Assembly: GCA_964410185.1 (NCBI GenBank)
Contig: CAYPFM010000002.1
Coordinates: 70,047 to 134,046, forward strand
DNA length: 64,000 bases
Source of the DNA: an uncultured Candidatus Saccharibacteria bacterium
Lineage (GTDB): Bacteria > Patescibacteriota > Saccharimonadia > Saccharimonadales > JAUPVS01
Direction: 5' to 3'
Shown here: positions 1 through 64,000 of the stretch, piece after piece
Position numbering within the stretch: position 1 is the stretch's first letter
How the letters are laid out: each line of letters starts with the position of its first letter
Translations under genes and position numbers: made by a program
The notes under the pieces: model-generated
Databases searched by the model: none
What the model was told of the DNA's origin: nothing
Seen by the model: only the letters and a program-made list of their open reading frames with translations

Positions 1-159
1 AACATCTGGTCAGTCAGCGACGGTGCCACCACACCTGGCGGCGAGCGTTTTACATTCTCTTCATCAGTTGTATTTGGTCAGGACCTTGTGCAGGCGCAAG
101 CCCAAGCCAAGCAAGCCGAACAAATTCTGCAGACAAAAGCCATCGTTGCCGACAACTAG
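1..159 (+). CDS. 3' end of a CDS that starts upstream of the window (product unknown)
   Basis: Frame +1 is open from nt 1 to TAG at 157-159 (...QAQAQAKQAEQILQTKAIVADN*). It is absent from the ORF track only because it has no start codon in the window. Confidence 0.3.
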   Translation, partial: NIWSVSDGATTPGGERFTFSSSVVFGQDLVQAQAQAKQAEQILQTKAIVADN

Positions 160-178
160 CTGCTACAATAGACCCACT

Positions 179-958
179 ATGGGGAACTATTGGCAGGAAC
201 GTAACAAACCGTATCAGCCGGGACAGACCGAGGCTTTTAAGGTCAGCCGCAGCAAGATCGAGCTGTTTATGCAGTGCCCGCGTTGTTTTTGGCTGGACGC
301 TCGTCTAAAGATTAAACGACCCAACAGTCCGCCGTTCAACATCAACAAAGCCATCGACGAACTGTATAAAAAAGAATTCGACGCCCACCGCGCCGCCGGT
401 ACGCCGCACCCCATCATGAAGGACAACCAAATTAAGGCTGTGCCGATGCAACACAAAGACCTCGACCAGTGGCGCTACAACTTCACCGGCGTTATCGCCG
501 TGCATAAGCCCACTAACTTGCACGTCTTTGGTGCGATTGATGACCTCTGGGTGAGCGACGATGGGGAAGCCATCGTGGTTGACTACAAGGCCACCTCCAA
601 AGACAAAGAAGTCACCATCGACTCTGACTGGCAGATGAGCTACAAGCGCCAACTGGAAGTCTACCAATGGTTACTGCGCCAAAATGGCCTCAAAGTTTCT
701 GACACTGGCTACTTTGTGTATACCAATGCTCGCATTGACCTGGACGGCTTCAATGATCGCCTCGAATTCCGCACCAAACTCATCCCATACACTGGTAGCG
801 ACGCCTGGGTGGAACCAACTTTGGTTAAGATGAAAGATTGCCTGGAAGGCGATATGCCACCTGTTGGTACTGCCGCTATGGGCGGCCCCTGCGACTTTTG
901 CGAATACGCCAAGTCGCGAACGATGCTGACGCTCGAAGCAATTAAGAAGAAAAACTAG
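179..958 (+). CDS. PD-(D/E)XK nuclease superfamily protein (Cas4/RecB-like, with terminal Cys pairs)
   Basis: ORF 23..958; preferred ATG at 179 (MGNYWQ...). Motifs seen: CPRC near the N-terminus, GAIDDLWV...IVVDYK nuclease core, QLEVYQWLL, and C-terminal CDFC. Confidence 0.65.
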   Translation: MGNYWQERNKPYQPGQTEAFKVSRSKIELFMQCPRCFWLDARLKIKRPNSPPFNINKAIDELYKKEFDAHRAAGTPHPIMKDNQIKAVPMQHKDLDQWRYNFTGVIAVHKPTNLHVFGAIDDLWVSDDGEAIVVDYKATSKDKEVTIDSDWQMSYKRQLEVYQWLLRQNGLKVSDTGYFVYTNARIDLDGFNDRLEFRTKLIPYTGSDAWVEPTLVKMKDCLEGDMPPVGTAAMGGPCDFCEYAKSRTMLTLEAIKKKN

Positions 959-967
959 ACCCAACGC

Positions 968-975
968 TGTATAAT
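968..975 (+). promoter_or_regulatory. -10 box TGTATAAT for serS; 6 nt before the ATG (leaderless type)
   Basis: TATAAT at 970-975 and ATG at 982. A start site about 7 nt after the -10 box would fall on the start codon. Confidence 0.55.
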
Positions 976-981
976 AGAAGT

Positions 982-2280
982 ATGTTAGACATACAGTACA
1001 TTCGTGATAATCCGGACCTGGTGGAAGAGAAGTCCAAACAAAAAAACGTCAAAGTAGACATTAAGGAACTGCTGAAGCTTGATGCTGAACGCCGTAAACT
1101 GCTCACCGAAGCCGAGGATTTGCGCCAACAACGCAATCAACAAGCCGGTGACACCAAGGGGCAAAAACCGACGCCCGAACAGATTGCCAGCGGCAAATTG
1201 CTTAAAGAAAAACTGACCAAAGTCGAAGCCGACCTTACCAAGGTTGACGACGACTTCTGGGCCAAACTTAAAAAGGTACCTAATGTTGCGCTCGACACGG
1301 TGCCAGTTGGCGCCACCGAGGACGAAAACGTCGTCGTCAAAACCGTCGGCGAACCGACCAAGTTTGATTTCACGCCCAAGAACGATGGGGAACTGGGCTT
1401 GCAAAACGACACCATCGACAAAGAACGCGCCGCCAAAGTTGCCGGCGCCCGCTTTGCCTATCTAAAGGGTGATTTAGTCCGCCTGCAGTTCGCGATTATT
1501 AATTTTGTACTCGACACACTCGGCGATGAGAAGTTGCTGCAGAAATTGATCACCAAAAATAACTTGAACGTCAGTGCCAAACCATTCACCCCAATCTTGC
1601 CACCGGCCATGGTTAAGACCGAACCCTACGAAGCCTCGGCTCGTTTGGATGCCGAAGAGGTCACCTACAAACTGGCTAATGATGAGTTATGGATGAACGC
1701 CAGTGCCGAACACAGTTTGTGTACCATGTATATGAACGAAATCCTGGAAGAAAAAGACCTACCGATTCGTTACCTCGGCTACGCCACCAGCTTCCGCCGC
1801 GAGGCCGGCACCTACGGCAAGGACACCGAAGGCATCTTTCGCATGCACCAGTTCGACAAGCTCGAAATGGAAACTTTTAGCACGCCCGAAACTGGCCTCG
1901 ATGAACACAAACTAATGGTGGCCATTCAGGAATACCTGGTGCAGCAACTCGAGCTGCCGTATCAATTGATTCAAAAATGTACGGCCGACATTGGTAAGCC
2001 GAACGCCCAGGGCATGGACATTAATACCTGGATGCCGGCGCAGGGTCAGTACCGCGAAACCCACACCGCCGACTATATGACCGACTACCAAGCCCGCCGC
2101 CTGAAGACCCGTTATAGACGTGGCGATGGGGAAGTCGAATTCATCCACACGGCCGATGGCACCGCCTTCGCCTTGGGCCGCATCCTCAAGGCCATTACCG
2201 AGAACAACCAGACCAAAGACGGTAACGTCAAAATTCCTAAAGTACTGCAACCTTATATGGGAGGAAAAGAAACGATATGA
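982..2280 (+). CDS. serS: seryl-tRNA synthetase
   Basis: 432 aa. N-terminal coiled-coil arm followed by a class II core (FRREAGTYGKDTEGIFRMHQFDKLE, GRILKAI). Confidence 0.97.
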   Translation: MLDIQYIRDNPDLVEEKSKQKNVKVDIKELLKLDAERRKLLTEAEDLRQQRNQQAGDTKGQKPTPEQIASGKLLKEKLTKVEADLTKVDDDFWAKLKKVPNVALDTVPVGATEDENVVVKTVGEPTKFDFTPKNDGELGLQNDTIDKERAAKVAGARFAYLKGDLVRLQFAIINFVLDTLGDEKLLQKLITKNNLNVSAKPFTPILPPAMVKTEPYEASARLDAEEVTYKLANDELWMNASAEHSLCTMYMNEILEEKDLPIRYLGYATSFRREAGTYGKDTEGIFRMHQFDKLEMETFSTPETGLDEHKLMVAIQEYLVQQLELPYQLIQKCTADIGKPNAQGMDINTWMPAQGQYRETHTADYMTDYQARRLKTRYRRGDGEVEFIHTADGTAFALGRILKAITENNQTKDGNVKIPKVLQPYMGGKETI

Positions 2281-2639
2281 TCGAAAAAATTGAAATCAAC
2301 AGTATTCACGCCCAGGTCGACGATGACCTCAAGAAGTATGTCACGAAAAAAATCGGGCATCTCGATAAGTACCTGTCCAAGCACGCCAAGGAATCGGCCC
2401 ATGCCGAAGTCAAGCTCAAAGAGAGTAAGCAGAAAGATAAAAAGCAGTGCGAATGTGAAGTCATCTTACACCTTCCGAATGACAATCTGGCAGTTAAAGA
2501 GGGTACCATCAATATGTACGCCGCCGTTGATATCGTCGAAGCCAAGCTTAAAAACCAGCTTAAAAAATACAAAGAAGTTCACGAGTCACCACGCTTTCAC
2601 CGCCGGGTAATTCGTCGGCTAAAGCACCGCACCAAATAA
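2277..2639 (+). CDS. hpf: ribosome hibernation promoting factor / RaiA family (short form)
   Basis: 120 aa. Typical pattern: I...H.. V.DDLKKYV.KKI.HLDKY...EVKL....K....CEV.L. ATGA overlap with the serS stop. Confidence 0.85.
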   Translation: MIEKIEINSIHAQVDDDLKKYVTKKIGHLDKYLSKHAKESAHAEVKLKESKQKDKKQCECEVILHLPNDNLAVKEGTINMYAAVDIVEAKLKNQLKKYKEVHESPRFHRRVIRRLKHRTK

Positions 2640-2769
2640 ACCCAACTGGGACATTACCGGCGTGTAGCCACAGTCCCGAGGTAAAAATTACACAAAACCC
2701 CAGGTTTTGCGGGCCTTTACGGTATACTAGAAAGATAATCAATCTGGAGATGAGGGAAATCGATTACTG

Positions 2770-5391
2770 ATGAAAAAAGTCTTAAAACGAGTGCTTGGGG
2801 ATCCACAAGTTAAAACCTTAAAACGCCTAACCAAGCGCGTCAAAATAATTAATGACCTGGCTCCCAAGTATAAGAAGATGACTGATGAGCAGCTGCAAAA
2901 ACAGTCAGCCATTCTCAAGGATCGTCTCAAAAAAGAAACCCTCGACCAGATTCTCCCAGATGCCTTTGCGATTGTTCGCGAAGCTGCCAGCCGCACCATC
3001 GGACAACGTCACTTTGATGTCCAGTTGATCGGTGGCATGGTGCTGCACGAAGGCAGTGTCGCCGAAATGAAGACAGGTGAAGGTAAGACATTGGTAGCAA
3101 CCGCGCCAGTTTACCTGAATGCCTTGACCGAAAAGGGTGTGCACGTGGTGACGGTGAACGATTACCTGGCGCAACTGCACGCCGGTTGGATGGGCCAGGT
3201 CTACGCCTTTTTGGGTCTGACTACCGCCGTTATTATTGCTGACGAGTCATACATTTACGATGCCTCATTCGTGAACAAAAACCACTTCGATAAGCGCATG
3301 CATCCGCTCAAGCCATGTTCACGCCAAGAAGCTTACGCCGCCGATGTTACCTACGGCACCAACAACGAATTTGGTTTTGATTACCTCCGCGACAACATGG
3401 TGCGCGAAGTCGATCAGCTGCGCCAACGACCGCTGCACTACGCCATCGTTGACGAAGTTGACTCTATCTTAATCGACGAAGCCCGCACCCCGCTGATTAT
3501 CTCGGCCCCTTCTACTACCAGCGCCAGCGCCTACCAACAGTTCACCAAGGTGGCTCGCCAACTTAAAAAAGAAGATCACTACGAAGTTGACGAAAAGCGT
3601 AAGTCGGTCATCCTGACCGATGATGGCGTCGACATGGTCGAGAAGGTGTTGGGTATCGATAACTTGTACGGCACCGACAATATCCGCACCATCTATCACC
3701 TCGAACAAGCCCTCCGCGCCCAGGCGCTATTCAAGCGCGACAAAGATTACGTTGTCACCAGTGATGGGGAAGTGGTGATTGTTGATGAGTTCACCGGCCG
3801 CTTGCTCAAGGGTCGTCGTTATAACGAAGGTTTGCACCAAGCCATCGAGGCTAAAGAAAGCGTCACCGTTCAAGAGGAGTCGATGACGCTGGCCACGATT
3901 TCCTTCCAGAACTACTTCCGCCTGTACGAAAAGCTGTCGGGTATGACCGGTACAGCCGAAACCGAGAGCGAAGAATTCTACCAGATTTACGAACTGCACG
4001 TCGTGCAGATTCCGCCAAACCGCAAACTGATTCGCCAAGACCGCCCAGACCGCATCTACAAGACCGAGGAAGGCAAGTTCAAGGCAATTATTAAAGAAGT
4101 TAAGATGTTACACCAAAAGGGTCAGCCAGTGCTGATTGGTACGGCCTCGATTCAAAAGAACGAGCGCCTTGGTGTACTGCTCAAAAAAGCCAGCATCCCA
4201 CACCAGGTTTTGAACGCCAAGAACAACGAGCGAGAAGCGAGCATTATCGCCAAAGCCGGCCAAAAGGGTGCCGTCACCCTGGCCACCAACATCGCCGGTC
4301 GTGGTACCGACATTATGTTAGATGACGAAACTAAAAAGCTTGGCGGTCTCTTCATCCTTGGCTCCGAGCGTCACGAATCCCGACGTATTGATAACCAGCT
4401 CCGCGGTCGTGCCGGTCGCCAGGGCGACCCCGGTATTACTCAGTTCTTTGTCAGTACCGAAGACGACCTGATGCGTGTCTTTGGTGGTGATCGCATTGCC
4501 AGCATGATGACTCGCATGAAAGTGCCCGATGACGTACCAATCGAGAACCGAGTTATTTCACGCAGTCTCGAAGCCGCCCAGAAGAAGGTCGAAGGCCACA
4601 ACTTCGACATTCGTAAAAATGTCGTCCAGTACGACGATGTCATGAACCGCCACCGTAAGGCTACCTACTCAATGCGCAAAGAGATTCTACACCGCGCCGA
4701 CATCGAAAAGCGCATTCGCATCTTTATCGAGGAAGAGGCCAAGGCTCTGGCCGCCTCGCCACTGGCTACCAGCGACGTCTATGAAACACTGATTACCGAA
4801 GCCTTTCCGTTTGACGATACCACCCTGGATCGCTTGTTTGACTCTGACGCCCAGCACTTCGAAAAAGCCCTGAACAAGGAAGCGATCGCTCTGTATGAAT
4901 CCCGCACCGCTGCCTTTGGCGCCACCAATATGCGCAAGGTTGAACGCGATGTCTATCTGCAAGTTCTCGACAATCTTTGGATGCAACACCTCGAGAACAT
5001 GGAGCACCTCCGCGAAGGCATCGGCTGGATTAGTGTTGGTCAGCGCGACCCACTGGTCGAATATCGTAAGCAAGGGCAGGCTATGTTTGAAGAGATGCAG
5101 GAAACCTTGCGCCACGAAGTCGTCCGTACCTTGCTGCACGCCGAACCGGTCGCTAGCGAGCTCGACGAGCCAATCGAAACCGATTTGACCCGCGCCGCTC
5201 GACGCTCCATCGATAATGCCGACAAGGTTATCGAAGTCGACGAGTTCACCGAAAAAGACTTTGCCACCACCAGCGAAGGCGCCCCAGCCATCCCTGTTAG
5301 CAATACCAAAAAAGTCGTCACCGCCGACCAACGTAAGAAAGCACACAAAGCGGAACGCAAGCGCAAGGCCAAAGCGAAGAGGAAGAAGTAG
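2770..5391 (+). CDS. secA: preprotein translocase ATPase SecA
   Basis: 873 aa. MKTGEGKTLVAT Walker A, DEVDSILIDEARTPLIIS, TNIAGRGTDI, Lys-rich C-terminus. Confidence 0.97.
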   Translation: MKKVLKRVLGDPQVKTLKRLTKRVKIINDLAPKYKKMTDEQLQKQSAILKDRLKKETLDQILPDAFAIVREAASRTIGQRHFDVQLIGGMVLHEGSVAEMKTGEGKTLVATAPVYLNALTEKGVHVVTVNDYLAQLHAGWMGQVYAFLGLTTAVIIADESYIYDASFVNKNHFDKRMHPLKPCSRQEAYAADVTYGTNNEFGFDYLRDNMVREVDQLRQRPLHYAIVDEVDSILIDEARTPLIISAPSTTSASAYQQFTKVARQLKKEDHYEVDEKRKSVILTDDGVDMVEKVLGIDNLYGTDNIRTIYHLEQALRAQALFKRDKDYVVTSDGEVVIVDEFTGRLLKGRRYNEGLHQAIEAKESVTVQEESMTLATISFQNYFRLYEKLSGMTGTAETESEEFYQIYELHVVQIPPNRKLIRQDRPDRIYKTEEGKFKAIIKEVKMLHQKGQPVLIGTASIQKNERLGVLLKKASIPHQVLNAKNNEREASIIAKAGQKGAVTLATNIAGRGTDIMLDDETKKLGGLFILGSERHESRRIDNQLRGRAGRQGDPGITQFFVSTEDDLMRVFGGDRIASMMTRMKVPDDVPIENRVISRSLEAAQKKVEGHNFDIRKNVVQYDDVMNRHRKATYSMRKEILHRADIEKRIRIFIEEEAKALAASPLATSDVYETLITEAFPFDDTTLDRLFDSDAQHFEKALNKEAIALYESRTAAFGATNMRKVERDVYLQVLDNLWMQHLENMEHLREGIGWISVGQRDPLVEYRKQGQAMFEEMQETLRHEVVRTLLHAEPVASELDEPIETDLTRAARRSIDNADKVIEVDEFTEKDFATTSEGAPAIPVSNTKKVVTADQRKKAHKAERKRKAKAKRKK

Positions 5392-5453
5392 TAGTGGCCT
5401 TGCTTCACAAATCCTTCCGGGTTAGCGTTCTCGGGCGGCTCAGTAATTTCAGG

Positions 5454-5493
5454 ATGTTGCATCTGCAGGCCGCTAGGCCGAAGCCGCAACATC
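5454..5493 (+). repeat. GC-rich palindromic intergenic repeat, copy a (GGCC variant)
   Basis: GATGTTGC-ATCTGCAGGCCGCTAGGCCGAAGCC-GCAACATC. An 8-bp outer stem encloses the core CATCTGCAG..GAAGCCGCA shared with copies at 19262, 22207 and 22998. Confidence 0.8.
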
Positions 5494-5515
5494 AGGGAAT
5501 TAGTGAGGCAGCCCG

Positions 5516-6802
5516 ATGAAGCACTCAGTTTCCGAAATAAAATCCAAAAACGGCGCCCGTGGCCTCCTCATTCATATTCCTGATGCCACCGTCATGACCT
5601 ACGACTTTAACTTCCGGGCCGGCGAGTATCTGGTAGAACGTGACATTTGGGAGACACCACACCTTATGGAACACTTGTTGCTCGGTGCCAACGAAATGAT
5701 TCCCAAGGCTCGAACATTCCAGGCCGAATTCGAAAAAAACGGCGCCTACTCCAATGCCTCCACTGGCAGCTACGACATTACGTACGAAGCCGAGTGTGCC
5801 GACTTTGAATGGGATCGTATTCTTAGCCTGCTGCTTGTGGCCATAACCAAGCCACTGTTCCTGAAAGAGGAATTTGCGGCCGAGTTCGGCAATGTTCGCG
5901 AAGAACTAACCTCACGTTCCAATAGTCACTTCCGACACTTAAGTCTGGCGCTGCGCGAAGAGTACGGCTTTAAGGTCGTGACCGACCAAGAGCGTCTAAA
6001 GTTAATGGACAACGTGCAGTTGCGCGATCTACAGCATCACTACAAGCGAACGCATACCAGCAGTAACTTGCGTTTTGTGATTGCTGGCAACATCACGCCA
6101 GACCGCAAAGCCGCCATTAAAGCCATGATTAGCTCGATTGAATTACCAGAAGGGCACGGTCGGGAAGAGCTGCCAATCGAGCGACCCCACAAGCTCGAGA
6201 AAGCGCTTTACCTCAAGAACGACACCATCGATAACATCTACTTTTATCTCGATACCTTTAAACAGCGCCAGCTCAGTGATCCAGAAGCCGATGCGCTGGG
6301 GCTCCTCAATACCATGCTCACCGAAACGCTCTATTCCCGAATCCTGGGTACCGCCCGCGAAAAGGGCTTGGTTTACAGTATGAGTTCGGGCTATGCGCAG
6401 TTGCGCGAAAACAGTAATTGGTGGTTTGGCGCCCAGGTTATGCCGGCCAACGCGAACGCCCTTTTTAAGATTATTACCAAGGAACTTAACGCCATTTTTA
6501 GTGGTGACTTGGCTGATGATGATGTGCAGGCGGCCAAACAGTATTCGATTGGGCGTTACCAGCGTGGCGCCCAGACCGTCGGTGGCACGGCCAGTGGCTA
6601 CGCCTACCGTTACTTCTTCGACGATGTTATCGAAGACTACTACTTAGTACCGAATCGCATCAAGGCCATTACCAAGCCACGCATCATTAAAGTTGCCAAC
6701 ACCATGTTCGAAGATGGTGTCTGGGGATTGGGCTGTTTAAGCAACGCCGGCAGTGAGTTTGCCGACAAGTTGCACGACCAAGCCGCTGGCCTGTGGCACT
6801 AG
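5516..6802 (+). CDS. M16 (pitrilysin/insulinase) family zinc peptidase
   Basis: 428 aa. Inverted zinc motif HLMEH (HxxEH) near the N-terminus, two-domain length. Confidence 0.8.
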   Translation: MKHSVSEIKSKNGARGLLIHIPDATVMTYDFNFRAGEYLVERDIWETPHLMEHLLLGANEMIPKARTFQAEFEKNGAYSNASTGSYDITYEAECADFEWDRILSLLLVAITKPLFLKEEFAAEFGNVREELTSRSNSHFRHLSLALREEYGFKVVTDQERLKLMDNVQLRDLQHHYKRTHTSSNLRFVIAGNITPDRKAAIKAMISSIELPEGHGREELPIERPHKLEKALYLKNDTIDNIYFYLDTFKQRQLSDPEADALGLLNTMLTETLYSRILGTAREKGLVYSMSSGYAQLRENSNWWFGAQVMPANANALFKIITKELNAIFSGDLADDDVQAAKQYSIGRYQRGAQTVGGTASGYAYRYFFDDVIEDYYLVPNRIKAITKPRIIKVANTMFEDGVWGLGCLSNAGSEFADKLHDQAAGLWH

Positions 6803-6876
6803 CACCGGGCAGTCTGGTCTTGTGAATCGTGCTTATGGTATGATACAAACAATGTAACTAATAAAAGCGAGAAGAT

Positions 6877-7557
6877 ATGCCTCCACAAGATCAAACGCCA
6901 CCTACACCAAACTCTGATACCCCTAATGACCAGGGAAGTGTTATTAACGTTACGACCCCTGGGGATAACGCAGCTACGGGCATTGATCCAATGGCTGCCC
7001 CAAGTGTCGATGCCACACCAAGTGAACCTACCGATGCATCGGCTGGTGACCCAATTGCAATCAATGTTACTACCCCCGAAACACCAGCACCAGCGCCAGA
7101 CTTTAGTGTTCCAGAGGTAACTGCCGAATCAACCCCAGACAACGCCGAGCCAACTACGCCACCACCGGATTCATTTTCGGCTGGCAATGACGCGGCACCA
7201 GCACCGGCTAGTGATGTCGAAAACCCATTGGGTAGTGAAGCTAGCCCTGTATCAGCCCCAGAAGCGCCAACGCCAGATGTATCAGCCCCAGTGACTCCAG
7301 ATTCAGAGGTAACACCAGCCGCACCTGCTGTCGGGGACGCCGCTCCAGTACCAGTAGACCCAACCGCGCCAACGCCAGCTGTTGCACCAATTCCTGGTGC
7401 TACCGATCACCCCAAGAAAAGCCATAAAAAAGGCCTCTTAATTGCCGCCATCATCGGTGTTGTTGTTATTATCGCCCTGATTGCTTTCGTTGTTCTTACC
7501 AGCAAACCTACGAATGTTGGCACAACTTCAGAGAACGTAACGACCACAACTCAGTAA
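6877..7557 (+). CDS. Pro/Thr/Ala-rich low-complexity protein with C-terminal transmembrane anchor
   Basis: 226 aa. About 180 aa of PTPA-rich sequence, then KKSHKKGLLIAAIIGVVVIIALIAFVVL. Upstream TATGAT -10 box with a leader of about 30 nt. Confidence 0.5.
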   Translation: MPPQDQTPPTPNSDTPNDQGSVINVTTPGDNAATGIDPMAAPSVDATPSEPTDASAGDPIAINVTTPETPAPAPDFSVPEVTAESTPDNAEPTTPPPDSFSAGNDAAPAPASDVENPLGSEASPVSAPEAPTPDVSAPVTPDSEVTPAAPAVGDAAPVPVDPTAPTPAVAPIPGATDHPKKSHKKGLLIAAIIGVVVIIALIAFVVLTSKPTNVGTTSENVTTTTQ

Positions 7558-7574
7558 TAGTCTGCCAAGTACGG

Positions 7575-7580
7575 TATAAT
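7575..7580 (+). promoter_or_regulatory. -10 box TATAAT for prfB; 8 nt before the ATG
   Basis: GGTATAAT-ctgcagta-ATG (ATG at 7589). Confidence 0.55.
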
Positions 7581-7588
7581 CTGCAGTA

Positions 7589-8683
7589 ATGCAGGAACTC
7601 ATTTCGCAACTGACCAAGCTTCAAGCGGCGATTGTCGAGGCTATCAACACACTCCAGCTCACCAAGGTTGAAGCAACCTTGGCTGAAGTGACTGCCCAGA
7701 TTCAGTCCGCCGACTTCTGGTCCGACCAGGCCAAGGCCCAGTCGACCATGAAGGAACAGGCCCGCTTACAGGCGCAGATCGAGCCCTGGCGCACCTTAGA
7801 ACGGCAAGTCAACGAAGCGCACGAACTGGCCGAACTGCGCGACACCAGCGTCCTGGGCGACCTACAGCAGCAATTTTTAGATCTGCAGGCCCAGTTCGAT
7901 GAGCTCAAGCGCCAGCTTCAGTTTAATGGCCCATATGACAACAACAACGCCATTATGGCCATCCACGCTGGTGCCGGTGGCACCGATGCCCAAGACTGGG
8001 CGCAGATGTTGCTACGTATGTATGTGCGCTGGGCCGAACAGAACAAATTCAAAGTCGAGACCATTCAGCAGTCAGCTGGCGAAGAGGCGGGAATCAAGAG
8101 CGTGACCTTCGAAATTGATGGTCCGTTTGCCTACGGCAAACTGCAGGGTGAACACGGCGTACACCGCTTGGTTCGCCTTAGTCCGTTTAATGCCGATAAT
8201 TTGCGCCAGACGAGTTTTGCTAAGGTCGAGGTGATGCCCAAAATCGACAATCCGGCCAGCCTCGAAATTGACGAAAAAGACCTAAAGATTGACGTCTACC
8301 GTAGTGGTGGCAAGGGTGGGCAGTCGGTCAACACCACTGATTCAGCGGTGCGCATAACCCACCTGCCAACGGGTATTACCGTTGCTATTCAAAATGAACG
8401 ATCTCAGTTGCAAAATAAAGAAACGGCCATGACCATTATTCGTTCGCGCTTGGCGCAACTGCAGCTTGAGCAGCACCAAGAAAAACTGGCCGGTCTCAAG
8501 GGTCCAAATCAGTCGGCGGAGTGGGGGAACCAAATCCGCAGCTACGTCCTGCATCCCTACAAACAAGTCAAAGATTCGCGGAGTCACTACGAAACCACCG
8601 ATGCCGAAGGTGTACTGGATGGCAATCTGACGCCACTGATCGAGGCCTACCTTGAGTCGCAATTTGGCGCCGACAACCAGTAG
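7589..8683 (+). CDS. prfB: peptide chain release factor 2
   Basis: 364 aa. SPF tripeptide (LSPFNA) and GGQ (SGGKGGQSVN). One uninterrupted ORF. Confidence 0.95.
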   Translation: MQELISQLTKLQAAIVEAINTLQLTKVEATLAEVTAQIQSADFWSDQAKAQSTMKEQARLQAQIEPWRTLERQVNEAHELAELRDTSVLGDLQQQFLDLQAQFDELKRQLQFNGPYDNNNAIMAIHAGAGGTDAQDWAQMLLRMYVRWAEQNKFKVETIQQSAGEEAGIKSVTFEIDGPFAYGKLQGEHGVHRLVRLSPFNADNLRQTSFAKVEVMPKIDNPASLEIDEKDLKIDVYRSGGKGGQSVNTTDSAVRITHLPTGITVAIQNERSQLQNKETAMTIIRSRLAQLQLEQHQEKLAGLKGPNQSAEWGNQIRSYVLHPYKQVKDSRSHYETTDAEGVLDGNLTPLIEAYLESQFGADNQ

Positions 8684-8739
8684 TTGTAAAATCCAGCAAA
8701 CTTAAGAAGAATTTAATCTTTGTTGTTTACGATGGGTAT

Positions 8740-9069
8740 ATGACCGCTGAAATCACCAACCAAGACATCTTCGACGCCCTGACTGATTTTGCGGTCCGGG
8801 TCGAAGAACGCTTTGAGACAATCGAGCGTAAACTGGAGGAACACGACCGCCGTTTCGAAGCCATCGACCGCCGTTTCGACGCCATCGACCAGCGCTTTGA
8901 CCAAATCGAACTCCGGCTCACATCGGTGGAAATCCAGATACGTTCCATGGCCTACGAGCTGCGCGAAGTTAACGTTAAGCTCGAAGATCATGATGGCCGT
9001 CTCACAGCCGTCGAAAATGACGTCAAAGACATTTTCTTCCGCTTGCCATCCGAAGGCTCTACAAGCTAA
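8740..9069 (+). CDS. small coiled-coil protein with tandem RF(E/D)AID repeats (function unknown)
   Basis: 109 aa. EERFETIERKLEEHDRRFEAIDRRFDAIDQRFDQIELRL. Possible -10 box TACGAT 6 nt before the ATG. Confidence 0.45.
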   Translation: MTAEITNQDIFDALTDFAVRVEERFETIERKLEEHDRRFEAIDRRFDAIDQRFDQIELRLTSVEIQIRSMAYELREVNVKLEDHDGRLTAVENDVKDIFFRLPSEGSTS

Positions 9070-9085
9070 TGCTAAATTTGATACA

Positions 9086-9775
9086 ATGGGTGTAATGATT
9101 TTATTGGACCGAGTTACTAAGGTGTACGGCAAGAACACCACGCCAGCCCTCAATCGCATTAGTTTGCATGTTGAACCGCGTGAATTCGTCATTGTTGTCG
9201 GCGCCAGCGGGGCGGGTAAGTCGACGTTACTCAAGTTGCTTACTAGAGAAGAGAAGCCGACCAGTGGCAAGATTATTGTTGGCGGCATCGACTACGACAA
9301 GCTCAAGGATAAGAACATCCCATATCTTCGTCGCCGCATCGGAACCGTTTTTCAGGACTTTAAGTTATTGCCCAATAAGACGGTTTTCGAAAACGTCGCT
9401 TTCGCGCTCGAAATTGTCGGAACCAGCAAACACGAAATTCGCTACACCGTTCCGCGCGTGCTCGACATCGTCGGCCTCAAGGGCAAAGAGAAGCGTATGC
9501 CCCTCGAACTATCTGGTGGTGAGCGTCAGCGCGTTGCCATTGCCCGAGCCATTGCTCGCCAACCCAAGATCCTGATTGCCGACGAACCAACCGGTAACCT
9601 GGACCCCAAGCACGCCTGGGATGTGGTGAAGGTGCTACAGAAGATTAACCAGTATGGCACCACCGTCCTATTAACGACGCACAACCAAGAAATTGTGAAC
9701 AAACTCAAACGCCGGGTGATTACTATTCAAGATGGCAAAATTGCCAGCGACCGGGCGCAGGGGAACTACAAGTAA
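9086..9775 (+). CDS. ftsE: cell-division ABC ATPase FtsE
   Basis: The in-frame ATG at 9086 (or 9095) gives MGVMILLDRVTKVYG. Walker A GASGAGKST, signature LSGGERQR, Walker B ILIADEPT. The longer 8789 start overlaps the preceding gene. Confidence 0.93.
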   Translation: MGVMILLDRVTKVYGKNTTPALNRISLHVEPREFVIVVGASGAGKSTLLKLLTREEKPTSGKIIVGGIDYDKLKDKNIPYLRRRIGTVFQDFKLLPNKTVFENVAFALEIVGTSKHEIRYTVPRVLDIVGLKGKEKRMPLELSGGERQRVAIARAIARQPKILIADEPTGNLDPKHAWDVVKVLQKINQYGTTVLLTTHNQEIVNKLKRRVITIQDGKIASDRAQGNYK

Positions 9776-10731
9776 TGATGAAGGGTTTGAAGCGACGCCT
9801 GATTGTTATGGAGCGGATTTTCAAGGCCGGGGCTGTGAACTTTATTCGCAATGCCTGGCTATCGGCAGCTGCTATCGCCGTCATGGTCATTACGCTTACT
9901 ATTGTCTTATTCTCCTTCATGGCTCGAGTGACGTTTAATCACACCATCCAGCAGATTAATGACAAGATTGACGTCTCGGTCTACCTCAAGGATGACATCA
10001 GTGCCGCCCAAAAAGAAAAACTCATCAACGATATAAAGGCTATGCAGTCAGTCAAGTCGGTGACGTACATTTCTAAGCAACAGGCGCTGGACAAATATCG
10101 CGAACAGAACCAAGGCAACGCCGATTTATTGGTTGCTATTTCGCAAACCGACAATCCGCTTCCAGCCAGCCTCGACGTGAAGCCGGTTGATCCAAACCAA
10201 CTGCAAGAACTAAAGACCTTCCTCGAACGACCGGATGTTAAAAAACTGCAATCAAACGAAACTTCGTATTCCGGCGACCGCAAAGAGGCTATTGATAAGA
10301 TTAGTCATGCCACGAACTTCCTTCAGGAAGCCGGTCTGGTCGGGGTCATCATTTTCACGGTCATCTCCATGCTGATTATTTTCAACACCATTCGTATGGC
10401 CATCTTTAACCGCCGCGATGAACTGAACATCATGCGTTTGTTGGGGGCAAGTACCTGGTATATTCGTGGGCCGTTCGTGGTGGAAACCATGTTGTATGGC
10501 CTCATCGCGGCCATTATTTCGGTCCTTATCTGTAATGCGTTGTTTAGCGTTTCATCGGGAGCTTTCGAAGCCAGCACGCTCGGCCTCCTCGACATTAAGT
10601 TCGCCAATGATTACTTCGTAAACCACTATTGGTTAATTTTGACCGGACAGATTCTAATCGGTATACTAATTGGAGCCGCATCGTCCTATCTTGCTACACG
10701 GCGATACCTCAAATTCAAGTCAACAAAATAA
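9775..10731 (+). CDS. ftsX: cell-division permease-like protein FtsX
   Basis: 318 aa. TM1, large extracellular loop, three C-terminal TMs. Start overlaps the ftsE stop (TAATGATG). Confidence 0.9.
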   Translation: MMKGLKRRLIVMERIFKAGAVNFIRNAWLSAAAIAVMVITLTIVLFSFMARVTFNHTIQQINDKIDVSVYLKDDISAAQKEKLINDIKAMQSVKSVTYISKQQALDKYREQNQGNADLLVAISQTDNPLPASLDVKPVDPNQLQELKTFLERPDVKKLQSNETSYSGDRKEAIDKISHATNFLQEAGLVGVIIFTVISMLIIFNTIRMAIFNRRDELNIMRLLGASTWYIRGPFVVETMLYGLIAAIISVLICNALFSVSSGAFEASTLGLLDIKFANDYFVNHYWLILTGQILIGILIGAASSYLATRRYLKFKSTK

Positions 10732-10793
10732 ACTTCACGAATCTCCTACAAAACAACATAATCAACTAATTGCAATGTATTGCGGGGTGTGGT

Positions 10794-11954
10794 ATGATGC
10801 TTATGTTATCTAAAAAATCAAAAATGACACAAAAAAAGAGCTCCACTATCAAGGGTAGAATCGTCGCAGTCACGCTGGCGCTAACCATGGTAGTGTCTTT
10901 TGGCCGGGTCGTGCTCGTACATGCCGACCAGTTTGATGATCAAATTAACGCCCTGCGGGCCGCCAACAGCCAGAACCAAGCCTCAGCTAATCAGTTGCAG
11001 ATCCAGGCCGACAGTTACCAAGGCGCGATTAATGCTCTCCAGGGTCAAATCAACGCCCTGCAGGCTTCAATTGATGCCAACAAAGCCAAGCAGGCTGATC
11101 TGCAAAACCAAATCACTGCCGCCGAAGCAGAGTTGGCGAAGCAAAAGAAAGTTCTCGGCGATAACATTCGTCAAATGTACCTAGAAGGGCAGATTAGCAC
11201 CCTAGAGATGTTGGCTTCTAGCAAAGACCTCAGCGATTTCGTGGATAAACAGCAGTACCGCAACTCCGTCCAAAGTAAAATCCAGGACACCCTGGCCAAG
11301 ATTACCGAATTGAAGCACCAGCTGAACTCTCAAAAAGACGAAGTCGAGAAGTTGCTAAAAGACCAGCAAACCATGCAAGACACCTTAGCTGGACAGCGTA
11401 ACCAACAGAACGCGCTATTATCCTTTACCGAAGCTCAAAAAGACCAATACACCCAAACCATCAGGGCTAATAATAGCCAGATTTCGAGCTTGCGCGCTCA
11501 GCAAGCTGCTGCCAACGCTCGCTTGTTTACCGGTGCCAATGTGGTGCTTGGATCAGCTTGCGACACCTCTCACGGCGACACCTATCCTTCACCATGGTGT
11601 TCGGCCGGACAAGACAGCATGGTTGACTCTTGGGGTATGTATAACCGTGAGTGTGTTAGTTACACCGCCTGGAAGGTGCACGAAAGTGGCCGCCACATGC
11701 CGTACTGGGGCGGGGTAGGAAATGCTAACCAGTGGGATGACAACGCGCGCGCAGCTGGCATACCAGTTGATGGCAGTCCTCGCGCCGGTGACGTCGCTAT
11801 AAAGAACTCTCAGCCGTATGGACACGCCATGTACGTCGAAGGTGTTAACGGTGACGGAACCATTAACATTAGTCAGTACAACTCCAACTTGAACGGACAG
11901 TTCTCACGTGCCTACAACGTCAACCCCAACGGCTTAGTCTTCATCCACTTCTAA
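10794..11954 (+). CDS. secreted coiled-coil + C-terminal CHAP domain peptidoglycan hydrolase (PcsB-like architecture)
   Basis: Signal/TM segment, about 230 aa of Q/A/L-rich coiled coil, then a CHAP domain (CVSYTAWKV...GHAMYVEGVNGDGTINISQYN). Start chosen at ATG 10794; the exact start is uncertain. Confidence 0.8.
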   Translation: MMLMLSKKSKMTQKKSSTIKGRIVAVTLALTMVVSFGRVVLVHADQFDDQINALRAANSQNQASANQLQIQADSYQGAINALQGQINALQASIDANKAKQADLQNQITAAEAELAKQKKVLGDNIRQMYLEGQISTLEMLASSKDLSDFVDKQQYRNSVQSKIQDTLAKITELKHQLNSQKDEVEKLLKDQQTMQDTLAGQRNQQNALLSFTEAQKDQYTQTIRANNSQISSLRAQQAAANARLFTGANVVLGSACDTSHGDTYPSPWCSAGQDSMVDSWGMYNRECVSYTAWKVHESGRHMPYWGGVGNANQWDDNARAAGIPVDGSPRAGDVAIKNSQPYGHAMYVEGVNGDGTINISQYNSNLNGQFSRAYNVNPNGLVFIHF

Positions 11955-12068
11955 ACAAGCCGAACGCACCGCCCATTTCTCAGCATAAATTCAACCTTGG
12001 TGGCTATATTCTTCTGTGACATAATGAAGAAACTATAAGCAGAATTAATCTTTCCGTGAGGGGTATGA

Positions 12069-13298
12069 GTGCAACATTCAAATACCGAGCCAGCCGCTCG
12101 TAAATCAAAACGACCATCAAAAAAAGCTCGAACCTGGATGAAGCGTCTCAGTTTGGTGTTGATAGCTGGCATCATCTTTATGGTCGGCCTCAATATTGGT
12201 AATGGGCGCATCTCGTTTTCAACCCAAACCGGTGTGCAAAAGAACCTACCGAACAAACTCGATTACACCTCTGTTGACGAGCTGTACAAGGTGCTCAAGG
12301 CCAATTTTGACGGCACGCTTGATCCTAATAAGTTAATCGATGGTGCCAAGCAGGGACTCGTCAAGGCGGCTGGCGACCCACACACCGAATATCTGAACGC
12401 CCAAGAGTATAAGGAATTCAACAACCAGCTGAGCGGTACCTTTAGTGGTATCGGTGCCGAACTCGGCCAGGACGAAAAGGATAATATTATCGTCGTGGCA
12501 CCAATCGCTGGCTTCCCAGCCGAGAAGGCCGGCCTCAAGGCCAAGGACATCATTGTGCAAATTGATGGCACCACAACCACCGGTATGAGCGTCTCAGAGG
12601 CTGTGAACAAGATCCGTGGACCAAAGGGAACGACCGTCACACTCAAGGTGGTGCACGACGGTGAACTTAAAGAAATCAAGATTGTTCGCGACGACATTTC
12701 AATCCCAAGCGTTACCAGTAAGGTAGAAAATGGCATTGGCTACCTCACAATTACTCGGTTTGGTGAAGATACGGCTGAGCTGTCGCGCAAAGCCGCGCAA
12801 AGCTTTAAAGACCAGAACGTTAAGGGCGTCGTGCTCGATATGCGTAACAACCCTGGTGGTTTGCTCGATGCCGCCGTTTCGGTCTCCAGCTTATGGCTGC
12901 CACAAGGCACCACCGTGCTTACCGAGCGCCGCGACAACGTTGTTACCAATACCTACAAAGCAACCGGTGATCCACTGCTCAAGGGCCTACCAACGAGCGT
13001 CTTGATTGATGGCGGAAGCGCCAGTGCCAGCGAAATTACGGCCGGCGCCCTCAAAGACAACGGCGCGGCTACCCTGGTGGGCGAAAAATCCTACGGCAAG
13101 GGCAGTGTGCAGCAAATCGTGAAGCTTAACGACGGCGGTGTGCTCAAAGTCACCATCGCGCGTTGGTATACACCAAAGGGCAAGAACATCGACAAGGCAG
13201 GAATTACGCCGGACACCGTCGTTACGATTAGCGCCCAGGATGTCAAAGCTGGCCAAGATCCGCAAATGGCGGCAGCCGTCAAAGCGCTCGGCTTGTAA
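12069..13298 (+). CDS. S41 family C-terminal processing peptidase with PDZ domain
   Basis: 409 aa. N-terminal TM, PDZ (GFPAEKAGLKAKDIIVQIDG), catalytic region GGSASASEI ... GKGSVQ. GTG start preceded by GAGGGG. Confidence 0.88.
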   Translation: MQHSNTEPAARKSKRPSKKARTWMKRLSLVLIAGIIFMVGLNIGNGRISFSTQTGVQKNLPNKLDYTSVDELYKVLKANFDGTLDPNKLIDGAKQGLVKAAGDPHTEYLNAQEYKEFNNQLSGTFSGIGAELGQDEKDNIIVVAPIAGFPAEKAGLKAKDIIVQIDGTTTTGMSVSEAVNKIRGPKGTTVTLKVVHDGELKEIKIVRDDISIPSVTSKVENGIGYLTITRFGEDTAELSRKAAQSFKDQNVKGVVLDMRNNPGGLLDAAVSVSSLWLPQGTTVLTERRDNVVTNTYKATGDPLLKGLPTSVLIDGGSASASEITAGALKDNGAATLVGEKSYGKGSVQQIVKLNDGGVLKVTIARWYTPKGKNIDKAGITPDTVVTISAQDVKAGQDPQMAAAVKALGL

Positions 13299-13379
13299 TT
13301 ATTACATCTGAAAAAACTTGGCTTCACACCGTAAATGGGTTAGGATATGAGGGATAAAGCGTAAGAGGGGCAATCAGCG

Positions 13380-14984
13380 GTGGCAAAACGACCGACTAAG
13401 TTTATTTTTGTAACAGGTGGCGTGCTTTCCGGACTCGGCAAGGGCATTACCGCCGCCTCCATCGGCAATCTCTTAAAGGCCCGCGGCCTCAACGTTAACC
13501 TCCAAAAATGTGATCCCTACCTCAACGTTGACGCCGGTACCCTCAACCCGCGCGAACATGGCGAGTGTTTCGTTACCAAAGACGGCGCCGAAACCGACCT
13601 CGACCTTGGTCACTACGAACGCTTTCTAGACCAAGAACTAACACAAGCCAGCTCGTTAATGGCTGGTCGCGTCCTCCTAAAGATTATTCAAGATGAACGA
13701 GCCGGCCTGTACGCTGGCGAGGATGTTCAGATTATCCCGCACCTCACCGGCCTGATTGCCGAAACCGTCCAAAAGGCCGGCGAAGGCTTTGATGTGCATA
13801 TCGTCGAAATTGGTGGCACGGTGGGTGACTACGAAAGCCTAAGCTTCATCGAAGCTATCCGCGAACTCGGCCTCAAGGTTGGTCACGAAAATTGTCTCTA
13901 CGTCCACGTCGTCTACATGCCGTACCTCGGTGCCAGCCACGAATTTAAAACCAAGCCTGCTCAGAACTCCGTTCGTGAGTTGCGTGGCCTCGGCATTGCT
14001 CCCGACATTCTGGTTGGCCGCAGCGAAACAGCGCCAAACCCCAGCATTAAAGAAAAACTCAGTCTATTCTGCGGTGTCGACAAGGATTCAATCGCCTTAT
14101 TGCCAAACGCTTCAACCATCTACCAGGTCCCACTGACGCTCGAAGACACTGGTATCGCCGATGTTATCAGCAAGCATCTCGACCTCAAAACCGCCAAGCC
14201 ACACCTCAAAGACTGGCGCCAAGTGGTCGACCGCGCTACCAAGTCACACGCCAAAAAAGTTAAAGTTGGCGTGGTGGCCAAATATCTCGACAACCAAGAC
14301 ACCTACATGTCGGTCTTCGAAGCGCTGCGCGCAGCTGGCTGGTCGCACGACGCTGACGTCGATATTAGCTGGATTGATGCCGAAGAGCTCGAAAAAGCCA
14401 AAGATCCTGCAAGCCTACTCGAAACAGTTGATGGCATCGTGGTGCCCGGTGGTTTTGGAAACCGCGGCTTAGAAGGAAAAATTACGGCGGCCCAGTACTG
14501 CCTCACGAACAAGAAGCCGTATCTCGGGCTCTGTCTGGGCCTGCAAATGGCGGTGATTGGTGCTGCCCGCAATGCTGGCATTAAAGACGCCACAACCGTC
14601 GAGCTGAACCCAGACGGCAAGAATCAAGTCATCAACATCATGGCCGACCAAAAGGGCAAGGAAAATACCGGCGGCAGCATGCGGTTGGGTGACTATCCTT
14701 GTGTCGTCACCAAGGGAAGCATGGCTGCCGAGCTGTACGGCACCAATAAGATTACCGAACGCCACCGTCACCGCTACGAGTGCAACAACGACTACCGTGA
14801 CCAGTACGAAGCCTGGGGCATTAAGCCAGTTGGTCTGTCACCCGACGGCCACTTGGTCGAGATGATTGAAGCCATCGACCATCCATTTATGATGGCCAGT
14901 CAATTCCATCCCGAGTTTAAATCTCGCCCCAATCGACCACACCCAATGTTTGACGGTTTCATCAAGTCACTCTTGCGGAAATAG
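13380..14984 (+). CDS. pyrG: CTP synthase
   Basis: 534 aa. KFIFVTGGVLSGLGKG, glutaminase domain with LGLCLGLQ and HRHRYE. Confidence 0.97.
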   Translation: MAKRPTKFIFVTGGVLSGLGKGITAASIGNLLKARGLNVNLQKCDPYLNVDAGTLNPREHGECFVTKDGAETDLDLGHYERFLDQELTQASSLMAGRVLLKIIQDERAGLYAGEDVQIIPHLTGLIAETVQKAGEGFDVHIVEIGGTVGDYESLSFIEAIRELGLKVGHENCLYVHVVYMPYLGASHEFKTKPAQNSVRELRGLGIAPDILVGRSETAPNPSIKEKLSLFCGVDKDSIALLPNASTIYQVPLTLEDTGIADVISKHLDLKTAKPHLKDWRQVVDRATKSHAKKVKVGVVAKYLDNQDTYMSVFEALRAAGWSHDADVDISWIDAEELEKAKDPASLLETVDGIVVPGGFGNRGLEGKITAAQYCLTNKKPYLGLCLGLQMAVIGAARNAGIKDATTVELNPDGKNQVINIMADQKGKENTGGSMRLGDYPCVVTKGSMAAELYGTNKITERHRHRYECNNDYRDQYEAWGIKPVGLSPDGHLVEMIEAIDHPFMMASQFHPEFKSRPNRPHPMFDGFIKSLLRK

Positions 14985-14999
14985 GCAAATTCTTGTAGC

Positions 15000-15434
15000 A
15001 TGAGCATTATGGACGAACCAACACAAACACCTCCCGCGGCTACTCCCGCACCAACCGCAGCCAGCGCCAAAAAAATCCTTCTGGTTGAGGATGATGACGC
15101 TCTAGCCAGTGTTTACATGACTCGGTTGCAAGCCGAAGGCTTTGACGTCAAGCGCGTTCCCAACGGGGAAGATGCCCTCGCAACCGCGTTGCAGTATCGC
15201 CCTGATCTTATTTTGCTCGATGTTATGATGCCCAAAGTTAGTGGCTTTGATGTCCTTGATATTCTCCGCAACACGCCCGAAACCAACAACATCAAGGTCA
15301 TCATGCTGACAGCGCTCAGCCAAGATAGCGACAAAGAACGCGCCACCCAGCTTGGTGCCGACGACTACCTAGTCAAGTCTCAAGTTGTTATTGCCGATGT
15401 GGTCGACCGCATCCGCCACCACCTCAACGTCTAA
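15000..15434 (+). CDS. stand-alone response-regulator receiver protein (CheY-like)
   Basis: 144 aa. LLVEDDD, LILLDVMMP (phospho-acceptor Asp present), LTAL, LVKSQ. Close paralog of the receiver at 54860..56083. Confidence 0.85.
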   Translation: MSIMDEPTQTPPAATPAPTAASAKKILLVEDDDALASVYMTRLQAEGFDVKRVPNGEDALATALQYRPDLILLDVMMPKVSGFDVLDILRNTPETNNIKVIMLTALSQDSDKERATQLGADDYLVKSQVVIADVVDRIRHHLNV

Positions 15435-15437
15435 TTA

Positions 15438-15466
15438 TTGTCAAAAAAGCCAGCAAATGTTTTAAT
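15438..15466 (+). promoter_or_regulatory. sigma70-type promoter TTGTCA-N17-(TGT)TTTAAT; 8 nt before ATG 15475
   Basis: -35 box at 15438-15443, -10 box at 15461-15466, extended TG at 15458-15459. Confidence 0.5.
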
Positions 15467-15474
15467 AGGCTGTA

Positions 15475-15708
15475 ATGACACACCCACAAATCGACACCAT
15501 TGATTCGGCCGCCCCTCAAGGTGGTTTTGCCGAAGAAGCAACCCTCGCGGCGCTACGACTCGAGGCTTTTGCCGGCGAAGTCGGCCAGCGGGTGAACGCA
15601 CTACTAGATAATGACGCCCTCCCGTATGCCATTGCGGCTGGTACGCTCGTTTTAGCGGGAACTGCTATTACTGCTGTGGGTCGAACCGGCCAAAAACTAT
15701 TAAACTAA
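15475..15708 (+). CDS. small hypothetical protein with C-terminal hydrophobic helix
   Basis: 77 aa. A leaderless-type promoter lies directly upstream. No recognisable domain. Confidence 0.4.
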   Translation: MTHPQIDTIDSAAPQGGFAEEATLAALRLEAFAGEVGQRVNALLDNDALPYAIAAGTLVLAGTAITAVGRTGQKLLN

Positions 15709-15730
15709 AGCCCGCTCCTAAGCCACTCTG

Positions 15731-15759
15731 TTGACAAATCAACAAGCTTATGCTAATAT
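15731..15759 (+). promoter_or_regulatory. promoter TTGACA-N17-(TGC)TAATAT; 6 nt before ATG 15766; member of a three-promoter family
   Basis: TTGACAaatcaACAAGCTTATGCTAATATgcttgtATG. The same core occurs at 16461 and 33858. Confidence 0.65.
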
Positions 15760-15765
15760 GCTTGT

Positions 15766-16401
15766 ATGAATCAGCTCCAGCCTCAGCTAACTCCATCGGA
15801 ACAACCCCACGTTGTATTGCCTGAGGCTGTGCAAGCCCAAATGCCCCCAGAACAACCCTACGAGCCCACCAAGGGCGATCATCTTGCCCGTCTAACCGGG
15901 GCTACGGCAACCAGTATGCTTGGTGTCGGCCTTGCAGCTGAAGCGCCAACTACTGCCGGTAAGCTCGTGGGTGGGGCTATGGCTCTTTACGGCGCACGAG
16001 ATTATGTCAACGCAAGTGCAGAGATGAGTGGTCGTGAGATGCCAACCGAGTCCCTGATGGGACGCACAAAACAGCGACTATTCGAGATGTCTCAGGTTCT
16101 CGCCGACAAGCATGCAGATAGCCAAGGTCTTATTGGTCGCCTAAAGCGACGCGTTGGTGAAGAAGTGCTTGATCTTCAGGACAAAGAATTTCGGGTTAAC
16201 TTCCAGCGTTTAGTTGGTGGTATGGCCGTCAGTATGTTCGGGATTCAGCTCATGGAAGTGCCCGGCACGGCCGCAAAGGTCGTGAGTGGCGCGTTGATGG
16301 TCGGTGGTATGGCCGAAACAGTGCTGAGCACCCAAAAGGTCGGCGATCGCACCAACCAACTTGCCGCACAGGGCGGACCATCACGACGTAACCAGTCGTA
16401 A
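15766..16401 (+). CDS. hypothetical protein with two Gly/Ala-rich amphipathic/membrane repeats
   Basis: 211 aa. Internal repeat TATSMLGVGLAAEAPTTAGKLVGGAMALYG / GGMAVSMFGIQLMEVPGTAAKVVSGALMVGG. Confidence 0.5.
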   Translation: MNQLQPQLTPSEQPHVVLPEAVQAQMPPEQPYEPTKGDHLARLTGATATSMLGVGLAAEAPTTAGKLVGGAMALYGARDYVNASAEMSGREMPTESLMGRTKQRLFEMSQVLADKHADSQGLIGRLKRRVGEEVLDLQDKEFRVNFQRLVGGMAVSMFGIQLMEVPGTAAKVVSGALMVGGMAETVLSTQKVGDRTNQLAAQGGPSRRNQS

Positions 16402-16426
16402 TACAAGCAAAGCCACGCGACAAAAC

Positions 16427-16449
16427 AGCCACCTTCCGGGGTGGTTTTT
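16427..16449 (+). terminator. rho-independent terminator
   Basis: CCACC-ttccgg-GGTGG followed by TTTTT. Confidence 0.6.
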
Positions 16450-16460
16450 ATGTTATAAGC

Positions 16461-16489
16461 TTGACTTAATAACAAGCTTATGCTAATAT
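16461..16489 (+). promoter_or_regulatory. promoter TTGACT-N17-(TGC)TAATAT for the FHA gene; leader of about 20 nt
   Basis: TTGACTtaataACAAGCTTATGCTAATATG. Second member of the shared-promoter family. Confidence 0.6.
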
Positions 16490-16515
16490 GTAGCTAGAAA
16501 CAAGGCACAACAAAA

Positions 16516-17640
16516 ATGACAAACACCAGCCCAAATCCTAGCCCCGAAATCCAAGAACAGCAGAATCCTGTTATTGAAGCCGATTTGCGACAGCAAAGCA
16601 TGGCCTTCAAACTTGCTGAAATGCCTGCTGGTGAGCATGCAGGTTACAAGGACCTGGAACAAGACCGGGTTACAATCCTGGCTGAACTTGATGCAGGCGC
16701 AGGCAATCGTTTTGTCGTCTGCCAAGACAAGCAAGCCAAAGAAGGGGAAAGCCCATATTACGTCTTGAGCACTTTTCGGTTGTACAAGCCAGAAGGCGAG
16801 AACACCTATGGCGTTGCAACGAGTGTCACGTTGGAGCCGGGCGTTCCACTTCCTCTTGGCCGCAACCAAATGGGTGACGTCACAGTTCGCCATGCCGATG
16901 TGACCATGTCACGGAAGCACGCCACACTTACGCTTGCAGAAGACGGAACCTTGAACATCGCCGACCATAGTACGCACGGTACGCACGTTAAATATGCCAC
17001 TACAGAGAATGCTACTCAACCCGAAAGTACGGAAGCTGAGTCGCCCACAAAAGCCGAAGTTGCAGAAGCAGCAGGCCAACATTTAGATGCTAACCTAGAC
17101 GCCTTACGAGCCAACGAAGCCAACGGCGAACTGGGCACTGAACTTGCTGATAGCGTCAATCGTCTTATTAGCTGGGTTCACGCTGATACCACCGGACGTA
17201 CGCCAGAAGGTGATATCAACTGGGAAGCACGTGTCGAGACGAACCGCGACGGCACATTTGTGCTGAAAGCCAAGGCAATTGGGGGCAAGCACGGCATTGC
17301 GCTGCCTGGCGATAAAACCGCTCACCTAAAAACCTTTGAGATTAATGTTGATGAAAACGGCAACCCACTGGGTGATTCAATTAAATTGAATGTAGAGCTG
17401 TGGGATGTCGAGGGCTTTAGGGCTCGCGAAGTACGGGGAGTCCAGATTGAAGCCAACCAAGGGGCGCTAAAAACGACCGACACCACAACGTATCTTGATC
17501 ACGCTCTAGTTGGTACGGACGACAGGTTAGTTAAACTCGCACAAGCCAGCTGGCGTTCACCAGCTACCGTATATGACGCACAGGTTGCTTTGAGCATATT
17601 GTCGGGCAAAGGTAGCGCCCCAGCAGAAGCAGCTCGCTAA
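16516..17640 (+). CDS. FHA domain-containing protein
   Basis: 374 aa. LPLGRNQMGDVTVRHADVTMSRKHATLTLAEDGTLNIADHSTHGTHV matches the FHA pattern G-R...S-R-x-H...D..S..GT.V. The C-terminal 200 aa are unassigned. Confidence 0.7.
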   Translation: MTNTSPNPSPEIQEQQNPVIEADLRQQSMAFKLAEMPAGEHAGYKDLEQDRVTILAELDAGAGNRFVVCQDKQAKEGESPYYVLSTFRLYKPEGENTYGVATSVTLEPGVPLPLGRNQMGDVTVRHADVTMSRKHATLTLAEDGTLNIADHSTHGTHVKYATTENATQPESTEAESPTKAEVAEAAGQHLDANLDALRANEANGELGTELADSVNRLISWVHADTTGRTPEGDINWEARVETNRDGTFVLKAKAIGGKHGIALPGDKTAHLKTFEINVDENGNPLGDSIKLNVELWDVEGFRAREVRGVQIEANQGALKTTDTTTYLDHALVGTDDRLVKLAQASWRSPATVYDAQVALSILSGKGSAPAEAAR

Positions 17641-17662
17641 CGCACGGTAGCTGACTCAAATA

Positions 17663-17688
17663 AAAAGAGCTCCGCAAGGAGCTCTTTT
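17663..17688. terminator. bidirectional terminator hairpin between convergent genes
   Basis: AAAAGAGCTCC-GCAA-GGAGCTCTTTT. 11-bp stem, GNRA-type loop, A/T runs on both sides. Confidence 0.8.
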
Positions 17689-17704
17689 GCTGTGCAGAGG
17701 AACT

Positions 17705-17977
17705 TTATTCGACCGTGACTTCGGTGCGAATGGTAGTTTTGCCAGTAAAGCGGCGGATTTTGCGCTGCTTGTAGGTGACGATGCCGTCGCGGTCAGCGTG
17801 GATGGTGTAGTTGCGGCTGAGCTTGGTGCCAACGCCAGCGCGCTTGGTAAGACCAACCTGGCGAACAATTACCTGGCCGGTGGTAACTTTTTCGCCACCA
17901 AAGAGCTTAACACCAAGGCGTTGCCCGGGACTGTCATGATTATTTTTACTTGATCCACCAGCTTTAACGTGTGACAT
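17705..17977 (-). CDS. rpmA: 50S ribosomal protein L27
   Basis: 90 aa. MSHVKAGGSSKNNHDSPGQRLGVKLFGGE...IVRQ. Confidence 0.95.
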   Translation of the reverse strand: MSHVKAGGSSKNNHDSPGQRLGVKLFGGEKVTTGQVIVRQVGLTKRAGVGTKLSRNYTIHADRDGIVTYKQRKIRRFTGKTTIRTEVTVE

Positions 17978-17990
17978 AGGTCTCTCTCAG

Positions 17991-19208
17991 TTACTTTCTT
18001 GTTATTACTACAAGTTCACGGCCCACAAATTGATCATCCCTGTGATAGATCAAATCTTCATTACGAACGTGAACGAAACTCATCCGAGTATACCCTAATT
18101 CCTCGAGAGAATCAAGGCAAGGGAGGTGTTTAAAACCGTTTTTGGTTTTCCAGGCGGGGACGGCCAAACAGAGATGAAGGTCTGCTGGGGTTTGCTTAGC
18201 CATGTTTTTGAGGAATTTGCGGTGAATAGTGTCGACGTCGCGCATAACTTGACCGAGAGTTTCGGCGTCTGGTTCGGCCGAGAAGGGGCGCCCTAGATAG
18301 GTCTCGCCAGCTACCATATCAAAGCCTGACCACGAATGGTCGGTGGCATCGCCAACTTCGAGCTTAAACGAACCGGCGACGTTGTGCTTTTCGGTCAACC
18401 AGGTCAGGTTGGCTCGGCTATAGTCGATCATGCGTGGCTCTAGGTCGGTACCGTAAGCAGCAAAGCCGGCCAGCAGGGCTTCCTGCAGCACCACACCGGT
18501 GCCACAGAAGGGATCAAGAATACACGACAAGCGGTTACTGAGGGCTACGTCGGCCTTTTGTTCATCGGGTATGGCAGAGACGTGGTTGCCAGCTAAGTTA
18601 ACGATAATTTGGGCCAACTTAGGTGGCAGCATGCCAACGCGGGCGTCGCGCTTGGGACGGGCTTGGTCGCGAGCGGCGTAGGCGTCGATGTCTTGGACGT
18701 CAACGACTTCGGCGATTAGGGTGCCAGAGCCGTCTTTGACCAGCACGAACTCTAGGCCGGTCGGGCCGGTGAGCTGGTTGTGCAGGGTCTGAGCACTACT
18801 TAATTCCAAACTAGTGTTTGGTACCACGCGGACTGAGCGGCCGGCTTTTTTGACGTACTTTTTAACTTCTAAGCCAGCTCGGTTAACTTCGGCGATTGTC
18901 ATGCGCAGGCCGTAGACGTTGAGGCCGAGGCGGATTTTACCTTCAGGAATATCCTGGAGCAGGGGCGGTACGGTTTTGGTCGCCAAGTGACGGATAATTT
19001 GCGGCCAGGCGGTGGTATCGACGCGGCCAAGGACTTTGGCTAACTTGATGGTGCCACCCAGCCGGGCAAACTGCATGTTGCGCGGCTCAACGTCCAGCAC
19101 AGCTACCTGTCGGTCGATCGGGTGCAGCGAACTAGCACCGTGCAGGCGTTCCAGTTCGGCCAAGCCCAGGGCAGGTTGGCGCCCAAGTATTACTAAACTC
19201 TGATTCAT
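17991..19208 (-). CDS. class I SAM-dependent (RNA m2G/Trm11-UPF0020-like) methyltransferase
   Basis: 405 aa. ILDPFCGTGVVLQEA SAM motif I and AAYGTDLE. The N-terminal half resembles a substrate-binding (THUMP-like) module. Substrate not determinable. Confidence 0.55.
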   Translation of the reverse strand: MNQSLVILGRQPALGLAELERLHGASSLHPIDRQVAVLDVEPRNMQFARLGGTIKLAKVLGRVDTTAWPQIIRHLATKTVPPLLQDIPEGKIRLGLNVYGLRMTIAEVNRAGLEVKKYVKKAGRSVRVVPNTSLELSSAQTLHNQLTGPTGLEFVLVKDGSGTLIAEVVDVQDIDAYAARDQARPKRDARVGMLPPKLAQIIVNLAGNHVSAIPDEQKADVALSNRLSCILDPFCGTGVVLQEALLAGFAAYGTDLEPRMIDYSRANLTWLTEKHNVAGSFKLEVGDATDHSWSGFDMVAGETYLGRPFSAEPDAETLGQVMRDVDTIHRKFLKNMAKQTPADLHLCLAVPAWKTKNGFKHLPCLDSLEELGYTRMSFVHVRNEDLIYHRDDQFVGRELVVITRK

Positions 19209-19217
19209 TGAAGGTCC

Positions 19218-19226
19218 ATTATAGCA
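19218..19226 (-). promoter_or_regulatory. extended -10 box TGCTATAAT; 9 nt before ATG 19208
   Basis: The minus strand reads gTGCTATAATggaccttcaATG. Confidence 0.55.
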
Positions 19227-19254
19227 CTTTCACCTCTGTATTGCTACTTAGGTT

Positions 19255-19296
19255 GAAGCTGCATCTGCAGGCCGTTAGGCCGAAGCCGCAGCTGAA
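19255..19296 (+). repeat. GC-rich palindromic intergenic repeat, copy b (GGCC variant)
   Basis: AGCTG-CATCTGCAGGCCGTTAGGCCGAAGCCGCAGCT. Lies between divergent genes. Confidence 0.8.
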
Positions 19297-19331
19297 GCCT
19301 ATGTATGCAATACAGGAGGGAGGGAATGCGT

Positions 19332-19337
19332 TATAAT
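19332..19337 (+). promoter_or_regulatory. -10 box TATAAT; 8 nt before ATG 19346
   Basis: gtTATAATggactgcaATG. Confidence 0.55.
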
Positions 19338-19345
19338 GGACTGCA

Positions 19346-20389
19346 ATGAGCGAAGCTGATAAAAAGAAGCGCTGGAAGCTAATTCTTAACCTGGTGACGA
19401 TTGGGGCACTGGTAGGGCTGTGCTTCTTGATTCGCGACCAGATTGCCGCCACTCTTGATAACTTGACCAAGGTCAACGCCTATGTACTTTTACTGATTCT
19501 GCCGATTGAATTTCTTAACTATGATGTTTATGCCCGGATGTACCGCTATTTGTTTGGTATTTTGGGCTCTAAAACTACCTATAAGGAAATGTTTAAGGTA
19601 TCGTTGGAACTCAATATGATTAACCATGTTTTTCCCAGTGGTGGCGTATCGGGATTTTCGTACTTTAGCCTGCGTTTGAAGCAGCTGGATATTTCGACGG
19701 GGAAGGCCACTTTGGTGCAGACCATGAAGTTCATTCTATTATTTGTTACCTTCGAAATCCTGTTGGTGATTGGCTTGATTTGCTTGGCGCTGGGTGGCCA
19801 GGCCAACAGTTTTATTATTCTGATTGGGAGTTCCATCGCCACGTTGTTGATGGTGATGACCGTTGGTTCAGCCTTTTTGATTGGCAGCGAAAAGCGCATC
19901 AATAGCTTCTTTACGTACATTACTAAGTTCTTGAACCGAGTGATTCACTTGGTGCGGCCAAAGCATCCCGAAACCATTAACGTGGCCAAGGTTCAGGCGA
20001 CATTTAAGGATTTGCACGAGAACTACCAGGTCCTAAAAAGTAACTACAAACTGTTGGTAGGGCCGGCGGTGTGTGCCTTTATGGCCAATCTGACCGAGAT
20101 TGCGGCCATCTATGTGGTCTATATCGCTTTTGGCCACTGGGTGAACCCAGGAGCGGTGATACTCGCTTATGCGGTGGCTAACTTCGCGGGTCTGATTTCG
20201 GTCTTGCCGGGTGGGGTTGGTATCTACGAAGCGCTGATGACTGGTACCTTGGCAGCCGCTGGCGTGCCTGCAGCGGTGAGCATTCCAGTGACGGTAATGT
20301 ACCGCGTACTCAGCATTACGATTCAGGTAATCCCAGGTTACTTCTTCTACCATAGAGCTCTCAAACACGAAGCCCCAGCACTATCATGA
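19346..20389 (+). CDS. polytopic membrane protein, flippase-like / lysyl-phosphatidylglycerol-synthase TM-region family (UPF0104-like)
   Basis: 347 aa, about 8 TM helices. Family assignment is by overall pattern only. Confidence 0.5.
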   Translation: MSEADKKKRWKLILNLVTIGALVGLCFLIRDQIAATLDNLTKVNAYVLLLILPIEFLNYDVYARMYRYLFGILGSKTTYKEMFKVSLELNMINHVFPSGGVSGFSYFSLRLKQLDISTGKATLVQTMKFILLFVTFEILLVIGLICLALGGQANSFIILIGSSIATLLMVMTVGSAFLIGSEKRINSFFTYITKFLNRVIHLVRPKHPETINVAKVQATFKDLHENYQVLKSNYKLLVGPAVCAFMANLTEIAAIYVVYIAFGHWVNPGAVILAYAVANFAGLISVLPGGVGIYEALMTGTLAAAGVPAAVSIPVTVMYRVLSITIQVIPGYFFYHRALKHEAPALS

Positions 20390-21495
20390 CCGATGTTATT
20401 TTGAGTGTCTCTGACTTTGTGGGGGTGCTCAACCAGACGCTGGAGAACGCCTATCCTAACGTGGTAATTGTCGGTGAACTGGCGAACTTTCGGGTCAGCA
20501 AAAACCGCTGGGTGTACTTTGATTTAAAGGACGAATACGCTTCGGTGCGATTTTTTGGAACCGTCTACCAGCTACCCGGTCCGCTGGAAGACGGCATGAT
20601 GTTGCAGGTGCGTGGCAACCCGCGGTTGCATCCGCTGTACAACTTTAGCGTCACGGTGGTGTCGATGCAGCCGGTCGGGGAAGGGTCGTTGCGCAAGGCG
20701 GCGGCCTTGTTGCAGGCCAAGCTAACGGCCGAAGGGCTGTTTGATGAGTCTCGCAAACGGCCGCTGCCGTATCCGCCGGCTTCGGTTGGTTTGATTACGT
20801 CCGGGGAGTCGGCGGCCTATGCTGACTTTGTCAAGATTATGAACGAGCGTTGGGGCGGCGTGGACATCACGCTGACTGACGTGCAAGTGCAGGGCGAAGC
20901 AGCGCCCAGCCAGATTGTCCGCGCCATCGAGTACTTCAATGCCCACGCCCAACCACCCGAGGTGCTAATTATTACCAGGGGCGGCGGCTCGGCCGAAGAC
21001 CTAGCGGCCTTCAACACCGAACCGGTGACACGGGCAGTGGCAGCCAGCCGGATTCCGACGATTGTGGCGATTGGACACGAAGTCGACATCAGTCTGGCCG
21101 AGCTAGCGGCCGACCAGCGGGCCAGCACGCCAAGCAACGCGGCGCAGTTGTTGGTGCCCGACCGCCAGCACGAGCTGCAACAACTTCAGCTCATCAAAAA
21201 TCAGCTGGGCCAACTATTAAGCCAGCTGACGATTGGCTTTAAGCGCCAGATTACAGACTATCAGCAGCGGCTTCATGACCAAACGCGTCGGATTATCGAG
21301 CGTCAACAACAGGCTGTGCATCTTAAACGGCAACTATTGGCGGCGTTTAACCCGCAGCAAATCCTGAAGCGCGGTTATGCCGTGGTATATCAGGATGGTA
21401 AGGCAATTACTTCGGTCAAAGGACGTAAAAAGGGCGAACGACTGACTGTGCGGCTGCAGGATGGCCGCATCGAAACAACCATAACTGAGGTATAA
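20386..21495 (+). CDS. xseA: exodeoxyribonuclease VII large subunit
   Basis: 369 aa. N-terminal OB fold (VVIVGELANFRVSKNRWVYFDLKD), ITRGGGSAEDL, C-terminal coiled coil. ATGA overlap with the upstream gene. Confidence 0.9.
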   Translation: MTDVILSVSDFVGVLNQTLENAYPNVVIVGELANFRVSKNRWVYFDLKDEYASVRFFGTVYQLPGPLEDGMMLQVRGNPRLHPLYNFSVTVVSMQPVGEGSLRKAAALLQAKLTAEGLFDESRKRPLPYPPASVGLITSGESAAYADFVKIMNERWGGVDITLTDVQVQGEAAPSQIVRAIEYFNAHAQPPEVLIITRGGGSAEDLAAFNTEPVTRAVAASRIPTIVAIGHEVDISLAELAADQRASTPSNAAQLLVPDRQHELQQLQLIKNQLGQLLSQLTIGFKRQITDYQQRLHDQTRRIIERQQQAVHLKRQLLAAFNPQQILKRGYAVVYQDGKAITSVKGRKKGERLTVRLQDGRIETTITEV

Positions 21496-21502
21496 TTGAG
21501 CT

Positions 21503-21685
21503 ATGAGCGACTATCGAACAACGAGCGACCAGCTCGACAAAATTCTGTCCGAACTCGAGAGCGGGGACCTGGACGTTGACGCGGCGATTGCCCATTACCA
21601 AAAGGGCATGGAGCTGATCAAGCAACTCGAAAAACAGCTCAAGCTGGCCGAAAACAAGATTACCAAAGTTAAAATCGGCGACTAG
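21503..21685 (+). CDS. xseB: exodeoxyribonuclease VII small subunit
   Basis: 60 aa. LDKILSELESGDLDVDAAIAHYQKGMELIK. Directly follows xseA. Confidence 0.85.
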   Translation: MSDYRTTSDQLDKILSELESGDLDVDAAIAHYQKGMELIKQLEKQLKLAENKITKVKIGD

Positions 21686-22183
21686 ATGCAGCTCCTTGTC
21701 ATTGCTGGAATCATCATAGTCTTGTTGTTTGGTTTTGTGGTCTTGTTTGGCGCGCCGTATCTCCCGACGTTGCGACCACAAGCCACGGCGGCACTGGATT
21801 TGTTAGATCTGCAACCGGGCCAGGTCCTGTTGGAGTTAGGCTGTGGTGATGGGCGCGTCGCTCGGGCTGCCGCCGAGCGGGGGATTCGAGTAATTGGCTA
21901 TGAACTGAACCCAATCCTGGTCTTAATTGCCAAGCTTAACACCTTACGGTACCGAAAATTGGTCACGATTCGTCTTGCTAACTTCTGGCAGATCAGTTGG
22001 CCCGAGGCCGACGGCATTTTTGTCTTTTTACTTGATAAATATATGAAAAAGTTGGATAAAAAGATTATTCAACAGCGGACGGCCCAGAAGCAACCCATCC
22101 GTCTACTCAGCTTTACCTTCCTAATCCCCGGCCGCAAACTCTCCGCCAAAAATGGCGGCCTCTTCTTGTACAAATACGACTGA
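21686..22183 (+). CDS. membrane-anchored class I SAM-dependent methyltransferase
   Basis: 165 aa. N-terminal TM, then VLLELGCGDGRV (motif I) and VIGYELN. Confidence 0.65.
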   Translation: MQLLVIAGIIIVLLFGFVVLFGAPYLPTLRPQATAALDLLDLQPGQVLLELGCGDGRVARAAAERGIRVIGYELNPILVLIAKLNTLRYRKLVTIRLANFWQISWPEADGIFVFLLDKYMKKLDKKIIQQRTAQKQPIRLLSFTFLIPGRKLSAKNGGLFLYKYD

Positions 22184-22189
22184 GCCTAT

Positions 22190-22249
22190 TGCAACTCGCC
22201 GCGCTACATCTGCAGACCCTCGAGGTCGAAGCCGCAGCGTGAGTTGCAA
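22190..22249 (+). repeat. GC-rich palindromic intergenic repeat, copy c (GACC variant) inside a 60-nt hairpin
   Basis: TTGCAACTC...CATCTGCAGACCCTCGAGGTCGAAGCCGCAGCGTGAG-TTGCAA. The 9-bp outer stem is TTGCAACTC/GAGTTGCAA. Confidence 0.8.
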
Positions 22250-22270
22250 AGCGTTCAGGAATCCTTTAAC

Positions 22271-22945
22271 ATGAGCGGTATGAACAGACTTAATCAGCAG
22301 GGGCGCGTCAATGCGCTGTTGATTCCTCTCGTACTAGTGGTGCTGCTATTTCTGATAGCCGGCAGTTTTGGTATCTGGGCTTTTATGAGCCGCCAGGATT
22401 ACAAAAACAATGTTGATGAAAAAATTAAGACTGCTGTTGTGGTGGCCGATAAGGAAACCGCTACTCGCAAAGACAATGAGTTTGCCGAAAAAGAGAAGTT
22501 ACCGCTACGCACCTACAGTGGTCCGGCCGCTTACGGCAGTGTTGTTTTGCAATATCCCAAGACTTGGAGTGCTTACGTGGGCGAGAAGCCCGGTAACACC
22601 AGCCCGGTTGAAGCTTGGTTCCATCCTGGCTTTGTGCCAGTAGCCCAGGGAACAGACACCAGCTATGCTTTACGCCTACAGGTTACCGGTACGAGTTATG
22701 CCGATGTCATCAAGGGCTATGACAACAGTGTTAAGAGTGGCAAGGCGAAGGCCTCACCATACACGCCGGCTAAGAACCCGTCGATTACTGGCACGCGCTT
22801 CGACGGTGAAATCAGCCCGGGCAAAACCGGTGCCATGGTAATTGTGCCACTGCGTGACAAGACTTTGAAAATCTGGACCGAATCAAGCGACTACGTCAAC
22901 GACTTCAATACGAACATTTTGCCGAACTACAGCTTCGCCCAATAG
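22271..22945 (+). CDS. N-terminally anchored hypothetical (extracytoplasmic) protein
   Basis: ORF 22244 has a TTG start. I prefer ATG 22271, which is preceded by AGGAA. TM segment ALLIPLVLVVLLFLIAGSFGIWAF. No recognisable domain. Confidence 0.5.
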   Translation: MSGMNRLNQQGRVNALLIPLVLVVLLFLIAGSFGIWAFMSRQDYKNNVDEKIKTAVVVADKETATRKDNEFAEKEKLPLRTYSGPAAYGSVVLQYPKTWSAYVGEKPGNTSPVEAWFHPGFVPVAQGTDTSYALRLQVTGTSYADVIKGYDNSVKSGKAKASPYTPAKNPSITGTRFDGEISPGKTGAMVIVPLRDKTLKIWTESSDYVNDFNTNILPNYSFAQ

Positions 22946-22968
22946 GGGTTTTTGGACGTGACTACCTG

Positions 22969-23034
22969 TTGCGGCTTCGGCCTTCTGCGAAGACCTGCAT
23001 CTGCAGACCCTTGAGGTCGAAGCCGCAGTGCGAG
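22969..23034 (+). repeat. GC-rich palindromic intergenic repeat, copy d (GACC variant) with an inverted half-copy
   Basis: TGCGGCTTCGGCC (inverted half) ...CATCTGCAGACCCTTGAGGTCGAAGCCGCAGTGCGAG. 34/37 identical to copy c. Confidence 0.8.
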
Positions 23035-23052
23035 AAATTAGCCATGGTTTAG

Positions 23053-23061
23053 TGCTATAAT
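23053..23061 (+). promoter_or_regulatory. extended -10 box TGCTATAAT; leadered (24 nt, contains AGGAATAAGGA) before ATG 23086
   Basis: agTGCTATAATtggcaggaataaggattgagggatATG. Confidence 0.5.
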
Positions 23062-23085
23062 TGGCAGGAATAAGGATTGAGGGAT

Positions 23086-23796
23086 ATGTCCACGTCGAAT
23101 CGTATTAGTGCGCCGTCAACCGATCGTTTGCTTCAGGCTTTGGCCGAAGAACTCAAACTACCGTTGTTACAGATTGCTCGTCAGGCCGAACTTTCGGCGA
23201 GCGGGCAAGTGGATCAGGCCGCTTTAAAGGGCATAGAGCTGTCGGCTACGCAAGCACTTTGGTTCGTCGATAGTTATTTACTGAGTCAACAATTGTTACA
23301 GCAGTCCAGTCTTGAGCTCGAGCCAGTTGCGGTTTCGGCTGCGTTACAAGAAACAGCGCATGTGCTGGAGGGATTGGCAAAACAGCACAACTGCAGCCTC
23401 GAATTACAGCTTAGCGGCCGCTTCGCGCCGGTGATGGCTCATCGTCTGGGTCTGCAGGCCGCCTTGATTGGCCTGGGCAGTACTTTAATCACCGCCGCTC
23501 AAAACGAGGATAAGCCGCAGCTCATTTTGGCGGCGCATCGCACCCACAATGGCATTGTCGCCGGCATTTTTAGTCAGACCGATGGCTTAAGCCGGGCCGT
23601 TTACGAACGTGGACGTTCGCTCTACGGCAAGGCTCGCCAGCCCTTGCAAGAGTTTGCGCCACAGGCGGGGGCGGGGCTCTTTTTGGCCGACGCCTTGTTC
23701 GGTTCAATGGACAGTCATCTACGCGTTGCCAAGCATAATAAACTAACCGGCCTGGCCGCCACTTTGCAGCCGAGCCGTCAGTTGAGCCTTATCTAA
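23086..23796 (+). CDS. cytoplasmic histidine-kinase-like protein with degenerate H-box (His replaced by Glu) and degenerate ATP-binding boxes
   Basis: LLQALAEELKLPLLQI aligns with the HisKA H-box (F)L.N.SHELRTPL..I, placing Glu at the His position. The C-terminal GAGLFLADALF resembles the G2 box. I see no N-box Asn or DxGxG. Confidence 0.55.
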   Translation: MSTSNRISAPSTDRLLQALAEELKLPLLQIARQAELSASGQVDQAALKGIELSATQALWFVDSYLLSQQLLQQSSLELEPVAVSAALQETAHVLEGLAKQHNCSLELQLSGRFAPVMAHRLGLQAALIGLGSTLITAAQNEDKPQLILAAHRTHNGIVAGIFSQTDGLSRAVYERGRSLYGKARQPLQEFAPQAGAGLFLADALFGSMDSHLRVAKHNKLTGLAATLQPSRQLSLI

Positions 23797-24182
23797 TGGC
23801 GACGATACTGCTTCTCGAACCAGATCGTCGCTTAGCGAGCAGCTATAAGCAGGCGCTGACTCGGGCAGGGCACAACGTCTTCTGGCAAACCGATGCTCAA
23901 AAGGCGCTGGAGGTCATCGACGATCATCAGCCCAGCCTGGTCATCATGGAGCTCCATCTACCCAAGCACAATGGCATTGAGTTTTTGTACGAGGTCCGTT
24001 CCTACCCTGATTGCGATCATATTCCGGTCTTACTGCACACCATGGTGCCAACCGATCACCCGGGGTTAGGGCACAGCTATTGGGACCAACTTGGCATCAA
24101 AGAGTATCTATATAAGCCGCAAACCTCGCTGGCCCAGTTGGTGCAACGCGCCAATAATCTGACCGCTTCGATTCCAGTATGA
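23796..24182 (+). CDS. receiver-like protein with Glu at the phospho-acceptor position
   Basis: 128 aa. LLLEPD, SLVIMELHLP (Glu where the Asp is expected), LLHTM (Thr), YLYKPQ (Lys). TAATG overlap with the upstream gene. Confidence 0.6.
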   Translation: MATILLLEPDRRLASSYKQALTRAGHNVFWQTDAQKALEVIDDHQPSLVIMELHLPKHNGIEFLYEVRSYPDCDHIPVLLHTMVPTDHPGLGHSYWDQLGIKEYLYKPQTSLAQLVQRANNLTASIPV

Positions 24183-24868
24183 ACCAAATTGTTACCCAGG
24201 GAATTGTTTTAACGCGGACCAATTATGGGGAGGCCGACCGCATCATCACCATGCTGACACCCGACCAGGGCAAGGTTCGCGTCATCGCTAAGGGTGTCCG
24301 CAAGATTAAGAGCAAGTTGGCTGGTGGGATCGAGCTGTTCAGCGTCAGCCAGATTACCTATTTACCCGGGAAGAGTGACATCAAAACGCTGGTTTCAGCC
24401 CGGTTGCAGAAGCACTACGGTACTATCGTCCAGAACATCAATCGCACCATGTTGGGCTACGAGTTGCTTAAAAGAATGAATCGCGCCACCGAGGATGCCA
24501 CCGAGCCGGAGTACTTCACCCTGATGCAAACGGCGCTGGCTGGGCTGGACGGACCCGTCCCCGAGAATTTGTTGGAATTGTGGTTCGACGCCCAACTGCT
24601 TAAGCTGGCTGGCTATCTACCGAATCTCACCACTGACGTGCACGACCATCGTCTTAGTGCCGATAACCTCTACACCTTCGACTTCGACAATATGGCGTTT
24701 GCTCAGGCCGACCAAGGGTTGCTCACACCGGCGCACATTAAATTTTTGCGTTTGGTGTTTGGGCTAGACGAACCGGGACCACTCGGCCAGGTAGTCGATG
24801 CTGCCAAGGTGGTGGGGCCATGCGTGCAACTGGTGAGCACCATGCGCCACACCTTTATCCGAGTATAG
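24179..24868 (+). CDS. recO: DNA repair protein RecO
   Basis: 229 aa. GIVLTRTNYGEADRIITMLTPDQGKVRVIAKGVRK OB-fold N-terminus. ATGA overlap with the upstream gene. Confidence 0.85.
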   Translation: MNQIVTQGIVLTRTNYGEADRIITMLTPDQGKVRVIAKGVRKIKSKLAGGIELFSVSQITYLPGKSDIKTLVSARLQKHYGTIVQNINRTMLGYELLKRMNRATEDATEPEYFTLMQTALAGLDGPVPENLLELWFDAQLLKLAGYLPNLTTDVHDHRLSADNLYTFDFDNMAFAQADQGLLTPAHIKFLRLVFGLDEPGPLGQVVDAAKVVGPCVQLVSTMRHTFIRV

Positions 24869-24886
24869 TCGGCTAGTAAATAAAGT

Positions 24887-24894
24887 TGTATAAT
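24887..24894 (+). promoter_or_regulatory. -10 box TGTATAAT; 7 nt before ATG 24902
   Basis: gtTGTATAATaagcttaATG. Confidence 0.5.
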
Positions 24895-24901
24895 AAGCTT
24901 A

Positions 24902-24979
24902 ATGAGTGTAGTTGATTTGTTTCCACTAGAAAATCGCGTCAGCCCGAACTATCAGCCTACCAAGGCCAGTCATGAATAA
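24902..24979 (+). CDS. candidate leaderless 25-aa sORF overlapping the start of the next gene
   Basis: MSVVDLFPLENRVSPNYQPTKASHE*. Its last codons (CAT GAA TAA) overlap ATG 24972 of the downstream ORF. There is no evidence of translation. Confidence 0.2.
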   Translation: MSVVDLFPLENRVSPNYQPTKASHE

Positions 24980-25715
24980 AATAATTGTCAGTGGTAGTAA
25001 TGGCGAACGGGATATGCCATCAGCACCAGAGCCCAAAAGACTGACTAAGCGCCAACGGGGGATGGTGGCTGCTGGTGCCGGCATGGTTATAACGTTTTTA
25101 CTGGGCACGATGGTGCCGCGAGAAGCTCCCCAGCCAACGCCAACACCCGCCACCACGACAACATCAACTGAGTGGCAGCCGGGTGTCAGGACATTCAACG
25201 ACTATCTGGCCGAGCGGGTTGTCAAAGGGCGGCTGCTGGCTCACCGCAAACTGACGTACTTTTTGGGACATGTCGAAATTTCGGTTGGCCAACAACCTCC
25301 CAAAGCTGTCGTTAATCCGATTATCTTAACTGACGCCGATGTATTCTATCCTGGCCGAAGCCAGAAGCCAGGCCAGACAAATTCCCAAAACCCCGGTGAC
25401 TTTGATTTTAAGGTCTATGCGGTTCCGCAGGTAATGAAGGAAGAAGAAAACTGGGGTGATTATGGCGAAGGGCTTGATATCTACACCGATTTTCTTGACG
25501 ACTCTACAGGCTTCCAGACGAGCTTCCGGTTTTTTGATGTTGATGGTCAGCCAGTCGATATGCCAGATGCGCTCTTGCCGCAGTCGGAGTCGCCATTTCT
25601 GCAGCACGTTATTTACGCTGACGACCTCGCGCTTGGCTCAACGCATGATGCCAACGGCACGCACTATGATATTCACGCCGCCGATGGCACTCGGATTTCT
25701 TTCCCCGCAAACTAA
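24972..25715 (+). CDS. N-terminally anchored hypothetical protein
   Basis: 247 aa. TM segment MVAAGAGMVITFLLGTMV, then a PT-rich linker. No recognisable domain. Confidence 0.5.
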   Translation: MNKIIVSGSNGERDMPSAPEPKRLTKRQRGMVAAGAGMVITFLLGTMVPREAPQPTPTPATTTTSTEWQPGVRTFNDYLAERVVKGRLLAHRKLTYFLGHVEISVGQQPPKAVVNPIILTDADVFYPGRSQKPGQTNSQNPGDFDFKVYAVPQVMKEEENWGDYGEGLDIYTDFLDDSTGFQTSFRFFDVDGQPVDMPDALLPQSESPFLQHVIYADDLALGSTHDANGTHYDIHAADGTRISFPAN

Positions 25716-25724
25716 CCAATAAGG

Positions 25725-25730
25725 TATAAT
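25725..25730 (+). promoter_or_regulatory. -10 box TATAAT; 8 nt before ATG 25739 (glyQS)
   Basis: aagGTATAATtatcagcaATG. Confidence 0.55.
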
Positions 25731-25738
25731 TATCAGCA

Positions 25739-27124
25739 ATGAGTAAAACTGAACCCACCCCAGTCTCTTTAGACGACATTGTCAGCCTATGTAAGCGCCG
25801 CGGTTTTGTATTTCCGAGCAGCGATATATACGGCGGTTTTGCTGGTGTCTATGACTTCGGACCCTATGGAGTGGAGCTCGCCAATAACCTTAAGAATGCC
25901 TGGTGGAAGTATATGGTCCAGCGACGTCCCGACATCGTTGGGCTGGACAGTGGTATCTTCATGGCACCGGCCATCTGGAAGGCCAGCGGGCACGTCGATG
26001 GTTTTAGTGACCCATTGGTGGAATGCAAGAACTGCCACAATCGCATCCGTGCCGACCATGTCTTAGAAGAGCTGGGTGAAGTCGCCGATGAAAAAATGAC
26101 CGAAGCCGAACTAAACGACCTATTCGACAAACACAAATCCAACATCAAATGTCCGAGTTGTGGCAAAAAAGACTGGGGCAAGGTCAAGGCCTTCAACCTT
26201 TTGGTCAAGTCCAACCTCGGTAATTTGGGCGAAAACTGGGATGAAGACCCGAGCTACTTGCGCGGTGAAACCTGTCAGGGTATTTACGTGAACTTCCCAA
26301 ATGTTGTCGACAGCACACGCGTGAAGATTCCGTTTGGTATCGCTCAAGTGGGGAAGGCCTTCCGCAACGAAATTAGTCCCCGCCAGTTCATCTTCCGCGG
26401 CCGCGAATTTGAACAGATGGAAATGCAGTATTTCACTGAACCAGAAGCCATGATGGATGAGTACGAAAAGCTGCGTCAGTACCGCTGGGACTTCTATAAA
26501 ACCATCGGTATTAATGAAAAGAATCTTAAATGGCACAAGCACGACAACCTGGTTTTCTATGCTAAAGAAGCCTATGATATCGAGTACAAATTCCCATTTG
26601 GTTTTAAAGAGCTGGAAGGAATCCATGCTCGCGGTGATTACGATTTAACGCAACACCAAAAGGGAAGCGGCAAGGATCTTTCTTACTTTGACCAAGCTAA
26701 CGACAAGCGTTACATCCCGAACATCATCGAAAGTTCGGTTGGTGTTGGCCGCATGTTCCTGGCCGTCGTTACTGACGCCTACACAGTAGACGAAGTGAAT
26801 GGTGAGGCTCGTACTTTCCTCAAGCTTGACCGCTCACTTGCTCCAATCAAGGCGGCCGTCTTCCCGTTGCTCAAGAACAAGCCAGAACTAGTGAAGAAGG
26901 CTAAAGAAGTTTACGCCATGCTATCAGAAGATATGATGGTTGAATTCGATGACAACGGCAACATCGGTAAACGGTATCGCCGCCAGGACGAAATTGGTAC
27001 GCCGGCGTGCGTGGTTGTCGACTTTGATACGCTCGAAGATGACACTGTTACGGTGCGTGATCGGGATACGACCAAGCAGGAACGGGTCAAGATTAGCGAA
27101 CTGGTTAGCAAGCTAAAGGGGTAG
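25739..27124 (+). CDS. glyQS: glycine--tRNA ligase (single-chain class II, GlyQS type)
   Basis: 461 aa. RGFVFPSSDIYGG, GKAFRNEISPR..IFRGREFEQME, C-terminal anticodon-binding domain. Confidence 0.95.
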   Translation: MSKTEPTPVSLDDIVSLCKRRGFVFPSSDIYGGFAGVYDFGPYGVELANNLKNAWWKYMVQRRPDIVGLDSGIFMAPAIWKASGHVDGFSDPLVECKNCHNRIRADHVLEELGEVADEKMTEAELNDLFDKHKSNIKCPSCGKKDWGKVKAFNLLVKSNLGNLGENWDEDPSYLRGETCQGIYVNFPNVVDSTRVKIPFGIAQVGKAFRNEISPRQFIFRGREFEQMEMQYFTEPEAMMDEYEKLRQYRWDFYKTIGINEKNLKWHKHDNLVFYAKEAYDIEYKFPFGFKELEGIHARGDYDLTQHQKGSGKDLSYFDQANDKRYIPNIIESSVGVGRMFLAVVTDAYTVDEVNGEARTFLKLDRSLAPIKAAVFPLLKNKPELVKKAKEVYAMLSEDMMVEFDDNGNIGKRYRRQDEIGTPACVVVDFDTLEDDTVTVRDRDTTKQERVKISELVSKLKG

Positions 27125-27127
27125 ATT

Positions 27128-27811
27128 GTGGCGCAAGCGGTTAAAGTGCTGGTGTGGGATTTGGACGGGACGATTACCGATAGTTTTGGTATGTTCGTAG
27201 AGCTGATGCATGAGTTGGCGCCGGCATTTGGTTTGCCGCAGCCCAGCCGTGAGATTATGCTCCAGAACTATCATGGCGGGCTGGCCGATTCGATTCATGC
27301 CAGCCTGGGCGGTGCATTGTCGGAAGCGCAGCTGGAAGAGTTTGTCGCCAAATTCTTAGATAAGCAGCAAGGGCACTACGAAGTCGTTGAAACCTGTCTA
27401 TTAGAAGATGCACTCGACCTGGCCAAACGCGCTACCCAGCAGGGCTTGAAACAAGTCATTGTCACCAATCGTGATCATGCCGGCCGTGGCAAAGCCAGCC
27501 CACGGCACATTGTCTCCAGCTCTTCGCTCAAAGACCATATTCACGAAGTTATTTGTGGTGATGAAGCTCAGGGCTTCCGCAAACCCGACCCTAAAGTGCT
27601 CGGCAATTTACTGGAGCGGTGGGGCGTTACGCCCGCTGATGTCCTGGTGATTGGCGACCAGCATGTTGATGCACAACTGGCCTTAAATCTGGGCAGTAAA
27701 GCCGTTTTGGTTATCCGTGACGGCTCAGAATTCGCCCAGGCACACAAGCTCGACAAAAACTGGCAGGAGCATGTGACGATCGTGGAAAGTCTCAAAGACG
27801 TCTTGCTATAA
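27128..27811 (+). CDS. HAD superfamily hydrolase (phosphoglycolate-phosphatase-like)
   Basis: 227 aa, GTG start. Motif I VWDLDGTITDS, motif II VTNR, motif III/IV K...VIGDQHVD. Confidence 0.8.
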   Translation: MAQAVKVLVWDLDGTITDSFGMFVELMHELAPAFGLPQPSREIMLQNYHGGLADSIHASLGGALSEAQLEEFVAKFLDKQQGHYEVVETCLLEDALDLAKRATQQGLKQVIVTNRDHAGRGKASPRHIVSSSSLKDHIHEVICGDEAQGFRKPDPKVLGNLLERWGVTPADVLVIGDQHVDAQLALNLGSKAVLVIRDGSEFAQAHKLDKNWQEHVTIVESLKDVLL

Positions 27812-27813
27812 AG

Positions 27814-27822
27814 TGCTACAAT
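27814..27822 (+). promoter_or_regulatory. extended -10 box TGCTACAAT; 7 nt before ATG 27830
   Basis: agTGCTACAATtattgagATG. Confidence 0.55.
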
Positions 27823-27829
27823 TATTGAG

Positions 27830-28363
27830 ATGAAATTCTTACTATTGGTTGGTTCGGGCGATGTTGCCTCTCATTCCTACGGCTTAGGCAAGGCGATTCA
27901 GGCACAATTGATAGCCGACGGTGCCGAGTGCGAGCTGATTAATCTATCCGAGTATGGCTTGCCGCTGTACACGCGGGGCGTGGAACGTGACAAAAAGTGG
28001 GATAACAAAACCCAGGCATTCCTCGATAAAAGTTATGCTGCCGATGGCTTTGTGTGGGTGACACCCATCTATCACAATAGCTTCAGCGGTATCCTTAAAA
28101 ATGCCTTGGATTGGCAGCATTCAAAGTTCCCAGATAAAGTAGTTGGTTTCGCTAGTAACGGCGGCAACCGCAGCCCGCAAGCGGTGGATCAGCTTATGTT
28201 GGTTGCTCGAGCCCAACACCTGCACAGCGCACGGGTTCGTATTTGCACCCAAGAAAGTGACTTCGATGATGACAAGCAACTAACCGAGCCGGCCATGTTA
28301 GCCCGCACCAAAGAATTTTGCGACGAATTGGTAAGTCTGGCCAAAAAGGCGGGGAAGTCATGA
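27830..28363 (+). CDS. NAD(P)H-dependent FMN reductase family flavoprotein
   Basis: 177 aa. Flavodoxin-like; VWVTPIYHNSFSGILKNALDW is typical of the family. Confidence 0.8.
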   Translation: MKFLLLVGSGDVASHSYGLGKAIQAQLIADGAECELINLSEYGLPLYTRGVERDKKWDNKTQAFLDKSYAADGFVWVTPIYHNSFSGILKNALDWQHSKFPDKVVGFASNGGNRSPQAVDQLMLVARAQHLHSARVRICTQESDFDDDKQLTEPAMLARTKEFCDELVSLAKKAGKS

Positions 28364-28845
28364 ACCAGGGCCTTGAAAACGTCGAAAAAACCATCAGGGA
28401 TTACCTCCCAACTATTATTCATATGTCCTTGGCCACCAGCGCGAACAACAGGCCATGGGTCTGCGAAGTGCACTTTTACTACGACGATGACCTAAATATC
28501 TACTTCCGCTCCGAAACCGGCCGCCGCCACAGCCAGGAAATTGCTCAAAACCCGCGGGTGGCAGGTAATATCGTCAGCCAGCACGGTAAGAGCGATAAGC
28601 CCCGCGGCATCTATTTTGAAGGCACCGCCGAGCATCTCGAGAACGTTGATGAAAATCACCCAGCCTACCTCATGGCAGTGCGCCGTTTCGAGATGGGTCC
28701 AGAAATTCTTGAAAAAGCCAGTCGCCCAGATGGCACTCACTTTTACAAAATCACCGTCTCTGACTTTTATGTTTTCGACGCCCGTGAGTCCCAACCTGGC
28801 CGCAAGTACCACCTGCCTTGGGCAAGTAACTCCGGCTACAAGTAA
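28360..28845 (+). CDS. pyridoxamine 5'-phosphate oxidase-like FMN-binding protein
   Basis: ATGA overlap start at 28360 (MNQGLENVEKTIRDYL). MSLATSANNRPWVCEVHFYYD...IYFRS split-barrel pattern. Confidence 0.75.
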   Translation: MNQGLENVEKTIRDYLPTIIHMSLATSANNRPWVCEVHFYYDDDLNIYFRSETGRRHSQEIAQNPRVAGNIVSQHGKSDKPRGIYFEGTAEHLENVDENHPAYLMAVRRFEMGPEILEKASRPDGTHFYKITVSDFYVFDARESQPGRKYHLPWASNSGYK

Positions 28846-29279
28846 TTGAATATTTTTGGTGCCACAATCTGATCAAGCTCGGCAAAAGACTCGCGGCTCA
28901 AAAACTCCGGCAACACCGTTTCTTTGGCGGCATCGATAAAACCAAGCTTCGCAATCTCTTTTTGGCCATGGCTGGTTTTTGAGAGGTCGATTGCCAAGTA
29001 GTCAGCGGCGTTTTCGATTAGAAAGAAGAACTCCATTTGTTCCTGGCCGTGCCACTTAAATTGCTGTACGTAGAGCAATCGGCCAACGCGGGCAGCAATC
29101 CCGGTTTCTTCAATCATTTCACGTTCCAGGGCAGGGATGAGGCCTTCACCAGGATCGACACCACCACCGGGCACACTCCAAAAGTCGACCGCCGGCTTGC
29201 CGTCGTAGGCACCCAACTGGAAGCACAGCAACTTACTGTTGTGCACGACAATTCCACGGACGGCGACGCGACGATTCAT
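28836..29279 (-). CDS. Nudix hydrolase
   Basis: Nudix box GGGVDPGEGLIPALEREMIEETG. Start chosen at ATG 29279 (MNRRVAVRGIVV), 6 nt after a TATACT -10 box. Confidence 0.8.
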   Translation of the reverse strand: MNRRVAVRGIVVHNSKLLCFQLGAYDGKPAVDFWSVPGGGVDPGEGLIPALEREMIEETGIAARVGRLLYVQQFKWHGQEQMEFFFLIENAADYLAIDLSKTSHGQKEIAKLGFIDAAKETVLPEFLSRESFAELDQIVAPKIFNYL

Positions 29280-29285
29280 ATAGCA

Positions 29286-29291
29286 AGTATA
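29286..29291 (-). promoter_or_regulatory. -10 box TATACT; 6 nt before ATG 29279 (Nudix)
   Basis: The minus strand reads gagTATACTtgctatATG. Confidence 0.5.
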
Positions 29292-29294
29292 CTC

Positions 29295-29303
29295 TGTTAT
29301 GAT
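29295..29303 (+). promoter_or_regulatory. extended -10 box TGTTATGAT; 9 nt before ATG 29313
   Basis: cTGTTATGATtggttcagtATG. Back-to-back with the Nudix promoter in a 33-bp gap. Confidence 0.5.
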
Positions 29304-29312
29304 TGGTTCAGT

Positions 29313-30152
29313 ATGAAAAATATTGAATGGCAAGTCGTGGATCAAGTGCTTGATACTTTACATCCGGCCGAGGGCGGCTACACCTCGGCGTTGAGGGGGA
29401 CGGTCGAGTTGCCGGACGGTGATCAGGCATTTGTTAAGATTGCCCAAACCGAGGACGAAAAAAACTGGATCAACAAAGAGCGTCAGGTTTATAATTGGCT
29501 GGCTAAACAATCATATTCTGCTATCCCGGAACTCATTGCGGAAAATGATGGTGGTATGTTGCTTGCCGATTTGTCACATCTTGACTGGTCGCCGACATGG
29601 ACTGAGCAAAAGCTCGATCTGGCAATCTCGGCTCTAGAGGATTTGGCTAGTCTATCTGAGCCAGCTCAACAGCAGCCGTTTTTCACCTCAAGCCTAATGG
29701 ATCTTCCCAACGGTTGGCAGGAACTTGCCGCTAGTGGAAAAACGACCGACCTCGTCTCACCAAGTCAGGTGGCCACCTTCGCCCAACAAACAGCAGACTT
29801 TGACACTGGCGGCAATACTTTGATCCACGGTGACATCAGGAGCGACAATCTAGCTTATGATGCGGAGAATAACAAAGTCTATATTGTCGACTGGAACTGG
29901 GCGGAAATTGGTAGTGTATCGTTAGATCTGACAGCGTTCCTGGTTAGCGTGAAAAAAAGTGGTTTTGATATTCCAGACAGACACCGGCATCTAATCAGCG
30001 CCGATGATGCGTTATTTTTGGCTGGCTTCTGGCTGTATTCTGGCAACCAGCCACCACCACGTGACGACGATAGAGCGCGCCAGCTCCGCATCATGCAACT
30101 TGAAAGTGCCAAAGTCGCTTTACAGTTTTACAACCAACTGCAAACTTTGTAA
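29313..30152 (+). CDS. phosphotransferase enzyme family protein (aminoglycoside/choline-kinase-like)
   Basis: Start at in-frame ATG 29313. LIHGDIRSDNLAY (HGDxxxxN) and YIVDWNWA (DW). The longer 29037 ORF runs antisense through the Nudix gene. Confidence 0.7.
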   Translation: MKNIEWQVVDQVLDTLHPAEGGYTSALRGTVELPDGDQAFVKIAQTEDEKNWINKERQVYNWLAKQSYSAIPELIAENDGGMLLADLSHLDWSPTWTEQKLDLAISALEDLASLSEPAQQQPFFTSSLMDLPNGWQELAASGKTTDLVSPSQVATFAQQTADFDTGGNTLIHGDIRSDNLAYDAENNKVYIVDWNWAEIGSVSLDLTAFLVSVKKSGFDIPDRHRHLISADDALFLAGFWLYSGNQPPPRDDDRARQLRIMQLESAKVALQFYNQLQTL

Positions 30153-30159
30153 TTAGGCG

Positions 30160-30168
30160 TGCTATCAT
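30160..30168 (+). promoter_or_regulatory. extended -10 box TGCTATCAT; 6 nt before ATG 30175 (rnhA)
   Basis: gTGCTATCATtaatcgATG. Confidence 0.5.
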
Positions 30169-30174
30169 TAATCG

Positions 30175-30600
30175 ATGATTACGTACTATACAGATGGTAG
30201 CTGTGAGCCCAATCCTGGTACCGGCGGCTTCGCGGTTATAAAAGAGATGAAGCCAGCCGTTCTGGGCGGGGAATTCGATACCACCAACATCCGCATGGAA
30301 GGCTTTGCCATCATCGCCGCCCTAAAAGATGCCAATGGCGAAGACTGCCAAATCTACAGCGACAGCGAATTCTGGATTAAGGTGATTACCGTTTGGTCAC
30401 TGCCGTGGGAGGCGAATGGTTGGAAAAAAAAGGGCGGTCCAATTAAGAACCTCGATATCGTCCAAGAAGTCGTGCCCTTGTATCGCAAGTCACGTGCCGA
30501 ACTTATCTGGGTACGTGGCCACAACAATGACCCCGGCAATGAACTGGCTGACGAATGGGCCAACAAAGCCCGCCAACAACAGCTCGCCAAGAAGAAGTAA
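30175..30600 (+). CDS. rnhA: ribonuclease HI
   Basis: 141 aa. YTDGSCEPNPGTGGFAV, E in RMEGFAI, YSDSEF, GHNNDPGNELADEWA. Confidence 0.9.
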   Translation: MITYYTDGSCEPNPGTGGFAVIKEMKPAVLGGEFDTTNIRMEGFAIIAALKDANGEDCQIYSDSEFWIKVITVWSLPWEANGWKKKGGPIKNLDIVQEVVPLYRKSRAELIWVRGHNNDPGNELADEWANKARQQQLAKKK

Positions 30601-30605
30601 CAGCG

Positions 30606-31028
30606 ATGTTTAAGCCCGACTTAACACCGCAACAAATGTTGGAGCTGGGCGTTTTTGGCGGTGCTTACTTCTCGGAGGAGGACCGGCAGGAATTCCCCAA
30701 AGAATGGTTTGCTAAGGCACGACTGAGCGACCATGGACCTGATCCAGAGTGCAATTACTTCGGTGTTATGGCCAGCCAACCCCATAGCGTCTGGTTACAG
30801 AAAGGCTGGATCAATGAAGTTGATCCACTGGGCTGGTTCCAGTGGTATTGCCGCTACTATCAGGGCCGCCGCCTACCACAAGAAGACGAGCGCCAGATTA
30901 AGCGCTGGAAGGCCATGACCCGACACGTCTCCCAAGTTAAAAATGCCTGTCACCCAGGCGATGCTACCTGTCACACCAAACAACGCCAGGCCTTGCTGCA
31001 CTGGGCCTACGACAGCCGCAGCCTATAA
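30606..31028 (+). CDS. conserved-looking hypothetical protein (Trp/Arg-rich GWFQWYCRYYQGRR motif)
   Basis: Start at ATG 30606, 6 nt after the rnhA stop. No family name recognised. Confidence 0.5.
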   Translation: MFKPDLTPQQMLELGVFGGAYFSEEDRQEFPKEWFAKARLSDHGPDPECNYFGVMASQPHSVWLQKGWINEVDPLGWFQWYCRYYQGRRLPQEDERQIKRWKAMTRHVSQVKNACHPGDATCHTKQRQALLHWAYDSRSL

Positions 31029-31082
31029 AACACCAAATCGCTACTGCTTGCACCCAACCACAGGGGCGGCTAAGCTAGGAGG

Positions 31083-31871
31083 ATGTCTGATATTAAAGAA
31101 ATTGGTAGCTACCAAGCGGTCGCCCTGGGCTTCGAGGACGTATTGGCCAATTGCGCAGAAGCCAAGCAGCAAGCGAACAGGGATGCCTTTAAGCTATTTG
31201 CCACCAGCCAAGACGTTTTTGATAGTCGGTTTATGAACATTGCCGAAAGCGTACACAACGCAGCGAAGGCCCAAAATCTTGGTGAAGCCGAGACAATTGC
31301 TTGGACATTGGCACAGGCCTGCATTATCGACGACGAAGCAGATATCGAGGATACCTATGTAACAGGGGTTCTGGCCTGCAAGCAGCAAGCCTATAATGAT
31401 GTCGAAAATCGTGGTTTGCCCGAAATTGGCGGAATGAGTCTACTTGTTCGGGCTCTCGATCGGCAGCTGTCGAAAAGAGTAGGCATTGTGTCTGTCGCAC
31501 CGGTGGGGGTCATAAAAGCCTTTCTACGCCACAGTAATCTTGATGATATTATTTCCTGTAGTCATATATTTGCTGCAGACGATGAGGACGAGACGTGTGC
31601 GGCGCCGAACCCAGAACAGTACATTAACGCCGGCAATCAGCTTAAAATCGATTCCCCCGAGGGTCTACTGGTCATAGATAGCTCACCAGAGGCATTAATT
31701 GCCGCTAAGAAGGCTGGCGCCACCGTTGTGGGTATTCTGAACGGCCAGCCTCGGACGACATGGGAAACACTTGAAGCCCACCAGTTTGCGCCAGACTTCA
31801 TTGACACAAACCACCTGGAATTAAGTAGACAGCTTGGCATTCCAGCACCTCGTGCCAGTAAGCTACCGTAG
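31083..31871 (+). CDS. HAD-like protein with degenerate motif I
   Basis: 262 aa. The C-terminal LLVIDSSPEALIAAKKAGATVVGI matches HAD motifs III/IV. The N-terminal VALGFEDVL replaces the DxDGT nucleophile motif. Confidence 0.45.
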   Translation: MSDIKEIGSYQAVALGFEDVLANCAEAKQQANRDAFKLFATSQDVFDSRFMNIAESVHNAAKAQNLGEAETIAWTLAQACIIDDEADIEDTYVTGVLACKQQAYNDVENRGLPEIGGMSLLVRALDRQLSKRVGIVSVAPVGVIKAFLRHSNLDDIISCSHIFAADDEDETCAAPNPEQYINAGNQLKIDSPEGLLVIDSSPEALIAAKKAGATVVGILNGQPRTTWETLEAHQFAPDFIDTNHLELSRQLGIPAPRASKLP

Positions 31872-32516
31872 AATATTGACGGCTCGAGCCGCCACCAGAG
31901 CAATGGTTGCAAGTGACGTAAAGGCCTGGATAGACATCAGGAGTTTAGCGCGGTAGGTGAGCGGCATGGCATCAGTCGGGCTGAAAGCCGTGGCGTTGGT
32001 GATGGATACATATAAGTAGTCAAAAAAGGTCGGCGTCCAGTTGGGCTGCTTGGTCTCTTTCTCGTTACTCGACATTTGGGGGAAGAGGAAGTCGCGCACA
32101 CCGTCGGGCGCGCCCTTCGTGCTGCGGCCATCGAGCTCCCAGTACAGCAAACCAAAAACAATTACGTTAGTGGCATAAATAATCAGTGCGGAGTAAATAA
32201 GTTGATGGCCATCCTTGGCCGTGCCATTCAAAAGGGAATCACTCACCAATATCAGCGAAGCGATGTTGGTAACAGTAATGAGCAGGAGCAGCAGGATCGA
32301 GAATAGCCGCCGCAGCACGGCATGACTGGGGCGGTGCTTGCGGCCGCTCGGTAAGCTGATGGCAATTAACAGCAGTGCTTCAAATATCGGTAAGGCGTAG
32401 TGTGGCCCGACGACGTATTCGCCTGGCAGGAACACCTGCACAAAAATGGCCACCAAAATCGCTGCTTGGACGTGCCAGATAGGCTCATCCCGCCGATGTA
32501 TTTTGGCTAACTTCAT
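31863..32516 (-). CDS. integral membrane protein, DUF1345-like
   Basis: Start chosen at ATG 32516 (MKLAKIHRR), 6 nt after a TATAAT box that lies inside the longer GTG-initiated ORF. 5-6 TM helices; FFDYLYVSITNATAFSPTD motif. Confidence 0.55.
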   Translation of the reverse strand: MKLAKIHRRDEPIWHVQAAILVAIFVQVFLPGEYVVGPHYALPIFEALLLIAISLPSGRKHRPSHAVLRRLFSILLLLLITVTNIASLILVSDSLLNGTAKDGHQLIYSALIIYATNVIVFGLLYWELDGRSTKGAPDGVRDFLFPQMSSNEKETKQPNWTPTFFDYLYVSITNATAFSPTDAMPLTYRAKLLMSIQAFTSLATIALVAARAVNILR

Positions 32517-32522
32517 ACCATC

Positions 32523-32528
32523 ATTATA
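32523..32528 (-). promoter_or_regulatory. -10 box TATAAT; 6 nt before ATG 32516
   Basis: The minus strand reads gcgcTATAATgatggtATGaag. Confidence 0.5.
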
Positions 32529-32583
32529 GCGCACGTAAGCGTTTTGCCCACTGCTCGGCGATAATCTGCTAAAGTAGAGGCAT

Positions 32584-33840
32584 ATGGCGACGCCAATCTT
32601 TCCGAAAAACTTCTACTGGGGGGCCAGCACGGCCGCGCACCAAGTCGAAGGAGGCCTTCACAACGACTGGACGGTTTGGGAGCTGGCGCACGCCAAGCAA
32701 CTGGCCAAAGGTGCCTCACATAAATTAAGTTGGCTCAACAACTGGGCGGACATCAAGTCTCAGGCCGAAAACCCAGCCAACTACGTTTCCGGCGAAGGGG
32801 TGGATCACTATAATCGCTACAAAGAAGATTTTGATATCATCGGCCAGCTGAATATGAACGCCCTGCGGTTTGGTATTGAGTGGGCCCGCCTCGAACCAGA
32901 AGAGGGGCAGTGGGATGAAGCAGTCCTGCAACACTATCGTGACTACCTGCAACAACTACGGGCTCGTAATATCGAACCTTTCCTTAACATCTGGCACTGG
33001 ACAGTGCCGGTTTGGTTTGAAGAAAAAGGGGCCTTCACTAAAAAGGCTAACCTCGACTACTTCTTGCGCTTTGTCCAAAAAATATCGGACGAACTCGGCG
33101 CAGATCTTAACCACATCCTCACACTCAATGAGCCCAATGTGTACTCCAGTATGGGCTACCTAACGGCCGACCGACCACCGTTCGAAAAGAGTCCCTGGAA
33201 GGCACTCATATCCTACCGAAACCTTGCCAAAGCCCACAAGCGAGCTTACACGCTCCTCAAACAAGCCCACCCACACCTCCAGGTCGGCATGGCTGTGCAG
33301 CTAGGTAATATTCAAGCCAAGCGCGGCCACAGCTTCTTTGACGTTCTGACTACGCGCGTCATGCGGTATGCCTGGAACTGGTGGTTTTTGCGTCGTATCC
33401 GGAATCATCAAGACTTTGTTGGCGTTAACTACTATTTCACCGACTACTACCAGAACTTCAAGCGTCATAACCCCAAGGCTCCACTCAACGACCTGGGCTG
33501 GTATATGGAACCCGAAGGTATTTATCCCTTGTTGTTGCGCACTTGGGCACACTTTAAGAAGCCGATTATTATTACCGAGAACGGTGTGGCAGACGCGCAT
33601 GACCAGTATCGCCGTTGGTGGATTGAAGAAACGGTGATTGCCATGGAGCGGGCTCTCAGCGAAGGCGTTGACCTGCGTGGCTATTTCCACTGGAGTCTCC
33701 TTGATAACTTCGAGTGGGAATCGGGCTGGTGGCCAAAGTTTGGCTTGGTCGAAGTAGACCGAGAACACGGCATGAAACGAACCATTCGCCCGAGCGCCAA
33801 ATGGTTCGGGGACCTTATTAAACAGTTGCGCCAACTCTAG
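32584..33840 (+). CDS. glycoside hydrolase family 1 beta-glucosidase
   Basis: 418 aa. FYWGASTAAHQVEG, acid/base TLNEPN, nucleophile ITENG, WSLLDNFEW. Confidence 0.92.
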   Translation: MATPIFPKNFYWGASTAAHQVEGGLHNDWTVWELAHAKQLAKGASHKLSWLNNWADIKSQAENPANYVSGEGVDHYNRYKEDFDIIGQLNMNALRFGIEWARLEPEEGQWDEAVLQHYRDYLQQLRARNIEPFLNIWHWTVPVWFEEKGAFTKKANLDYFLRFVQKISDELGADLNHILTLNEPNVYSSMGYLTADRPPFEKSPWKALISYRNLAKAHKRAYTLLKQAHPHLQVGMAVQLGNIQAKRGHSFFDVLTTRVMRYAWNWWFLRRIRNHQDFVGVNYYFTDYYQNFKRHNPKAPLNDLGWYMEPEGIYPLLLRTWAHFKKPIIITENGVADAHDQYRRWWIEETVIAMERALSEGVDLRGYFHWSLLDNFEWESGWWPKFGLVEVDREHGMKRTIRPSAKWFGDLIKQLRQL

Positions 33841-33857
33841 CAAACCACCCGATATAG

Positions 33858-33886
33858 TTGACATTTTACAAAGCTTATGCTATTAT
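33858..33886 (+). promoter_or_regulatory. promoter TTGACA-N17-(TGC)TATTAT; 9 nt before ATG 33896; third member of the shared-promoter family
   Basis: TTGACAttttaCAAAGCTTATGCTATTATGcttacatcATG. Confidence 0.6.
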
Positions 33887-33895
33887 GCTTACATC

Positions 33896-34381
33896 ATGAA
33901 AGATAACCAACAATCAATCGCTCGCCAAATCGTAGAAGTTAATCAGCCACTTCCTGGTCTTGACAGTAAAGCTGATCGCAAACGCCGCCACGATCGCATG
34001 AACGCCCAACTATCGCTGCCAGGCAAGGCCTTGCTTTTAGGAACAGGTACGTTGGCATTACTCGGCCTTGGTGCTGAAATGCGACACCAAGATGATGTGC
34101 AAGCTAAACAGCCGGTTGAGTTTGTCTCCCACGAGGCACCCCGACAGGTTGACCCAAGCCAGATTAGTACCGTCGAAGTTACCCCAGCAACAACTATTGT
34201 TACTGTCGGCGAGGGCCAGGGCCCTTACCAGGTCGTTACCGGCGCGGTTGAGCAGGGAATCGTAGCTCCCGAAGATGCACCAGCTGCCATTAATGACGTA
34301 CAGAATCAGTACAATCATATGCCTGACGGTCAAGCACATCCCAACGATACTGTTTCAGTTCAAGTTAGCCCTAAACACTAA
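33896..34381 (+). CDS. hypothetical membrane-anchored protein
   Basis: 161 aa. Basic N-terminus, TM segment ALLLGTGTLALLGLGA. No recognisable domain. Confidence 0.5.
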   Translation: MKDNQQSIARQIVEVNQPLPGLDSKADRKRRHDRMNAQLSLPGKALLLGTGTLALLGLGAEMRHQDDVQAKQPVEFVSHEAPRQVDPSQISTVEVTPATTIVTVGEGQGPYQVVTGAVEQGIVAPEDAPAAINDVQNQYNHMPDGQAHPNDTVSVQVSPKH

Positions 34382-34402
34382 CGATTTCCTAAATACCCAA
34401 TC

Positions 34403-34431
34403 AATACACCACATGTGTGGTGTATTTTTTT
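34403..34431 (+). terminator. rho-independent terminator
   Basis: AATACACCACA-TG-TGTGGTGTATT followed by a T run. Confidence 0.75.
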
Positions 34432-34445
34432 GCCCATGACACAAC

Positions 34446-34454
34446 TGTGGATAA
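34446..34454 (-). promoter_or_regulatory. perfect DnaA-box 9-mer (TTATCCACA on the minus strand) upstream of the mraZ promoter
   Basis: The + strand reads cTGTGGATAAc. One of four identical CTGTGGATAA 10-mers in the window. Confidence 0.5.
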
Positions 34455-34496
34455 CTTGGGACACTTTCTCTATAAAAGGGAAGAAAAGGGGTTGTA

Positions 34497-34544
34497 GTGG
34501 GTAGCTGTGGGTAGTATATTCAAACCAGTGGGTAAAAGTGGGTA
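34497..34544 (+). promoter_or_regulatory. putative MraZ operator: four direct GTGGGTA repeats (34497, 34507, 34528, 34538)
   Basis: taGTGGGTAgctGTGGGTAgtatattcaaaccaGTGGGTAaaaGTGGGTAag. Spacings are 10/21/10 nt. A TATATT -10 candidate lies between the two pairs. The site is 76 nt upstream of the mraZ start. Confidence 0.7.
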
Positions 34545-34619
34545 AGACAAAAGAGTCTTAGCCATCCACAAAACAAACACACAATTTATCGGTTCAACGA
34601 GAGGAACCTGGGACAATAA

Positions 34620-34970
34620 GTGGATTATTTCGAAAGAAAACTTGACGACAAGCGGAGACTGACTATTCCAGTCGAACTGCGTCACGAATTCTTATCCGGA
34701 GTAGTCGTAACCAGGGGATTTAAGAACTACCTGCATCTGTATCCAAAAGATGTATGGGATCAGTTAGTTGAACCAAAGCTTCAGGGGAATATCCTGGATG
34801 AGCTAACCGCCGATCTAAACGTGCAGTTTAGGATGGGAAAGAGTGATAGCGAGCTCGACCAAAAACAGGGTCGCATCACACTTGAACAGCACTTGCTGGA
34901 CTACGCAGGCATAACCCAAGGGGTTGTTGCAGTCCGAGCTGGACGGTACTGGCGAATCCAAGCCGCTTGA
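34620..34970 (+). CDS. mraZ: transcriptional regulator MraZ (short, two SpoVT/AbrB-like repeats)
   Basis: 116 aa, GTG start. LDDKRRLTIPVELR and LDQKQGRITLEQHLLDYAGI are the duplicated DxxGR motifs. First gene of the dcw cluster. Confidence 0.85.
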   Translation: MDYFERKLDDKRRLTIPVELRHEFLSGVVVTRGFKNYLHLYPKDVWDQLVEPKLQGNILDELTADLNVQFRMGKSDSELDQKQGRITLEQHLLDYAGITQGVVAVRAGRYWRIQAA

Positions 34971-35260
34971 TCATTGTTGTTTGTTGAACCTTAACAAATA
35001 ATTAGCACGAGAAAAAACACTCGAGATTAGCTAATTGATAGTCAACAAGTGATCAAAGGCCCACTATAAAAGGTCTTCGTTCTTTTATCAAAACACCTCC
35101 CAAAACTCCACCTCACACATAAGTCTCTCAAACGGTTATTTAGAAAATGCAAATAGGTCAAACTATTCAAACGTTTTTCAAATAACAGCTACAAAAACAA
35201 AAAGGCTCGAAACAAAAACAAAAAAGTTGGCTATCAATTAGGTGATCTTGCCAAAAACAA

Positions 35261-35279
35261 ACACCAAAACAAAAACAAA
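35261..35279 (+). repeat. A/C-rich 19-mer ACACCAAAACAAAAACAAA, 3 nt before the rsmH ATG
   Basis: An identical 19-mer recurs at 36285-36303 before ftsL. Confidence 0.85.
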
Positions 35280-35282
35280 ACG

Positions 35283-36170
35283 ATGCAGACCGATCAACCA
35301 ACTCAAGACAATCACCATGTTCCGGTGTTGCTCGAAACCGTTCTCCAGTACCTGGCACCACAGTCAGGGGAGACCTACCTGGACCTGACCGCCGGTTACG
35401 GTGGCCACGCCAAAGCGGTCTTGGAGCGGACGGACAACCCACAGGGTGTAACGTTGGTCGATCGTGACCGCCAAGCTGTCGCCGCATTACAGCCCCTCGT
35501 CAAACAGGGTGCTCATATGATTCACAGCGACTTCTTGCACGCTAGCCAACAGCTAGCCGATAGCGGGCACGAGTACGACATGATCTTGGCTGATTTAGGA
35601 GTCTCATCGCCGCACCTTAATAATGGTAGTCGTGGGTTTAGCTTCGTCACCGAAGCTGAATTGGATATGCGGATGGATCAACGCCAAACGCTATCGGCCC
35701 ATAATGTGGTCAACGACTACAGCGAAGCAGAGCTGACCGACATCTTGTGGCGATACGGGGAAGAACCCAAATCGCGGCAAATAGCCCGGTTGATTGTGCG
35801 GAACCGACCGTTCCATACAACCACAGAGCTAGCCAATGTCGTCAAAAAGGCCTGGCCTGGCCATAGTAAAGTGCACCCAGCTACAAGGACCTTTCAAGCA
35901 GTCCGAATCGCCGTTAACGACGAGATCGCGCTACTGGAGAAAGCCTTACCACTGTGGATTAGCTTACTTAAACCAGGTGGTAGACTAGCCGTTATCAGCT
36001 TTCATAGCCTCGAGGATCGGGTCGTCAAACAAATGTTTGCCGAGTACGCCGAAGGGTACGAAGCCAAAATTGAGCTACTTACCAAAAAGCCCGCTACTGC
36101 CAGCGAGCATGAATTAGTTTTTAATCCGCGTGCCAGGAGTGCAAAACTCCGAGCCGCCGCAAAAAAATAA
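35283..36170 (+). CDS. rsmH: 16S rRNA (cytosine1402-N4)-methyltransferase
   Basis: 295 aa. HVPVLL, YLDLTAGYGGH, LADLGVSSPHL, ISFHSLEDR. Confidence 0.93.
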   Translation: MQTDQPTQDNHHVPVLLETVLQYLAPQSGETYLDLTAGYGGHAKAVLERTDNPQGVTLVDRDRQAVAALQPLVKQGAHMIHSDFLHASQQLADSGHEYDMILADLGVSSPHLNNGSRGFSFVTEAELDMRMDQRQTLSAHNVVNDYSEAELTDILWRYGEEPKSRQIARLIVRNRPFHTTTELANVVKKAWPGHSKVHPATRTFQAVRIAVNDEIALLEKALPLWISLLKPGGRLAVISFHSLEDRVVKQMFAEYAEGYEAKIELLTKKPATASEHELVFNPRARSAKLRAAAKK

Positions 36171-36284
36171 ACAGAAAGGGATGCACATGCCTATCCAGGT
36201 CAAAAGCAGCTCCCGAGCGTACAAGGTTAGAGTTAAAGTAATTTAACCACCTTGTAGTGGGGGTCTTGGGCAACCGAGGCTCCC

Positions 36285-36303
36285 ACACCAAAACAAAAAC
36301 AAA
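36285..36303 (+). repeat. second copy of the A/C-rich 19-mer ACACCAAAACAAAAACAAA, 23 nt before the ftsL-like ATG
   Basis: Exact match to 35261-35279. Confidence 0.85.
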
Positions 36304-36326
36304 CATAAAAAGAGAATTAACAATAC

Positions 36327-36674
36327 ATGACATATTCCAGTACTTTGGCAATGAATCGACAGCGATTTGGCCAGCGGAACCAGAATAGTACGAGCTTTCA
36401 GAAGAAGAGCCGTACCATCGGTCCTGTCAGCAACACGATTATTCTGATCGTTCTGGCATGTGTGCTCGGACTGTTGTATCTTACCCAGGTGACCAAGACA
36501 AATGCTTACGGTTACAAGATTAACAACCTACAAGACCAACAGACGCAGCTGAAAGAGCAGCACGACGACCTCGAAGTAGCAGCTGCTCGTTTGAAGGCGC
36601 TTGATCGAGTCCAGGCGAGCGAAGCGGCCAAGAACCTCGTGTCCGTTGCCCCAACCGCCACCGTTCAAAACTAA
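36327..36674 (+). CDS. ftsL: FtsL-like cell-division protein (bitopic, coiled coil)
   Basis: 115 aa. Single TM (IILIVLACVLGLLYL) followed by a coiled coil. Sits in the position between rsmH and ftsI. Confidence 0.6.
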   Translation: MTYSSTLAMNRQRFGQRNQNSTSFQKKSRTIGPVSNTIILIVLACVLGLLYLTQVTKTNAYGYKINNLQDQQTQLKEQHDDLEVAAARLKALDRVQASEAAKNLVSVAPTATVQN

Positions 36675-36683
36675 TTCTTAGCA

Positions 36684-38459
36684 ATGCCCCCACGCACCAA
36701 CTCTATCCCCGGCGGTAATACCGCCGTGCAACGCTTACGTATATGGTATGGCGTTTTTTTGGCTGTGGCGGCTATTTTTGTGTTTCGGGCCTTCTACTTA
36801 CAGGTGATTCGTCAGGACTACTACCATAAATTAGCTTTGGCGAGCCAGCTGAAACAGTACGAAATTCCAGCCGAACGGGGTGTTATTGAGGCCCACGACG
36901 GCGACCAAATCGTGCCCCTGGTACTAAACCAGAAGCAATATACCTTGTTTGCTGACCCCAAGTTCATTAAAGATCCGTCTAAGACAGCCGATCAAGTGGC
37001 TCGCGTCATCGGTGGTAATGCTGCCGACTACGAAAAGCTCATGAAGGCGAACAGCCGCTACTCGGTTTTGGCCAAAAAACTTACCAAAGAGCAGAAAGAG
37101 GCCATTACCAAGCTGGAGATCAAGGGTATCGGCACGCGCGATGTTACGTCGCGCACCTATCCCGAGAGTTCACTGGCGGCGCAGCTCCTGGGCTTTGTGA
37201 ACGATGAAGGGGATGGGAAGTATGGCTTGGAACAAGCCTTGAACCCGCAACTAAAAGGACAACCAGGCGAGCTGAAGGCCATTACTGATGCTCGCGGTAT
37301 CCCGTTAGCCGCCAACAAGGACAATATTGTGAAGGCGCCGGTGGCCGGCAAACGGGTTGTTTTGACGGTTGATATTGCTATGCAAAAACAGCTTGAGGAT
37401 ACGCTGAAGAAGGGGCTGGAACGCGCCAAATCAACCTCTGGTGACGCTGTTATTATCGATCCCAATACGGGCGCGATCTTGGCCATGGCCAGCTACCCAA
37501 CCTACAATCCGGCCGAGTTCTATAAAGTCACGGACGGTAACGTCTTTACGAGTGGTGCCGTGAGCAATCCGCTGGAAATTGGCTCCACCATGAAGCCGTT
37601 AACAGCTGCCGCGGCGCTCGATCAAGGTGTTGTTAAGCGGGACACGACCTATTATGACCCCAGTCACTATTCGGTGGATGGCTATAACATTACTAATATT
37701 GAAGAAGATGGTGGGGCTGGGACACGCTCGGTGGCCGACATTTTGCAGTTGTCACTGAACACCGGTGCGACCTGGCTCCTGATGCAAATGGGTGGCGGAC
37801 AGATTAACCAGAAAGCCCGAATGGCTTGGCACAACTACATGGTTGATCATTATCAGTTTGGCAAGGATACTGGCGTCGAGCAGGGGTATGAATCCCATGG
37901 CACCATTCCTGATCCGAACGACGGATACGGACTCAATTTGCAATACGCCAACACCGCGTTTGGGCAAGGTATGACGGCGACGCCACTACAGCTAGCAGCC
38001 GCCTTGGCTAGTGTGGTAAATGGCGGCACGTACTACAAACCCCACCTGGTGGATGGCTACATGACCGACCACGACGAGTTTAATCAGCAGAAGCCGACGG
38101 TCGTTAAAGCCAATGTCGTCAAGCCGGATGTCGGGCAGACACTCAAAGAGCTGATGCAGTACACCTTCGATAAAAACCATGTCACGTATGGTATGCCGAA
38201 CGTGCCAGCGGGCTATAATCTTGGCGGTAAGACGGGTACGGCTCAAATCGCCAAGCCGGGCGGTGGCTACTATGATGATCGATTTAACGGTACGTTCATG
38301 GGCTTTGTAGGTGGCGATAAGCCACAATACGTGGTGGTCGTACGGGTGAATGAACCAAAGATTGGCGGCTATGCTGGTTCTAAGGCCGCCGCGCCGCTCT
38401 TTTCGGATATTGCTACCTTCTTAATTGGTAATTTTAATGTCACGCCAAAAAGTTCGTAA
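36684..38459 (+). CDS. ftsI: class B penicillin-binding protein (FtsI/PBP2-type transpeptidase)
   Basis: 591 aa. N-terminal TM, STMKP (SxxK), SLN (SxN), KTGTA (KTG). Confidence 0.9.
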   Translation: MPPRTNSIPGGNTAVQRLRIWYGVFLAVAAIFVFRAFYLQVIRQDYYHKLALASQLKQYEIPAERGVIEAHDGDQIVPLVLNQKQYTLFADPKFIKDPSKTADQVARVIGGNAADYEKLMKANSRYSVLAKKLTKEQKEAITKLEIKGIGTRDVTSRTYPESSLAAQLLGFVNDEGDGKYGLEQALNPQLKGQPGELKAITDARGIPLAANKDNIVKAPVAGKRVVLTVDIAMQKQLEDTLKKGLERAKSTSGDAVIIDPNTGAILAMASYPTYNPAEFYKVTDGNVFTSGAVSNPLEIGSTMKPLTAAAALDQGVVKRDTTYYDPSHYSVDGYNITNIEEDGGAGTRSVADILQLSLNTGATWLLMQMGGGQINQKARMAWHNYMVDHYQFGKDTGVEQGYESHGTIPDPNDGYGLNLQYANTAFGQGMTATPLQLAAALASVVNGGTYYKPHLVDGYMTDHDEFNQQKPTVVKANVVKPDVGQTLKELMQYTFDKNHVTYGMPNVPAGYNLGGKTGTAQIAKPGGGYYDDRFNGTFMGFVGGDKPQYVVVVRVNEPKIGGYAGSKAAAPLFSDIATFLIGNFNVTPKSS

Positions 38460-38495
38460 CAGCGGAGGAATAACGTATAATATGAGGAAGAAATC

Positions 38496-39539
38496 ATGTC
38501 GACAATAAACATCACCGTTAACACCGCTACGCTTGTGCGAATCCTCTCGCTCGGCTTTTTGACCTTCTTGATTAGCATGGTGATTACACCGCTGTATACC
38601 AACCTGGCCTTTAAGTGGAAGCTCTGGAAGAAGCCGCGCGAAAAAACCGTCACTGGCGCGCCGACGACGATTATTAGTCAGCTCCACGCCGGCAAGCATA
38701 AACGACTAATTCCAACCATGGCTGGTATTGTCTTTGTGGTTTCGGTCGGGCTAGTGACGATGGCCTTAAACTTGAACCGAAGTGAAACCTGGCTGCCGTT
38801 GGCCGCGTTTGTCGGCGCCGGTTTTGTTGGTCTGATTGATGACATTATTAACGTCCGCGGAACAGGGGCGGGGGTGGCTGGTTTACCGTCTAAGTTGAAG
38901 CTGTTGCTAATTACGGGCATCGCCCTGGTTGGTGGCCTCTTCTTTTATTACAAGCTCGACTTCTCGAGCTTGCACATACCACTGGTGGCCAGTAGTTTCC
39001 ACCTAGGCTGGTTGATTATTCCACTGTTTGTTTTGGTAGTAGTGGCAACCGCCAACGCAGTTAATATTACTGATGGGATGGACGGTTTGGCTGGTGGCCT
39101 GTGTGCGATCGCTTTCTTGATTTACACGATTATTGCCTTCTTAGAAGGTCGCTATGGCGTGGCCGGCTTCTGCATGGCCATGGTCGGTGGTTTGATGAGC
39201 TACACCTGGTTCAACCTGTTTCCGGCACGCTTCTTTATGGGTGATGTTGGTTCGTTCGCACTGGGGACGGCTCTCGGTGTGGTGGCTATGTTAACAAACA
39301 CCGTCTTCTTGCTGCCAATCATTGGCCTGGTCTTTGTGGCCGAAACTGGCTCGGTAATGCTACAGGTTACTTCTAAGAAGTTACGCCACGGCAAGAAGCT
39401 TTTCAAAGTTTCACCGGTGCACTATTTATTCCTAGCTAATGGGTGGCCCGAAACTAAGGTGACAGAGCGCTTTTGGATCATTGGTCAGGTGGCTGGCGTG
39501 ATGGGTCTGATTCTGTTTGTGCTCGGTCGGTGGATTTAA
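38496..39539 (+). CDS. mraY: phospho-N-acetylmuramoyl-pentapeptide transferase
   Basis: 347 aa. NAVNITDGMDGLAGG, FMGDVGS, 10 TM pattern. Confidence 0.93.
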   Translation: MSTINITVNTATLVRILSLGFLTFLISMVITPLYTNLAFKWKLWKKPREKTVTGAPTTIISQLHAGKHKRLIPTMAGIVFVVSVGLVTMALNLNRSETWLPLAAFVGAGFVGLIDDIINVRGTGAGVAGLPSKLKLLLITGIALVGGLFFYYKLDFSSLHIPLVASSFHLGWLIIPLFVLVVVATANAVNITDGMDGLAGGLCAIAFLIYTIIAFLEGRYGVAGFCMAMVGGLMSYTWFNLFPARFFMGDVGSFALGTALGVVAMLTNTVFLLPIIGLVFVAETGSVMLQVTSKKLRHGKKLFKVSPVHYLFLANGWPETKVTERFWIIGQVAGVMGLILFVLGRWI

Positions 39540-39543
39540 ACTT

Positions 39544-40809
39544 ATGAAATTCGCCAGTCCCGTCAGACGGCCGGCAGATCAAGAGGCTTCTCGTCAACGT
39601 CGGCATCGTCCGGACTACTGGCTGCTGCTCATTGCCACGGCGCTTATGGTCATCGGCTTGATTGTGCTGTACGCCATTAGCCCCGGTCTAGCGATTCAAA
39701 AACATGTTGGCGAGAACTACTTCGTGAACAAGCAGCTACTGGCCATTATTCTTGGTATTGCCGCGTTCGTGGCCTTGTCGAACATTCCCGTCGCTTTCTG
39801 GCGAACCATGCAGCGACCGCTGTTAATCGCGGCTGGTGTGGCTGCCGTTGCGGTACGAATCTTTGGTGAGCGCGTCAATGGTGCCTATCGTTGGATCCAG
39901 GTTGGCGGTATGTCTTTTCAGGCCGCCGAGCTAATTAAGTTCGCCTTACTGATTTGGTTAGCTAGTTTTTTGGTTGATCGCATCCGTGAAGGGAACCTTG
40001 GTGACCTCAGAAAAACCCTCCAGCCACTGGTAATCGCGCTGCTATTAATTGGTCTGGTCGTCGGTAAAGTGCAGAGTGACTTTGGTTCGACCGCGGTTAT
40101 GATTGCCATGATGGCTTCGATGGCTTTTGTGGCCGGCATGCCGATGAAGCGGGTCATGATGGCCGGTGGAGTGGTGGCGATCGGCATCATCCTACTGATT
40201 AGCGGCAGCGCCTACCGACGTGACCGGGTGCTGACCTTTATGCACCCGGAACGTGACTGTCAAAACACCGGCTACCAAGTCTGCCAGGCCTTGATAACGG
40301 TTGGTTCGGGCGGCGTCTTTGGTTTGGGCGTGGCTAACAGCGTGCAAGCCTACGGCTACCTACCAGAGGCGGCCAACGACTCCATCTTTGCTATCTTGGC
40401 CGAAAAGTTTGGCTTCCTTGGTGTAACGGCTTTGATCGGCTTGTTCGTGGCATTCTTCCGGCGGCTTTTCAAAATTGCCGAACGCGCACCCGATGACTAC
40501 AGTCGATTACTGGTGGTTGGCATCTTGGCCTGGTTAAGTACCCAAGTACTGATTAACGTTGGCGCCATGATGGGCCTGCTACCTCTTAAGGGGATTACCT
40601 TACCGTTCATCAGTTACGGTGGCACCAGCCTGGTCTTTGTACTGGGCGCCTTGGGCATTGTTTTTCAGATTTCTCGCTACACCGTCTACCGGACGGCGGC
40701 GGTGAGTTCGCAATCAACTAGAGAAGGGAAGGCGTATGAAAGTACTCCTAACCGGCGGCGGAACGGGCGGTCACATAACCCCGTTGTTAGCCGTCGCCCA
40801 GAAGCTTAA
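39544..40809 (+). CDS. ftsW: SEDS family peptidoglycan polymerase FtsW
   Basis: Start at ATG 39544, 5 nt after the mraY stop. 9-10 TM helices, QPAE-like SFQAAELIKF, PLKGITLPFISYGGTS. Confidence 0.88.
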   Translation: MKFASPVRRPADQEASRQRRHRPDYWLLLIATALMVIGLIVLYAISPGLAIQKHVGENYFVNKQLLAIILGIAAFVALSNIPVAFWRTMQRPLLIAAGVAAVAVRIFGERVNGAYRWIQVGGMSFQAAELIKFALLIWLASFLVDRIREGNLGDLRKTLQPLVIALLLIGLVVGKVQSDFGSTAVMIAMMASMAFVAGMPMKRVMMAGGVVAIGIILLISGSAYRRDRVLTFMHPERDCQNTGYQVCQALITVGSGGVFGLGVANSVQAYGYLPEAANDSIFAILAEKFGFLGVTALIGLFVAFFRRLFKIAERAPDDYSRLLVVGILAWLSTQVLINVGAMMGLLPLKGITLPFISYGGTSLVFVLGALGIVFQISRYTVYRTAAVSSQSTREGKAYESTPNRRRNGRSHNPVVSRRPEA

Positions 40810-41887
40810 AGACCTCGATCCCGCGACCGAGATTGTCTACGTTGGCGAACGTGGCACTAAGTTTGCTAGCATGACAGCCGGCGAAAACGCCTTTGATAGC
40901 CAGCACAAGGTCTTTGCCGGTAAGTTTCGGCGTTATAACGGGGAATCGTGGCTCAAGCGATTGCTGGACGTTAAAACCAATCTCCTGAACATTCGCGACT
41001 TCTTCTATCTCTTTATGGGCTTGATTGAAAGCTGGTTCTTGTTACGTCGCGTCAAACCAGATGTCATTTTGCTCAAAGGAGGCTTTGTCGGCGTGCCTAT
41101 TGGCTTAGCCGCCCGCAAACGCATTCCGTTAGTAACACACGACTCCGACGCCTTACCGGGCCTCGCAAACCGTCTGGTGAGCCGCTGGGTGGTCTACCAC
41201 GCCACCGGCATGCCTCCAGAGTACTATCAGTACCCCAAAGACAAGGTGAAGTACGTCGGCGTGATAGTTGGTGATGCCTACCAAAAAGTTACCGCCGAGC
41301 TCCTAAAGCAGTATCGGGATGCCCTTAAGTTACCCGAAGACGCGCAGGTTCTGTTAGTGACTGGTGGCAGCGGTGGCGCAGGTAGCATTAACAGTGCCAT
41401 GGTCCAGCTCGCGCCACAGTTACTCGACAGCTTACCCCAGCTGCACATCATTCATGTGACTGGTAATGGCAAAGAAGGCGTTTATGGTGACTATCAGCAT
41501 CAACGACTCTTGGTAGCCGGTTTATTGAGCGAATTTTATCGCTACACTGGTGCGGCTGATGTGATTGTCACCCGCGCCGGCGCCAATACGATTGCCGAAT
41601 TTGGCGTCCAAGCCAAGGCCTGTGTGGTGGTGCCTAACCCGATGCTGACCGGTGGGCATCAGCTCAAAAATGCCGAATTCTTAGCCGCTCACCAAGCAGC
41701 CGTAATTGTAGACGACGCCACCCTCGGTACCCACCCAGAAGCGCTCAAAGAAGCAGTCAATGATCTGTTAACGGACGCCCAAAAGCGCACGGAGCTTGGC
41801 CAGCGACTCAACGACCTAACCGTCAAGGATGCGGCCAATAGTTTGGCGCAGCTGCTGCTCTCGGTTGGCAAACGGGCAGGGGAGTAG
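40736..41887 (+). CDS. murG: UDP-N-acetylglucosamine--lipid I GlcNAc transferase MurG
   Basis: 383 aa. LLTGGGTGGHITP, GGSGGA, TRAGANTIAE. Overlaps the ftsW 3' end by 74 nt. Confidence 0.92.
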   Translation: MKVLLTGGGTGGHITPLLAVAQKLKDLDPATEIVYVGERGTKFASMTAGENAFDSQHKVFAGKFRRYNGESWLKRLLDVKTNLLNIRDFFYLFMGLIESWFLLRRVKPDVILLKGGFVGVPIGLAARKRIPLVTHDSDALPGLANRLVSRWVVYHATGMPPEYYQYPKDKVKYVGVIVGDAYQKVTAELLKQYRDALKLPEDAQVLLVTGGSGGAGSINSAMVQLAPQLLDSLPQLHIIHVTGNGKEGVYGDYQHQRLLVAGLLSEFYRYTGAADVIVTRAGANTIAEFGVQAKACVVVPNPMLTGGHQLKNAEFLAAHQAAVIVDDATLGTHPEALKEAVNDLLTDAQKRTELGQRLNDLTVKDAANSLAQLLLSVGKRAGE

Positions 41888-41889
41888 AC

Positions 41890-42777
41890 GTGCGAATACG
41901 GCCCACCAAAACCACTCGTCAACCACAACCGACCGCCGCGCCGCGCGGTGTGATTTCGTATAACACCAATCGTGTGGCTGGGGCCGGGAAGGTTGTAAGT
42001 CCCAAGGCCGAACATTGGTGGCAACAGGGGTGGGTAAGAAACCTACCGACGTTTCTGGCACTGGCCGTAATTACCATCAGTGTCTTGTACTGCCTCGGCC
42101 TCTCCACCAATCCAAAAGTTGTCGTATCTACAACAAGTCCACAGGCAGTCGTTTTGCGTGACAAGGCCGAATATCAGCGTGGCGCTCAGCGTATCCTGGA
42201 AGACTCAGCCCTAAGCCGGACCAAGTTCACCGTTAATACCGGTGGTTTTGAACGGGCCTTCCGCGCCGCCTTCCCGGAAGTCGATGATGTTTCCTTGGCG
42301 CTACCGCTGGTGAGTCGGACGCCCATCGTTACGATTAGCACGGCCCAGCCGCAACTACTCCTGACCGCTCAAGGCAAAGTCTATGTGCTCGACAAACGTG
42401 GAACAGCCATCATGATGGCCAATGACCTCAGCTCTTCTATCCGTCAAACCCTCCCCGTGGTTGATGACCAAAGTGGCTTGTCAGTTTCGGTTGGTAAAAC
42501 CGTCCTGCCGGCCGAGCAGATCCAATATATCACCTCTGTTCTGGCCCAGTTTAAGGCCAAGCAAGTGGCTGTCGAAACTATCACGCTCCCGGCCACTGCC
42601 CAAGAGGTAGACATTAAGCCAGCCGGTAAGCCCTACTATGTAAAATTCAGTACCAGCACCGAGGCGAGGGAAGCGGCTGGCGACTACCTGGCTACCAAGC
42701 AGCGCCTTGAACAGACCAACACGACACCAACACAGTATGTCGATGTGCGGGTGCCAGGCCGCGCATACTACCAGTAG
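41890..42777 (+). CDS. ftsQ: cell-division protein FtsQ/DivIB-like
   Basis: 295 aa, GTG start after GGGGAG. N-terminal TM, then POTRA-like and FtsQ-type beta domains. Last gene of the dcw cluster. Confidence 0.65.
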   Translation: MRIRPTKTTRQPQPTAAPRGVISYNTNRVAGAGKVVSPKAEHWWQQGWVRNLPTFLALAVITISVLYCLGLSTNPKVVVSTTSPQAVVLRDKAEYQRGAQRILEDSALSRTKFTVNTGGFERAFRAAFPEVDDVSLALPLVSRTPIVTISTAQPQLLLTAQGKVYVLDKRGTAIMMANDLSSSIRQTLPVVDDQSGLSVSVGKTVLPAEQIQYITSVLAQFKAKQVAVETITLPATAQEVDIKPAGKPYYVKFSTSTEAREAAGDYLATKQRLEQTNTTPTQYVDVRVPGRAYYQ

Positions 42778-42961
42778 TCGCCCCACCACTACTCTCCTAT
42801 GTTCGCAAAGTGTTCACATGTTTGTTTATGTATGATCCAGCAAAAAAACTATACTATGATGGGGAAACGGGCAAATGTCAAAAAAGGCAGGAAAGCGCCC
42901 AAAGCGGGGAAATACATATAAAAGTATAGAAAGGCACGAAAAGCAAATATTGCAAACCGAC

Positions 42962-42970
42962 TGTGGATAA
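42962..42970 (-). promoter_or_regulatory. perfect DnaA box (TTATCCACA on the minus strand)
   Basis: The + strand reads cTGTGGATAAg. Confidence 0.55.
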
Positions 42971-42993
42971 GTCGGGCCGTTGTACAAAATATC

Positions 42994-43002
42994 TGTGGAT
43001 AA
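42994..43002 (-). promoter_or_regulatory. perfect DnaA box (TTATCCACA on the minus strand)
   Basis: The + strand reads cTGTGGATAAa. 32 bp from the previous box, same orientation. Confidence 0.55.
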
Positions 43003-43184
43003 AGCGACGTAGTGGCAAGCCATTCTAAGGGCTTCTGAGAGTGTGTTTGGAGAGGGTTTGAATAGGAACACCAGTTACAATAGAAAGTAGCGCGCAGAAC
43101 GAAGCGAATAGACAAAAACCTTGGTGACTCGAAAATACTTCCCTTTAGCAGGGGTATCACTAATCCTCTTATGTATATAAATAT

Positions 43185-43212
43185 AAGTCGCAAAATATAC
43201 ATTGTGCGACAT
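43185..43212. other. dif-like Xer recombination site candidate (palindromic arms around a 6-bp TGTATA/TATACA core)
   Basis: The minus strand reads ATGTCGCACAA-TGTATA-TTTTGCGACTT. The inner 16 bp CACAATGTATATTTTG match 14/16 to E. coli dif CATAATGTATATTATG. Confidence 0.4.
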
Positions 43213-43414
43213 GATTGCTATGACTGGTTGTGTGTTCTGCTCCGGCTTCTGCCGGCTGGAATTTCTGCCGCTGCTGTTTTTTATTTTGTGTTATTGCGTT
43301 AATTCTCTACTGCTACTGCCCGGGAGCTTTTTTTGGCACTATGTGAGATTGCCTGTTTCCTATTGGCTGTCACTATCGTGTTCGTAATTTGTACAAAGTT
43401 TTTGTGAACAGACT

Positions 43415-44011
43415 TTAGCTGGCTGTGACAGTAGCCCGACTGGCTTGCTGAAGCTCATGGGCTTCGAGTGCTTGTTGGGTGCTTAATGGGTGATGATGAA
43501 GCTCTACGCGGCCACCGTAGATACCTTCCCCTGCACTATCCATACGAAGTGTTAATGGACGATCGTAGGTGCCTTCGGGTACGTCAGTGTGGGCCGCAGC
43601 GTCGGTCAGTCCGTGGATGCTAAAAACACCTTCATCAAAGCTAATCTCACCGTTCCGAAAAGAAAACGCCTCACTACTAAAGGTGACCGCGACTAACTCC
43701 GTATCAACAGGGGTCCAACCAGGGTTGCCGTCACTGACCTTACCTTGTTCGAACGGGTTCACATACTGTCGAAACGGTCGTGGGGTTGGGTTGCCACGGA
43801 CGCGTAAGGAGCTTTTCCACTCTCTGTCGTCGGCTACTTGGCGGTTGTCGAGGCTGAAGCCATAGAAAGCACCGCTGGCGACATTACCGAGTTGAAGGGT
43901 TGGCTGCGACTCCTGGGCAAGGATTTTGCCAAGGAAACCGGCGAGCTCGGGCGAGGGCACCTTGATTCTTAGTAAGTAATCAACAAAGTGGTGCTTCAAA
44001 TCCATAGCCAA
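43415..44011 (-). CDS. hypothetical protein (shares a short xGEG(I/L)Y segment with 46803..47201)
   Basis: 198 aa. No recognisable domain. LTLRMDSAGEGIYGG resembles IEMRLEDS...SDTGEGLYIADG in the 132-aa protein. Confidence 0.5.
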   Translation of the reverse strand: MAMDLKHHFVDYLLRIKVPSPELAGFLGKILAQESQPTLQLGNVASGAFYGFSLDNRQVADDREWKSSLRVRGNPTPRPFRQYVNPFEQGKVSDGNPGWTPVDTELVAVTFSSEAFSFRNGEISFDEGVFSIHGLTDAAAHTDVPEGTYDRPLTLRMDSAGEGIYGGRVELHHHPLSTQQALEAHELQQASRATVTAS

Positions 44012-44079
44012 TACCCCAATTCTAAATTTAGGATAAGTATAATCCTCTGCTTTTCTTTTGTCTAGGATTGGCAGCTACG

Positions 44080-44658
44080 TTAGTAGATTGGTTCAATGTC
44101 GACCAGATGGAGGGCTGGAACCGATGGCCTGGCTGCGCCCCGAAGTCGGCCAAAGATGTATTGGTCGATGCGGCCGATGTCCCGCAGTGGGGATCGGCTA
44201 TGATGAGGGCGGTTTTTGGTGTAGGCCTTAATTTTGCGACCACAGTCTTGCATCATAACTCGTTCCTCAGGCGAAGCCTTTGCCCAGACGGGCTCAATGC
44301 CATAGCCCTCAACGACGGCTACTCGAGCAAGCGTTCGATAATGAGGCGTGCCTTCTGCTTGGAAGGTGTACCATTCGGTCGGTGCGACACTAATACCAGC
44401 GGCGCGGAGGAGCTGGAACTCGTTGTTCGTCTGTTCTAGCAGGGCCTCAATTCCTTCGAGGCTACACGGCGCCGCAACATGCCTTGGGGACTCTCGGAGG
44501 CGGACTTCTCGAACGATGTGACTAAAGCCATCACTAACTTGGGCTTGCATGGCCTCCCGCCTATCCAGCCAAGACTCTTCTCCTTGTACTTCAAACCAGA
44601 CAATCGGCTGATTGGGCCAGGGGGCGCCAACTTCTGCAACCGTGGCTGGTAAATTCAC
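44080..44658 (-). CDS. hypothetical protein, paralog of the core of 45913..46758 (possible kinase-like fold)
   Basis: 192 aa, GTG start. Shared motifs with the 281-aa protein: G-I-x-V-A-P, D-[IV]-x3-D-Q-Y-I, L-V-D. Confidence 0.5.
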   Translation of the reverse strand: MNLPATVAEVGAPWPNQPIVWFEVQGEESWLDRREAMQAQVSDGFSHIVREVRLRESPRHVAAPCSLEGIEALLEQTNNEFQLLRAAGISVAPTEWYTFQAEGTPHYRTLARVAVVEGYGIEPVWAKASPEERVMMQDCGRKIKAYTKNRPHHSRSPLRDIGRIDQYIFGRLRGAARPSVPALHLVDIEPIY

Positions 44659-44665
44659 GGCTTCT

Positions 44666-45700
44666 CTATTCGGCTAGAGCGTAGGTAGCTTTGGCGACGC
44701 GCTTGAACTGGGCTTTGCCCTGCAGGTTCAAAAGGATGGTCGTTTCTTTAACGTGACGGCTTTTAAGGACGCGCTTGACGATTTCATCGCGGTGGAGGGG
44801 TTCGCCTGCCTTTTGGAGGACTTCGGTGATGATATCGGCCACAGTGCCCTTCTCGTAGCCCCATTCCTTTAAGGCGTAGATGCCGCGGCCAATCAGAACG
44901 AAGCGACTATCTTTGATCAGTTCGTTGTGGATGGCTTGGGTGGTGACATCTTTGCGCTTGAATTCACTGCCCTTGATGGCTTCGGAAATCTCATTAAAGT
45001 GGAGGGGCTTCCCTTTTTCGTAAAGAATGACGTAGATTTTGTCACGAATGTTCTTGGGGTTGACCATTGGCCACTTCACTAGGCCCCAGCGACCGTTAAG
45101 GGTGGCTAATTGCTTAGAGGTGCTAGCCAAGGCGGCAACGTGCTTGCTGTCGGTGTCTTTAACAGAGGTGGCAACCTTGTCGATAGAAGTTGGTTCCCCG
45201 CCCTTTTTGATGGCGTCGATAATCTTGGCAACCTGATCTTTCATCTGTTTTTCGGTGTGGAGCTTGGCCAAACCGACAGCGTGGTAGAAGTTGTCGTTTT
45301 CGTCGATAACAGCCAGGTTTGGGCACAGTAAGGTCAGAAAAGCGACGCGGGCTTGGTCGGTGCGGCTGTTGTCTTTGGTGAGCTTGGCACTGAGGTCGCT
45401 GACGCGGCTGACGCCACCCAGTTGCTCAAGTTCGGTTACGAAACGAGCCTGTAGCTCTTTGATGTGTGGCAGGTCCTGTTCAGCGGTACTCTTGAGGCGT
45501 GTGATAACAGCTTTTTCGAGTTGGCGAACGCGTTCGCGTGTGATGCCAAGGAGTTCCCCAATCTGTTCTAGGGTTTCTTTTCGTTCAAACAGGCCAAAAC
45601 GGCGCGCAATGATTTCGCGTTCTCGTTCACGCTCGATAGTTGCTAGAACATCATTAATAATCTGTTCAATATCGAGTGTGGTCGGGGTTTGGTCTGCCAT
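44666..45700 (-). CDS. sigma-70 region-4-like HTH protein with repeated HARE-HTH (RpoE/delta N-terminal-like) domains
   Basis: EIIARRFGLFERKETLEQIGELLGITRERVRQLEKAVITRLK is region 4. I see no region 2. The C-terminal half has 2-3 HARE-HTH-like units (GKPLHFNEISEAI...GRGIYALKEW; GEPLHRDEIVKRV...ATYALA). ATG 45700 is preceded by AAGGAA; the ORF could also start at TTG 45751. Confidence 0.6.
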   Translation of the reverse strand: MADQTPTTLDIEQIINDVLATIEREREREIIARRFGLFERKETLEQIGELLGITRERVRQLEKAVITRLKSTAEQDLPHIKELQARFVTELEQLGGVSRVSDLSAKLTKDNSRTDQARVAFLTLLCPNLAVIDENDNFYHAVGLAKLHTEKQMKDQVAKIIDAIKKGGEPTSIDKVATSVKDTDSKHVAALASTSKQLATLNGRWGLVKWPMVNPKNIRDKIYVILYEKGKPLHFNEISEAIKGSEFKRKDVTTQAIHNELIKDSRFVLIGRGIYALKEWGYEKGTVADIITEVLQKAGEPLHRDEIVKRVLKSRHVKETTILLNLQGKAQFKRVAKATYALAE

Positions 45701-45759
45701 ATCGTATTCCTTGTCTGTTAAGTCATCGGGCGCCCACTCTGCCGTCAACAATTACTAAC

Positions 45760-45788
45760 ATTATAAAACTTTAATTATTAAAAGTCAA
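45760..45788 (-). promoter_or_regulatory. promoter TTGACT-N17-TATAAT for the sigma-r4/HARE-HTH gene
   Basis: The minus strand reads TTGACTtttaataattaaagtttTATAATgttagtaaTTG. Confidence 0.6.
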
Positions 45789-45912
45789 ACGTATGTCTTT
45801 ATGTAGTTATTGTAGCACCAACTGGACTATCGTGCGTGACTATTGCGTGGCAATATTACAACAAAATAGTCTGAACAGATAGCAAGTTGGGGATAAGTTG
45901 GTGGCTTGTTGA

Positions 45913-46758
45913 TTACAGGCTGCGGGTCATGTCGTACAAATGTTCCAAGGCGTGGTTGGCTACTTTCATCCGTAAATCCGCTTCCTCTTCCACCTTGGCG
46001 ATAATTTCGAGGTCGTTGGTGACTTGGGTGTGAGTGGTCGTATCCATGTAGGCATACAGCCCGCCAGTGGTCAGCCAAACATGAAAGATGGTGAACGCGC
46101 CTTCAAAGTTATCACCAAACCGTAAGTGCTCCTCGCCGGTGTCAACAAGGATTGGCTCCCCCTGTTGATTGACGATGTATTGATCAGTTTTGCTGACATC
46201 AAAAAAGAAGGGGTTGTCGGTCGGTTCGGTGCCGGCGAGGTGCTTCAGATAGGTGTCACGCGCGTACTTGCTTAATTTTTGGGTGAGACTGCTGGCTGCC
46301 GCTGTCTTTGCCTCTGTTGGGACATCGGTACTTTCGAACCATTCTTCCAGTTGTGTGCCTGGAACATGCGGACTGATGCGAAGCAGGCTCGGGACACCGT
46401 CGACCTCTGCAACGGCGTGCCAGCGCGGCGCAACAGCAATACCGTAACCTTCTAGGATATCAAGCTTGTTTTCGAACGGCTCCTGTCCTTCTGCCAAGGG
46501 GTCAAGGACGGCACGCTTCAAGCAGGAATAGGCATATTTTCGGTCGTACGATGGTTCGGTTGAGTCGAAGGCCGGGCGATTGTACTTGTCGAGGATGGCT
46601 GCATTTGGGTACAGATGACGCAGCCAGGCTACCGGCTCGCTTTCCGTGCCGTAGAGCGGGCGTACTGGGAACTCCTGACACTCAGAGAGCAGATGGGGCT
46701 CCAGGCTCAGTTCACCGGGCACGGCACGAATAGCGGGAATCTCAACAAGATGTTGCAT
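45913..46758 (-). CDS. hypothetical protein, larger paralog of 44080..44658 (possible kinase-like fold)
   Basis: 281 aa. GYGIAVAPRW, FFDVSKTDQYIV, PILVDTGE. Confidence 0.5.
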   Translation of the reverse strand: MQHLVEIPAIRAVPGELSLEPHLLSECQEFPVRPLYGTESEPVAWLRHLYPNAAILDKYNRPAFDSTEPSYDRKYAYSCLKRAVLDPLAEGQEPFENKLDILEGYGIAVAPRWHAVAEVDGVPSLLRISPHVPGTQLEEWFESTDVPTEAKTAAASSLTQKLSKYARDTYLKHLAGTEPTDNPFFFDVSKTDQYIVNQQGEPILVDTGEEHLRFGDNFEGAFTIFHVWLTTGGLYAYMDTTTHTQVTNDLEIIAKVEEEADLRMKVANHALEHLYDMTRSL

Positions 46759-46766
46759 AAGACAGT

Positions 46767-46775
46767 ATTATAACA
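46767..46775 (-). promoter_or_regulatory. extended -10 box TGTTATAAT; 8 nt before ATG 46758
   Basis: The minus strand reads ttaTGTTATAATactgtcttATG. Confidence 0.55.
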
Positions 46776-46802
46776 TAATAACGTGGCCATCGCCAGTTTG
46801 AT

Positions 46803-47201
46803 TTAAAGACGAGGCTGGGTCAAGATGCAACGTAGGACGGTGCTTCTCGCGTTGGCAATATCAAACACCGTCTCTGCGTAGCGGGCTTCGAGTCCGGCAA
46901 CATTGGCTTCATCAATTCTCTTGGTGGAGTCCATTGCAATTGAGTAGTCCTCTGGTGGACAAGCACCGCACTGGTCACAGGCAATTTTGGCCGCAAAACC
47001 GGTTAGGTTTAGTACGGGTGTTGATTCGCCATCAGCTATGTAGAGCCCCTCGCCGGTGTCGCTCATAACGCGAGCGGCCGGCGAATCTTCTAGGCGCATT
47101 TCAATGACATCTTCGACTTCTCCCTGAGCTTCGACGTCAACATAGAGGCCGCAACGGCGAACACCTTTAATGACTGCTTCAACGGGACGGTAGCGATTCA
47201 T
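46803..47201 (-). CDS. hypothetical protein (CDQCGAC motif)
   Basis: 132 aa. No recognisable domain. Confidence 0.45.
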   Translation of the reverse strand: MNRYRPVEAVIKGVRRCGLYVDVEAQGEVEDVIEMRLEDSPAARVMSDTGEGLYIADGESTPVLNLTGFAAKIACDQCGACPPEDYSIAMDSTKRIDEANVAGLEARYAETVFDIANARSTVLRCILTQPRL

Positions 47202-47207
47202 AAGTTA

Positions 47208-47216
47208 ATTATAACA
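47208..47216 (-). promoter_or_regulatory. extended -10 box TGTTATAAT; 6 nt before ATG 47201
   Basis: The minus strand reads GCTTTTTTATGTTATAATtaacttATG. The same 18-mer GCTTTTTTATGTTATAAT precedes 54178. Confidence 0.55.
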
Positions 47217-47237
47217 TAAAAAAGCAACTAGCGCTAG

Positions 47238-49541
47238 CTACTTCTTCTTGGCAGCGGTTTTGCGCTTGGGGAACTTGCGTCCCTTGCCCTTGGCCGGCGC
47301 GGCGGCGAGGAGTTCTTTACACTCCTTCTCTGTTAGCTCGGCGGGTTCCTTGTCTTTTGGAATCTTGGCGTTCTTCTTGCCGTCGGTTATGTAAGGGCCG
47401 TACTGGCCGTTCAAAACGTCTATACCGCTGTCGAAGCGCTGGATGTACTTGTTGGCTTCTTTTTCGAGCTTTTCTTTGTAAGCAACCAGGGCTTCTTCGA
47501 GGGTAATGGTCAGCGGATCGGCGCCTTTAACAGAGACAAAAAGCTTGTCGACCTGGATGTAGGGGCCAAAACGGCCGATGTTGGCTTTGATCTCTTTGCC
47601 GTCTTCGGTCAGGCCGACGGTGCGCGGCAGTTTAAACATTTCTAGGGCCTGCTCCAGCGTGACTGTTTCCAGGGTGGTGTTGGCCGGCAGCGGCGCGAAG
47701 CGGGGTTTTTCTTCACTTTCGGTCTCGCCCATTTGCAGCATGGCGCCATAGCGGCCATAACGAGCGATGATGGGCTTACCGGACTTAGGGTCTGGGCCTA
47801 ATTCACGGGCCTGTGAGGCCTCTTGGCGGCTGACATCGGCTGCACCCTCGATGAGGGGGTGAAAGTCCTTGTAGAAGTCCTTGAGCATTTGCTGCCACTT
47901 CTCTTTGCCCTCGGCGATGTCATCGAACTCGGCTTCGACCTTGGCGGTAAAGTCGTAATCGAGGACGGTGCCAAAGTGTTTGGTCAAGAAGTCGGTGGTC
48001 ATGTCGGCAATGCCGGTCGGGACCAGCTTATTGCGGTCGGCCCCTGTTATCTCGGTGCGGGTGGCGCTAGTGATAGTGCCCTTCTCTAAGGTAATGGTCT
48101 CAACTTCTCTTTCGACGCCTTCGAGGTCCTTCTTTTCGATATAGCCGCGGCTCTGGATGGTGCTGATAGTCGGTGCATAGGTAGATGGCCGACCGATGCC
48201 CAGCTCTTCTAACTTCTTCACCAAAGCGGCTTCGCTGTAGCGGGCGGCTGATTTGCTGAAGGTTTGGGTGGCGGTCATGCTGTTGAGCGGTAGTTTTTGC
48301 CCCTGTTCCACGGCTGGCAGAATGGTGTCGTCCTTGCCTCCCCCGTAGACCTTAAGGAAGCCATCGAACTGGAGGACTTCACCCTTGGCGATGAAGGCCG
48401 GCTTGGTTGTGCTGGGTTGAATGGTGATTTCGCTCTTTTCCAGCTGGGCGGGCGCCATCTGGCTGGCCAGGGTGCGCCGCCAGATGAGGTCGTACAGCTT
48501 TTGCTGCTGCGCATCGTCACCGAGGTTCTGCCTGCTGAAATCAGTCGGTCGAATGGCTTCGTGTGCCTCCTGGGCACCGGCGGACTTGGTCTTGAAGGTG
48601 CGCAGTTGGTAGTAGTCTTTGCCGTATTGATGCTGAATGTAGTCGGCGGCATTGTTGAGAGCCAGCTGTGACAGGTTGGTGCTGTCGGTACGCATGTAGG
48701 TAATGTGCCCACTTTCGTATAGGCGCTGAGCTAGGGTCATGGTTTGACGAACGCTGTAGCCAAGCCGCAGGGCGGCCGCTTGCTGCAGTGTACTAGTGGT
48801 AAATGGTCCTGATGGGTTGCGGGTGCTGGGCTTGGCCGTCATGTCGGTAACGGTAAATTCGGCCGGCACGCAGTCTTCTAGGAACTTCTGGGCTTCTGCT
48901 TTGGTTGGCAACTTGGTGGCTAATTCGGCTTTCAGTTCCTGGCCTTCAACGTCAAACAAGGCCGCAATCTTATAGGTAACCTCGGCTTCGTGGGCGTTAA
49001 TTTCGCGCTCACGCTCGACGATTAGGCGGACAGCTACAGATTGGACGCGGCCGGCACTCAGGCCGGTTCTTACCTTTTTCCACAAGACGGGCGAAAGCTC
49101 ATAACCAACCAAACGGTCGAGGATGCGACGGGCTTGCTGGGCATCGACCAGATCCTGGTCGACGGTGCGTGGGTTTTCGATGGCGTGCAGGATGGCGGTC
49201 TTGGTGATTTCATGAAAGACAATTCGCTTAGTCGTCTTGGGATCTAGCTTCAGGGCACTGGCCAGATGCCAGGCAATCGCCTCCCCTTCGCGGTCTTCAT
49301 CAGATGCCAACCAGACGGTAGCATCCTTGGCGGCTTTGCGCAGCTCGGCGACGACCTTCTTTTTATCAGCGCTGACTTCGTAGGTAGGCTCGAAGTTATT
49401 GGCGATGTCTATATTAAGACCTTTTTTCGGCAAATCACGGATGTGGCCAAAACTACTTTTGACGGTGTAGTCTTTGCCTAAATATTTTTCGATCGTCTTG
49501 GCTTTCGCCGGACTCTCAACGATTACTAAGTTTTTAGCCAT
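47238..49541 (-). CDS. topA: DNA topoisomerase I (type IA)
   Basis: 767 aa. Toprim N-terminus (LVIVESPAKAKTI, DEDREGEAI), active-site region SGHITYMRTDS, Lys-rich tail. Confidence 0.96.
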   Translation of the reverse strand: MAKNLVIVESPAKAKTIEKYLGKDYTVKSSFGHIRDLPKKGLNIDIANNFEPTYEVSADKKKVVAELRKAAKDATVWLASDEDREGEAIAWHLASALKLDPKTTKRIVFHEITKTAILHAIENPRTVDQDLVDAQQARRILDRLVGYELSPVLWKKVRTGLSAGRVQSVAVRLIVEREREINAHEAEVTYKIAALFDVEGQELKAELATKLPTKAEAQKFLEDCVPAEFTVTDMTAKPSTRNPSGPFTTSTLQQAAALRLGYSVRQTMTLAQRLYESGHITYMRTDSTNLSQLALNNAADYIQHQYGKDYYQLRTFKTKSAGAQEAHEAIRPTDFSRQNLGDDAQQQKLYDLIWRRTLASQMAPAQLEKSEITIQPSTTKPAFIAKGEVLQFDGFLKVYGGGKDDTILPAVEQGQKLPLNSMTATQTFSKSAARYSEAALVKKLEELGIGRPSTYAPTISTIQSRGYIEKKDLEGVEREVETITLEKGTITSATRTEITGADRNKLVPTGIADMTTDFLTKHFGTVLDYDFTAKVEAEFDDIAEGKEKWQQMLKDFYKDFHPLIEGAADVSRQEASQARELGPDPKSGKPIIARYGRYGAMLQMGETESEEKPRFAPLPANTTLETVTLEQALEMFKLPRTVGLTEDGKEIKANIGRFGPYIQVDKLFVSVKGADPLTITLEEALVAYKEKLEKEANKYIQRFDSGIDVLNGQYGPYITDGKKNAKIPKDKEPAELTEKECKELLAAAPAKGKGRKFPKRKTAAKKK

Positions 49542-49584
49542 ATGCGTGATGTCTAGTATACCTTATTAGTGACAAGGCGTAATC

Positions 49585-50250
49585 CTACGGCAATTTTGGC
49601 GACAATGCAAATAAATTAAGAATTTGCTCAGCGTCCTGGACCAGCTGCGCACCTTGGTTGATTAAGTTATGTGTCCCAACGCTGTTGTTACTAAAGATAC
49701 TGCCCGGCACGGCCAAAACTTCCTTGCCCTGATCTAACGCAAACTGAGCGGTGTGCAGGCTGCCGCTTTTCTCGGCCGCCTCAGTAATAAGCACGGCGTG
49801 GCTGAGGCCGGCAATGATGCGGTTGCGGGCGATGAAGTGGTATTTGTGCGGCCTGAGTTGGCCAGGATATTCGCTGACCAGTGCCCCACCCTGTCGCACG
49901 ATAGTTTCCGCCAACCGGCGATGGGTGGCGGGATAGATACTTTCGATACCACCCGGCAATACGGCAATAGTCTTGCCCCCGGCGTCCAGGGTTGCTTGAT
50001 GGGCGACGCTGTCGACTCCTAAGGCCAGCCCGCTTACAATCGGAATACTGGCCCAAGCCACAGTGGCTGTCATCCGCGTTGTAACTTCTCTGCCATATGG
50101 GGTAACCGCCCGGCTCCCCACAATCGCCAGCGTCTTGTACGCCAGTATCTCAGTGTTACCAACGACGTACAGCTTATAGGCGGGTTGCGGCAGCTTTGTT
50201 AGTTGGTGTGGGTAATGTCGGTCACCCGGGATAAGTTCGTGTACCTCCAC
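49585..50250 (-). CDS. dprA: DNA-processing protein DprA (core Rossmann-like domain only)
   Basis: 221 aa, GTG start after AAGGAG. GLALGVDSVAHQATLDAGGKTIAVLPGG and SGSLHTAQFALDQGKEVLAVPG. Confidence 0.85.
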   Translation of the reverse strand: MEVHELIPGDRHYPHQLTKLPQPAYKLYVVGNTEILAYKTLAIVGSRAVTPYGREVTTRMTATVAWASIPIVSGLALGVDSVAHQATLDAGGKTIAVLPGGIESIYPATHRRLAETIVRQGGALVSEYPGQLRPHKYHFIARNRIIAGLSHAVLITEAAEKSGSLHTAQFALDQGKEVLAVPGSIFSNNSVGTHNLINQGAQLVQDAEQILNLFALSPKLP

Positions 50251-50529
50251 GCTCGGCTCCTTTCAGATTGGTGCCTCGCGGGTTTCTGTATATAGCTTAG
50301 CAACAGCTACGATTTTGGGAGCGCAAATTAACCGGTTTTTAATGATTCAGATTAATAAAGTTAATAATCCCACACCGTAGCATTCTTAAAAAACTTAATC
50401 TGAATTCTTACCTTTTGGTTAAATGGTGCTCCAAAATCCATAGCACACCAAAAGGCACTGTAAGAGCCGGCCAACAGAGGTCGAAAACATAATTTAAAGA
50501 AACTAAGTTGCACAAAAAGCAAAATAGTA

Positions 50530-50557
50530 TTGACAAACAACAGAAAGTTGCTAAAAT
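50530..50557 (+). promoter_or_regulatory. orphan promoter TTGACA-N16-(TGC)TAAAAT with no long ORF downstream
   Basis: -35 box at 50530-50535, -10 box at 50552-50557, extended TG at 50549-50550. Confidence 0.55.
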
Positions 50558-50824
50558 AGCAATCCGTAAGCGTAATACTTTACGTTTCGCACCTTTTACC
50601 CCCAATTCTAACAAATTGTTAGATTGTTCTCAGAGCGGCAGCCTAAGTTGTTACCCTCCACTTATCGCAGCACTCGGTGTCAAAACCGAACGCTCTAGAA
50701 CAAACTAATCCCTTTAACAGATCCCGGAACCAGGCTTGCCTGGTCGAGGTCCCCAATTCAAAGTGAGTATTCAAGTATTCTGCGACCTTCGGGTCCAGAG
50801 GCGCACATCTTTAAGGAGTTTTGG

Positions 50825-50902
50825 ATGCTGACGCTTCACTGGGGTGGGTTGAAGGGTGTAATTTGGGGAGAACCTGACATTCTTGGTTCTCCTTTGAAAT
50901 AG
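50825..50902 (+). CDS. candidate 25-aa sORF inside the orphan transcript
   Basis: AAGGAG at 50813-50818, a 6-nt spacer, ATG at 50825. MLTLHWGGLKGVIWGEPDILGSPLK*. The stop abuts the terminator. Confidence 0.25.
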   Translation: MLTLHWGGLKGVIWGEPDILGSPLK

Positions 50903-50941
50903 GCCTCCAGCGGTGCCCACCCCCTCTGGAGGTCTTTTTTT
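50901..50941 (+). terminator. rho-independent terminator
   Basis: AGGCCTCCAG-N15-CTGGAGGTCT (10 bp including one G-U pair) followed by TTTTTTT. Confidence 0.8.
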
Positions 50942-51578
50942 ATACAATAAAACTGCGGGTTTCGGTAGGTAGTTGCCCGCCGTAGATATATTCCACCAAA
51001 AGACTGTTCACCTCTTGTGCTAAGGCCGGGAGGTGTTTTTGTTCATCAGCCGTAAACTTGCCCAAGACGAAATCGGCGCTGTCGGCCTGGCCAGAAAAGT
51101 CATTGGCTATGCCGATGCGGACGCGGCCGGTGGCTGGGCTGCCGAGGGCAATGATCGATTTAACGCCGTTGTGTCCAGCGTGGCCGCCACCGGTACGGAG
51201 ACGGATCTGACCAAACGGGATGTCAATTTCGTCGTGCACGACCACGGTGTCGGCATCACTGACCTTGTAGAAGCGCTGTACGGCCTGTACAGCCTCGCCA
51301 CTGTTGTTCATGAAGGTAGAGGGCTTACAGAGGATAACGCGCGTCTGACCAAGGTTGTGAGTGCTCAGGTGGGCTTTTAAATCCTTCTTATTGGTCCAGG
51401 CTGGAAAGTCGTTTGTTTGGGCAAAGTAGTCCAAGCTGTAAAAACCAACGTTGTGGCGCGTTAATTCATACTCTTTGCCTGGGTTGCCAAGTCCAACGAT
51501 AAGGATGGTTTTGGTGAGTCCAACGCTGTAAAGAGGTGGTTCGATATTGCTGTTTTGCTCACGGACGAATAATCCCAT
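50940..51578 (-). CDS. pth: peptidyl-tRNA hydrolase
   Basis: 212 aa. LIVGLGNPGKEYELTRHNVGF, GHNGVKS. Has an N-terminal extension of about 20 aa relative to typical Pth. Confidence 0.92.
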   Translation of the reverse strand: MGLFVREQNSNIEPPLYSVGLTKTILIVGLGNPGKEYELTRHNVGFYSLDYFAQTNDFPAWTNKKDLKAHLSTHNLGQTRVILCKPSTFMNNSGEAVQAVQRFYKVSDADTVVVHDEIDIPFGQIRLRTGGGHAGHNGVKSIIALGSPATGRVRIGIANDFSGQADSADFVLGKFTADEQKHLPALAQEVNSLLVEYIYGGQLPTETRSFIV

Positions 51579-51593
51579 AGCGTCTAGTATCGG

Positions 51594-52052
51594 TTATTCT
51601 GGGCGATTCAACAAGTAATGCAGCGGGTTGGTGCCTTGCTCCAAAAGGGATACATATGCTTTTGTTCGATAGAGGGCTTCCACTGGGATATCAAAGGTTG
51701 GGTTGATGACATCAGTCTCGTTGGTTTCTTCAACGTTCAATGCGGTTCCTGCATCGATTCCCATATACTCGTCAATGCTAATCACGTCGTCTTCCTCAAT
51801 AGAGTAGCCATAGGTGAGCGCCACCCAATGACCAGTGTGAGCCGAGACGATTCGCAATACCACAAAGCCCTCACTGACGCCTTGCTCGCTAGCGGCTTGA
51901 CTCAACGCTTCCAAATCTTCCTCCAGGCTGTCGAGAGCTGGTGGCGTGAGGGCCTCGGAGAACTCGAGATCAGCTAGCTGGTCGAGTAAGTATTGAAGAA
52001 TAGTGTCGTTATTGACGGGTAGATATTTTACTTCGGAGATTTCGCCTGGCAT
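51594..52052 (-). CDS. acidic hypothetical protein
   Basis: 152 aa, very Asp/Glu-rich. No recognisable domain. Lies between der and pth. Confidence 0.45.
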   Translation of the reverse strand: MPGEISEVKYLPVNNDTILQYLLDQLADLEFSEALTPPALDSLEEDLEALSQAASEQGVSEGFVVLRIVSAHTGHWVALTYGYSIEEDDVISIDEYMGIDAGTALNVEETNETDVINPTFDIPVEALYRTKAYVSLLEQGTNPLHYLLNRPE

Positions 52053-52070
52053 ATCACTAATTTCCTGAAT

Positions 52071-53432
52071 TTATTTAGGAGCGCTGGGATCCCAACGTGA
52101 TTTACGAGGATGAGACTCGTGTTTTTCGATGTACCAAAACTTAATTGGCGAGCCCGTGTAGTCCCACTTTTCGCGCATGGTGCGATCCATGTAGCGCTTG
52201 TAGCTCCAGTGCAGAAACTTGGTGTGGGCGCCAAAGACCTTGAAGCTGGGGTTGGGGTTGTCGTCTTCTTGAACGATGTAGTTGAGCTTGGGGTTGCGGT
52301 TTTTGAGGCCGGCTGGCGGATGGTCATTAACGATTTGTCGTAACCAACGGTTTAGTTCGACGGTGCGAATCTTTTGGTTGCGGCGTTCGTCAATTTCGAG
52401 GGCCAGGTCAAATAGCTTGGCAACATTTTGACCACTGACGCTACTGGTAAAGACCAGCGGTGCCCATGGCAGGAAGGCAAATTCGGTGCGCAAGCGGGCG
52501 GCAATTTGGTCGCGACTGTAGGGGTCTTTATCTTCCAGGCTGTCCCACTTGCTGATAACCAGTACCAGACCCTTGCCGGCTTCTTTCACCATGCCCGCGA
52601 TCTTTTGGTCTAGCTGAGTGCCAACTTCGTTGACGTCCATCAGCATGAAGCAGATATCGGCCTGTTCAATGGCGGACAGGGTGCGGATGACGCTGAAGTG
52701 TTCAATCCCCTTCCCGATCTTACCGCTGCGGCGGATGCCGGCGGTGTCGAGCAGTTCGATTTCCCGCCCTTTGAACTTAACCATGGTGCGGTTGATGTCG
52801 CGGGTGGTACCGGCTACGTCGGCAACGATGGCCTGCTGTTTTTTGGCTAAGGTGTTAAATAGATGAGATTTGCCAACGTTAGGGCGTCCCAGTAGGGCGA
52901 TGCGCAGACGGTCGTCGGCTTCGTTGATGGTGGCTTCGGGAATGACCTGCCCGAGCTTCTCTAACAGCTCTTCGATACCACTGTTCTGGGTGGCACTGGT
53001 CATGATGATGGTTTTGATGCCCAGACCCTGGAACTGAGTGGCCTTGGCGCGGTAGGCTTTGTCGGCCTTGTTGACGACCAGGAAGACGGGTTTTTGGGTC
53101 TTAAGGGCGAGCTTGGCGACGCGGCGGTCTTCTTCGGTAATTTGGAGGTTGGCTTCGATGACGACCCAGATGACGTCGGCACTGTCGGCAGCCTGTAGAA
53201 TCTGTTCTTGAATGGTGAATTCAAAGTCGTCTTCGGGGCTCTTCATACCAGCGGTGTCGACCAGCCAGAAGTCGCGCTCACCAAAGCTGGCCTTGGCCAT
53301 AATACTGTCGCGGGTAGTGCCAGGTTCGTTGGCCACGATCGCTTCACGCCGTTGCAGGATGGCGTTAAACAGGCTCGATTTACCAACATTGGCTCGGCCG
53401 ACAATGGCGACGATAGGAACTTTTTTGCTCAT
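52071..53432 (-). CDS. der: ribosome-biogenesis GTPase Der (EngA)
   Basis: Start at ATG 53432 (MSKKVPIVAIVGRANVGKSSLFN). Second G domain GRPNVGKSHLFN, DTAGI twice, KH-like C-terminus. Confidence 0.93.
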   Translation of the reverse strand: MSKKVPIVAIVGRANVGKSSLFNAILQRREAIVANEPGTTRDSIMAKASFGERDFWLVDTAGMKSPEDDFEFTIQEQILQAADSADVIWVVIEANLQITEEDRRVAKLALKTQKPVFLVVNKADKAYRAKATQFQGLGIKTIIMTSATQNSGIEELLEKLGQVIPEATINEADDRLRIALLGRPNVGKSHLFNTLAKKQQAIVADVAGTTRDINRTMVKFKGREIELLDTAGIRRSGKIGKGIEHFSVIRTLSAIEQADICFMLMDVNEVGTQLDQKIAGMVKEAGKGLVLVISKWDSLEDKDPYSRDQIAARLRTEFAFLPWAPLVFTSSVSGQNVAKLFDLALEIDERRNQKIRTVELNRWLRQIVNDHPPAGLKNRNPKLNYIVQEDDNPNPSFKVFGAHTKFLHWSYKRYMDRTMREKWDYTGSPIKFWYIEKHESHPRKSRWDPSAPK

Positions 53433-53439
53433 TCCTTCT

Positions 53440-53468
53440 ATTATAACAGAGGTACGGCATATTGACAA
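53440..53468 (-). promoter_or_regulatory. promoter TTGTCA-N17-TATAAT; 7 nt before ATG 53432 (der)
   Basis: The minus strand reads TTGTCAatatgccgtacctctgtTATAATagaaggaATG. Confidence 0.6.
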
Positions 53469-53485
53469 CTAAATAAAATAGTTAC

Positions 53486-54178
53486 TTAGATGCGGTTGAG
53501 GTCGAGGGGTAGGCTGTTCGTCAGGTTGGCGCCTTCGAAATCGAGCAGGCCGGCCTGTTGGCAGCCTGTTACGACGATCTTCCAGGTAGCTGGAACGAAG
53601 CGTCGAGCCGGGCAAACATTTGGTTCATCATCGGTCAGGTTGGGGCTCTGGCCATGGCGAAGCGCCCAGGAAGTGGCTTCTTGCTGGGCTACCTGCAGAA
53701 TGAAAGGATTTGGAGCAAAGTGGTTATCACCGGGGTTGTACATGAAAGAGGGTTCGTTCAAAGAGACGCTACCCTTGAGGCCGAACCAGGTTTCGTACTC
53801 TCGATTTTTACCTTGGATCATGTTGGCGATGTGCACAAAGAAGCGAACGGTACGGGCGTCGAGCAGCGCCGTCTCGAGTGTTGCGCTGTCAGGCTTCTGG
53901 ACAGCCTCGGCACAGTATTCGTCATACCCGCCTTTGCAAAGTGCTACTCCTCGGGCGGCAACAGCCAGGCCATGTTTGACCACTTCGTTTGGTAGGCTGG
54001 CCGCGGCGGGTACGCGAGAGAATTGATCAAAGAGCTCCTCGGCTACCTGGGCATACGGGCCAAAATGAGTCTCATCGACGGGTTCTGCAGGTTCGAGGGG
54101 CGTAACCCATGACAAATCAGCAAAGACTGCTTTACAGGCTTCGACTTGAGCGTCAAAACGTTCTTGATTGCCGGACAT
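53486..54178 (-). CDS. hypothetical protein
   Basis: 230 aa. No recognisable domain. Leaderless-type promoter upstream. Confidence 0.5.
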   Translation of the reverse strand: MSGNQERFDAQVEACKAVFADLSWVTPLEPAEPVDETHFGPYAQVAEELFDQFSRVPAAASLPNEVVKHGLAVAARGVALCKGGYDEYCAEAVQKPDSATLETALLDARTVRFFVHIANMIQGKNREYETWFGLKGSVSLNEPSFMYNPGDNHFAPNPFILQVAQQEATSWALRHGQSPNLTDDEPNVCPARRFVPATWKIVVTGCQQAGLLDFEGANLTNSLPLDLNRI

Positions 54179-54185
54179 TCGGCAT

Positions 54186-54194
54186 ATTATAACA
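54186..54194 (-). promoter_or_regulatory. extended -10 box TGTTATAAT; 7 nt before ATG 54178
   Basis: The minus strand reads aGCTTTTTTATGTTATAATatgccgaATG. Confidence 0.55.
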
Positions 54195-54202
54195 TAAAAA
54201 AG

Positions 54203-54856
54203 CTATAACGACACGAAAACTTTGTTGCCGACTTGTTCGAGGTTGTAGTCGCCAAACTGGGTGCGCTTGAGGGCCAGCACCTCGTAGCCACGGGCTTCGA
54301 AGGTTCGCCGGACTTGGCGGTTGCGCCCTTCGTGCATAATGACTTCCCACTCGTGCGGTTTACTGGTTGCTTCGAGCGCCAACTTACTGGGGCCATCTAT
54401 CAATTTAACGCCCTTTTCGATGGCGGCTTTGTCGGCGGGCTGCAAGGGTTTGTTCAGGGTGGCGATGTAGCGCTTCTCTTTTTGGCTACCAGGATGTGCC
54501 AGGTGGTGTGCCAGCGTGCCATCGTTGGTAAGCAAAATGAGACCCGAAGAGTCTTTGTCCAGCCGGCCAATTGACTTTAGGTGGTGCAACTCCTTGGGCA
54601 GGAGGTCATAAATGGTACTACTGCCCTGTCCGTCTCGGCTGCAGACGTAACCGGTTGGCTTATTGAGTAGAATTGTTTGGGTGGCGTTAGGTAATTTAAG
54701 TGACCGACCATTAAACAAAACCTGGTCGTTTTCGTGGACGTTGGTGCCGAGGGTGGCTGTCTGGCCGTTGATTGTGACGCGATGTTGGCTGATAGCCAGA
54801 TCGGCGGCGCGGCGGCTCAGGCCGGTGGCCGAGGCGATGAATTTATTAATGCGCAT
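54203..54856 (-). CDS. rRNA pseudouridine synthase, RsuA/RluB/RluE family (S4 domain + catalytic domain)
   Basis: 217 aa. MRINKFIASATGLSRRAADLAI (S4), GRLDKDSSGLILLTNDG (catalytic Asp motif). Confidence 0.88.
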   Translation of the reverse strand: MRINKFIASATGLSRRAADLAISQHRVTINGQTATLGTNVHENDQVLFNGRSLKLPNATQTILLNKPTGYVCSRDGQGSSTIYDLLPKELHHLKSIGRLDKDSSGLILLTNDGTLAHHLAHPGSQKEKRYIATLNKPLQPADKAAIEKGVKLIDGPSKLALEATSKPHEWEVIMHEGRNRQVRRTFEARGYEVLALKRTQFGDYNLEQVGNKVFVSL

Positions 54857-54859
54857 GGT

Positions 54860-56083
54860 TTAGAGTGCGATGTCGCCAGGATTGGTACTGTCGCCGCCAG
54901 CAGCAGGTGTGATGACGGTGTTGGTTGCGGGTGTGGCAACCGGCTCATCGGCGTTATCTTTGAGATTTTCTTTCTCGAGCAAGGCGTTCAAGTCAACTGA
55001 TGGCGCCAAGGCGTTTTCGGTTGGCTGTAGTACCAGCTTTTTATGCGACGGCGCTTCGACATTGGCACTGCTACCGCTGGCTTCGGCGGCGGCTTCACCT
55101 GACGGGTTTGAAAGAGCATCTTGAGCAGCTGAGGTTGGTGGCGCGCTGACATCAACGGCTGGCGCGCTGGCGGGGGCTGGTGGTGTTGGTTCGGCTGCAG
55201 GTGGTTCAGCGCCGGCACCAGTTGTGCCACTCAAGACAGGATTGCTGGTGATAAAGTCTTGAATTTGCTTTTCGACGCCGTTGGTTTCTTCGGCTCCGGT
55301 TTTGGTTAAATCATTGTTGATTGGCTCGGTTTCTGCTTGCGGCGCAGCTGGCTGTGTGGTGGCTGGAACTGGCGGGGTTGGCGGAACAACCACGGGCTCA
55401 GCTGGTTCTGGAACGGCTGGGGCTGATGGTGTTGGGGTCTCGAGGGGTGCGGCTGGCGCCGGCGCCGGTGCGGGGGTCGTGGCTGCCGGTGGCTCAGTTG
55501 CTGGCGTTGGCGTTGGTGCTGGTGAAGAAGTGGGCGGTGTCGCGGCAGCGCCTGCAGCAGTGAGGCCGACGGGAGGTTCTACTAAGACCGGCTCTTCTGG
55601 TTTGGCGGCGACTGGTTCGGCTGGTGGAGTTGCAACCGGTGGCGCGGCAACGACTGGCACATCAACGGGTGTAGGGCTTGCCGCCGTGCTGACAGTATCG
55701 GTCGCGGATGCGCTGATGTCACCCAAGACTTCGTGGGCAACCTTAATGACATCTTCCAGGGTGACCTGTGATTTGACGAGGTAACGGTCGGCACCGAGCT
55801 TTTCGGCTCGAGAGCGGTCTTCGGCCTGGCCAAGCGCGGTCATCATGATGACTTTGGTGTTCTTGGTTTCGGGGGTGGCGCGGAGAATATCAAGCATATC
55901 AAAACCGCTAATTTTAGGCATCATAACGTCCGAAATAATGAGGTCTGGGCGCTCCTTGACGGCCAGCGCGAGCGCTTCCTCGCCATCGTGGGCCGAGACA
56001 ATCTCGTATCCCTCGGCAACTAAACGAGCATCGTAGATTTCACGGAGGTTGTTATCATCTTCGACGAGCATTACTTTTGGCAT
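54860..56083 (-). CDS. response-regulator receiver fused to a Pro/Ala/Thr-rich low-complexity tail of about 280 aa (no output domain)
   Basis: 407 aa. VMLVEDD, LIISDVMMP, MTAL, LVKSQ. Beyond that there is only PAPT-rich sequence. Confidence 0.8.
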   Translation of the reverse strand: MPKVMLVEDDNNLREIYDARLVAEGYEIVSAHDGEEALALAVKERPDLIISDVMMPKISGFDMLDILRATPETKNTKVIMMTALGQAEDRSRAEKLGADRYLVKSQVTLEDVIKVAHEVLGDISASATDTVSTAASPTPVDVPVVAAPPVATPPAEPVAAKPEEPVLVEPPVGLTAAGAAATPPTSSPAPTPTPATEPPAATTPAPAPAPAAPLETPTPSAPAVPEPAEPVVVPPTPPVPATTQPAAPQAETEPINNDLTKTGAEETNGVEKQIQDFITSNPVLSGTTGAGAEPPAAEPTPPAPASAPAVDVSAPPTSAAQDALSNPSGEAAAEASGSSANVEAPSHKKLVLQPTENALAPSVDLNALLEKENLKDNADEPVATPATNTVITPAAGGDSTNPGDIAL

Positions 56084-56139
56084 TGATTGATTCCTTGTTT
56101 GCGCGAGTTATAACGCGGTTATGGTTTGTTGCAATTGTA

Positions 56140-57750
56140 TCATGAAGCGTCCTTGGTGGGTAGCGGCGTAAAGGAGATGCTATTGGCTTCGTTCGCCTCT
56201 AGCTCCTTGGCGCGTTTATTGTCGAGGCGCGGTAGATTAATGTAGAAGGTACTGCCCTCACCGACTTTACTTTCGACCCAGATGCGGCCGTTGTAAAGCT
56301 CGATGATCTTGGCGCAAATAAACAAGCCTAAGCCGGTGCCGCCAATGGTGCGGGTGGCCGAGCTGTCAACACGGTAGAACTTTTGGAATAAGTGAGGAAT
56401 ATCAGACTCAGGAATGCCTGGGCCAGTGTCTTTGATTGAAATCTGCACGACATCGTTGTTGCCGGTGAGGCCGATAGAAATAGTGCCTTTCTCGGTGTAT
56501 TTAACGGCGTTATCAAACAGGTTGGTAATGACTTCGCGGATGCGCTCCGGGTCGGCATGAACGTAATAAAGCGGCTTGATAATTTTGGGGCGGCTGGCTG
56601 GTATGTGACTGGCGTTGACAGTCTCTTCGTGGGTACCCATGACATATTCCATGTGCAGGCCCTTCTTTTCGGCCGAGAAGCGTAAATCTTCGACAACCTT
56701 TTCGGTGAACGTGCTCATTTCGATGACGCTGGGGTGGTCGCTCAGGCGGCCATCTTCAGCCTTGGTACTGGTTAGCAAGTCTTGGAAGAGCCGACCAAGG
56801 TGCTGGGTTGATTCGTGGGCTTTCTCGAGGTAGCCCCGCGCCTTGCTGTCGATTGTGCTGACACGGTCGTTCAGGGCCAGAGCTAGGTAGCCTTCGATTG
56901 CGGCCACAGGTGTGCGCATCTCGTGACTGGCGGTACTGACGAAGTCGGCGCTTCGCTTCTCTTCACTGCGTTCCTGACTGACATCACGGAAAATACCGAC
57001 CAGCCCGGTGACATTGTTATTTTTATCAAGCATGGGCGAAATACTAAAGGTTACGGCGACGGGTTTATCGCTGGTGTTAATGAGGACGGCGCCATTATTG
57101 TGAATCGGCGTGCCTTTTGCAAAGGCCTGGGCGAACGGATCTTGCGCTTCGGTATAGGGCACACCCTTCTGGTCGGTGATTTTAAAGACCGACTTGTAAT
57201 CCAGACCATTGGCATCGTTGGCCTTCCAGCCAGTAATCGTGGCGGCGGCCGGGTTAAACAGCCGAATCACGCGCTTCTCGTCGATGAGGACCACGCCGTC
57301 GTCGATGCTATCAATAATCAAGCTGGACTTGAGCTGTTCGAGGTGTAGGAGGGATCCCATCTTGGGGTCGTTACGCAGCTTGGCGTTTAGCTGCCACCAA
57401 TAGATGAAGCCGACGGCGCCGATGACCAACAGCACGAGACTTACCCAAAAATAGGCCGAGGCTAACATGCCGCTATTGGTGGCCGCCATGATGGTCTCGA
57501 ACAGGGCGAATATGTATGAAATCAAAACTGCCAGCCAGGGTTCGGGCTCAAAATACGAACGGCTCACAATCGCTTCGACGGATAGTTGGATTAAGACTAG
57601 TCCAGCCAGCAACGGCGTATAGGCGTGCACGAGCTTACTGCCCGATAGATGAAGAACAGTCACCAAAACAAAGGCCAACACAAAGTGAAGACTATAGGCA
57701 ATCAATGCGCGGCGTACCCAGCGCAAGGTGGAGGTTGGAGTTTGGTTCAT
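56140..57750 (-). CDS. membrane-bound PAS sensor histidine kinase
   Basis: 536 aa, about 4 TM helices, PAS (DGVVLIDEKRVIRLFNPAAATITGW). H-box SHEMRTPVAAIEGYL, N-box NLFDNAVKYT, DTGPGIP, GGTGLGL. Confidence 0.9.
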   Translation of the reverse strand: MNQTPTSTLRWVRRALIAYSLHFVLAFVLVTVLHLSGSKLVHAYTPLLAGLVLIQLSVEAIVSRSYFEPEPWLAVLISYIFALFETIMAATNSGMLASAYFWVSLVLLVIGAVGFIYWWQLNAKLRNDPKMGSLLHLEQLKSSLIIDSIDDGVVLIDEKRVIRLFNPAAATITGWKANDANGLDYKSVFKITDQKGVPYTEAQDPFAQAFAKGTPIHNNGAVLINTSDKPVAVTFSISPMLDKNNNVTGLVGIFRDVSQERSEEKRSADFVSTASHEMRTPVAAIEGYLALALNDRVSTIDSKARGYLEKAHESTQHLGRLFQDLLTSTKAEDGRLSDHPSVIEMSTFTEKVVEDLRFSAEKKGLHMEYVMGTHEETVNASHIPASRPKIIKPLYYVHADPERIREVITNLFDNAVKYTEKGTISIGLTGNNDVVQISIKDTGPGIPESDIPHLFQKFYRVDSSATRTIGGTGLGLFICAKIIELYNGRIWVESKVGEGSTFYINLPRLDNKRAKELEANEANSISFTPLPTKDAS

Positions 57751-57878
57751 GAATATGTGGAGTTGTACAATCCTTTACCATAACCATTATGTCATGCTCC
57801 TCTGTTCGGGGCAACCGCCGCGGCTGGCTGGAGTATTGTCGTTTCACCTCTGTTGTGATAAGATGTTGCGGTCGTTAC

Positions 57879-57953
57879 GGTCTCTTCGTCTAACGGTTAG
57901 GACACCAGGTTCTCATCCTGGCAATACGGGTTCGATTCCCGTAGAGATCACCA
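57879..57953 (+). tRNA. tRNA-Glu (anticodon CUC), CCA encoded
   Basis: GGTCTCT-TC-GTCT..AGGAC-A-CCAGG-TTCTCAT-CCTGG-CAAT-ACGGG-TTCGATT-CCCGT-AGAGATC-A-CCA. The D arm resembles E. coli tRNA-Glu (TTCGTCTA...AGGACAC). Confidence 0.9.
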
Positions 57954-57993
57954 ATCTAAAAGCCCCAGCTCGTCTGGGGTTTTTAGATTGGTG
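57949..57993 (+). terminator. 20-bp hairpin/terminator that includes the tRNA 3' end
   Basis: CACCAATCTAAAAGCCCCAG-ctcgt-CTGGGGTTTTTAGATTGGTG. The core GCCCCAG/CTGGGG plus a T5 run acts as a terminator. Confidence 0.75.
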
Positions 57994-58139
57994 CTTTCAC
58001 GTCGTGAAAGTCGAACCCGTGGGTTCGTAGACAAGGAGTGCGCGCAGAAGTTTACTTCGAGCACGCGACGCAGGCGCAAGCCTGAAAGGCTTATCCCCGT
58101 AGTTCAATTTCTCGTGCTATGCCCACGGAGCAAATTTGA

Positions 58140-58778
58140 TTAGCGGATTTTGAAGACGTAGGTGGCCGTTCGCCACAGGCGGGTTAGGCAGTATAAGCAG
58201 ACAGCTATAAGTGCCCAGCCAGTCAGCGCGAATTTGTAGGTGCCAATTTTTTGATAGCTGCCGATGGTGATGGCGGCCAGGCTGTTGGCGAGCGGTAGCG
58301 CTACAACTAGGAAGACAAGTAAGAAAATAATCAGCACGAACCAGGCACAGACCAAGTAGGCGTAATGAGCGATTTTTGAGTGCCAGTAGCCTTCCCGCCC
58401 GGCGGACTGGACGTAATTGCTGGCTTCGACATCTTCTTTGGCTTGGTGGTAGGTACTCTGAACCGACCAGACAATCATGTACGCAATCGAACCAATGAAG
58501 GCCCAGACCACCAAAACGGCCAGCTTGCCAAAGATGTCTTGGTGTAGGTAGTTGGTTACGAGATCGAAGTGAGGTTGCAGGGTTTGGCTGGCGGTTTGTG
58601 GACTGACTTGCGCGCTATTGATAGCTGTTTCCCAGAGCAAACGGGAGTTGCCAATGAGCAGAATAATTAGACTAGCCCCTGCAAGGGCCACGACTTCCAC
58701 CCACGACGGCACTAAAAATCTGCCAAAGGCGTGATCAGTTTGGCTGTCGTTAAAGCCGGTTTGAGCAGGCTGCTTCAT
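58140..58778 (-). CDS. polytopic membrane protein (unknown function)
   Basis: Start chosen at in-frame ATG 58778 (MKQPAQTGF), which forms an ATGA overlap with the upstream gene stop. 4-5 TM helices. Confidence 0.5.
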   Translation of the reverse strand: MKQPAQTGFNDSQTDHAFGRFLVPSWVEVVALAGASLIILLIGNSRLLWETAINSAQVSPQTASQTLQPHFDLVTNYLHQDIFGKLAVLVVWAFIGSIAYMIVWSVQSTYHQAKEDVEASNYVQSAGREGYWHSKIAHYAYLVCAWFVLIIFLLVFLVVALPLANSLAAITIGSYQKIGTYKFALTGWALIAVCLYCLTRLWRTATYVFKIR

Positions 58779-59326
58779 ATATATCTTGCTAATAACGAGC
58801 GTCTTATTAGTAGTAACCTCAGTAGAATAGCATAAACGTGTACGCAAAATACGGGGCAGATAAGCGCTGCTAATAGCGCCAAGCTGGGCTGTTGGTAGGC
58901 ACGCTCCGTCCACGGTAGCACCACACGCAGCAGAAAAATGGTGTAGTACATGGTTACTACGGCGATACAAAGACGGAACAAACTATTTTCGATAGAAAAC
59001 TCCAGAGGCCGCCAGCGATTCTTGGCTCTCCGTTTTGAACGAAGGCGGGCCAGATCGTCGCCGATTTCGCTGACAAAATTACGGGATAACCAATAGAAGA
59101 TATAGATGCCCACGCCTAAGAACAACCAAAAACTGACAAAAGAAACAGTCCTCAGCCAATCACTAACGGTTTGCGACTCGGGCGCGTTGGCGAGCAGATT
59201 GTGATAGACAAGAAAAATGACTGCCACGGCGACAGTTTCGCACAAGAGTTGGCGGCCAGTGGGACGCGTCCAAGCCACAAAATGCTTAAGATTAACTGAG
59301 GTTTTTGTGGTCGGCGCACGTTTCAT
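58775..59326 (-). CDS. polytopic membrane protein (unknown function)
   Basis: 183 aa, about 4 TM helices. Confidence 0.5.
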   Translation of the reverse strand: MKRAPTTKTSVNLKHFVAWTRPTGRQLLCETVAVAVIFLVYHNLLANAPESQTVSDWLRTVSFVSFWLFLGVGIYIFYWLSRNFVSEIGDDLARLRSKRRAKNRWRPLEFSIENSLFRLCIAVVTMYYTIFLLRVVLPWTERAYQQPSLALLAALICPVFCVHVYAILLRLLLIRRSLLARYI

Positions 59327-59349
59327 TAACCATTAGTGTAATCCGTCTC

Positions 59350-59358
59350 TGTGGATAA
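59350..59358 (-). promoter_or_regulatory. perfect DnaA-box 9-mer (TTATCCACA on the minus strand) upstream of 59425
   Basis: The + strand reads cTGTGGATAAg. Fourth copy of the CTGTGGATAA 10-mer. Confidence 0.45.
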
Positions 59359-59424
59359 GCAAACTGCTTGTGTTATTGACAACGAGTGGTTTTCAGCTGA
59401 TAAGCCGCTTAGATAAGGAAAAAT

Positions 59425-61296
59425 ATGCCTCAAAAACAAAAACCAAAAAAATCAGCCCGGCCGGTTGCGGCCAAAACGAAGGCAAAGCCCAAAGCTGTTG
59501 CCAAGAAACCAACCAAACGACCGGCTAAACGACCGGTAAAAGCACCAGTAGCTAGTAAGCGCCGACTCAGCAAGTCACGTCTGCTGCTATTTGCTGTTGC
59601 CTTTGCAGCCATTGGTGTGGCATTTATGCTCTACGCTCAAGCCGCTGCAGATACCCAAAACTATTACCTCGGTTTCGGTAATGGCACCAACGCTTCCCTG
59701 GCCTTTACGTATGGCAACGTTGGAGACAAGCCGGTGGCTTGTAAGTTAGCCGGCAAAAAGGGCGCCAGCACAGTCTCGGTCTATCGCCCGAGTGAGGGTA
59801 AGTTCTACCTGCACGGCAGTAACGATTCGACCCCTGGCGCAACCGTTGTTGCGCTTGGGACGAGTGAGTCGCAGCCGCTGTGTGGTGACTGGGATGGAAA
59901 CGGCACATACACAGTCGGTATTTATACGGCTAGCGGATCAACCCACAAGTTTGAGTTGCAAAACAGTAACAAGAGCCTGCCCGCCGACAAAACCATTGAT
60001 TTTGGACAAGCCGGTGACATTGCTCTGGCCTGCGACTGGAACAGTGATGGTAAAACGGACATTGGTATCTATCGTCCAAACAACCAGACCTTCTACTTCC
60101 AGTGGATGACAACCAGTCCGACCGGAAGTGGCAAGGTTGATCGTTCCTTCCAATTTGGTAACCCTGGTGACCTGCCGGTTTGTGGTGACTGGAACGGCGC
60201 CAACGCTGCTGGCATCGGTGTCTACCGACCCGGTAACCAGACCTTCTACCTATCTGACGATACTAACCCCACCAAGGTGAACTACCAGTTTGCCTACGGT
60301 AACCCTGGTGACAAGCCACTGGCAGGTGACTGGCAAGCCCAAGGCTTTGATTTGGCTGGTGTCTACCGAGTTGGCCCAACCCCAACCAAGCCAACCAATT
60401 CTACCTCTACCAGCCTTGGTTTTCAGGCCAAGAATGTGCTTGATCCATCATCTCCGGCCGCCGCCTTCAGTTGTGTCGTAGCCGGTAAGACAATTAGTAA
60501 TGTTACGACTAAAGAAGCCTGCGACTATTTTGCCAAAGCTTATAGCGCCGGCTACTTCAGCGCTGGTGCACCTGCCCCCGCTCCGGCCGCCGCCAAGGTT
60601 GGTGGCGTCACAATGGGTACCGAAACGCTACAGCTCGGCTCCAGGGGAGACGGCGTCAAAGCGCTCCAAACCAACTTGAATATCCTTGGCTACGCGCTAA
60701 CGGTCGATGGTGATTTTGGGCCAGCTACTAAGAACGCGGTTATGGCCTTCCAGGGTAGTTACAACATACCAGTTGATGGTGTCGTCGGTGCGCTTACCAA
60801 AGCCGCGCTGTTTACTGCATTGAGTGGTGCGCCTGCACCAAGTACGCCGATTCCAAACCCTGTTGCGCCACCGCCGGTTGAGGTAACCCGAAATAGTGGC
60901 ACACCAAGTACCGGATCAGCATGGAACTGCTGGGTATACGGCTCTCTTATACAAGGTATTCATGACCAAGCTGCTTGTAATTACTTCAAGAATGCACTTG
61001 ATGCCGGTTACTTTACTGCTGTAACTCCACCAGCACCCGCACCAACACCTGTTGCAGCTCCGCACAATCCTCAGCAAACCGGTGACCTAAGTAGTCTGCG
61101 AACTTGTTTCTCTTGGTATCTCCACACGAATGGTGTTTGGGAATCCCGAACGGCAAATAGCACAACAGAAAGTGCCTGCTACGATCGACGAAACCTTACC
61201 ATACCTGATGGCTTCGCCAGTATCGTGAACATTCCGGTTAACCACATTGACTGGGGTGGCAAAAGAGACATCTATGTTAACCCAAGCAACCGATAA
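59425..61296 (+). CDS. anchored surface protein: Lys-rich N-terminus + TM, FG-GAP/VCBS-like repeats, peptidoglycan-binding (PG_binding_1-like) domain
   Basis: 623 aa. Repeats GDWDGNGTYTVGIY / CDWNSDGKTDIGIYRP / GDWNGANAAGIGVYRP / GDWQAQGFDLAGVYR. PG-binding LGSRGDGVKALQTNLNILGY...DGDFGPATKNAVMAFQ. Confidence 0.7.
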   Translation: MPQKQKPKKSARPVAAKTKAKPKAVAKKPTKRPAKRPVKAPVASKRRLSKSRLLLFAVAFAAIGVAFMLYAQAAADTQNYYLGFGNGTNASLAFTYGNVGDKPVACKLAGKKGASTVSVYRPSEGKFYLHGSNDSTPGATVVALGTSESQPLCGDWDGNGTYTVGIYTASGSTHKFELQNSNKSLPADKTIDFGQAGDIALACDWNSDGKTDIGIYRPNNQTFYFQWMTTSPTGSGKVDRSFQFGNPGDLPVCGDWNGANAAGIGVYRPGNQTFYLSDDTNPTKVNYQFAYGNPGDKPLAGDWQAQGFDLAGVYRVGPTPTKPTNSTSTSLGFQAKNVLDPSSPAAAFSCVVAGKTISNVTTKEACDYFAKAYSAGYFSAGAPAPAPAAAKVGGVTMGTETLQLGSRGDGVKALQTNLNILGYALTVDGDFGPATKNAVMAFQGSYNIPVDGVVGALTKAALFTALSGAPAPSTPIPNPVAPPPVEVTRNSGTPSTGSAWNCWVYGSLIQGIHDQAACNYFKNALDAGYFTAVTPPAPAPTPVAAPHNPQQTGDLSSLRTCFSWYLHTNGVWESRTANSTTESACYDRRNLTIPDGFASIVNIPVNHIDWGGKRDIYVNPSNR

Positions 61297-61324
61297 TAAA
61301 TAAACTTAAAGGATACTCATAACG

Positions 61325-61762
61325 ATGAAACTCAATAAACCGGTCACAATTGCAATCACAATAGTCAGTGCAGTGCTAATCTTTGCCGCTGGAATCTACG
61401 TCGGCGAAGCCTATGTCCAGCCACGCATAGAGGCGAACAACCGTAAGGCGGCACTTGCAGCCGGAGAGGCCTTTGTTAAGAATGTTACTACAAGAAAGCT
61501 AGCCGATGCCTACGCGTCTACCGCCAAAGGTCTGCAAGCCAAACAGTCGAAAGATGATTTTTCGAAAGCATTGACCGGCCTAAACGGCGACAAGCTAGTT
61601 TACAACAAGCCGCAACTCGTTCACGAGGGTAAAGCATATTTCTTCTCGCAATCAGTTGATAATCTGCCTCCTTCGGCAACGGGCAGCGCCAACGGCATCT
61701 TCTACGTCACACTCGATAAAGAAAGTGGTACCTGGAAGGTTACGACCGCCTCCGTTCAGTAG
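61325..61762 (+). CDS. N-terminally anchored hypothetical protein
   Basis: 145 aa. TM segment VTIAITIVSAVLIFAAGIYV. Confidence 0.5.
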   Translation: MKLNKPVTIAITIVSAVLIFAAGIYVGEAYVQPRIEANNRKAALAAGEAFVKNVTTRKLADAYASTAKGLQAKQSKDDFSKALTGLNGDKLVYNKPQLVHEGKAYFFSQSVDNLPPSATGSANGIFYVTLDKESGTWKVTTASVQ

Positions 61763-61792
61763 TATTGCTTGAGCCTCCGGAAAGCATTGGCC

Positions 61793-61798
61793 TATAAT
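61793..61798 (+). promoter_or_regulatory. -10 box TATAAT; 7 nt before ATG 61806
   Basis: gcCTATAATagggctgATG. Confidence 0.55.
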
Positions 61799-61805
61799 AG
61801 GGCTG

Positions 61806-62483
61806 ATGCTTTCTTCATTTAAGAACCTGCGTGAATTCTTTCGCTCGCCGCTGGTGTGGTTTGGCTTGCTGGCGGCCTTGTTATACAGCTCCTGGCCGCT
61901 AGGCTTCTGGCTCGATCGGCCGGTGGCCTATCACTCATTAGCGAGTGAGCTGGAAGCCCCCCACCGTCCCTACAACTGGCTGTTTATTAGCATGGATGTG
62001 CTGACTGGTCTGGTTTTAGCGGGAATTGGCATCTGGCAAGCACGCAAGCGGCCCGTCCAGGTGCCGGGTATTATCATCTGGAGTTATGTCTTGTTTGGGC
62101 TTTTGGTGGCAGTTGCTGCCCTGACTCCCCTAGTGTGCGATCCCACCACTCAAAGTTGCGGGCCACTTATTCATAACTACCGGCTATTGGTGCATGGTAT
62201 CGCCAGCATTAGTTCAGTCTTTTTCCTACTGGCCGCCCTGATTGGAGTGACGCACCGGGCGCACAAACATCATAAGACCAGTTATGTGGCGATTGGCTTG
62301 AGCGTATTATTGGTTGGTTGGCTGGTTTTTGGGGTTGGCTCATTGTTGCAAATACTGCTGCACACACATAGCGGTAATAGTATGCAAGACTTCTTTATTA
62401 GTCTGTGTAGCCTAACGATTATTGCCGTGGTAGCTAACGTGGAGTGGCATCGGCTGGCGCCGCTTCGGGACGAAGAGGTTTAA
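61806..62483 (+). CDS. polytopic membrane protein (unknown function)
   Basis: 225 aa, 6 TM helices. The 3' end overlaps the convergent umuC 3' end by 50 nt. Confidence 0.5.
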   Translation: MLSSFKNLREFFRSPLVWFGLLAALLYSSWPLGFWLDRPVAYHSLASELEAPHRPYNWLFISMDVLTGLVLAGIGIWQARKRPVQVPGIIIWSYVLFGLLVAVAALTPLVCDPTTQSCGPLIHNYRLLVHGIASISSVFFLLAALIGVTHRAHKHHKTSYVAIGLSVLLVGWLVFGVGSLLQILLHTHSGNSMQDFFISLCSLTIIAVVANVEWHRLAPLRDEEV

Positions 62484-63756
62484 CGGTCGGCAACTCGTCC
62501 CAACGGGTGGTGTAGCGTGGGCTGCGTAGCATCCGTTTGGGCTGCCAGGCCTGCGCCAGGTCTTCGGCGGCATACCGAACCGTGTTCTTGCCAAAACGGT
62601 CATTAAGGGCATCGAGCGCGGCCGAGCGGGCCTGTCGTTGGCTGTGTTTGGCCGGATCAACTTCGCCCAACAAGTCGGTTTGCAGTTGGTGGTCGGGCAC
62701 GAAGTCGGATAGCCAGACGCCGGCGCGGTGATAGTCGGCCTGTTTGTCGTAAATCTTATTGAAGGCACCGACGACGGCGGCGATGAGTTGGCCGGTGTCG
62801 GCCGTGGGCATGTTAAAGAGCACTTCACTGCTCCAAGTGCGGTAATTGGGTTTATGACGACTACTGTTGAGGAAGATGGCCGCCCGTCGAGCTAGCTGGT
62901 GACTGCCGCGCAACCGATAGGCCGCCTGGGTGGCAAAACTGGCCAGGGCGGCCTCGATGACGTGGGCTTGGTTGGTGTCTTCGCCAAAGGTGCGTCCGCG
63001 CGAGATGGTTTGATGGGGCTTGCCGAGGCGCTCCAAAGGAATGCAACTGGTGCCATTGAGCTCCAGAACCATCTGTTCGCCGTGGACTCCCAGCAGTTGC
63101 CTGGCCCGGGCTGGTCGTAGTTGCGACAAGACGGCGGCGTTAATGACGCCTTCGGCCTGCAACTGTGGGGCCAGCTTGCGTCCAACCCCCCAAACAGAGC
63201 GGATCGGCACTTGCGCCAAGGTGGCCAGCCGCTCTTCGGCAGACATGTGATAAATATCACACACTCCCCTGTTAGCCGGTACTAATTTACCGACATCGGT
63301 GGCAATTTTGCTAAGCGTTTTGCTACCAGCAATACCAATTGATACGGGAATGCCAATCTCCTTCCAGACCTGCTCGCGCAAAACCCGCGCCCAAGCTGAA
63401 AAGTCCTTAATTTCAAGTTCGGAGAGGTCGAGGAAGGACTCGTCGACGGAATAGACCTCGATACGTGGTGTCACCCGGGTGAGAATTTCGGTTAAACGTC
63501 GGGAGATATCGCCATATAGTTCGAAGTTGGCCGAGAACGACACCACCCCATTATCTTTAAACAGCTGACGGTATTTAAAGGCGGGTGCTCCCATCGGGAT
63601 GCCGAGGGCTTTGGCCTCGGCCGAACGCGAGACGGCGCAGCCATCATTGCTGGACAAAACCACCACTGGCCGGGTGGCCAGCCCCGGCCGGAACAACCGT
63701 TCGCAGCTGACGAAGAAGTTATTGCAATCGACTAAGGCAAAGATGGGCTGTTTCAT
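62434..63756 (-). CDS. umuC: Y-family translesion DNA polymerase, UmuC-like
   Basis: Start at ATG 63756 (MKQPIFALVDCNNFFVSCERLFRP). SNDGCAVSRS, VWGVGRK, C-terminal SPRYTTRWDELP. Confidence 0.88.
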   Translation of the reverse strand: MKQPIFALVDCNNFFVSCERLFRPGLATRPVVVLSSNDGCAVSRSAEAKALGIPMGAPAFKYRQLFKDNGVVSFSANFELYGDISRRLTEILTRVTPRIEVYSVDESFLDLSELEIKDFSAWARVLREQVWKEIGIPVSIGIAGSKTLSKIATDVGKLVPANRGVCDIYHMSAEERLATLAQVPIRSVWGVGRKLAPQLQAEGVINAAVLSQLRPARARQLLGVHGEQMVLELNGTSCIPLERLGKPHQTISRGRTFGEDTNQAHVIEAALASFATQAAYRLRGSHQLARRAAIFLNSSRHKPNYRTWSSEVLFNMPTADTGQLIAAVVGAFNKIYDKQADYHRAGVWLSDFVPDHQLQTDLLGEVDPAKHSQRQARSAALDALNDRFGKNTVRYAAEDLAQAWQPKRMLRSPRYTTRWDELPTVKPLRPEAAPADATPR

Positions 63757-64000
63757 GGGCGGTACTGGTGTATTACGGCCGTCACGGTGCCCCACAGCGT
63801 GCTTTCGGCGGGTAGCTTGGTAAACGGCGTGATAATGAACTCATCGTCCTTGGTGGCCACCACCATGTCGCTTTTACGTGGGGTAAGTGACCGGTCAATT
63901 ACTACAACGTCGTTGGCAAAGATTGACCGCTCCTCCCAATCATTCCCTTCTATGCGCATGAAGAATGTGCTGGTGGGCTGTTTGATGAGCAGTCGATGTA
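63753..64000 (-). CDS. UmuD/LexA-S24-like protein, 5' end outside the window; Ser-Lys dyad positions substituted
   Basis: The open frame runs to the window edge (..HRLLIKQPTSTFFMRIEGNDWEERSIFANDVVVIDRSL...EFIITPF...). It aligns with UmuD [19 protein letters not shown]...GEFTVKKL. ATGA overlap with umuC. Confidence 0.7.
   Translation of the reverse strand, partial: HRLLIKQPTSTFFMRIEGNDWEERSIFANDVVVIDRSLTPRKSDMVVATKDDEFIITPFTKLPAESTLWGTVTAVIHQYRP

Follow-up and report, generated by a model that had tools for sequence, protein, structure and literature searches.

A conserved 28-bp sequence of Saccharimonadales, probably an Xer-type, dif-like site exploited by filamentous phages

Introduction

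The XerCD/dif system of E. coli and B. subtilis works on a site of 28 bp, in which two 11-bp inverted arms flank a 6-bp core, and a classical dif needs no conserved flanking module. Other systems use one tyrosine recombinase and a more symmetric site, namely XerH/difH in Helicobacter and Campylobacter, XerS/difSL in streptococci and lactococci, and XerA/dif in archaea. Of these, difSL and difH adjoin the genes of their recombinases. Host sites of this kind are used by the IMEX, which include CTXphi, VGJphi and TLCphi of Vibrio, Cf1c/phiLf of Xanthomonas and the gonococcal genetic island. The hallmark of IMEX is an integrase-less filamentous phage sitting at a 28-bp host site, with one perfect copy of the site regenerated. 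On plasmids, psi of pSC101 is served by a box for ArcA, an OmpR-family protein, with the layout TGTTA-N6-TGTTA.

Our full-text literature searches found no dif site, Xer recombination or Xer-exploiting phage described in Saccharibacteria or other Patescibacteria. Here we analysed a 28-mer in a Saccharibacterial stretch of 64 kb, the whole of which is called the window below. This 28-mer shares the length and the 11-6-11 layout of the XerCD/dif sites. A preliminary description had proposed it as a candidate dif-like Xer site, consistent with a replication terminus. Its dif-like Xer nature is strongly supported by conservation, prophage junctions and half-sites, but a place at a terminus finds no support in skew and synteny.

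Results

Sequence and layout of the 28-mer

The minus strand at 43185-43212 of the window reads ATGTCGCACAATGTATATTTTGCGACTT, which divides into arms and core as ATGTCGCACAA-TGTATA-TTTTGCGACTT. The layout proposed before, two 11-bp arms that are 9/11 palindromic around a 6-bp core on the minus strand, agrees with the sequence, and the core TGTATA on one strand is that of E. coli dif. The 28-mer was also expected to be unique, and it is single in the 64-kb window even at 3 mismatches; a search for its 24-bp core that tolerated 7 mismatches found no second copy there either. The features of the site and its surroundings are listed in Table 1.

Table 1. Position and properties of the site, the module around it and the adjoining FtsQ-like gene in the window.
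Feature	Position	Strand	Remarks
Core recombination site, 28 bp	43185..43212	.	Plus strand AAGTCGCAAAA-TATACA-TTGTGCGACAT; unique, kept in relatives, limits coincide with the prophage junctions
Left arm, half-site GTCGYAAAA	43185..43195	+	Replaced by phage sequence in the hybrid attR
Central region TATACA (minus strand TGTATA)	43196..43201	+	Covered by the 19-bp attL/attR duplication
Right arm TTGTGCGACAT (minus-strand half-site GTCGYACAA)	43202..43212	+	Identical copy in phage attP sites
Conserved noncoding module holding the site	42778..43414	.	Whole 637-bp gap from the FtsQ-like gene to the next gene
Direct repeat TGTTCG-N5-TGTTCA, left module edge	42800..42816	+	Enriched at -450..-330 from the site, about 85/105 loci among the matches listed
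Degenerate second TGTTCG repeat, right module edge	43379..43396	+	Same orientation; enriched at +175..+250
Two perfect DnaA boxes TTATCCACA	42962-42970, 42994-43002	-	32 bp apart, 190-250 bp from the site
FtsQ/DivIB-like gene, 295 aa, last of the dcw cluster	41890..42777	+	Identified by position and C-terminal YIDVRxxGRAYYK motif

The resemblance to E. coli dif had been offered as a clue. Its count of 18/28 was reproduced, but it is at chance level, as 68% of shuffled windows (68-70%) hold at least one match of 18/28 or better. The match to B. subtilis dif is 17/28, and that to the canonical dif consensus, with its conserved XerD arm TTATGTnAAnT (i.e. TTATGTTAAAT), is no better than chance. 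Sites of the 11-6-11 type with at least 9/11 paired arm bases number 10 in the window, against 7.9 ± 2.8 expected. Within the window sequence alone, neither the dif match nor the palindrome is above chance, and the significance of the 28-mer comes entirely from the comparison across genomes.

Conservation in related genomes

A genome scan by MurG alone reached only distant relatives with 38-40% identity. Two loci obtained in this way (L002 and L005) are syntenic with the window and have the 28-mer in the same place with 2-3 mismatches (25-26/28 identical). Three further organisms were reached via the neighbouring sigma-like protein, the motif having played no part in their retrieval, and the site is present in all three. 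All five organisms sampled without the motif, by MurG or by the sigma-like protein, therefore carry the site; TATACA is invariant in them, and the only variable positions of the 28-mer are 1, 7, 22, 27 and 28.

A metagenome scan with the exact 22-mer pattern TCGNAAAATATACATTGTGCGA gave at least 120 contigs, each of which contains the 28-mer once. Among the matches listed, about 125 related loci have one copy apiece, and the MurG proteins of these loci are 31-54% identical to that of the window. The clade consensus of the site is RAGTCGYAAAA-TATACA-TTGTRCGACRY. In relatives, position 7 of the left arm is C or T and position 22 of the right arm is G or A. The comparison with relatives that had been proposed thus speaks for the site, since the 28-mer is kept at the equivalent locus, singly per locus and order-wide. 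Its conservation across the clade is far beyond neutral expectation.

Phage insertions at the site

One contig from our scan of viral contigs (L130) was found by BLAST to be the sequence of a host contig (L013) with an insert of 5.48 kb. Positions 922-1352 of L130 match 1-431 of L013, and positions 6843-7421 match 413-991, both at 100% identity. On the left side the host identity runs to base 28 of the site, and on the right side it begins again from base 10. The attL, AAGTCGCAAAATATACATTGTGCGACAT, is a perfect site (AAGTCGCAAAA-TATACA-TTGTGCGACAT), and the attR, CAATATCGCAATATACATTGTGCGACAT, is a hybrid one (CAATATCGCAA-TATACA-TTGTGCGACAT). The 19 bp common to both are AA, the core and the right arm, and the stretch marked off by the junctions is exactly 28 bp.

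By its predicted genes, which code for a rolling-circle Rep (PF23343, phrog_3419), a Zot-type assembly ATPase (PF05707, phrog_197) and several small proteins resembling coat proteins, the insert is a filamentous phage (inovirus). No recombinase gene was found in the complete 5.48 kb between attL and attR. Because a complete inovirus without a recombinase is inserted here, an enzyme of the host must recombine this exact sequence.

The flank of another host adjoins a related inovirus (L142/L021), whose Rep and Zot have 62% amino-acid identity, and the host identity starts at the same base as in L130. In a third pair (L015/L103) the right flanks are 99.6% identical and the left flanks are not common; within the site only the left arm differs. 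These junctions demonstrate, at the level of sequence, that integrase-less filamentous phages insert at the 28-mer, and their pattern is the signature of IMEX, which would here depend on the host Xer. For Saccharibacteria the 28-mer is a genuine target of site-specific recombination, and its conservation is deep.

In S. epibionticum ML1 the FtsQ-like gene ends at 263,648 and is followed by a 556-bp gap. Past this gap lie 5.4 kb of small ORFs (SEML1_0276-0285; 264,205-269,609), which are non-core and non-essential (PMC10633639 Table S1), and then minus-strand genes. In size and position the block resembles the L130 inovirus; it is probably an IMEX, and the strain that carries it is cultivated and can be transformed.

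The sequence AATATACATTGTGCGACNT occurs in 26 viral contigs, where a rough estimate gives about one expected. TATACA is invariant in these contigs too, although the retrieval pattern for all 26 already contained the hexamer, and on the left side the arm either varies or is symmetric (ATGTCGNACAA). Several of the 26 are tailed phages in which the site is beside terS/terL. The tailed-phage contigs that carry a dif-like site (L131 at 759-786, L152, L139, L143, L144, L154, L136 and L145) represent three different terminase families, and the site is placed just upstream of, or between, terS and terL. Their arms are frequently perfectly symmetric, ATGTCGCACAA-TATACA-TTGTGCGACGT, and these copies may be attP sites, ends of prophages or sites of dimer resolution. 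A left-half pattern was also followed in viral contigs, but its main family lay inside a 351-aa ORF, probably by chance, and was dropped.

Candidate recombinase

The 64-kb window contains no recombinase or Xer gene, and a crude motif scan of about 0.8 Mb of related loci found no recombinase adjoining the site. The annotation of the closed T. rhizospherense genome contains exactly one integrase-family gene, a 306-aa XerC (K03733) at 1,324,367, and includes a full-length FtsK and no XerD (PMC6031116 supplement). S. epibionticum ML1 has the XerC-like SEML1_0117 (PMC10633639 supplement). Xer genes had been expected elsewhere in the genome; closed relatives encode one XerC-family gene together with FtsK (PMC6031116 and PMC10633639 supplements). 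In T. rhizospherense, xerC is about 144 kb from the syntenic junction. A single recombinase agrees well with two half-sites that are nearly identical, and we infer that this XerC would act on the site.

The noncoding module and its neighbours

In relatives the module around the site is 575-850 bp long. Its alignment in a fast mode of MAFFT gave the block order TGTTCG repeat, A-runs, DnaA box block, CCCCT..AGGGG, 28-mer, T-runs, TGTTCG repeat, in which the A-runs are left of the site, the T-runs right of it, and the CCCCT..AGGGG element about 50 bp to its left. A conserved noncoding module of such length is unusual for streamlined CPR genomes. No conserved ORF was found in the gap on either strand, and a small protein gene was rejected there because ORF lengths and starts differ among relatives.

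The repeats at both edges read TGTTCG-N5-TGTTCR in relatives, with a spacing of 11 bp and both in the same orientation. Direct repeats with 11-bp spacing are typical of the boxes of OmpR-family response regulators. In relatives the consensus DnaA box, TTWTNCACA, occurs exactly once, and its strand is invariably the minus strand (67/69 loci, among the matches listed). It is found at -300..-150 from the site, in the same orientation as the boxes of the window, inside a longer conserved block, cGTGAAAAAGCAAATATTTTCACGACATAACTGTGGAWAAGTCAAATAGTGT. The window as a whole contains four perfect DnaA boxes against about 0.5 expected. The two outside the module are at 34446-34454 and 59350-59358; of these two, one precedes mraW in a gap of 900 bp and the other is in an intergenic region between divergent genes.

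The site lies 360-600 bp past the FtsQ-like gene in nearly all of the matches listed that have enough flank, and this context downstream of FtsQ is found in about 90% of the metagenome matches listed. The 3′ end of the FtsQ-like gene is the constant neighbour of the module (86 loci, among the matches listed). In a few lineages the module has another context, following for example a short FtsQ-like gene preceded by the genes of pyruvate kinase and phosphoglycerate kinase, or ruvB. The next gene on the other side is sometimes co-directional. The distance from the site to the convergent sigma-like gene and topA ranges from 215 bp to about 4 kb among the matches listed.

The sigma-like protein, at 44666-45751 on the minus strand of the window, has 345-361 aa, with a Sigma70 region 4 HTH and a HARE-HTH domain. 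It shows 65-95% identity in Saccharimonadales, is nearly always encoded beside topA and near the site, and is named RNA polymerase delta subunit or sigma-like depending on the source. Its named homologues assign the organism of the window to Candidatus Saccharimonadales (Saccharibacteria, Patescibacteria/CPR). In one lineage, an IS1595-family transposase and several small ORFs are found between topA and the sigma-like gene (L166 6485-7405 and L167 3839-4759), which indicates that the right side of the junction is a variable region. A minus-strand protein of about 880-1020 aa is encoded between the module and the sigma-like gene in many lineages (L020, L028, L035, L058, L070, L076, L079, L100 and L103).

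Position on the chromosome

The genes of the window do converge on the site, as had been pointed out in favour of a terminus. Plus-strand genes occupy 1-42777, the last of them being mraW, ftsI, mraY, ftsW, murG and the 295-aa gene, and minus-strand genes occupy 43415-59326, including those of the Sigma70_r4/HARE-HTH protein, topA, dprA, pth and der. However, this convergence is only local. The GC skew of the window has no peak at the site; its cumulative minimum is near 16 kb and the curve is rising through the site.

T. rhizospherense has dnaN and dnaA at 0.2-2.9 kb, and the published skew puts its origin at 1,201 bp and its terminus at 757,370 bp. Its junction has the order topA, sigma-like gene, 192-codon ORF, 629-bp gap, FtsQ-like gene and murG. 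Homologues of the 192-aa neighbour were four proteins, none of them from T. rhizospherense. The junction lies at 1,180.3-1,180.9 kb; its distance to dnaA is 270 kb and that to the skew terminus about 420 kb. In S. epibionticum ML1 the junction is 264 kb away from dnaA, which has position 1, so that the distance is 264-270 kb in these two distant relatives. In both genomes the motif was placed by synteny and gap size alone.

We also sampled the gene strands of T. rhizospherense. Plus-strand genes make up 84% at 294-330 kb and 93% at 726-772 kb; minus-strand genes make up 72% at 848-882 kb; and the share of plus-strand genes is again 67% at 1,058-1,100 kb and 76% at 1,144-1,180 kb, before 80% minus-strand genes at 1,226-1,276 kb. 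These samples indicate a flip of orientation near 0.8 Mb, in agreement with the skew, and make the junction a local convergence within one replichore. The first samples from this genome had suggested the junction as the global convergence point, which the 72% minus-strand genes at 848-882 kb ruled out. With the junction at 1.18 Mb, the skew terminus at 757 kb and the flip near 0.8 Mb, placement of the site at the terminus is not supported, and the site does not appear to mark it.

The block next to the junction in T. rhizospherense, at 1,058-1,180 kb, extends over at least 120 kb from umuC to topA and is syntenic with 43-64 kb of the window. Judged by the published skew terminus, it is mostly head-on to replication (PMC6031116 supplement).

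GC skew at fourfold-degenerate sites was determined for about 110 loci and is -0.01 for the genes left of the site and -0.37 for those right of it. Among the genes of the window it ranges from +0.3 to -0.66 and tracks gene type. We therefore rejected it as a gauge of fork direction, because it is confounded by codon preference. The coding strands of the window have C over G at fourfold sites (to -0.66), most strongly in housekeeping genes and near zero in those of membrane proteins. This bias indicates that local GC skew follows the orientation and type of genes and not replication.

Discussion

Our preferred reading, to which we give a probability of roughly three in four, is that Saccharimonadales have in the 28-mer their chromosomal Xer-type, dif-like site, on which a single recombinase would act and which filamentous phages exploit. 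The 6-bp TATACA lies between two inverted half-sites, in which GTCGYA continues with AAA in one and CAA in the other. The single XerC-family tyrosine recombinase of the host would bind both arms, and the strands would be exchanged at the borders of the central region, TATACA being the presumed zone of strand exchange. The normal job of the site would likely be the resolution of chromosome dimers with FtsK. The phages have a 19-bp copy of AA, core and right arm, and their integration produces a perfect attL and a hybrid attR.

A bolder version of this reading, to which we give rather low odds, is that the only Xer site of Saccharibacteria lies off the terminus, about 265-270 kb from oriC after the division cluster, that its positioning is independent of FtsK, and that the module, with its TGTTCG repeats of the response-regulator type, DnaA box and A and T tracts, provides accessory sequences as in psi and cer. 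This last role of the module is a guess by analogy. If the version were true, a chromosomal system of dimer resolution or recombination would follow a plasmid-like logic, perhaps coupled to DnaA or division.

The alternative that survives best, improbable as we consider it, is that the conserved palindrome has another role, as the operator of a dimeric regulator or another DNA-protein site, and that phages use it as an unchanging attB. tRNA genes are phage targets in a similar way. The DnaA box and TGTTCG repeats of the module would suit such a role, as would the position of the palindrome off the skew terminus in a closed relative, by synteny, and the many tailed-phage contigs with the site could have integrases outside the sequenced stretch. 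But the complete 5.48-kb inovirus without a recombinase needs a host enzyme acting on an exact sequence, the junctions respect the 11-6-11 layout, invariance of 24 bp over an order is unusual for operators, and the sole annotated tyrosine recombinase of T. rhizospherense is Xer-like.

The variation within the arms bears on whether the site works as DNA or as RNA. Positions 7 (C/T) and 22 (G/A) are mirror partners, found in the combinations C-G, T-G and C-A, and they change singly and not together. Since they vary independently, each arm read on its own strand is GTCGYA, which is how protein half-sites behave. If a small noncoding RNA were transcribed from the gap, the palindrome could be its 5′ hairpin or an element close to its promoter. 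In favour of this, the palindrome folds as a hairpin, an AT-rich stretch immediately precedes it, T-runs follow it at 50-125 nt on the plus strand, and the change between C and T at position 7 keeps a G-U pair on that strand. But G-to-A at position 22 breaks the pair on the plus strand and the variants of position 7 break it on the minus strand. The sole variable stem pair thus changes one side at a time and is mispaired on either strand, and a hairpin RNA of either strand would be mismatched in a sizeable share of the genomes. Rfam gave no match for the gap at the gathering threshold nor at E<=10, and single-sequence folds were no better than those of shuffles (z about -1.2). A -10 box (TAnnnT) is shared at a given position by no more than 38% of loci, and hairpins resembling terminators occur in 4-11%. 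An RNA gene would also leave the recombination junctions unexplained. With no Rfam family, an ordinary fold, no steady -10 box or terminator and no covariation, a noncoding RNA was rejected as very unlikely.

We give slightly less credence still to the gap being a replication origin or a locus of DnaA control, with the palindrome in an unwinding element. The two perfect DnaA boxes near the site, 32 bp apart, the box of fixed orientation in the relatives and the A-tracts and T-tracts at the flanks are all in its favour. However, only one or two boxes are present, the genes converge on the gap and do not diverge from it, and dnaA and dnaN are 264-270 kb from the junction in closed relatives, with the skew origin of T. 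rhizospherense beside them. On these grounds oriC was rejected, and the prophage junctions inside the 28-mer would also go unexplained. Equally remote is the nicking of the palindrome hairpin by a phage HUH rolling-circle Rep that would insert the phage, for although an HUH-type Rep gene is present in the prophages and the site is able to fold into a hairpin, this would explain neither the order-wide conservation in hosts, nor the 19-bp attL/attR duplication with one arm swapped, nor the same sequence in tailed phages with unrelated gene sets.

As an Xer-type, dif-like site, which is our preferred reading, the 28-mer would give a large radiation of uncultured bacteria a defined site of 28 bp and explain where the 'cryptic' inoviruses of Saccharibacteria integrate. 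It would also be of practical use, since genetic tools for Southlakia and Nanosynbacter, both transformable now, could dock at a point that is natural and conserved. If its position off the terminus holds, the rule that ties dif to the skew switch is called into question, and the link between Xer, FtsK and chromosome layout becomes testable in a minimal bacterium.

Beyond the common layout, the site resembles XerCD/dif in its single copy per locus examined, its lack of linkage to the recombinase gene, its strong conservation in the clade and the presence of FtsK in relatives. It differs in that its arms have no above-chance match to the XerC and XerD arms and are both the same half-site, in that the closed relatives have one Xer gene and not two, in its location off the GC-skew switch, by synteny, and in the conserved noncoding module in which it sits. 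The single-recombinase Xer systems are alike in having one Xer gene, but the Saccharibacterial site has no recombinase nearby and the sequences are unrelated.

With cer of ColE1 and psi of pSC101 it shares the combination of an Xer core site and a few hundred bp of conserved flank. However, the accessory sequences of cer and psi are within about 180 bp on one side, whereas the Saccharibacterial site is chromosomal and has repeats to its left and right, at distances of about 400 and 190 bp. The TGTTCG-N5-TGTTCR repeats resemble the ArcA box of psi in layout, a comparison that serves as a lead only.

The comparison with IMEX concerns the phages. The hosts here are Saccharibacteria (Patescibacteria/CPR), tailed-phage contigs carry the site too, and the dependence on Xer would be the same as in the known IMEX if our reading is right. 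As in those elements, the filamentous phages are integrase-less, their dif-like attP has one good and one degenerate arm, and integration leaves one functional and one hybrid site.

Follow-up and report, generated by a model that had tools for sequence, protein, structure and literature searches.

At positions 50564-50941 (+ strand) of the window, by which the whole analysed stretch of 64,000 nucleotides is meant, lies what is, with high confidence, a real and new gene for a structured non-coding RNA (ncRNA). The window derives from a genome of the Saccharibacteria (TM7/CPR), the CPR being ultrasmall bacteria, and the RNA is best read, from the comparison of sequences, as a member of a previously undescribed, single-copy family of structured ncRNAs of this lineage, which would be abundant and act in trans. 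The mechanism considered below, in which the RNA would serve as a scaffold carrying recognition modules, is held tentatively and is rated somewhat below an even chance; gene and mechanism taken together, as one blended judgement, come out as modestly favoured.

Results

A conserved transcription unit next to dprA and pth

In the region 50530-50941 (+), a near-consensus promoter is followed by ∼380 nt of highly structured sequence and then by the terminator, a hairpin with a T7 run. The unit and its neighbors are composed as follows:

49585-50250, − strand: DprA gene (Pfam)
50530-50535, + strand: −35 hexamer TTGACA; all 68 homologs have a −35 element, which is exactly TTGACA in 61
50549-50557, + strand: extended −10 element TGcTAAAAT after a 16-nt spacer; TG in 66 of 68 homologs, spacer of 16-17 nt in all
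50564-50941, + strand: predicted transcript of ∼380 nt; start inferred 6-8 nt past the −10 element, end at the U-tract
50901-50941, + strand: terminator hairpin and U7; stem 50901-50909 with 50927-50935, T7 at 50935-50941
50940-51578, − strand: Pth gene (Pfam)

The promoter agrees with the consensus at 11 of 12 positions (including a TG-extended TAAAAT), and no other strong promoter-like site was found between 49500 and 52000; the 5′ end of the RNA is placed from the promoter only. The terminator hairpin (ΔG −19.5 kcal/mol, z −3.9) and the stop codon of pth, a gene in convergent orientation, overlap. It was missed by the consensus terminator scan because its loop exceeds the 8-nt limit of that scan, and a run of at least four T follows the terminator stem in 57 of 68 homologs. 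With its own strong sigma-70-type promoter and its own intrinsic terminator, both conserved in relatives, the RNA gene forms an independent unit.

An orphan promoter-to-terminator unit encoding a structured RNA had been proposed here in the initial annotation, made from the letters of the sequence. Its promoter, terminator, and hairpins were all recovered, and the unit is now borne out, for an ncRNA of ∼380 nt, by conservation of sequence and promoter and by a covarying structure.

Occurrence in Saccharibacteria

The closest relatives of the Pth protein (52-75% identity) are encoded in Saccharimonadales/Saccharibacteria metagenome-assembled genomes. In all 17 of these loci the RNA unit was detected by nhmmer; in the 63 loci from outside the Saccharibacteria, the same search detected none. 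It was also present in 4 of 4 further genomes chosen via DprA homologs, so that homologs exist in 21 of 21 related genomes reached through either protein. Of 120 metagenome loci carrying the 17-mer of the terminator loop, another 85 contained the RNA unit. As this exact 17-mer was used to retrieve the metagenome and viral sets, an invariant loop is built into them, and for its conservation the 21 genome loci are the only unbiased sample. Homolog sampling covered Saccharimonadales from soil and freshwater.

Members of the family are between ∼330 and 530 nt long, and one copy of the RNA (nhmmer match 50559-50942) resides in the window. What lies immediately 3′ of the RNA gene varies among loci; in 25 (the window and 24 others) it is pth, and in 32 it is one of a diverse set of ORFs. 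These ORFs are mutually unrelated, and no conserved gene was found downstream of the host RNA. When the RNA was compared by blastn with GenBank phages and PLSDB plasmids, no match was obtained.

A conserved, covarying fold

The + strand folds with −136.5 kcal/mol, compared with −105.6 ± 5.6 kcal/mol for shuffled sequences (z −5.6); the z score of the − strand of the same region is just −2.3. For covariation analysis, 71 nonredundant sequences (mean identity 62%) and 74 base pairs were used. Over these pairs, 90.1% of the cells (one pair in one sequence) were paired, versus 80.9% in shuffles, and changes on both sides of a pair occurred in 44 pairs and 515 cells. The covariation score was 0.300, as opposed to 0.143 for shuffles, none of which reached it (0/500), and at most 0.098 for slid controls. 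The analysis confirmed that the RNA structure is conserved across Saccharibacteria with compensatory base-pair changes above controls. The consensus fold (RNAalifold) is multi-branched. The elements of the RNA (all + strand) are as follows:

50565-50589, + strand: P1, 5′-terminal hairpin (helix 1; changes on both sides in 5 of 6 pairs)
50590-50603, + strand: 5′ C-rich strand CACCUUUUACCCCC, 5′ half of the predicted closing long-range helix; paired by RNAalifold with 50843-50858
50607-50623, + strand: P2, hairpin UCUAAC/GUUAGA (helix 4; 97% of cells paired)
50624-50703, + strand: P3 domain, 13-bp helix of 50624-50636 with 50691-50703, enclosing P4 and a variable hairpin
50645-50663, + strand: P4, hairpin AAGU-UGUUACCCUCC-ACUU with invariant C-rich loop (50649-50659)
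50701-50718, + strand: single-stranded junction CAAACUAAUCCCUUUAAC, holding the near-invariant block CCCUUUAA at 50710-50717
50719-50840, + strand: variable central domain (50763-50766/50836-50839; 50778-50782/50795-50799; 50800-50809/50824-50835)
50730-50743, + strand: hairpin CCAGG-CTTG-CCTGG, read in the sequence
50784-50795, + strand: hairpin GACC-TTCG-GGTC, read in the sequence
50841-50858, + strand: G-rich strand GGGGUGGGUUGAAGGGUG of invariant columns, 3′ half of the predicted closing helix
50867-50892, + strand: dispensable hairpin GGAGAACC/GGUUCUCC, absent in ∼1/3 of homologs and of variable length
50910-50926, + strand: invariant 17-nt hairpin tip GCGGUGCCCACCCCCUC of the terminator, with predicted G-C, C.U, G-C, and G-C pairs and a 9-nt loop UGCCCACCC

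All of the hairpins read in the initial annotation are present in the sequence, namely TCTAAC/GTTAGA, AGAGC/GCTCT, CCAGG-CTTG-CCTGG, GACC-TTCG-GGTC, and GGAGAACC/GGTTCTCC (50867-50892). In P3 (helix 6), which contains AGAGC/GCTCT, changes on both sides affect 8 of 10 pairs; the same applies to 17 of 20 pairs in helices 8-11 of the central domain, which exists in at least two structural subtypes among relatives, and to 8 of 12 pairs in the terminator stem (helix 13). The loop of P2 accepts insertions of up to ∼150 nt in relatives. The stem of P4 (helix 7) covaries (variants AUGU/ACAU, CGU/ACG, and GAGU/ACUC) around a loop, TACCCTC.AC, that is invariant in the 71 sequences. This loop resembles the anti-Shine-Dalgarno (anti-SD) sequence and contains its core CCUCC. 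The most conserved parts of the RNA are its loops and junctions rather than its stems, a feature missed in the initial annotation; invariance is seen in several blocks, namely the terminator tip, one G-rich strand, and three C-rich segments that are single-stranded or lie in loops.

A long-range helix formed by the 5′ C-rich and the 3′ G-rich strand probably closes the whole RNA, as judged from the modeled fold. In this helix (helices 2 and 3), 93-94% of the cells are paired and the 5′ strand is almost invariant; covariation cannot prove it because both strands hardly vary. The tertiary pairings considered for this RNA likewise involve invariant bases, on which covariation is not informative. 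Of the two alternative partners initially suggested for the 5′ C-rich segment, pairing with GGGGTGGGTTGAAGGGTG is part of the RNAalifold consensus; the other one, AATTTGGGG, lies in the dispensable hairpin and was dropped. A pairwise covariation scan for additional pseudoknots yielded phylogenetic noise only.

The G-rich strand GGGGUGGGUUGAAGGGUG has a second complement in the terminator loop (CCCACCCC), and the two duplexes are predicted to be nearly isoenergetic (5′ strand, −21.4 kcal/mol; terminator loop, −20.0 kcal/mol). Such a toggle could render the RNA a cis-acting leader, the conditional terminator of which controls read-through into the downstream gene, and an ORF on the same strand does follow the RNA in 32 loci. 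However, these ORFs are unrelated to one another, the convergent orientation of pth in the window and 24 other loci leaves nothing to regulate, and across the family the pairing energies of the G-strand were not clearly better than those of shuffled G-strands. A leader function is, thus, considered very unlikely indeed.

Absence of a conserved reading frame

The only coding element proposed previously was a short ORF near the 3′ end:

50825-50902, + strand: 25-codon ORF (MLTLHWGGLKGVIWGEPDILGSPLK), rejected as a gene; AAGGAG at 50813-50818, 6 nt before the ATG

The ORF does exist, and its plausible ribosome-binding site, together with the retention of MLTLHWGGLKGV in the two closest relatives, could be taken to indicate an mRNA, or a dual-function RNA, encoding a 25-aa peptide. 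Among the 71 homologs, however, an ATG-initiated ORF in this frame was present in 41 and reached at least 20 aa in only 34, and another frame served equally well (30/71). Neither start, stop, nor peptide is conserved; beyond the invariant RNA block, the peptides show no relationship. In addition, the hairpin encoding the C-terminal half is the dispensable one, missing in ∼1/3 of homologs, and a covarying helix (50800-50809/50824-50835) carries the GGAG of AAGGAG in its loop. The ORF was, therefore, rejected as a gene, and a peptide-encoding function is barely credible: the RNA encodes no protein.

No correspondence to known RNA families

None of the 4,227 families of Rfam 15 was matched by the RNA unit in the window at gathering scores. 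Under permissive conditions, no relevant match was obtained either, be it for positions 50250-51000 (E ≤ 10), for 20 homologs (E ≤ 1), or for 16 Saccharibacteria loci; matches to Yfr10, FtrA, snoU30, and MIR families had E values above 2 or were on the wrong strand. ARAGORN predicted neither tRNA nor tmRNA at the locus. The novelty initially suspected was, thus, upheld by both programs, and no description of the RNA was found in the literature, by organism or by exact sequence.

The RNA resembles housekeeping RNAs in its size, single copy, and strong promoter, which could make it a highly divergent version of one of them. A tmRNA is characterized by a tRNA-like domain (acceptor stem, T-arm, and 3′ CCA) and a tag reading frame; the RNA described here ends in a terminator hairpin and has no T-arm with CCA, and ARAGORN and Rfam were negative. 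The P4 catalytic core of RNase P RNA, GAGGAAAGUCC and ACAGAA..GGCUUA, is absent, and no match to this RNA was found at E ≤ 10, or in 20 homologs at E ≤ 1. SRP RNA is recognized by the Ffh-binding motif of its helix 8 and 6S RNA by one long helix opened by a central bubble. Neither was matched in Rfam, the SRP helix-8 motif is absent, and the consensus fold is multi-branched. Covariance models of OLE, ROOL, GOLLD, raiA, and HEARO did not match either. A T-box or riboswitch leader was dismissed because, in the window and 24 other loci, the RNA is followed by pth in convergent orientation, and again no Rfam family matched. A group I intron, or an intron-containing tRNA gene, was not indicated by RF00028, a model that divergent group I introns of Patescibacteria are able to escape (PMC13011429); exons are, however, lacking, as the conserved promoter is located directly upstream and the terminator ends the RNA. 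Taken together, the missing hallmarks, the negative searches even at permissive E values, and the lack of exons make a divergent RNase P RNA, tmRNA, SRP RNA, 6S RNA, or intron-containing gene extremely improbable. In Saccharibacterium TM7x, no small RNAs have been validated according to a transcriptome paper from 2022 (doi 10.1101/2022.03.25.485537).

The terminator tip is shared with phages

The 17-nt tip GCGGUGCCCACCCCCUC was exact in all 21 genomes chosen independently of it, while the stem below it covaries. In the window, the 17-mer is single even when three mismatches are allowed, which eliminated the idea of a DNA uptake sequence, and no variants with one to three mismatches were found in the 1.2 Mb of fetched loci. 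The exact 17-mer was also found in 53 viral contigs, on unrelated, covarying stems: 47 of 54 viral occurrences had a stem of at least six contiguous pairs unrelated to that of the host, and the stem covaries even within one related phage group (L206, L210, L217, L219, L225, L233, L234, and L236). The phage copies mostly have the sense orientation of the upstream ORF (50/59), often lie 7-25 nt past its stop codon, and are found between structural genes; their neighbors include genes for the large terminase and scaffold-like or lysis-like proteins. In its exactness on unrelated covarying stems, its sense orientation, and its position between structural genes, the tip looks like a portable RNA recognition module common to host and phage. 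The invariance of the terminator loop and its presence in phages, which came as a surprise, had gone unnoticed in the initial annotation. An invariant apex on covarying stems, in the host as well as in phages, indirectly points to a putative protein-binding hairpin.

Near the phage hairpins, neither a complementary or G-rich partner in cis nor a conserved protein partner was found. The proteins encoded on either side are diverse, ARAGORN called no tRNA genes next to the hairpin in L222 and L223, and there was a weak general association of the hairpins with promoters. A U-tract is missing from most phage copies, and some copies are in possible coding sequence (L202, L211, and L227); the role of the module in phages may, therefore, differ from that in the host. 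As no host mRNA with the module was seen, the analogy to a CsrB-like sponge is weakened.

The presence of the same 17-mer in host and phage could also have a reason at the DNA level, the 3′ end of the RNA gene being attB for phages or genomic islands and the phage copies being attP. There is one copy per viral contig stretch, and the DNA directly downstream of the RNA gene is variable (pth in 25 loci, unrelated ORFs in 32). Yet no integrase gene was found beside the phage copies, which are inside structural and lysis modules. Furthermore, 85% of the copies share the orientation of the gene upstream of them, the phage stems differ from those of the host and covary within phage lineages, no second copy flanks the variable regions as a direct repeat, and the downstream ORFs are not island-like. 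Recombinase sites, moreover, conserve their arms and not their center. Because of neighbors, orientation, and absent repeats, the attachment-site explanation was rejected as very unlikely.

The tip is also quasi-palindromic (GGUG..CACC), and kissing loops could join the RNA into dimers or multimers, with phage hairpins joining in. Homo-oligomers have been reported for ROOL, GOLLD, and OLE. The RNA described here is large, has conserved loops, and is associated with phages, and a loop-loop duplex of 4+4 bp with −12.3 kcal/mol is predicted for the tip. This energy is a prediction only, though, the duplex is broken by two central C.C mismatches, the apex is predicted to pair internally (leaving 9 nt open), and no Rfam match to ROOL, GOLLD, or OLE exists. 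A self-assembling RNA of this kind is, thus, quite unlikely.

Discussion

A proposed scaffold with recognition modules

The fold emerging from the analysis consists of P1, P2, the P3/P4 domain, the variable central domain, and the terminator hairpin, with the long-range helix probably closing the whole. Such an RNA would act in trans and be abundant, most likely as the scaffold of a ribonucleoprotein or as a sequestering RNA. Its working surfaces would be the invariant unpaired elements, that is, the G-rich strand and four "ACCC"-type C-rich motifs, which are located in the 5′ strand, the P4 loop UGUUACCCUCC, the junction CCCUUUAA, and the terminator tip UGCCCACCC. The 17-nt tip may by itself suffice as a module by which a conserved partner in the cell, most likely a protein, recognizes the RNA; alternatively, it could pair with the G-rich (GGGGUGGG) and GCACC strands of the same RNA. 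Phages of Saccharibacteria would place the module on their own transcripts to engage the host partner. Going one step further, the RNA might be a subunit of an unrecognized, lineage-wide ribonucleoprotein (or ribozyme) and its tip an address tag, captured by many unrelated Saccharibacteria phages to plug their transcripts into the host machinery or to disarm it; this extension is speculative and is regarded as doubtful.

The same C-rich motifs invite another interpretation. In RsaE/RoxS, FsrA, and RNAIII of Firmicutes, C-rich loops pair with SD or G-rich sites of mRNAs and repress translation, and the RNA described here could be a base-pairing regulator of this type, acting above all via CCCUCC of P4. 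The four invariant C-rich motifs are indeed unpaired or in loops, one of them contains the anti-SD core CCUCC, and the gene is an independent unit with strong promoter and terminator. On the other hand, the RNA is much larger, and its structure far more conserved, than is typical of seed-type sRNAs; blocks of 15-17 invariant nucleotides exceed what seed pairing needs; and neither the phage copies of the tip nor its requirement for GCGGUG would be explained. Translational repression by base pairing is, thus, rated unlikely, and the scaffold with recognition modules is retained as the working model.

The strict constraint (exact blocks of 15-17 nt, a conserved promoter, and presence in every sampled relative) argues that the RNA is likely central to Saccharibacteria, which, like other CPR bacteria, have tiny genomes. 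Via the 17-nt tip common to host and phages, the interaction between the two could be approached concretely in a phage group that has hardly been studied. The finding could, moreover, readily be used as a marker in sequence searches, to recognize Saccharibacteria as well as to link phages to them.

Comparison with known systems

With CsrB/RsmZ, 6S RNA, tmRNA, and SRP RNA, the new RNA has in common that it stands alone between a promoter and a terminator of its own, is predicted to be abundant, and repeats a short motif (here of the ACCC type, four times) in loops or single strands. This motif is, however, C-rich instead of GGA, no module-bearing host mRNAs were seen, and there is no match to any of these families. 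RsaE/RoxS, FsrA, and RNAIII share the several unpaired C-rich motifs, one of which is identical to the anti-SD core, and RNAIII carries a small ORF of ∼26 codons. In contrast to these RNAs, the conservation of the new RNA is longer and stricter, its architecture is complex, its ORF is not conserved, and Rfam gives no match.

The tip hairpin is reminiscent of boxB in lambda nut, HK022 put, and the MS2 operator, in which apical nucleotides are fixed on a covarying stem and which are on the sense strand in phage operons. Its sequence is unrelated to those, its recognition is putative, and it also ends a chromosomal RNA of the host. Attachment sites in tRNA and tmRNA genes resemble it in that a sequence at the 3′ end of a host RNA gene recurs exactly in phages, and in the variable region beyond that gene; the tip differs from them by its lack of integrase neighbors and flanking repeats, its sense-strand bias, and its differing stems.

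The overall appearance, hundreds of nucleotides with many covarying helices, conserved junctions and loops, restriction to a lineage, and obscure biochemistry, is that of OLE, ROOL, GOLLD, raiA, and HEARO, and a new class would be added to the short list of large bacterial ncRNAs. The new RNA occurs in Saccharibacteria and matches none of these in sequence or structure (Rfam 15). ROOL and GOLLD are linked to phages. Unlike this group, the RNA of the Saccharibacteria is chromosomal, single-copy, syntenic with dprA, and not prophage-borne, and what phages carry is only its 3′ hairpin tip instead of the whole RNA.

A conserved transcription unit between dprA and pth

The interval between dprA and pth very probably harbors a genuine gene for a structured non-coding RNA, one that is conserved, transcribed from its own promoter and absent from both Rfam and the searchable literature; its 3′ tip is common to phages. 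The initial annotation had proposed a candidate novel structured RNA here, on the basis of an orphan promoter-to-terminator unit, and all features that it claimed were recovered in place:

49585-50250 (-), DprA
50530-50535 (+), TTGACA (-35 element)
50549-50557 (+), TG-extended TAAAAT (-10 element), after a 16-nt spacer
50901-50909 with 50927-50935 (+), G+C-rich terminator stem of 9-10 bp
50935-50941 (+), T7 run
50940-51578 (-), peptidyl-tRNA hydrolase (Pth)

The promoter is near-consensus (11 of 12 positions) and the sole strong promoter-like site between 49500 and 52000; the 5′ end of the RNA is predicted. The terminator lies ∼380 nt past the promoter, and a consensus terminator scan did not call it only because the hairpin loop exceeds the scan's 8-nt limit. 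The window contains one copy of the gene; TopA and Der lie farther out, past DprA and Pth. At 50935-50942, the U-tract of the RNA terminator overlaps with the stop codon of pth, which converges on the RNA gene, so the hairpin may also end the pth transcript and thus terminate in both directions. The 280 bp that separate dprA from the RNA promoter (50251-50529) are A+T-rich (37% GC), contain no ORF and give only noise-level Rfam matches; the divergent dprA promoter is presumably located there. DprA of the window has 221 aa, a short form common to its closest relatives; most homologs have ∼285 aa, with an additional winged-helix domain at the C-terminus (PF17782).

The Pth of the window has its closest relatives (52-75% identity) exclusively in Saccharimonadales/Saccharibacteria genomes assembled from metagenomes, which identifies the window as DNA of a Saccharibacterium. 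With the unit as nhmmer query, the RNA was found in 17 of 17 Saccharibacteria pth loci, in each case on the strand opposite to pth and downstream of it, and in none of 63 pth loci from other organisms. An unbiased check was provided by four further genomes chosen via DprA homologs (53-56% identity), that is, without reference to the RNA; all four carry it, divergent from dprA. A search of metagenome contigs with the 17-nt terminator-loop sequence yielded at least 120 loci, and the RNA is present in at least 85 (85/120 among the tip-bearing matches listed). The relatives sampled are soil and freshwater Saccharimonadales. All 68 homologs with enough upstream sequence have -35 and -10 elements with a spacer of 16-17 nt (exact TTGACA in 61, TG-extended -10 in 66), which identifies the unit as an independently transcribed + strand gene; judged from its promoter sequence, it is probably strongly expressed.

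Of 62 loci, 47 have dprA upstream of the RNA and divergent from it. The next gene downstream is pth in 25 loci; elsewhere, variable, mutually unrelated ORFs are found there. A conditional-terminator leader, the function of which would lie in what follows it, is accordingly placed among the remote readings. The interval from terminator to pth is a variable spot, with diverse ORFs in 32 loci, mostly small and on the same strand (e.g., loci L002, L008-L012, L015, L016, L084 and L087; in the window, position 50942, with pth abutting); neither integrase nor repeat was seen in it.

Structure and covariation

The + strand folds at -136.5 kcal/mol, compared with -105.6 ± 5.6 in dinucleotide shuffles (z = -5.6); for the - strand, z was -2.3. 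Alignment A2 comprised 71 non-redundant homologs (<97% identical; mean pairwise identity 62%; 328-530 nt), for which RNAalifold predicted a consensus of 74 pairs in 13 helices. When pairs were then counted, 90.1% of cells held a standard pair (shuffles, 80.9%), 44 pairs (32.7) and 515 cells (176) had changed on both sides, and the covariation score was 0.300 (0.143, and at most 0.098 with partners displaced by 1-3 columns). Not one of the observed values was reached in any of 500 shuffles, which bears out the proposed structured RNA. Changes on both sides were distributed as follows:

50565-50589, P1: 5 of 6 pairs
50624-50636 with 50691-50703, P3: 8 of 10 pairs
50763-50839, central helices (8-11): 17 of 20 pairs
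50901-50935, terminator stem: 8 of 12 pairs

P2 (50607-50623) and P4 (50645-50663) vary little and pair well. The long-range closing helix, in which the 5′ strand CACCUUUUACCCCC (50590-50603) would pair with the G-rich strand (50843-50858), is 93-94% paired, and is plausible but unproven because both strands are nearly invariant. Among homologs, the P2 loop tolerates insertions of up to ∼150 nt, the hairpin at 50867-50892 is absent from about one third, and at least two subtypes of the central domain exist. Large inserts, of 80-300 nt, recur at set positions of the periphery (P2 loop in loci L011, L142 and L112; P3 domain in L006, L008 and L015) and may be nested structured modules; one P2-loop insert, GGATCCGCTAC...GCGGACCC, is common to L011, L112 and L142, so that some inserts span distant homologs.

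Invariant elements and coding potential

Conservation is strictest outside the stems, in four elements:

P4 loop, UGUUACCCUCC, invariant, including the anti-Shine-Dalgarno core CCUCC
50710-50717, junction, CCCUUUAA
within 50841-50858, G-rich strand, GGUGGGUUGAAGGG
50910-50926, 17-nt terminator tip, GCGGUGCCCACCCCCUC

The exact tip is present in 21 of 21 genomes picked without reference to it; in the metagenome and viral sets, which were fetched by the exact tip, its invariance is by construction. "ACCC"-type motifs occur four times (5′ strand, P4 loop, junction and tip). A C-rich small RNA that targets Shine-Dalgarno sites, to which the CCUCC core would be suited, is an unlikely reading. The tip is predicted to form G-C, C·U, G-C and G-C pairs below a 9-nt apical loop, UGCCCACCC; that the molecule self-assembles as an ornate RNA through this quasi-palindromic tip seems improbable. 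Two segments are complementary to the G-rich strand, namely the 5′ strand (-21.4 kcal/mol) and the tip (-20.0 kcal/mol), and the GGUGC of the tip is in turn complementary to the GCACC of the 5′ strand. Family-wide, these energies are not clearly better than with shuffled G-strands, so the tertiary or alternative pairings are treated as hypothetical.

The embedded 25-codon ORF proposed initially exists in the window and is not conserved. An ATG ORF in its frame spans the G-strand in 41 of 71 homologs (at least 20 aa in 34), compared with 30 of 71 for another frame, and starts, stops and peptides vary outside the portion that the invariant RNA block imposes. Its supposed Shine-Dalgarno sequence, AAGGAG, turned out to be the loop of a covarying helix. 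A peptide-coding mRNA is thereby the least credible explanation.

The terminator tip in phage genomes

Exact copies of the 17-mer were also found in 53 viral contig stretches of IMG/VR, one in each; only one of these stretches, L245, carries the whole RNA. A perfect stem of at least six pairs flanks 47 of 54 viral occurrences, its sequence differing from case to case and covarying within one group of related phages (L206, L210, L217, L219, L225, L233, L234 and L236). The same tip on unrelated stems was found in ∼10 low-GC metagenome loci among the matches listed; a further 26 high-GC matches among those listed lie in coding DNA without a hairpin and are due to chance. Of 59 copies, 50 lie in sense orientation to the upstream ORF, often 7-25 nt past its stop codon, and several copies lie at convergent gene ends. 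Examples are:

L217, 5305-5321 (-)
L247, 8010-8026 (-), beside a large terminase subunit
L218, 8366-8382 (-), beside a large terminase subunit

Most viral copies are located between structural/packaging genes, with a scaffold-like protein or the large terminase subunit encoded downstream; neighbors also include acidic scaffold-like proteins of three unrelated groups and lysis-like genes. No integrase adjoins a viral copy, no protein family is common to the viral flanks, no complementary G-rich partner was detected near the viral hairpins, and 1.2 Mb of fetched loci held no variants with 1-3 mismatches. Stem, strand, neighbor and variant results together thus point to an RNA-level portable module, the tip of which is read by a trans-acting host-cell factor. 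The combined phage results, among them a U-tract after only about one fifth of copies, argue against an ordinary terminator, and likewise against an attB/attP site, which is rather improbable. One copy in 64 kb argues against a DNA-uptake sequence.

Some copies lie in short promoter-hairpin-terminator units, in which a -10-like element is combined with a small 5′ hairpin and the tip hairpin plus U-tract:

L101 (metagenome locus), 7400-7520 (+)
L153 (metagenome locus), (-), ∼3846-3935 of the reversed locus
L203/L215 and L235 (viral stretches)

By sequence, they look like small RNAs of 60-100 nt that have nothing but the 3′ module in common with the large RNA. L101 contains, in addition, GGGCACC, complementary to the tip. 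In viral stretches L222 (9496-9569, -) and L223 (7469-7485, -), the hairpin lies between a tRNA-3′-end-like GGTTCGAGTCC...CTCCCCGA and a tRNA-5′-start-like GGGGAGTAGCTCAGTTGG; ARAGORN called no tRNA at either, and the sites may be intron-containing or split tRNA genes.

We tentatively suggest a scaffold-and-recognition-module mechanism. The RNA would act in trans, most likely as a ribonucleoprotein scaffold or sequestering RNA, on which a conserved partner would meet several ACCC-type motifs and the apical module. Phages would add a single copy of the module to transcripts of their structural/packaging genes, either to recruit the partner (for stability, translation or antitermination) or to compete with the RNA of the host. 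Another possibility is that the phage module has the host RNA itself as its partner, docking at the latter's GGGGUGGG and GCACC strands.

Comparison with known RNAs

None of the 4227 models of Rfam 15 matched the RNA unit at gathering score, in line with the novelty proposed initially, nor any of 16 related loci; permissively, the best E for the RNA region was 2.4, and 20 homologs gave nothing relevant at E ≤ 1. The sole gathering-level match in the 64-kb window is a tRNA (57879-57950, +; 61.8 bits). ARAGORN found no tRNA or tmRNA at the unit, blastn no match among GenBank phages and PLSDB plasmids, and literature searches by topic and exact sequence no description of the RNA. The P4 core of RNase P, the T-arm and CCA of tmRNA and helix 8 of SRP RNA, which we take to be the hallmarks of these families, are absent from the sequence, as had been noted initially; canonical rnpB, ssrA and ffs are expected in complete genomes as well. 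Patescibacteria possess group I intron-containing genes (PMC13011429), but here the RNA runs from a promoter to a terminator of its own and hence has no exons, which excludes such a gene. A divergent universal RNA or an intron is therefore highly improbable. According to a TM7x transcriptome paper, TM7x has no validated small RNAs (doi 10.1101/2022.03.25.485537), and the sole TM7-specific motif in a survey of 224 motifs, the lysM-TM7 leader, is unrelated to the RNA described here.
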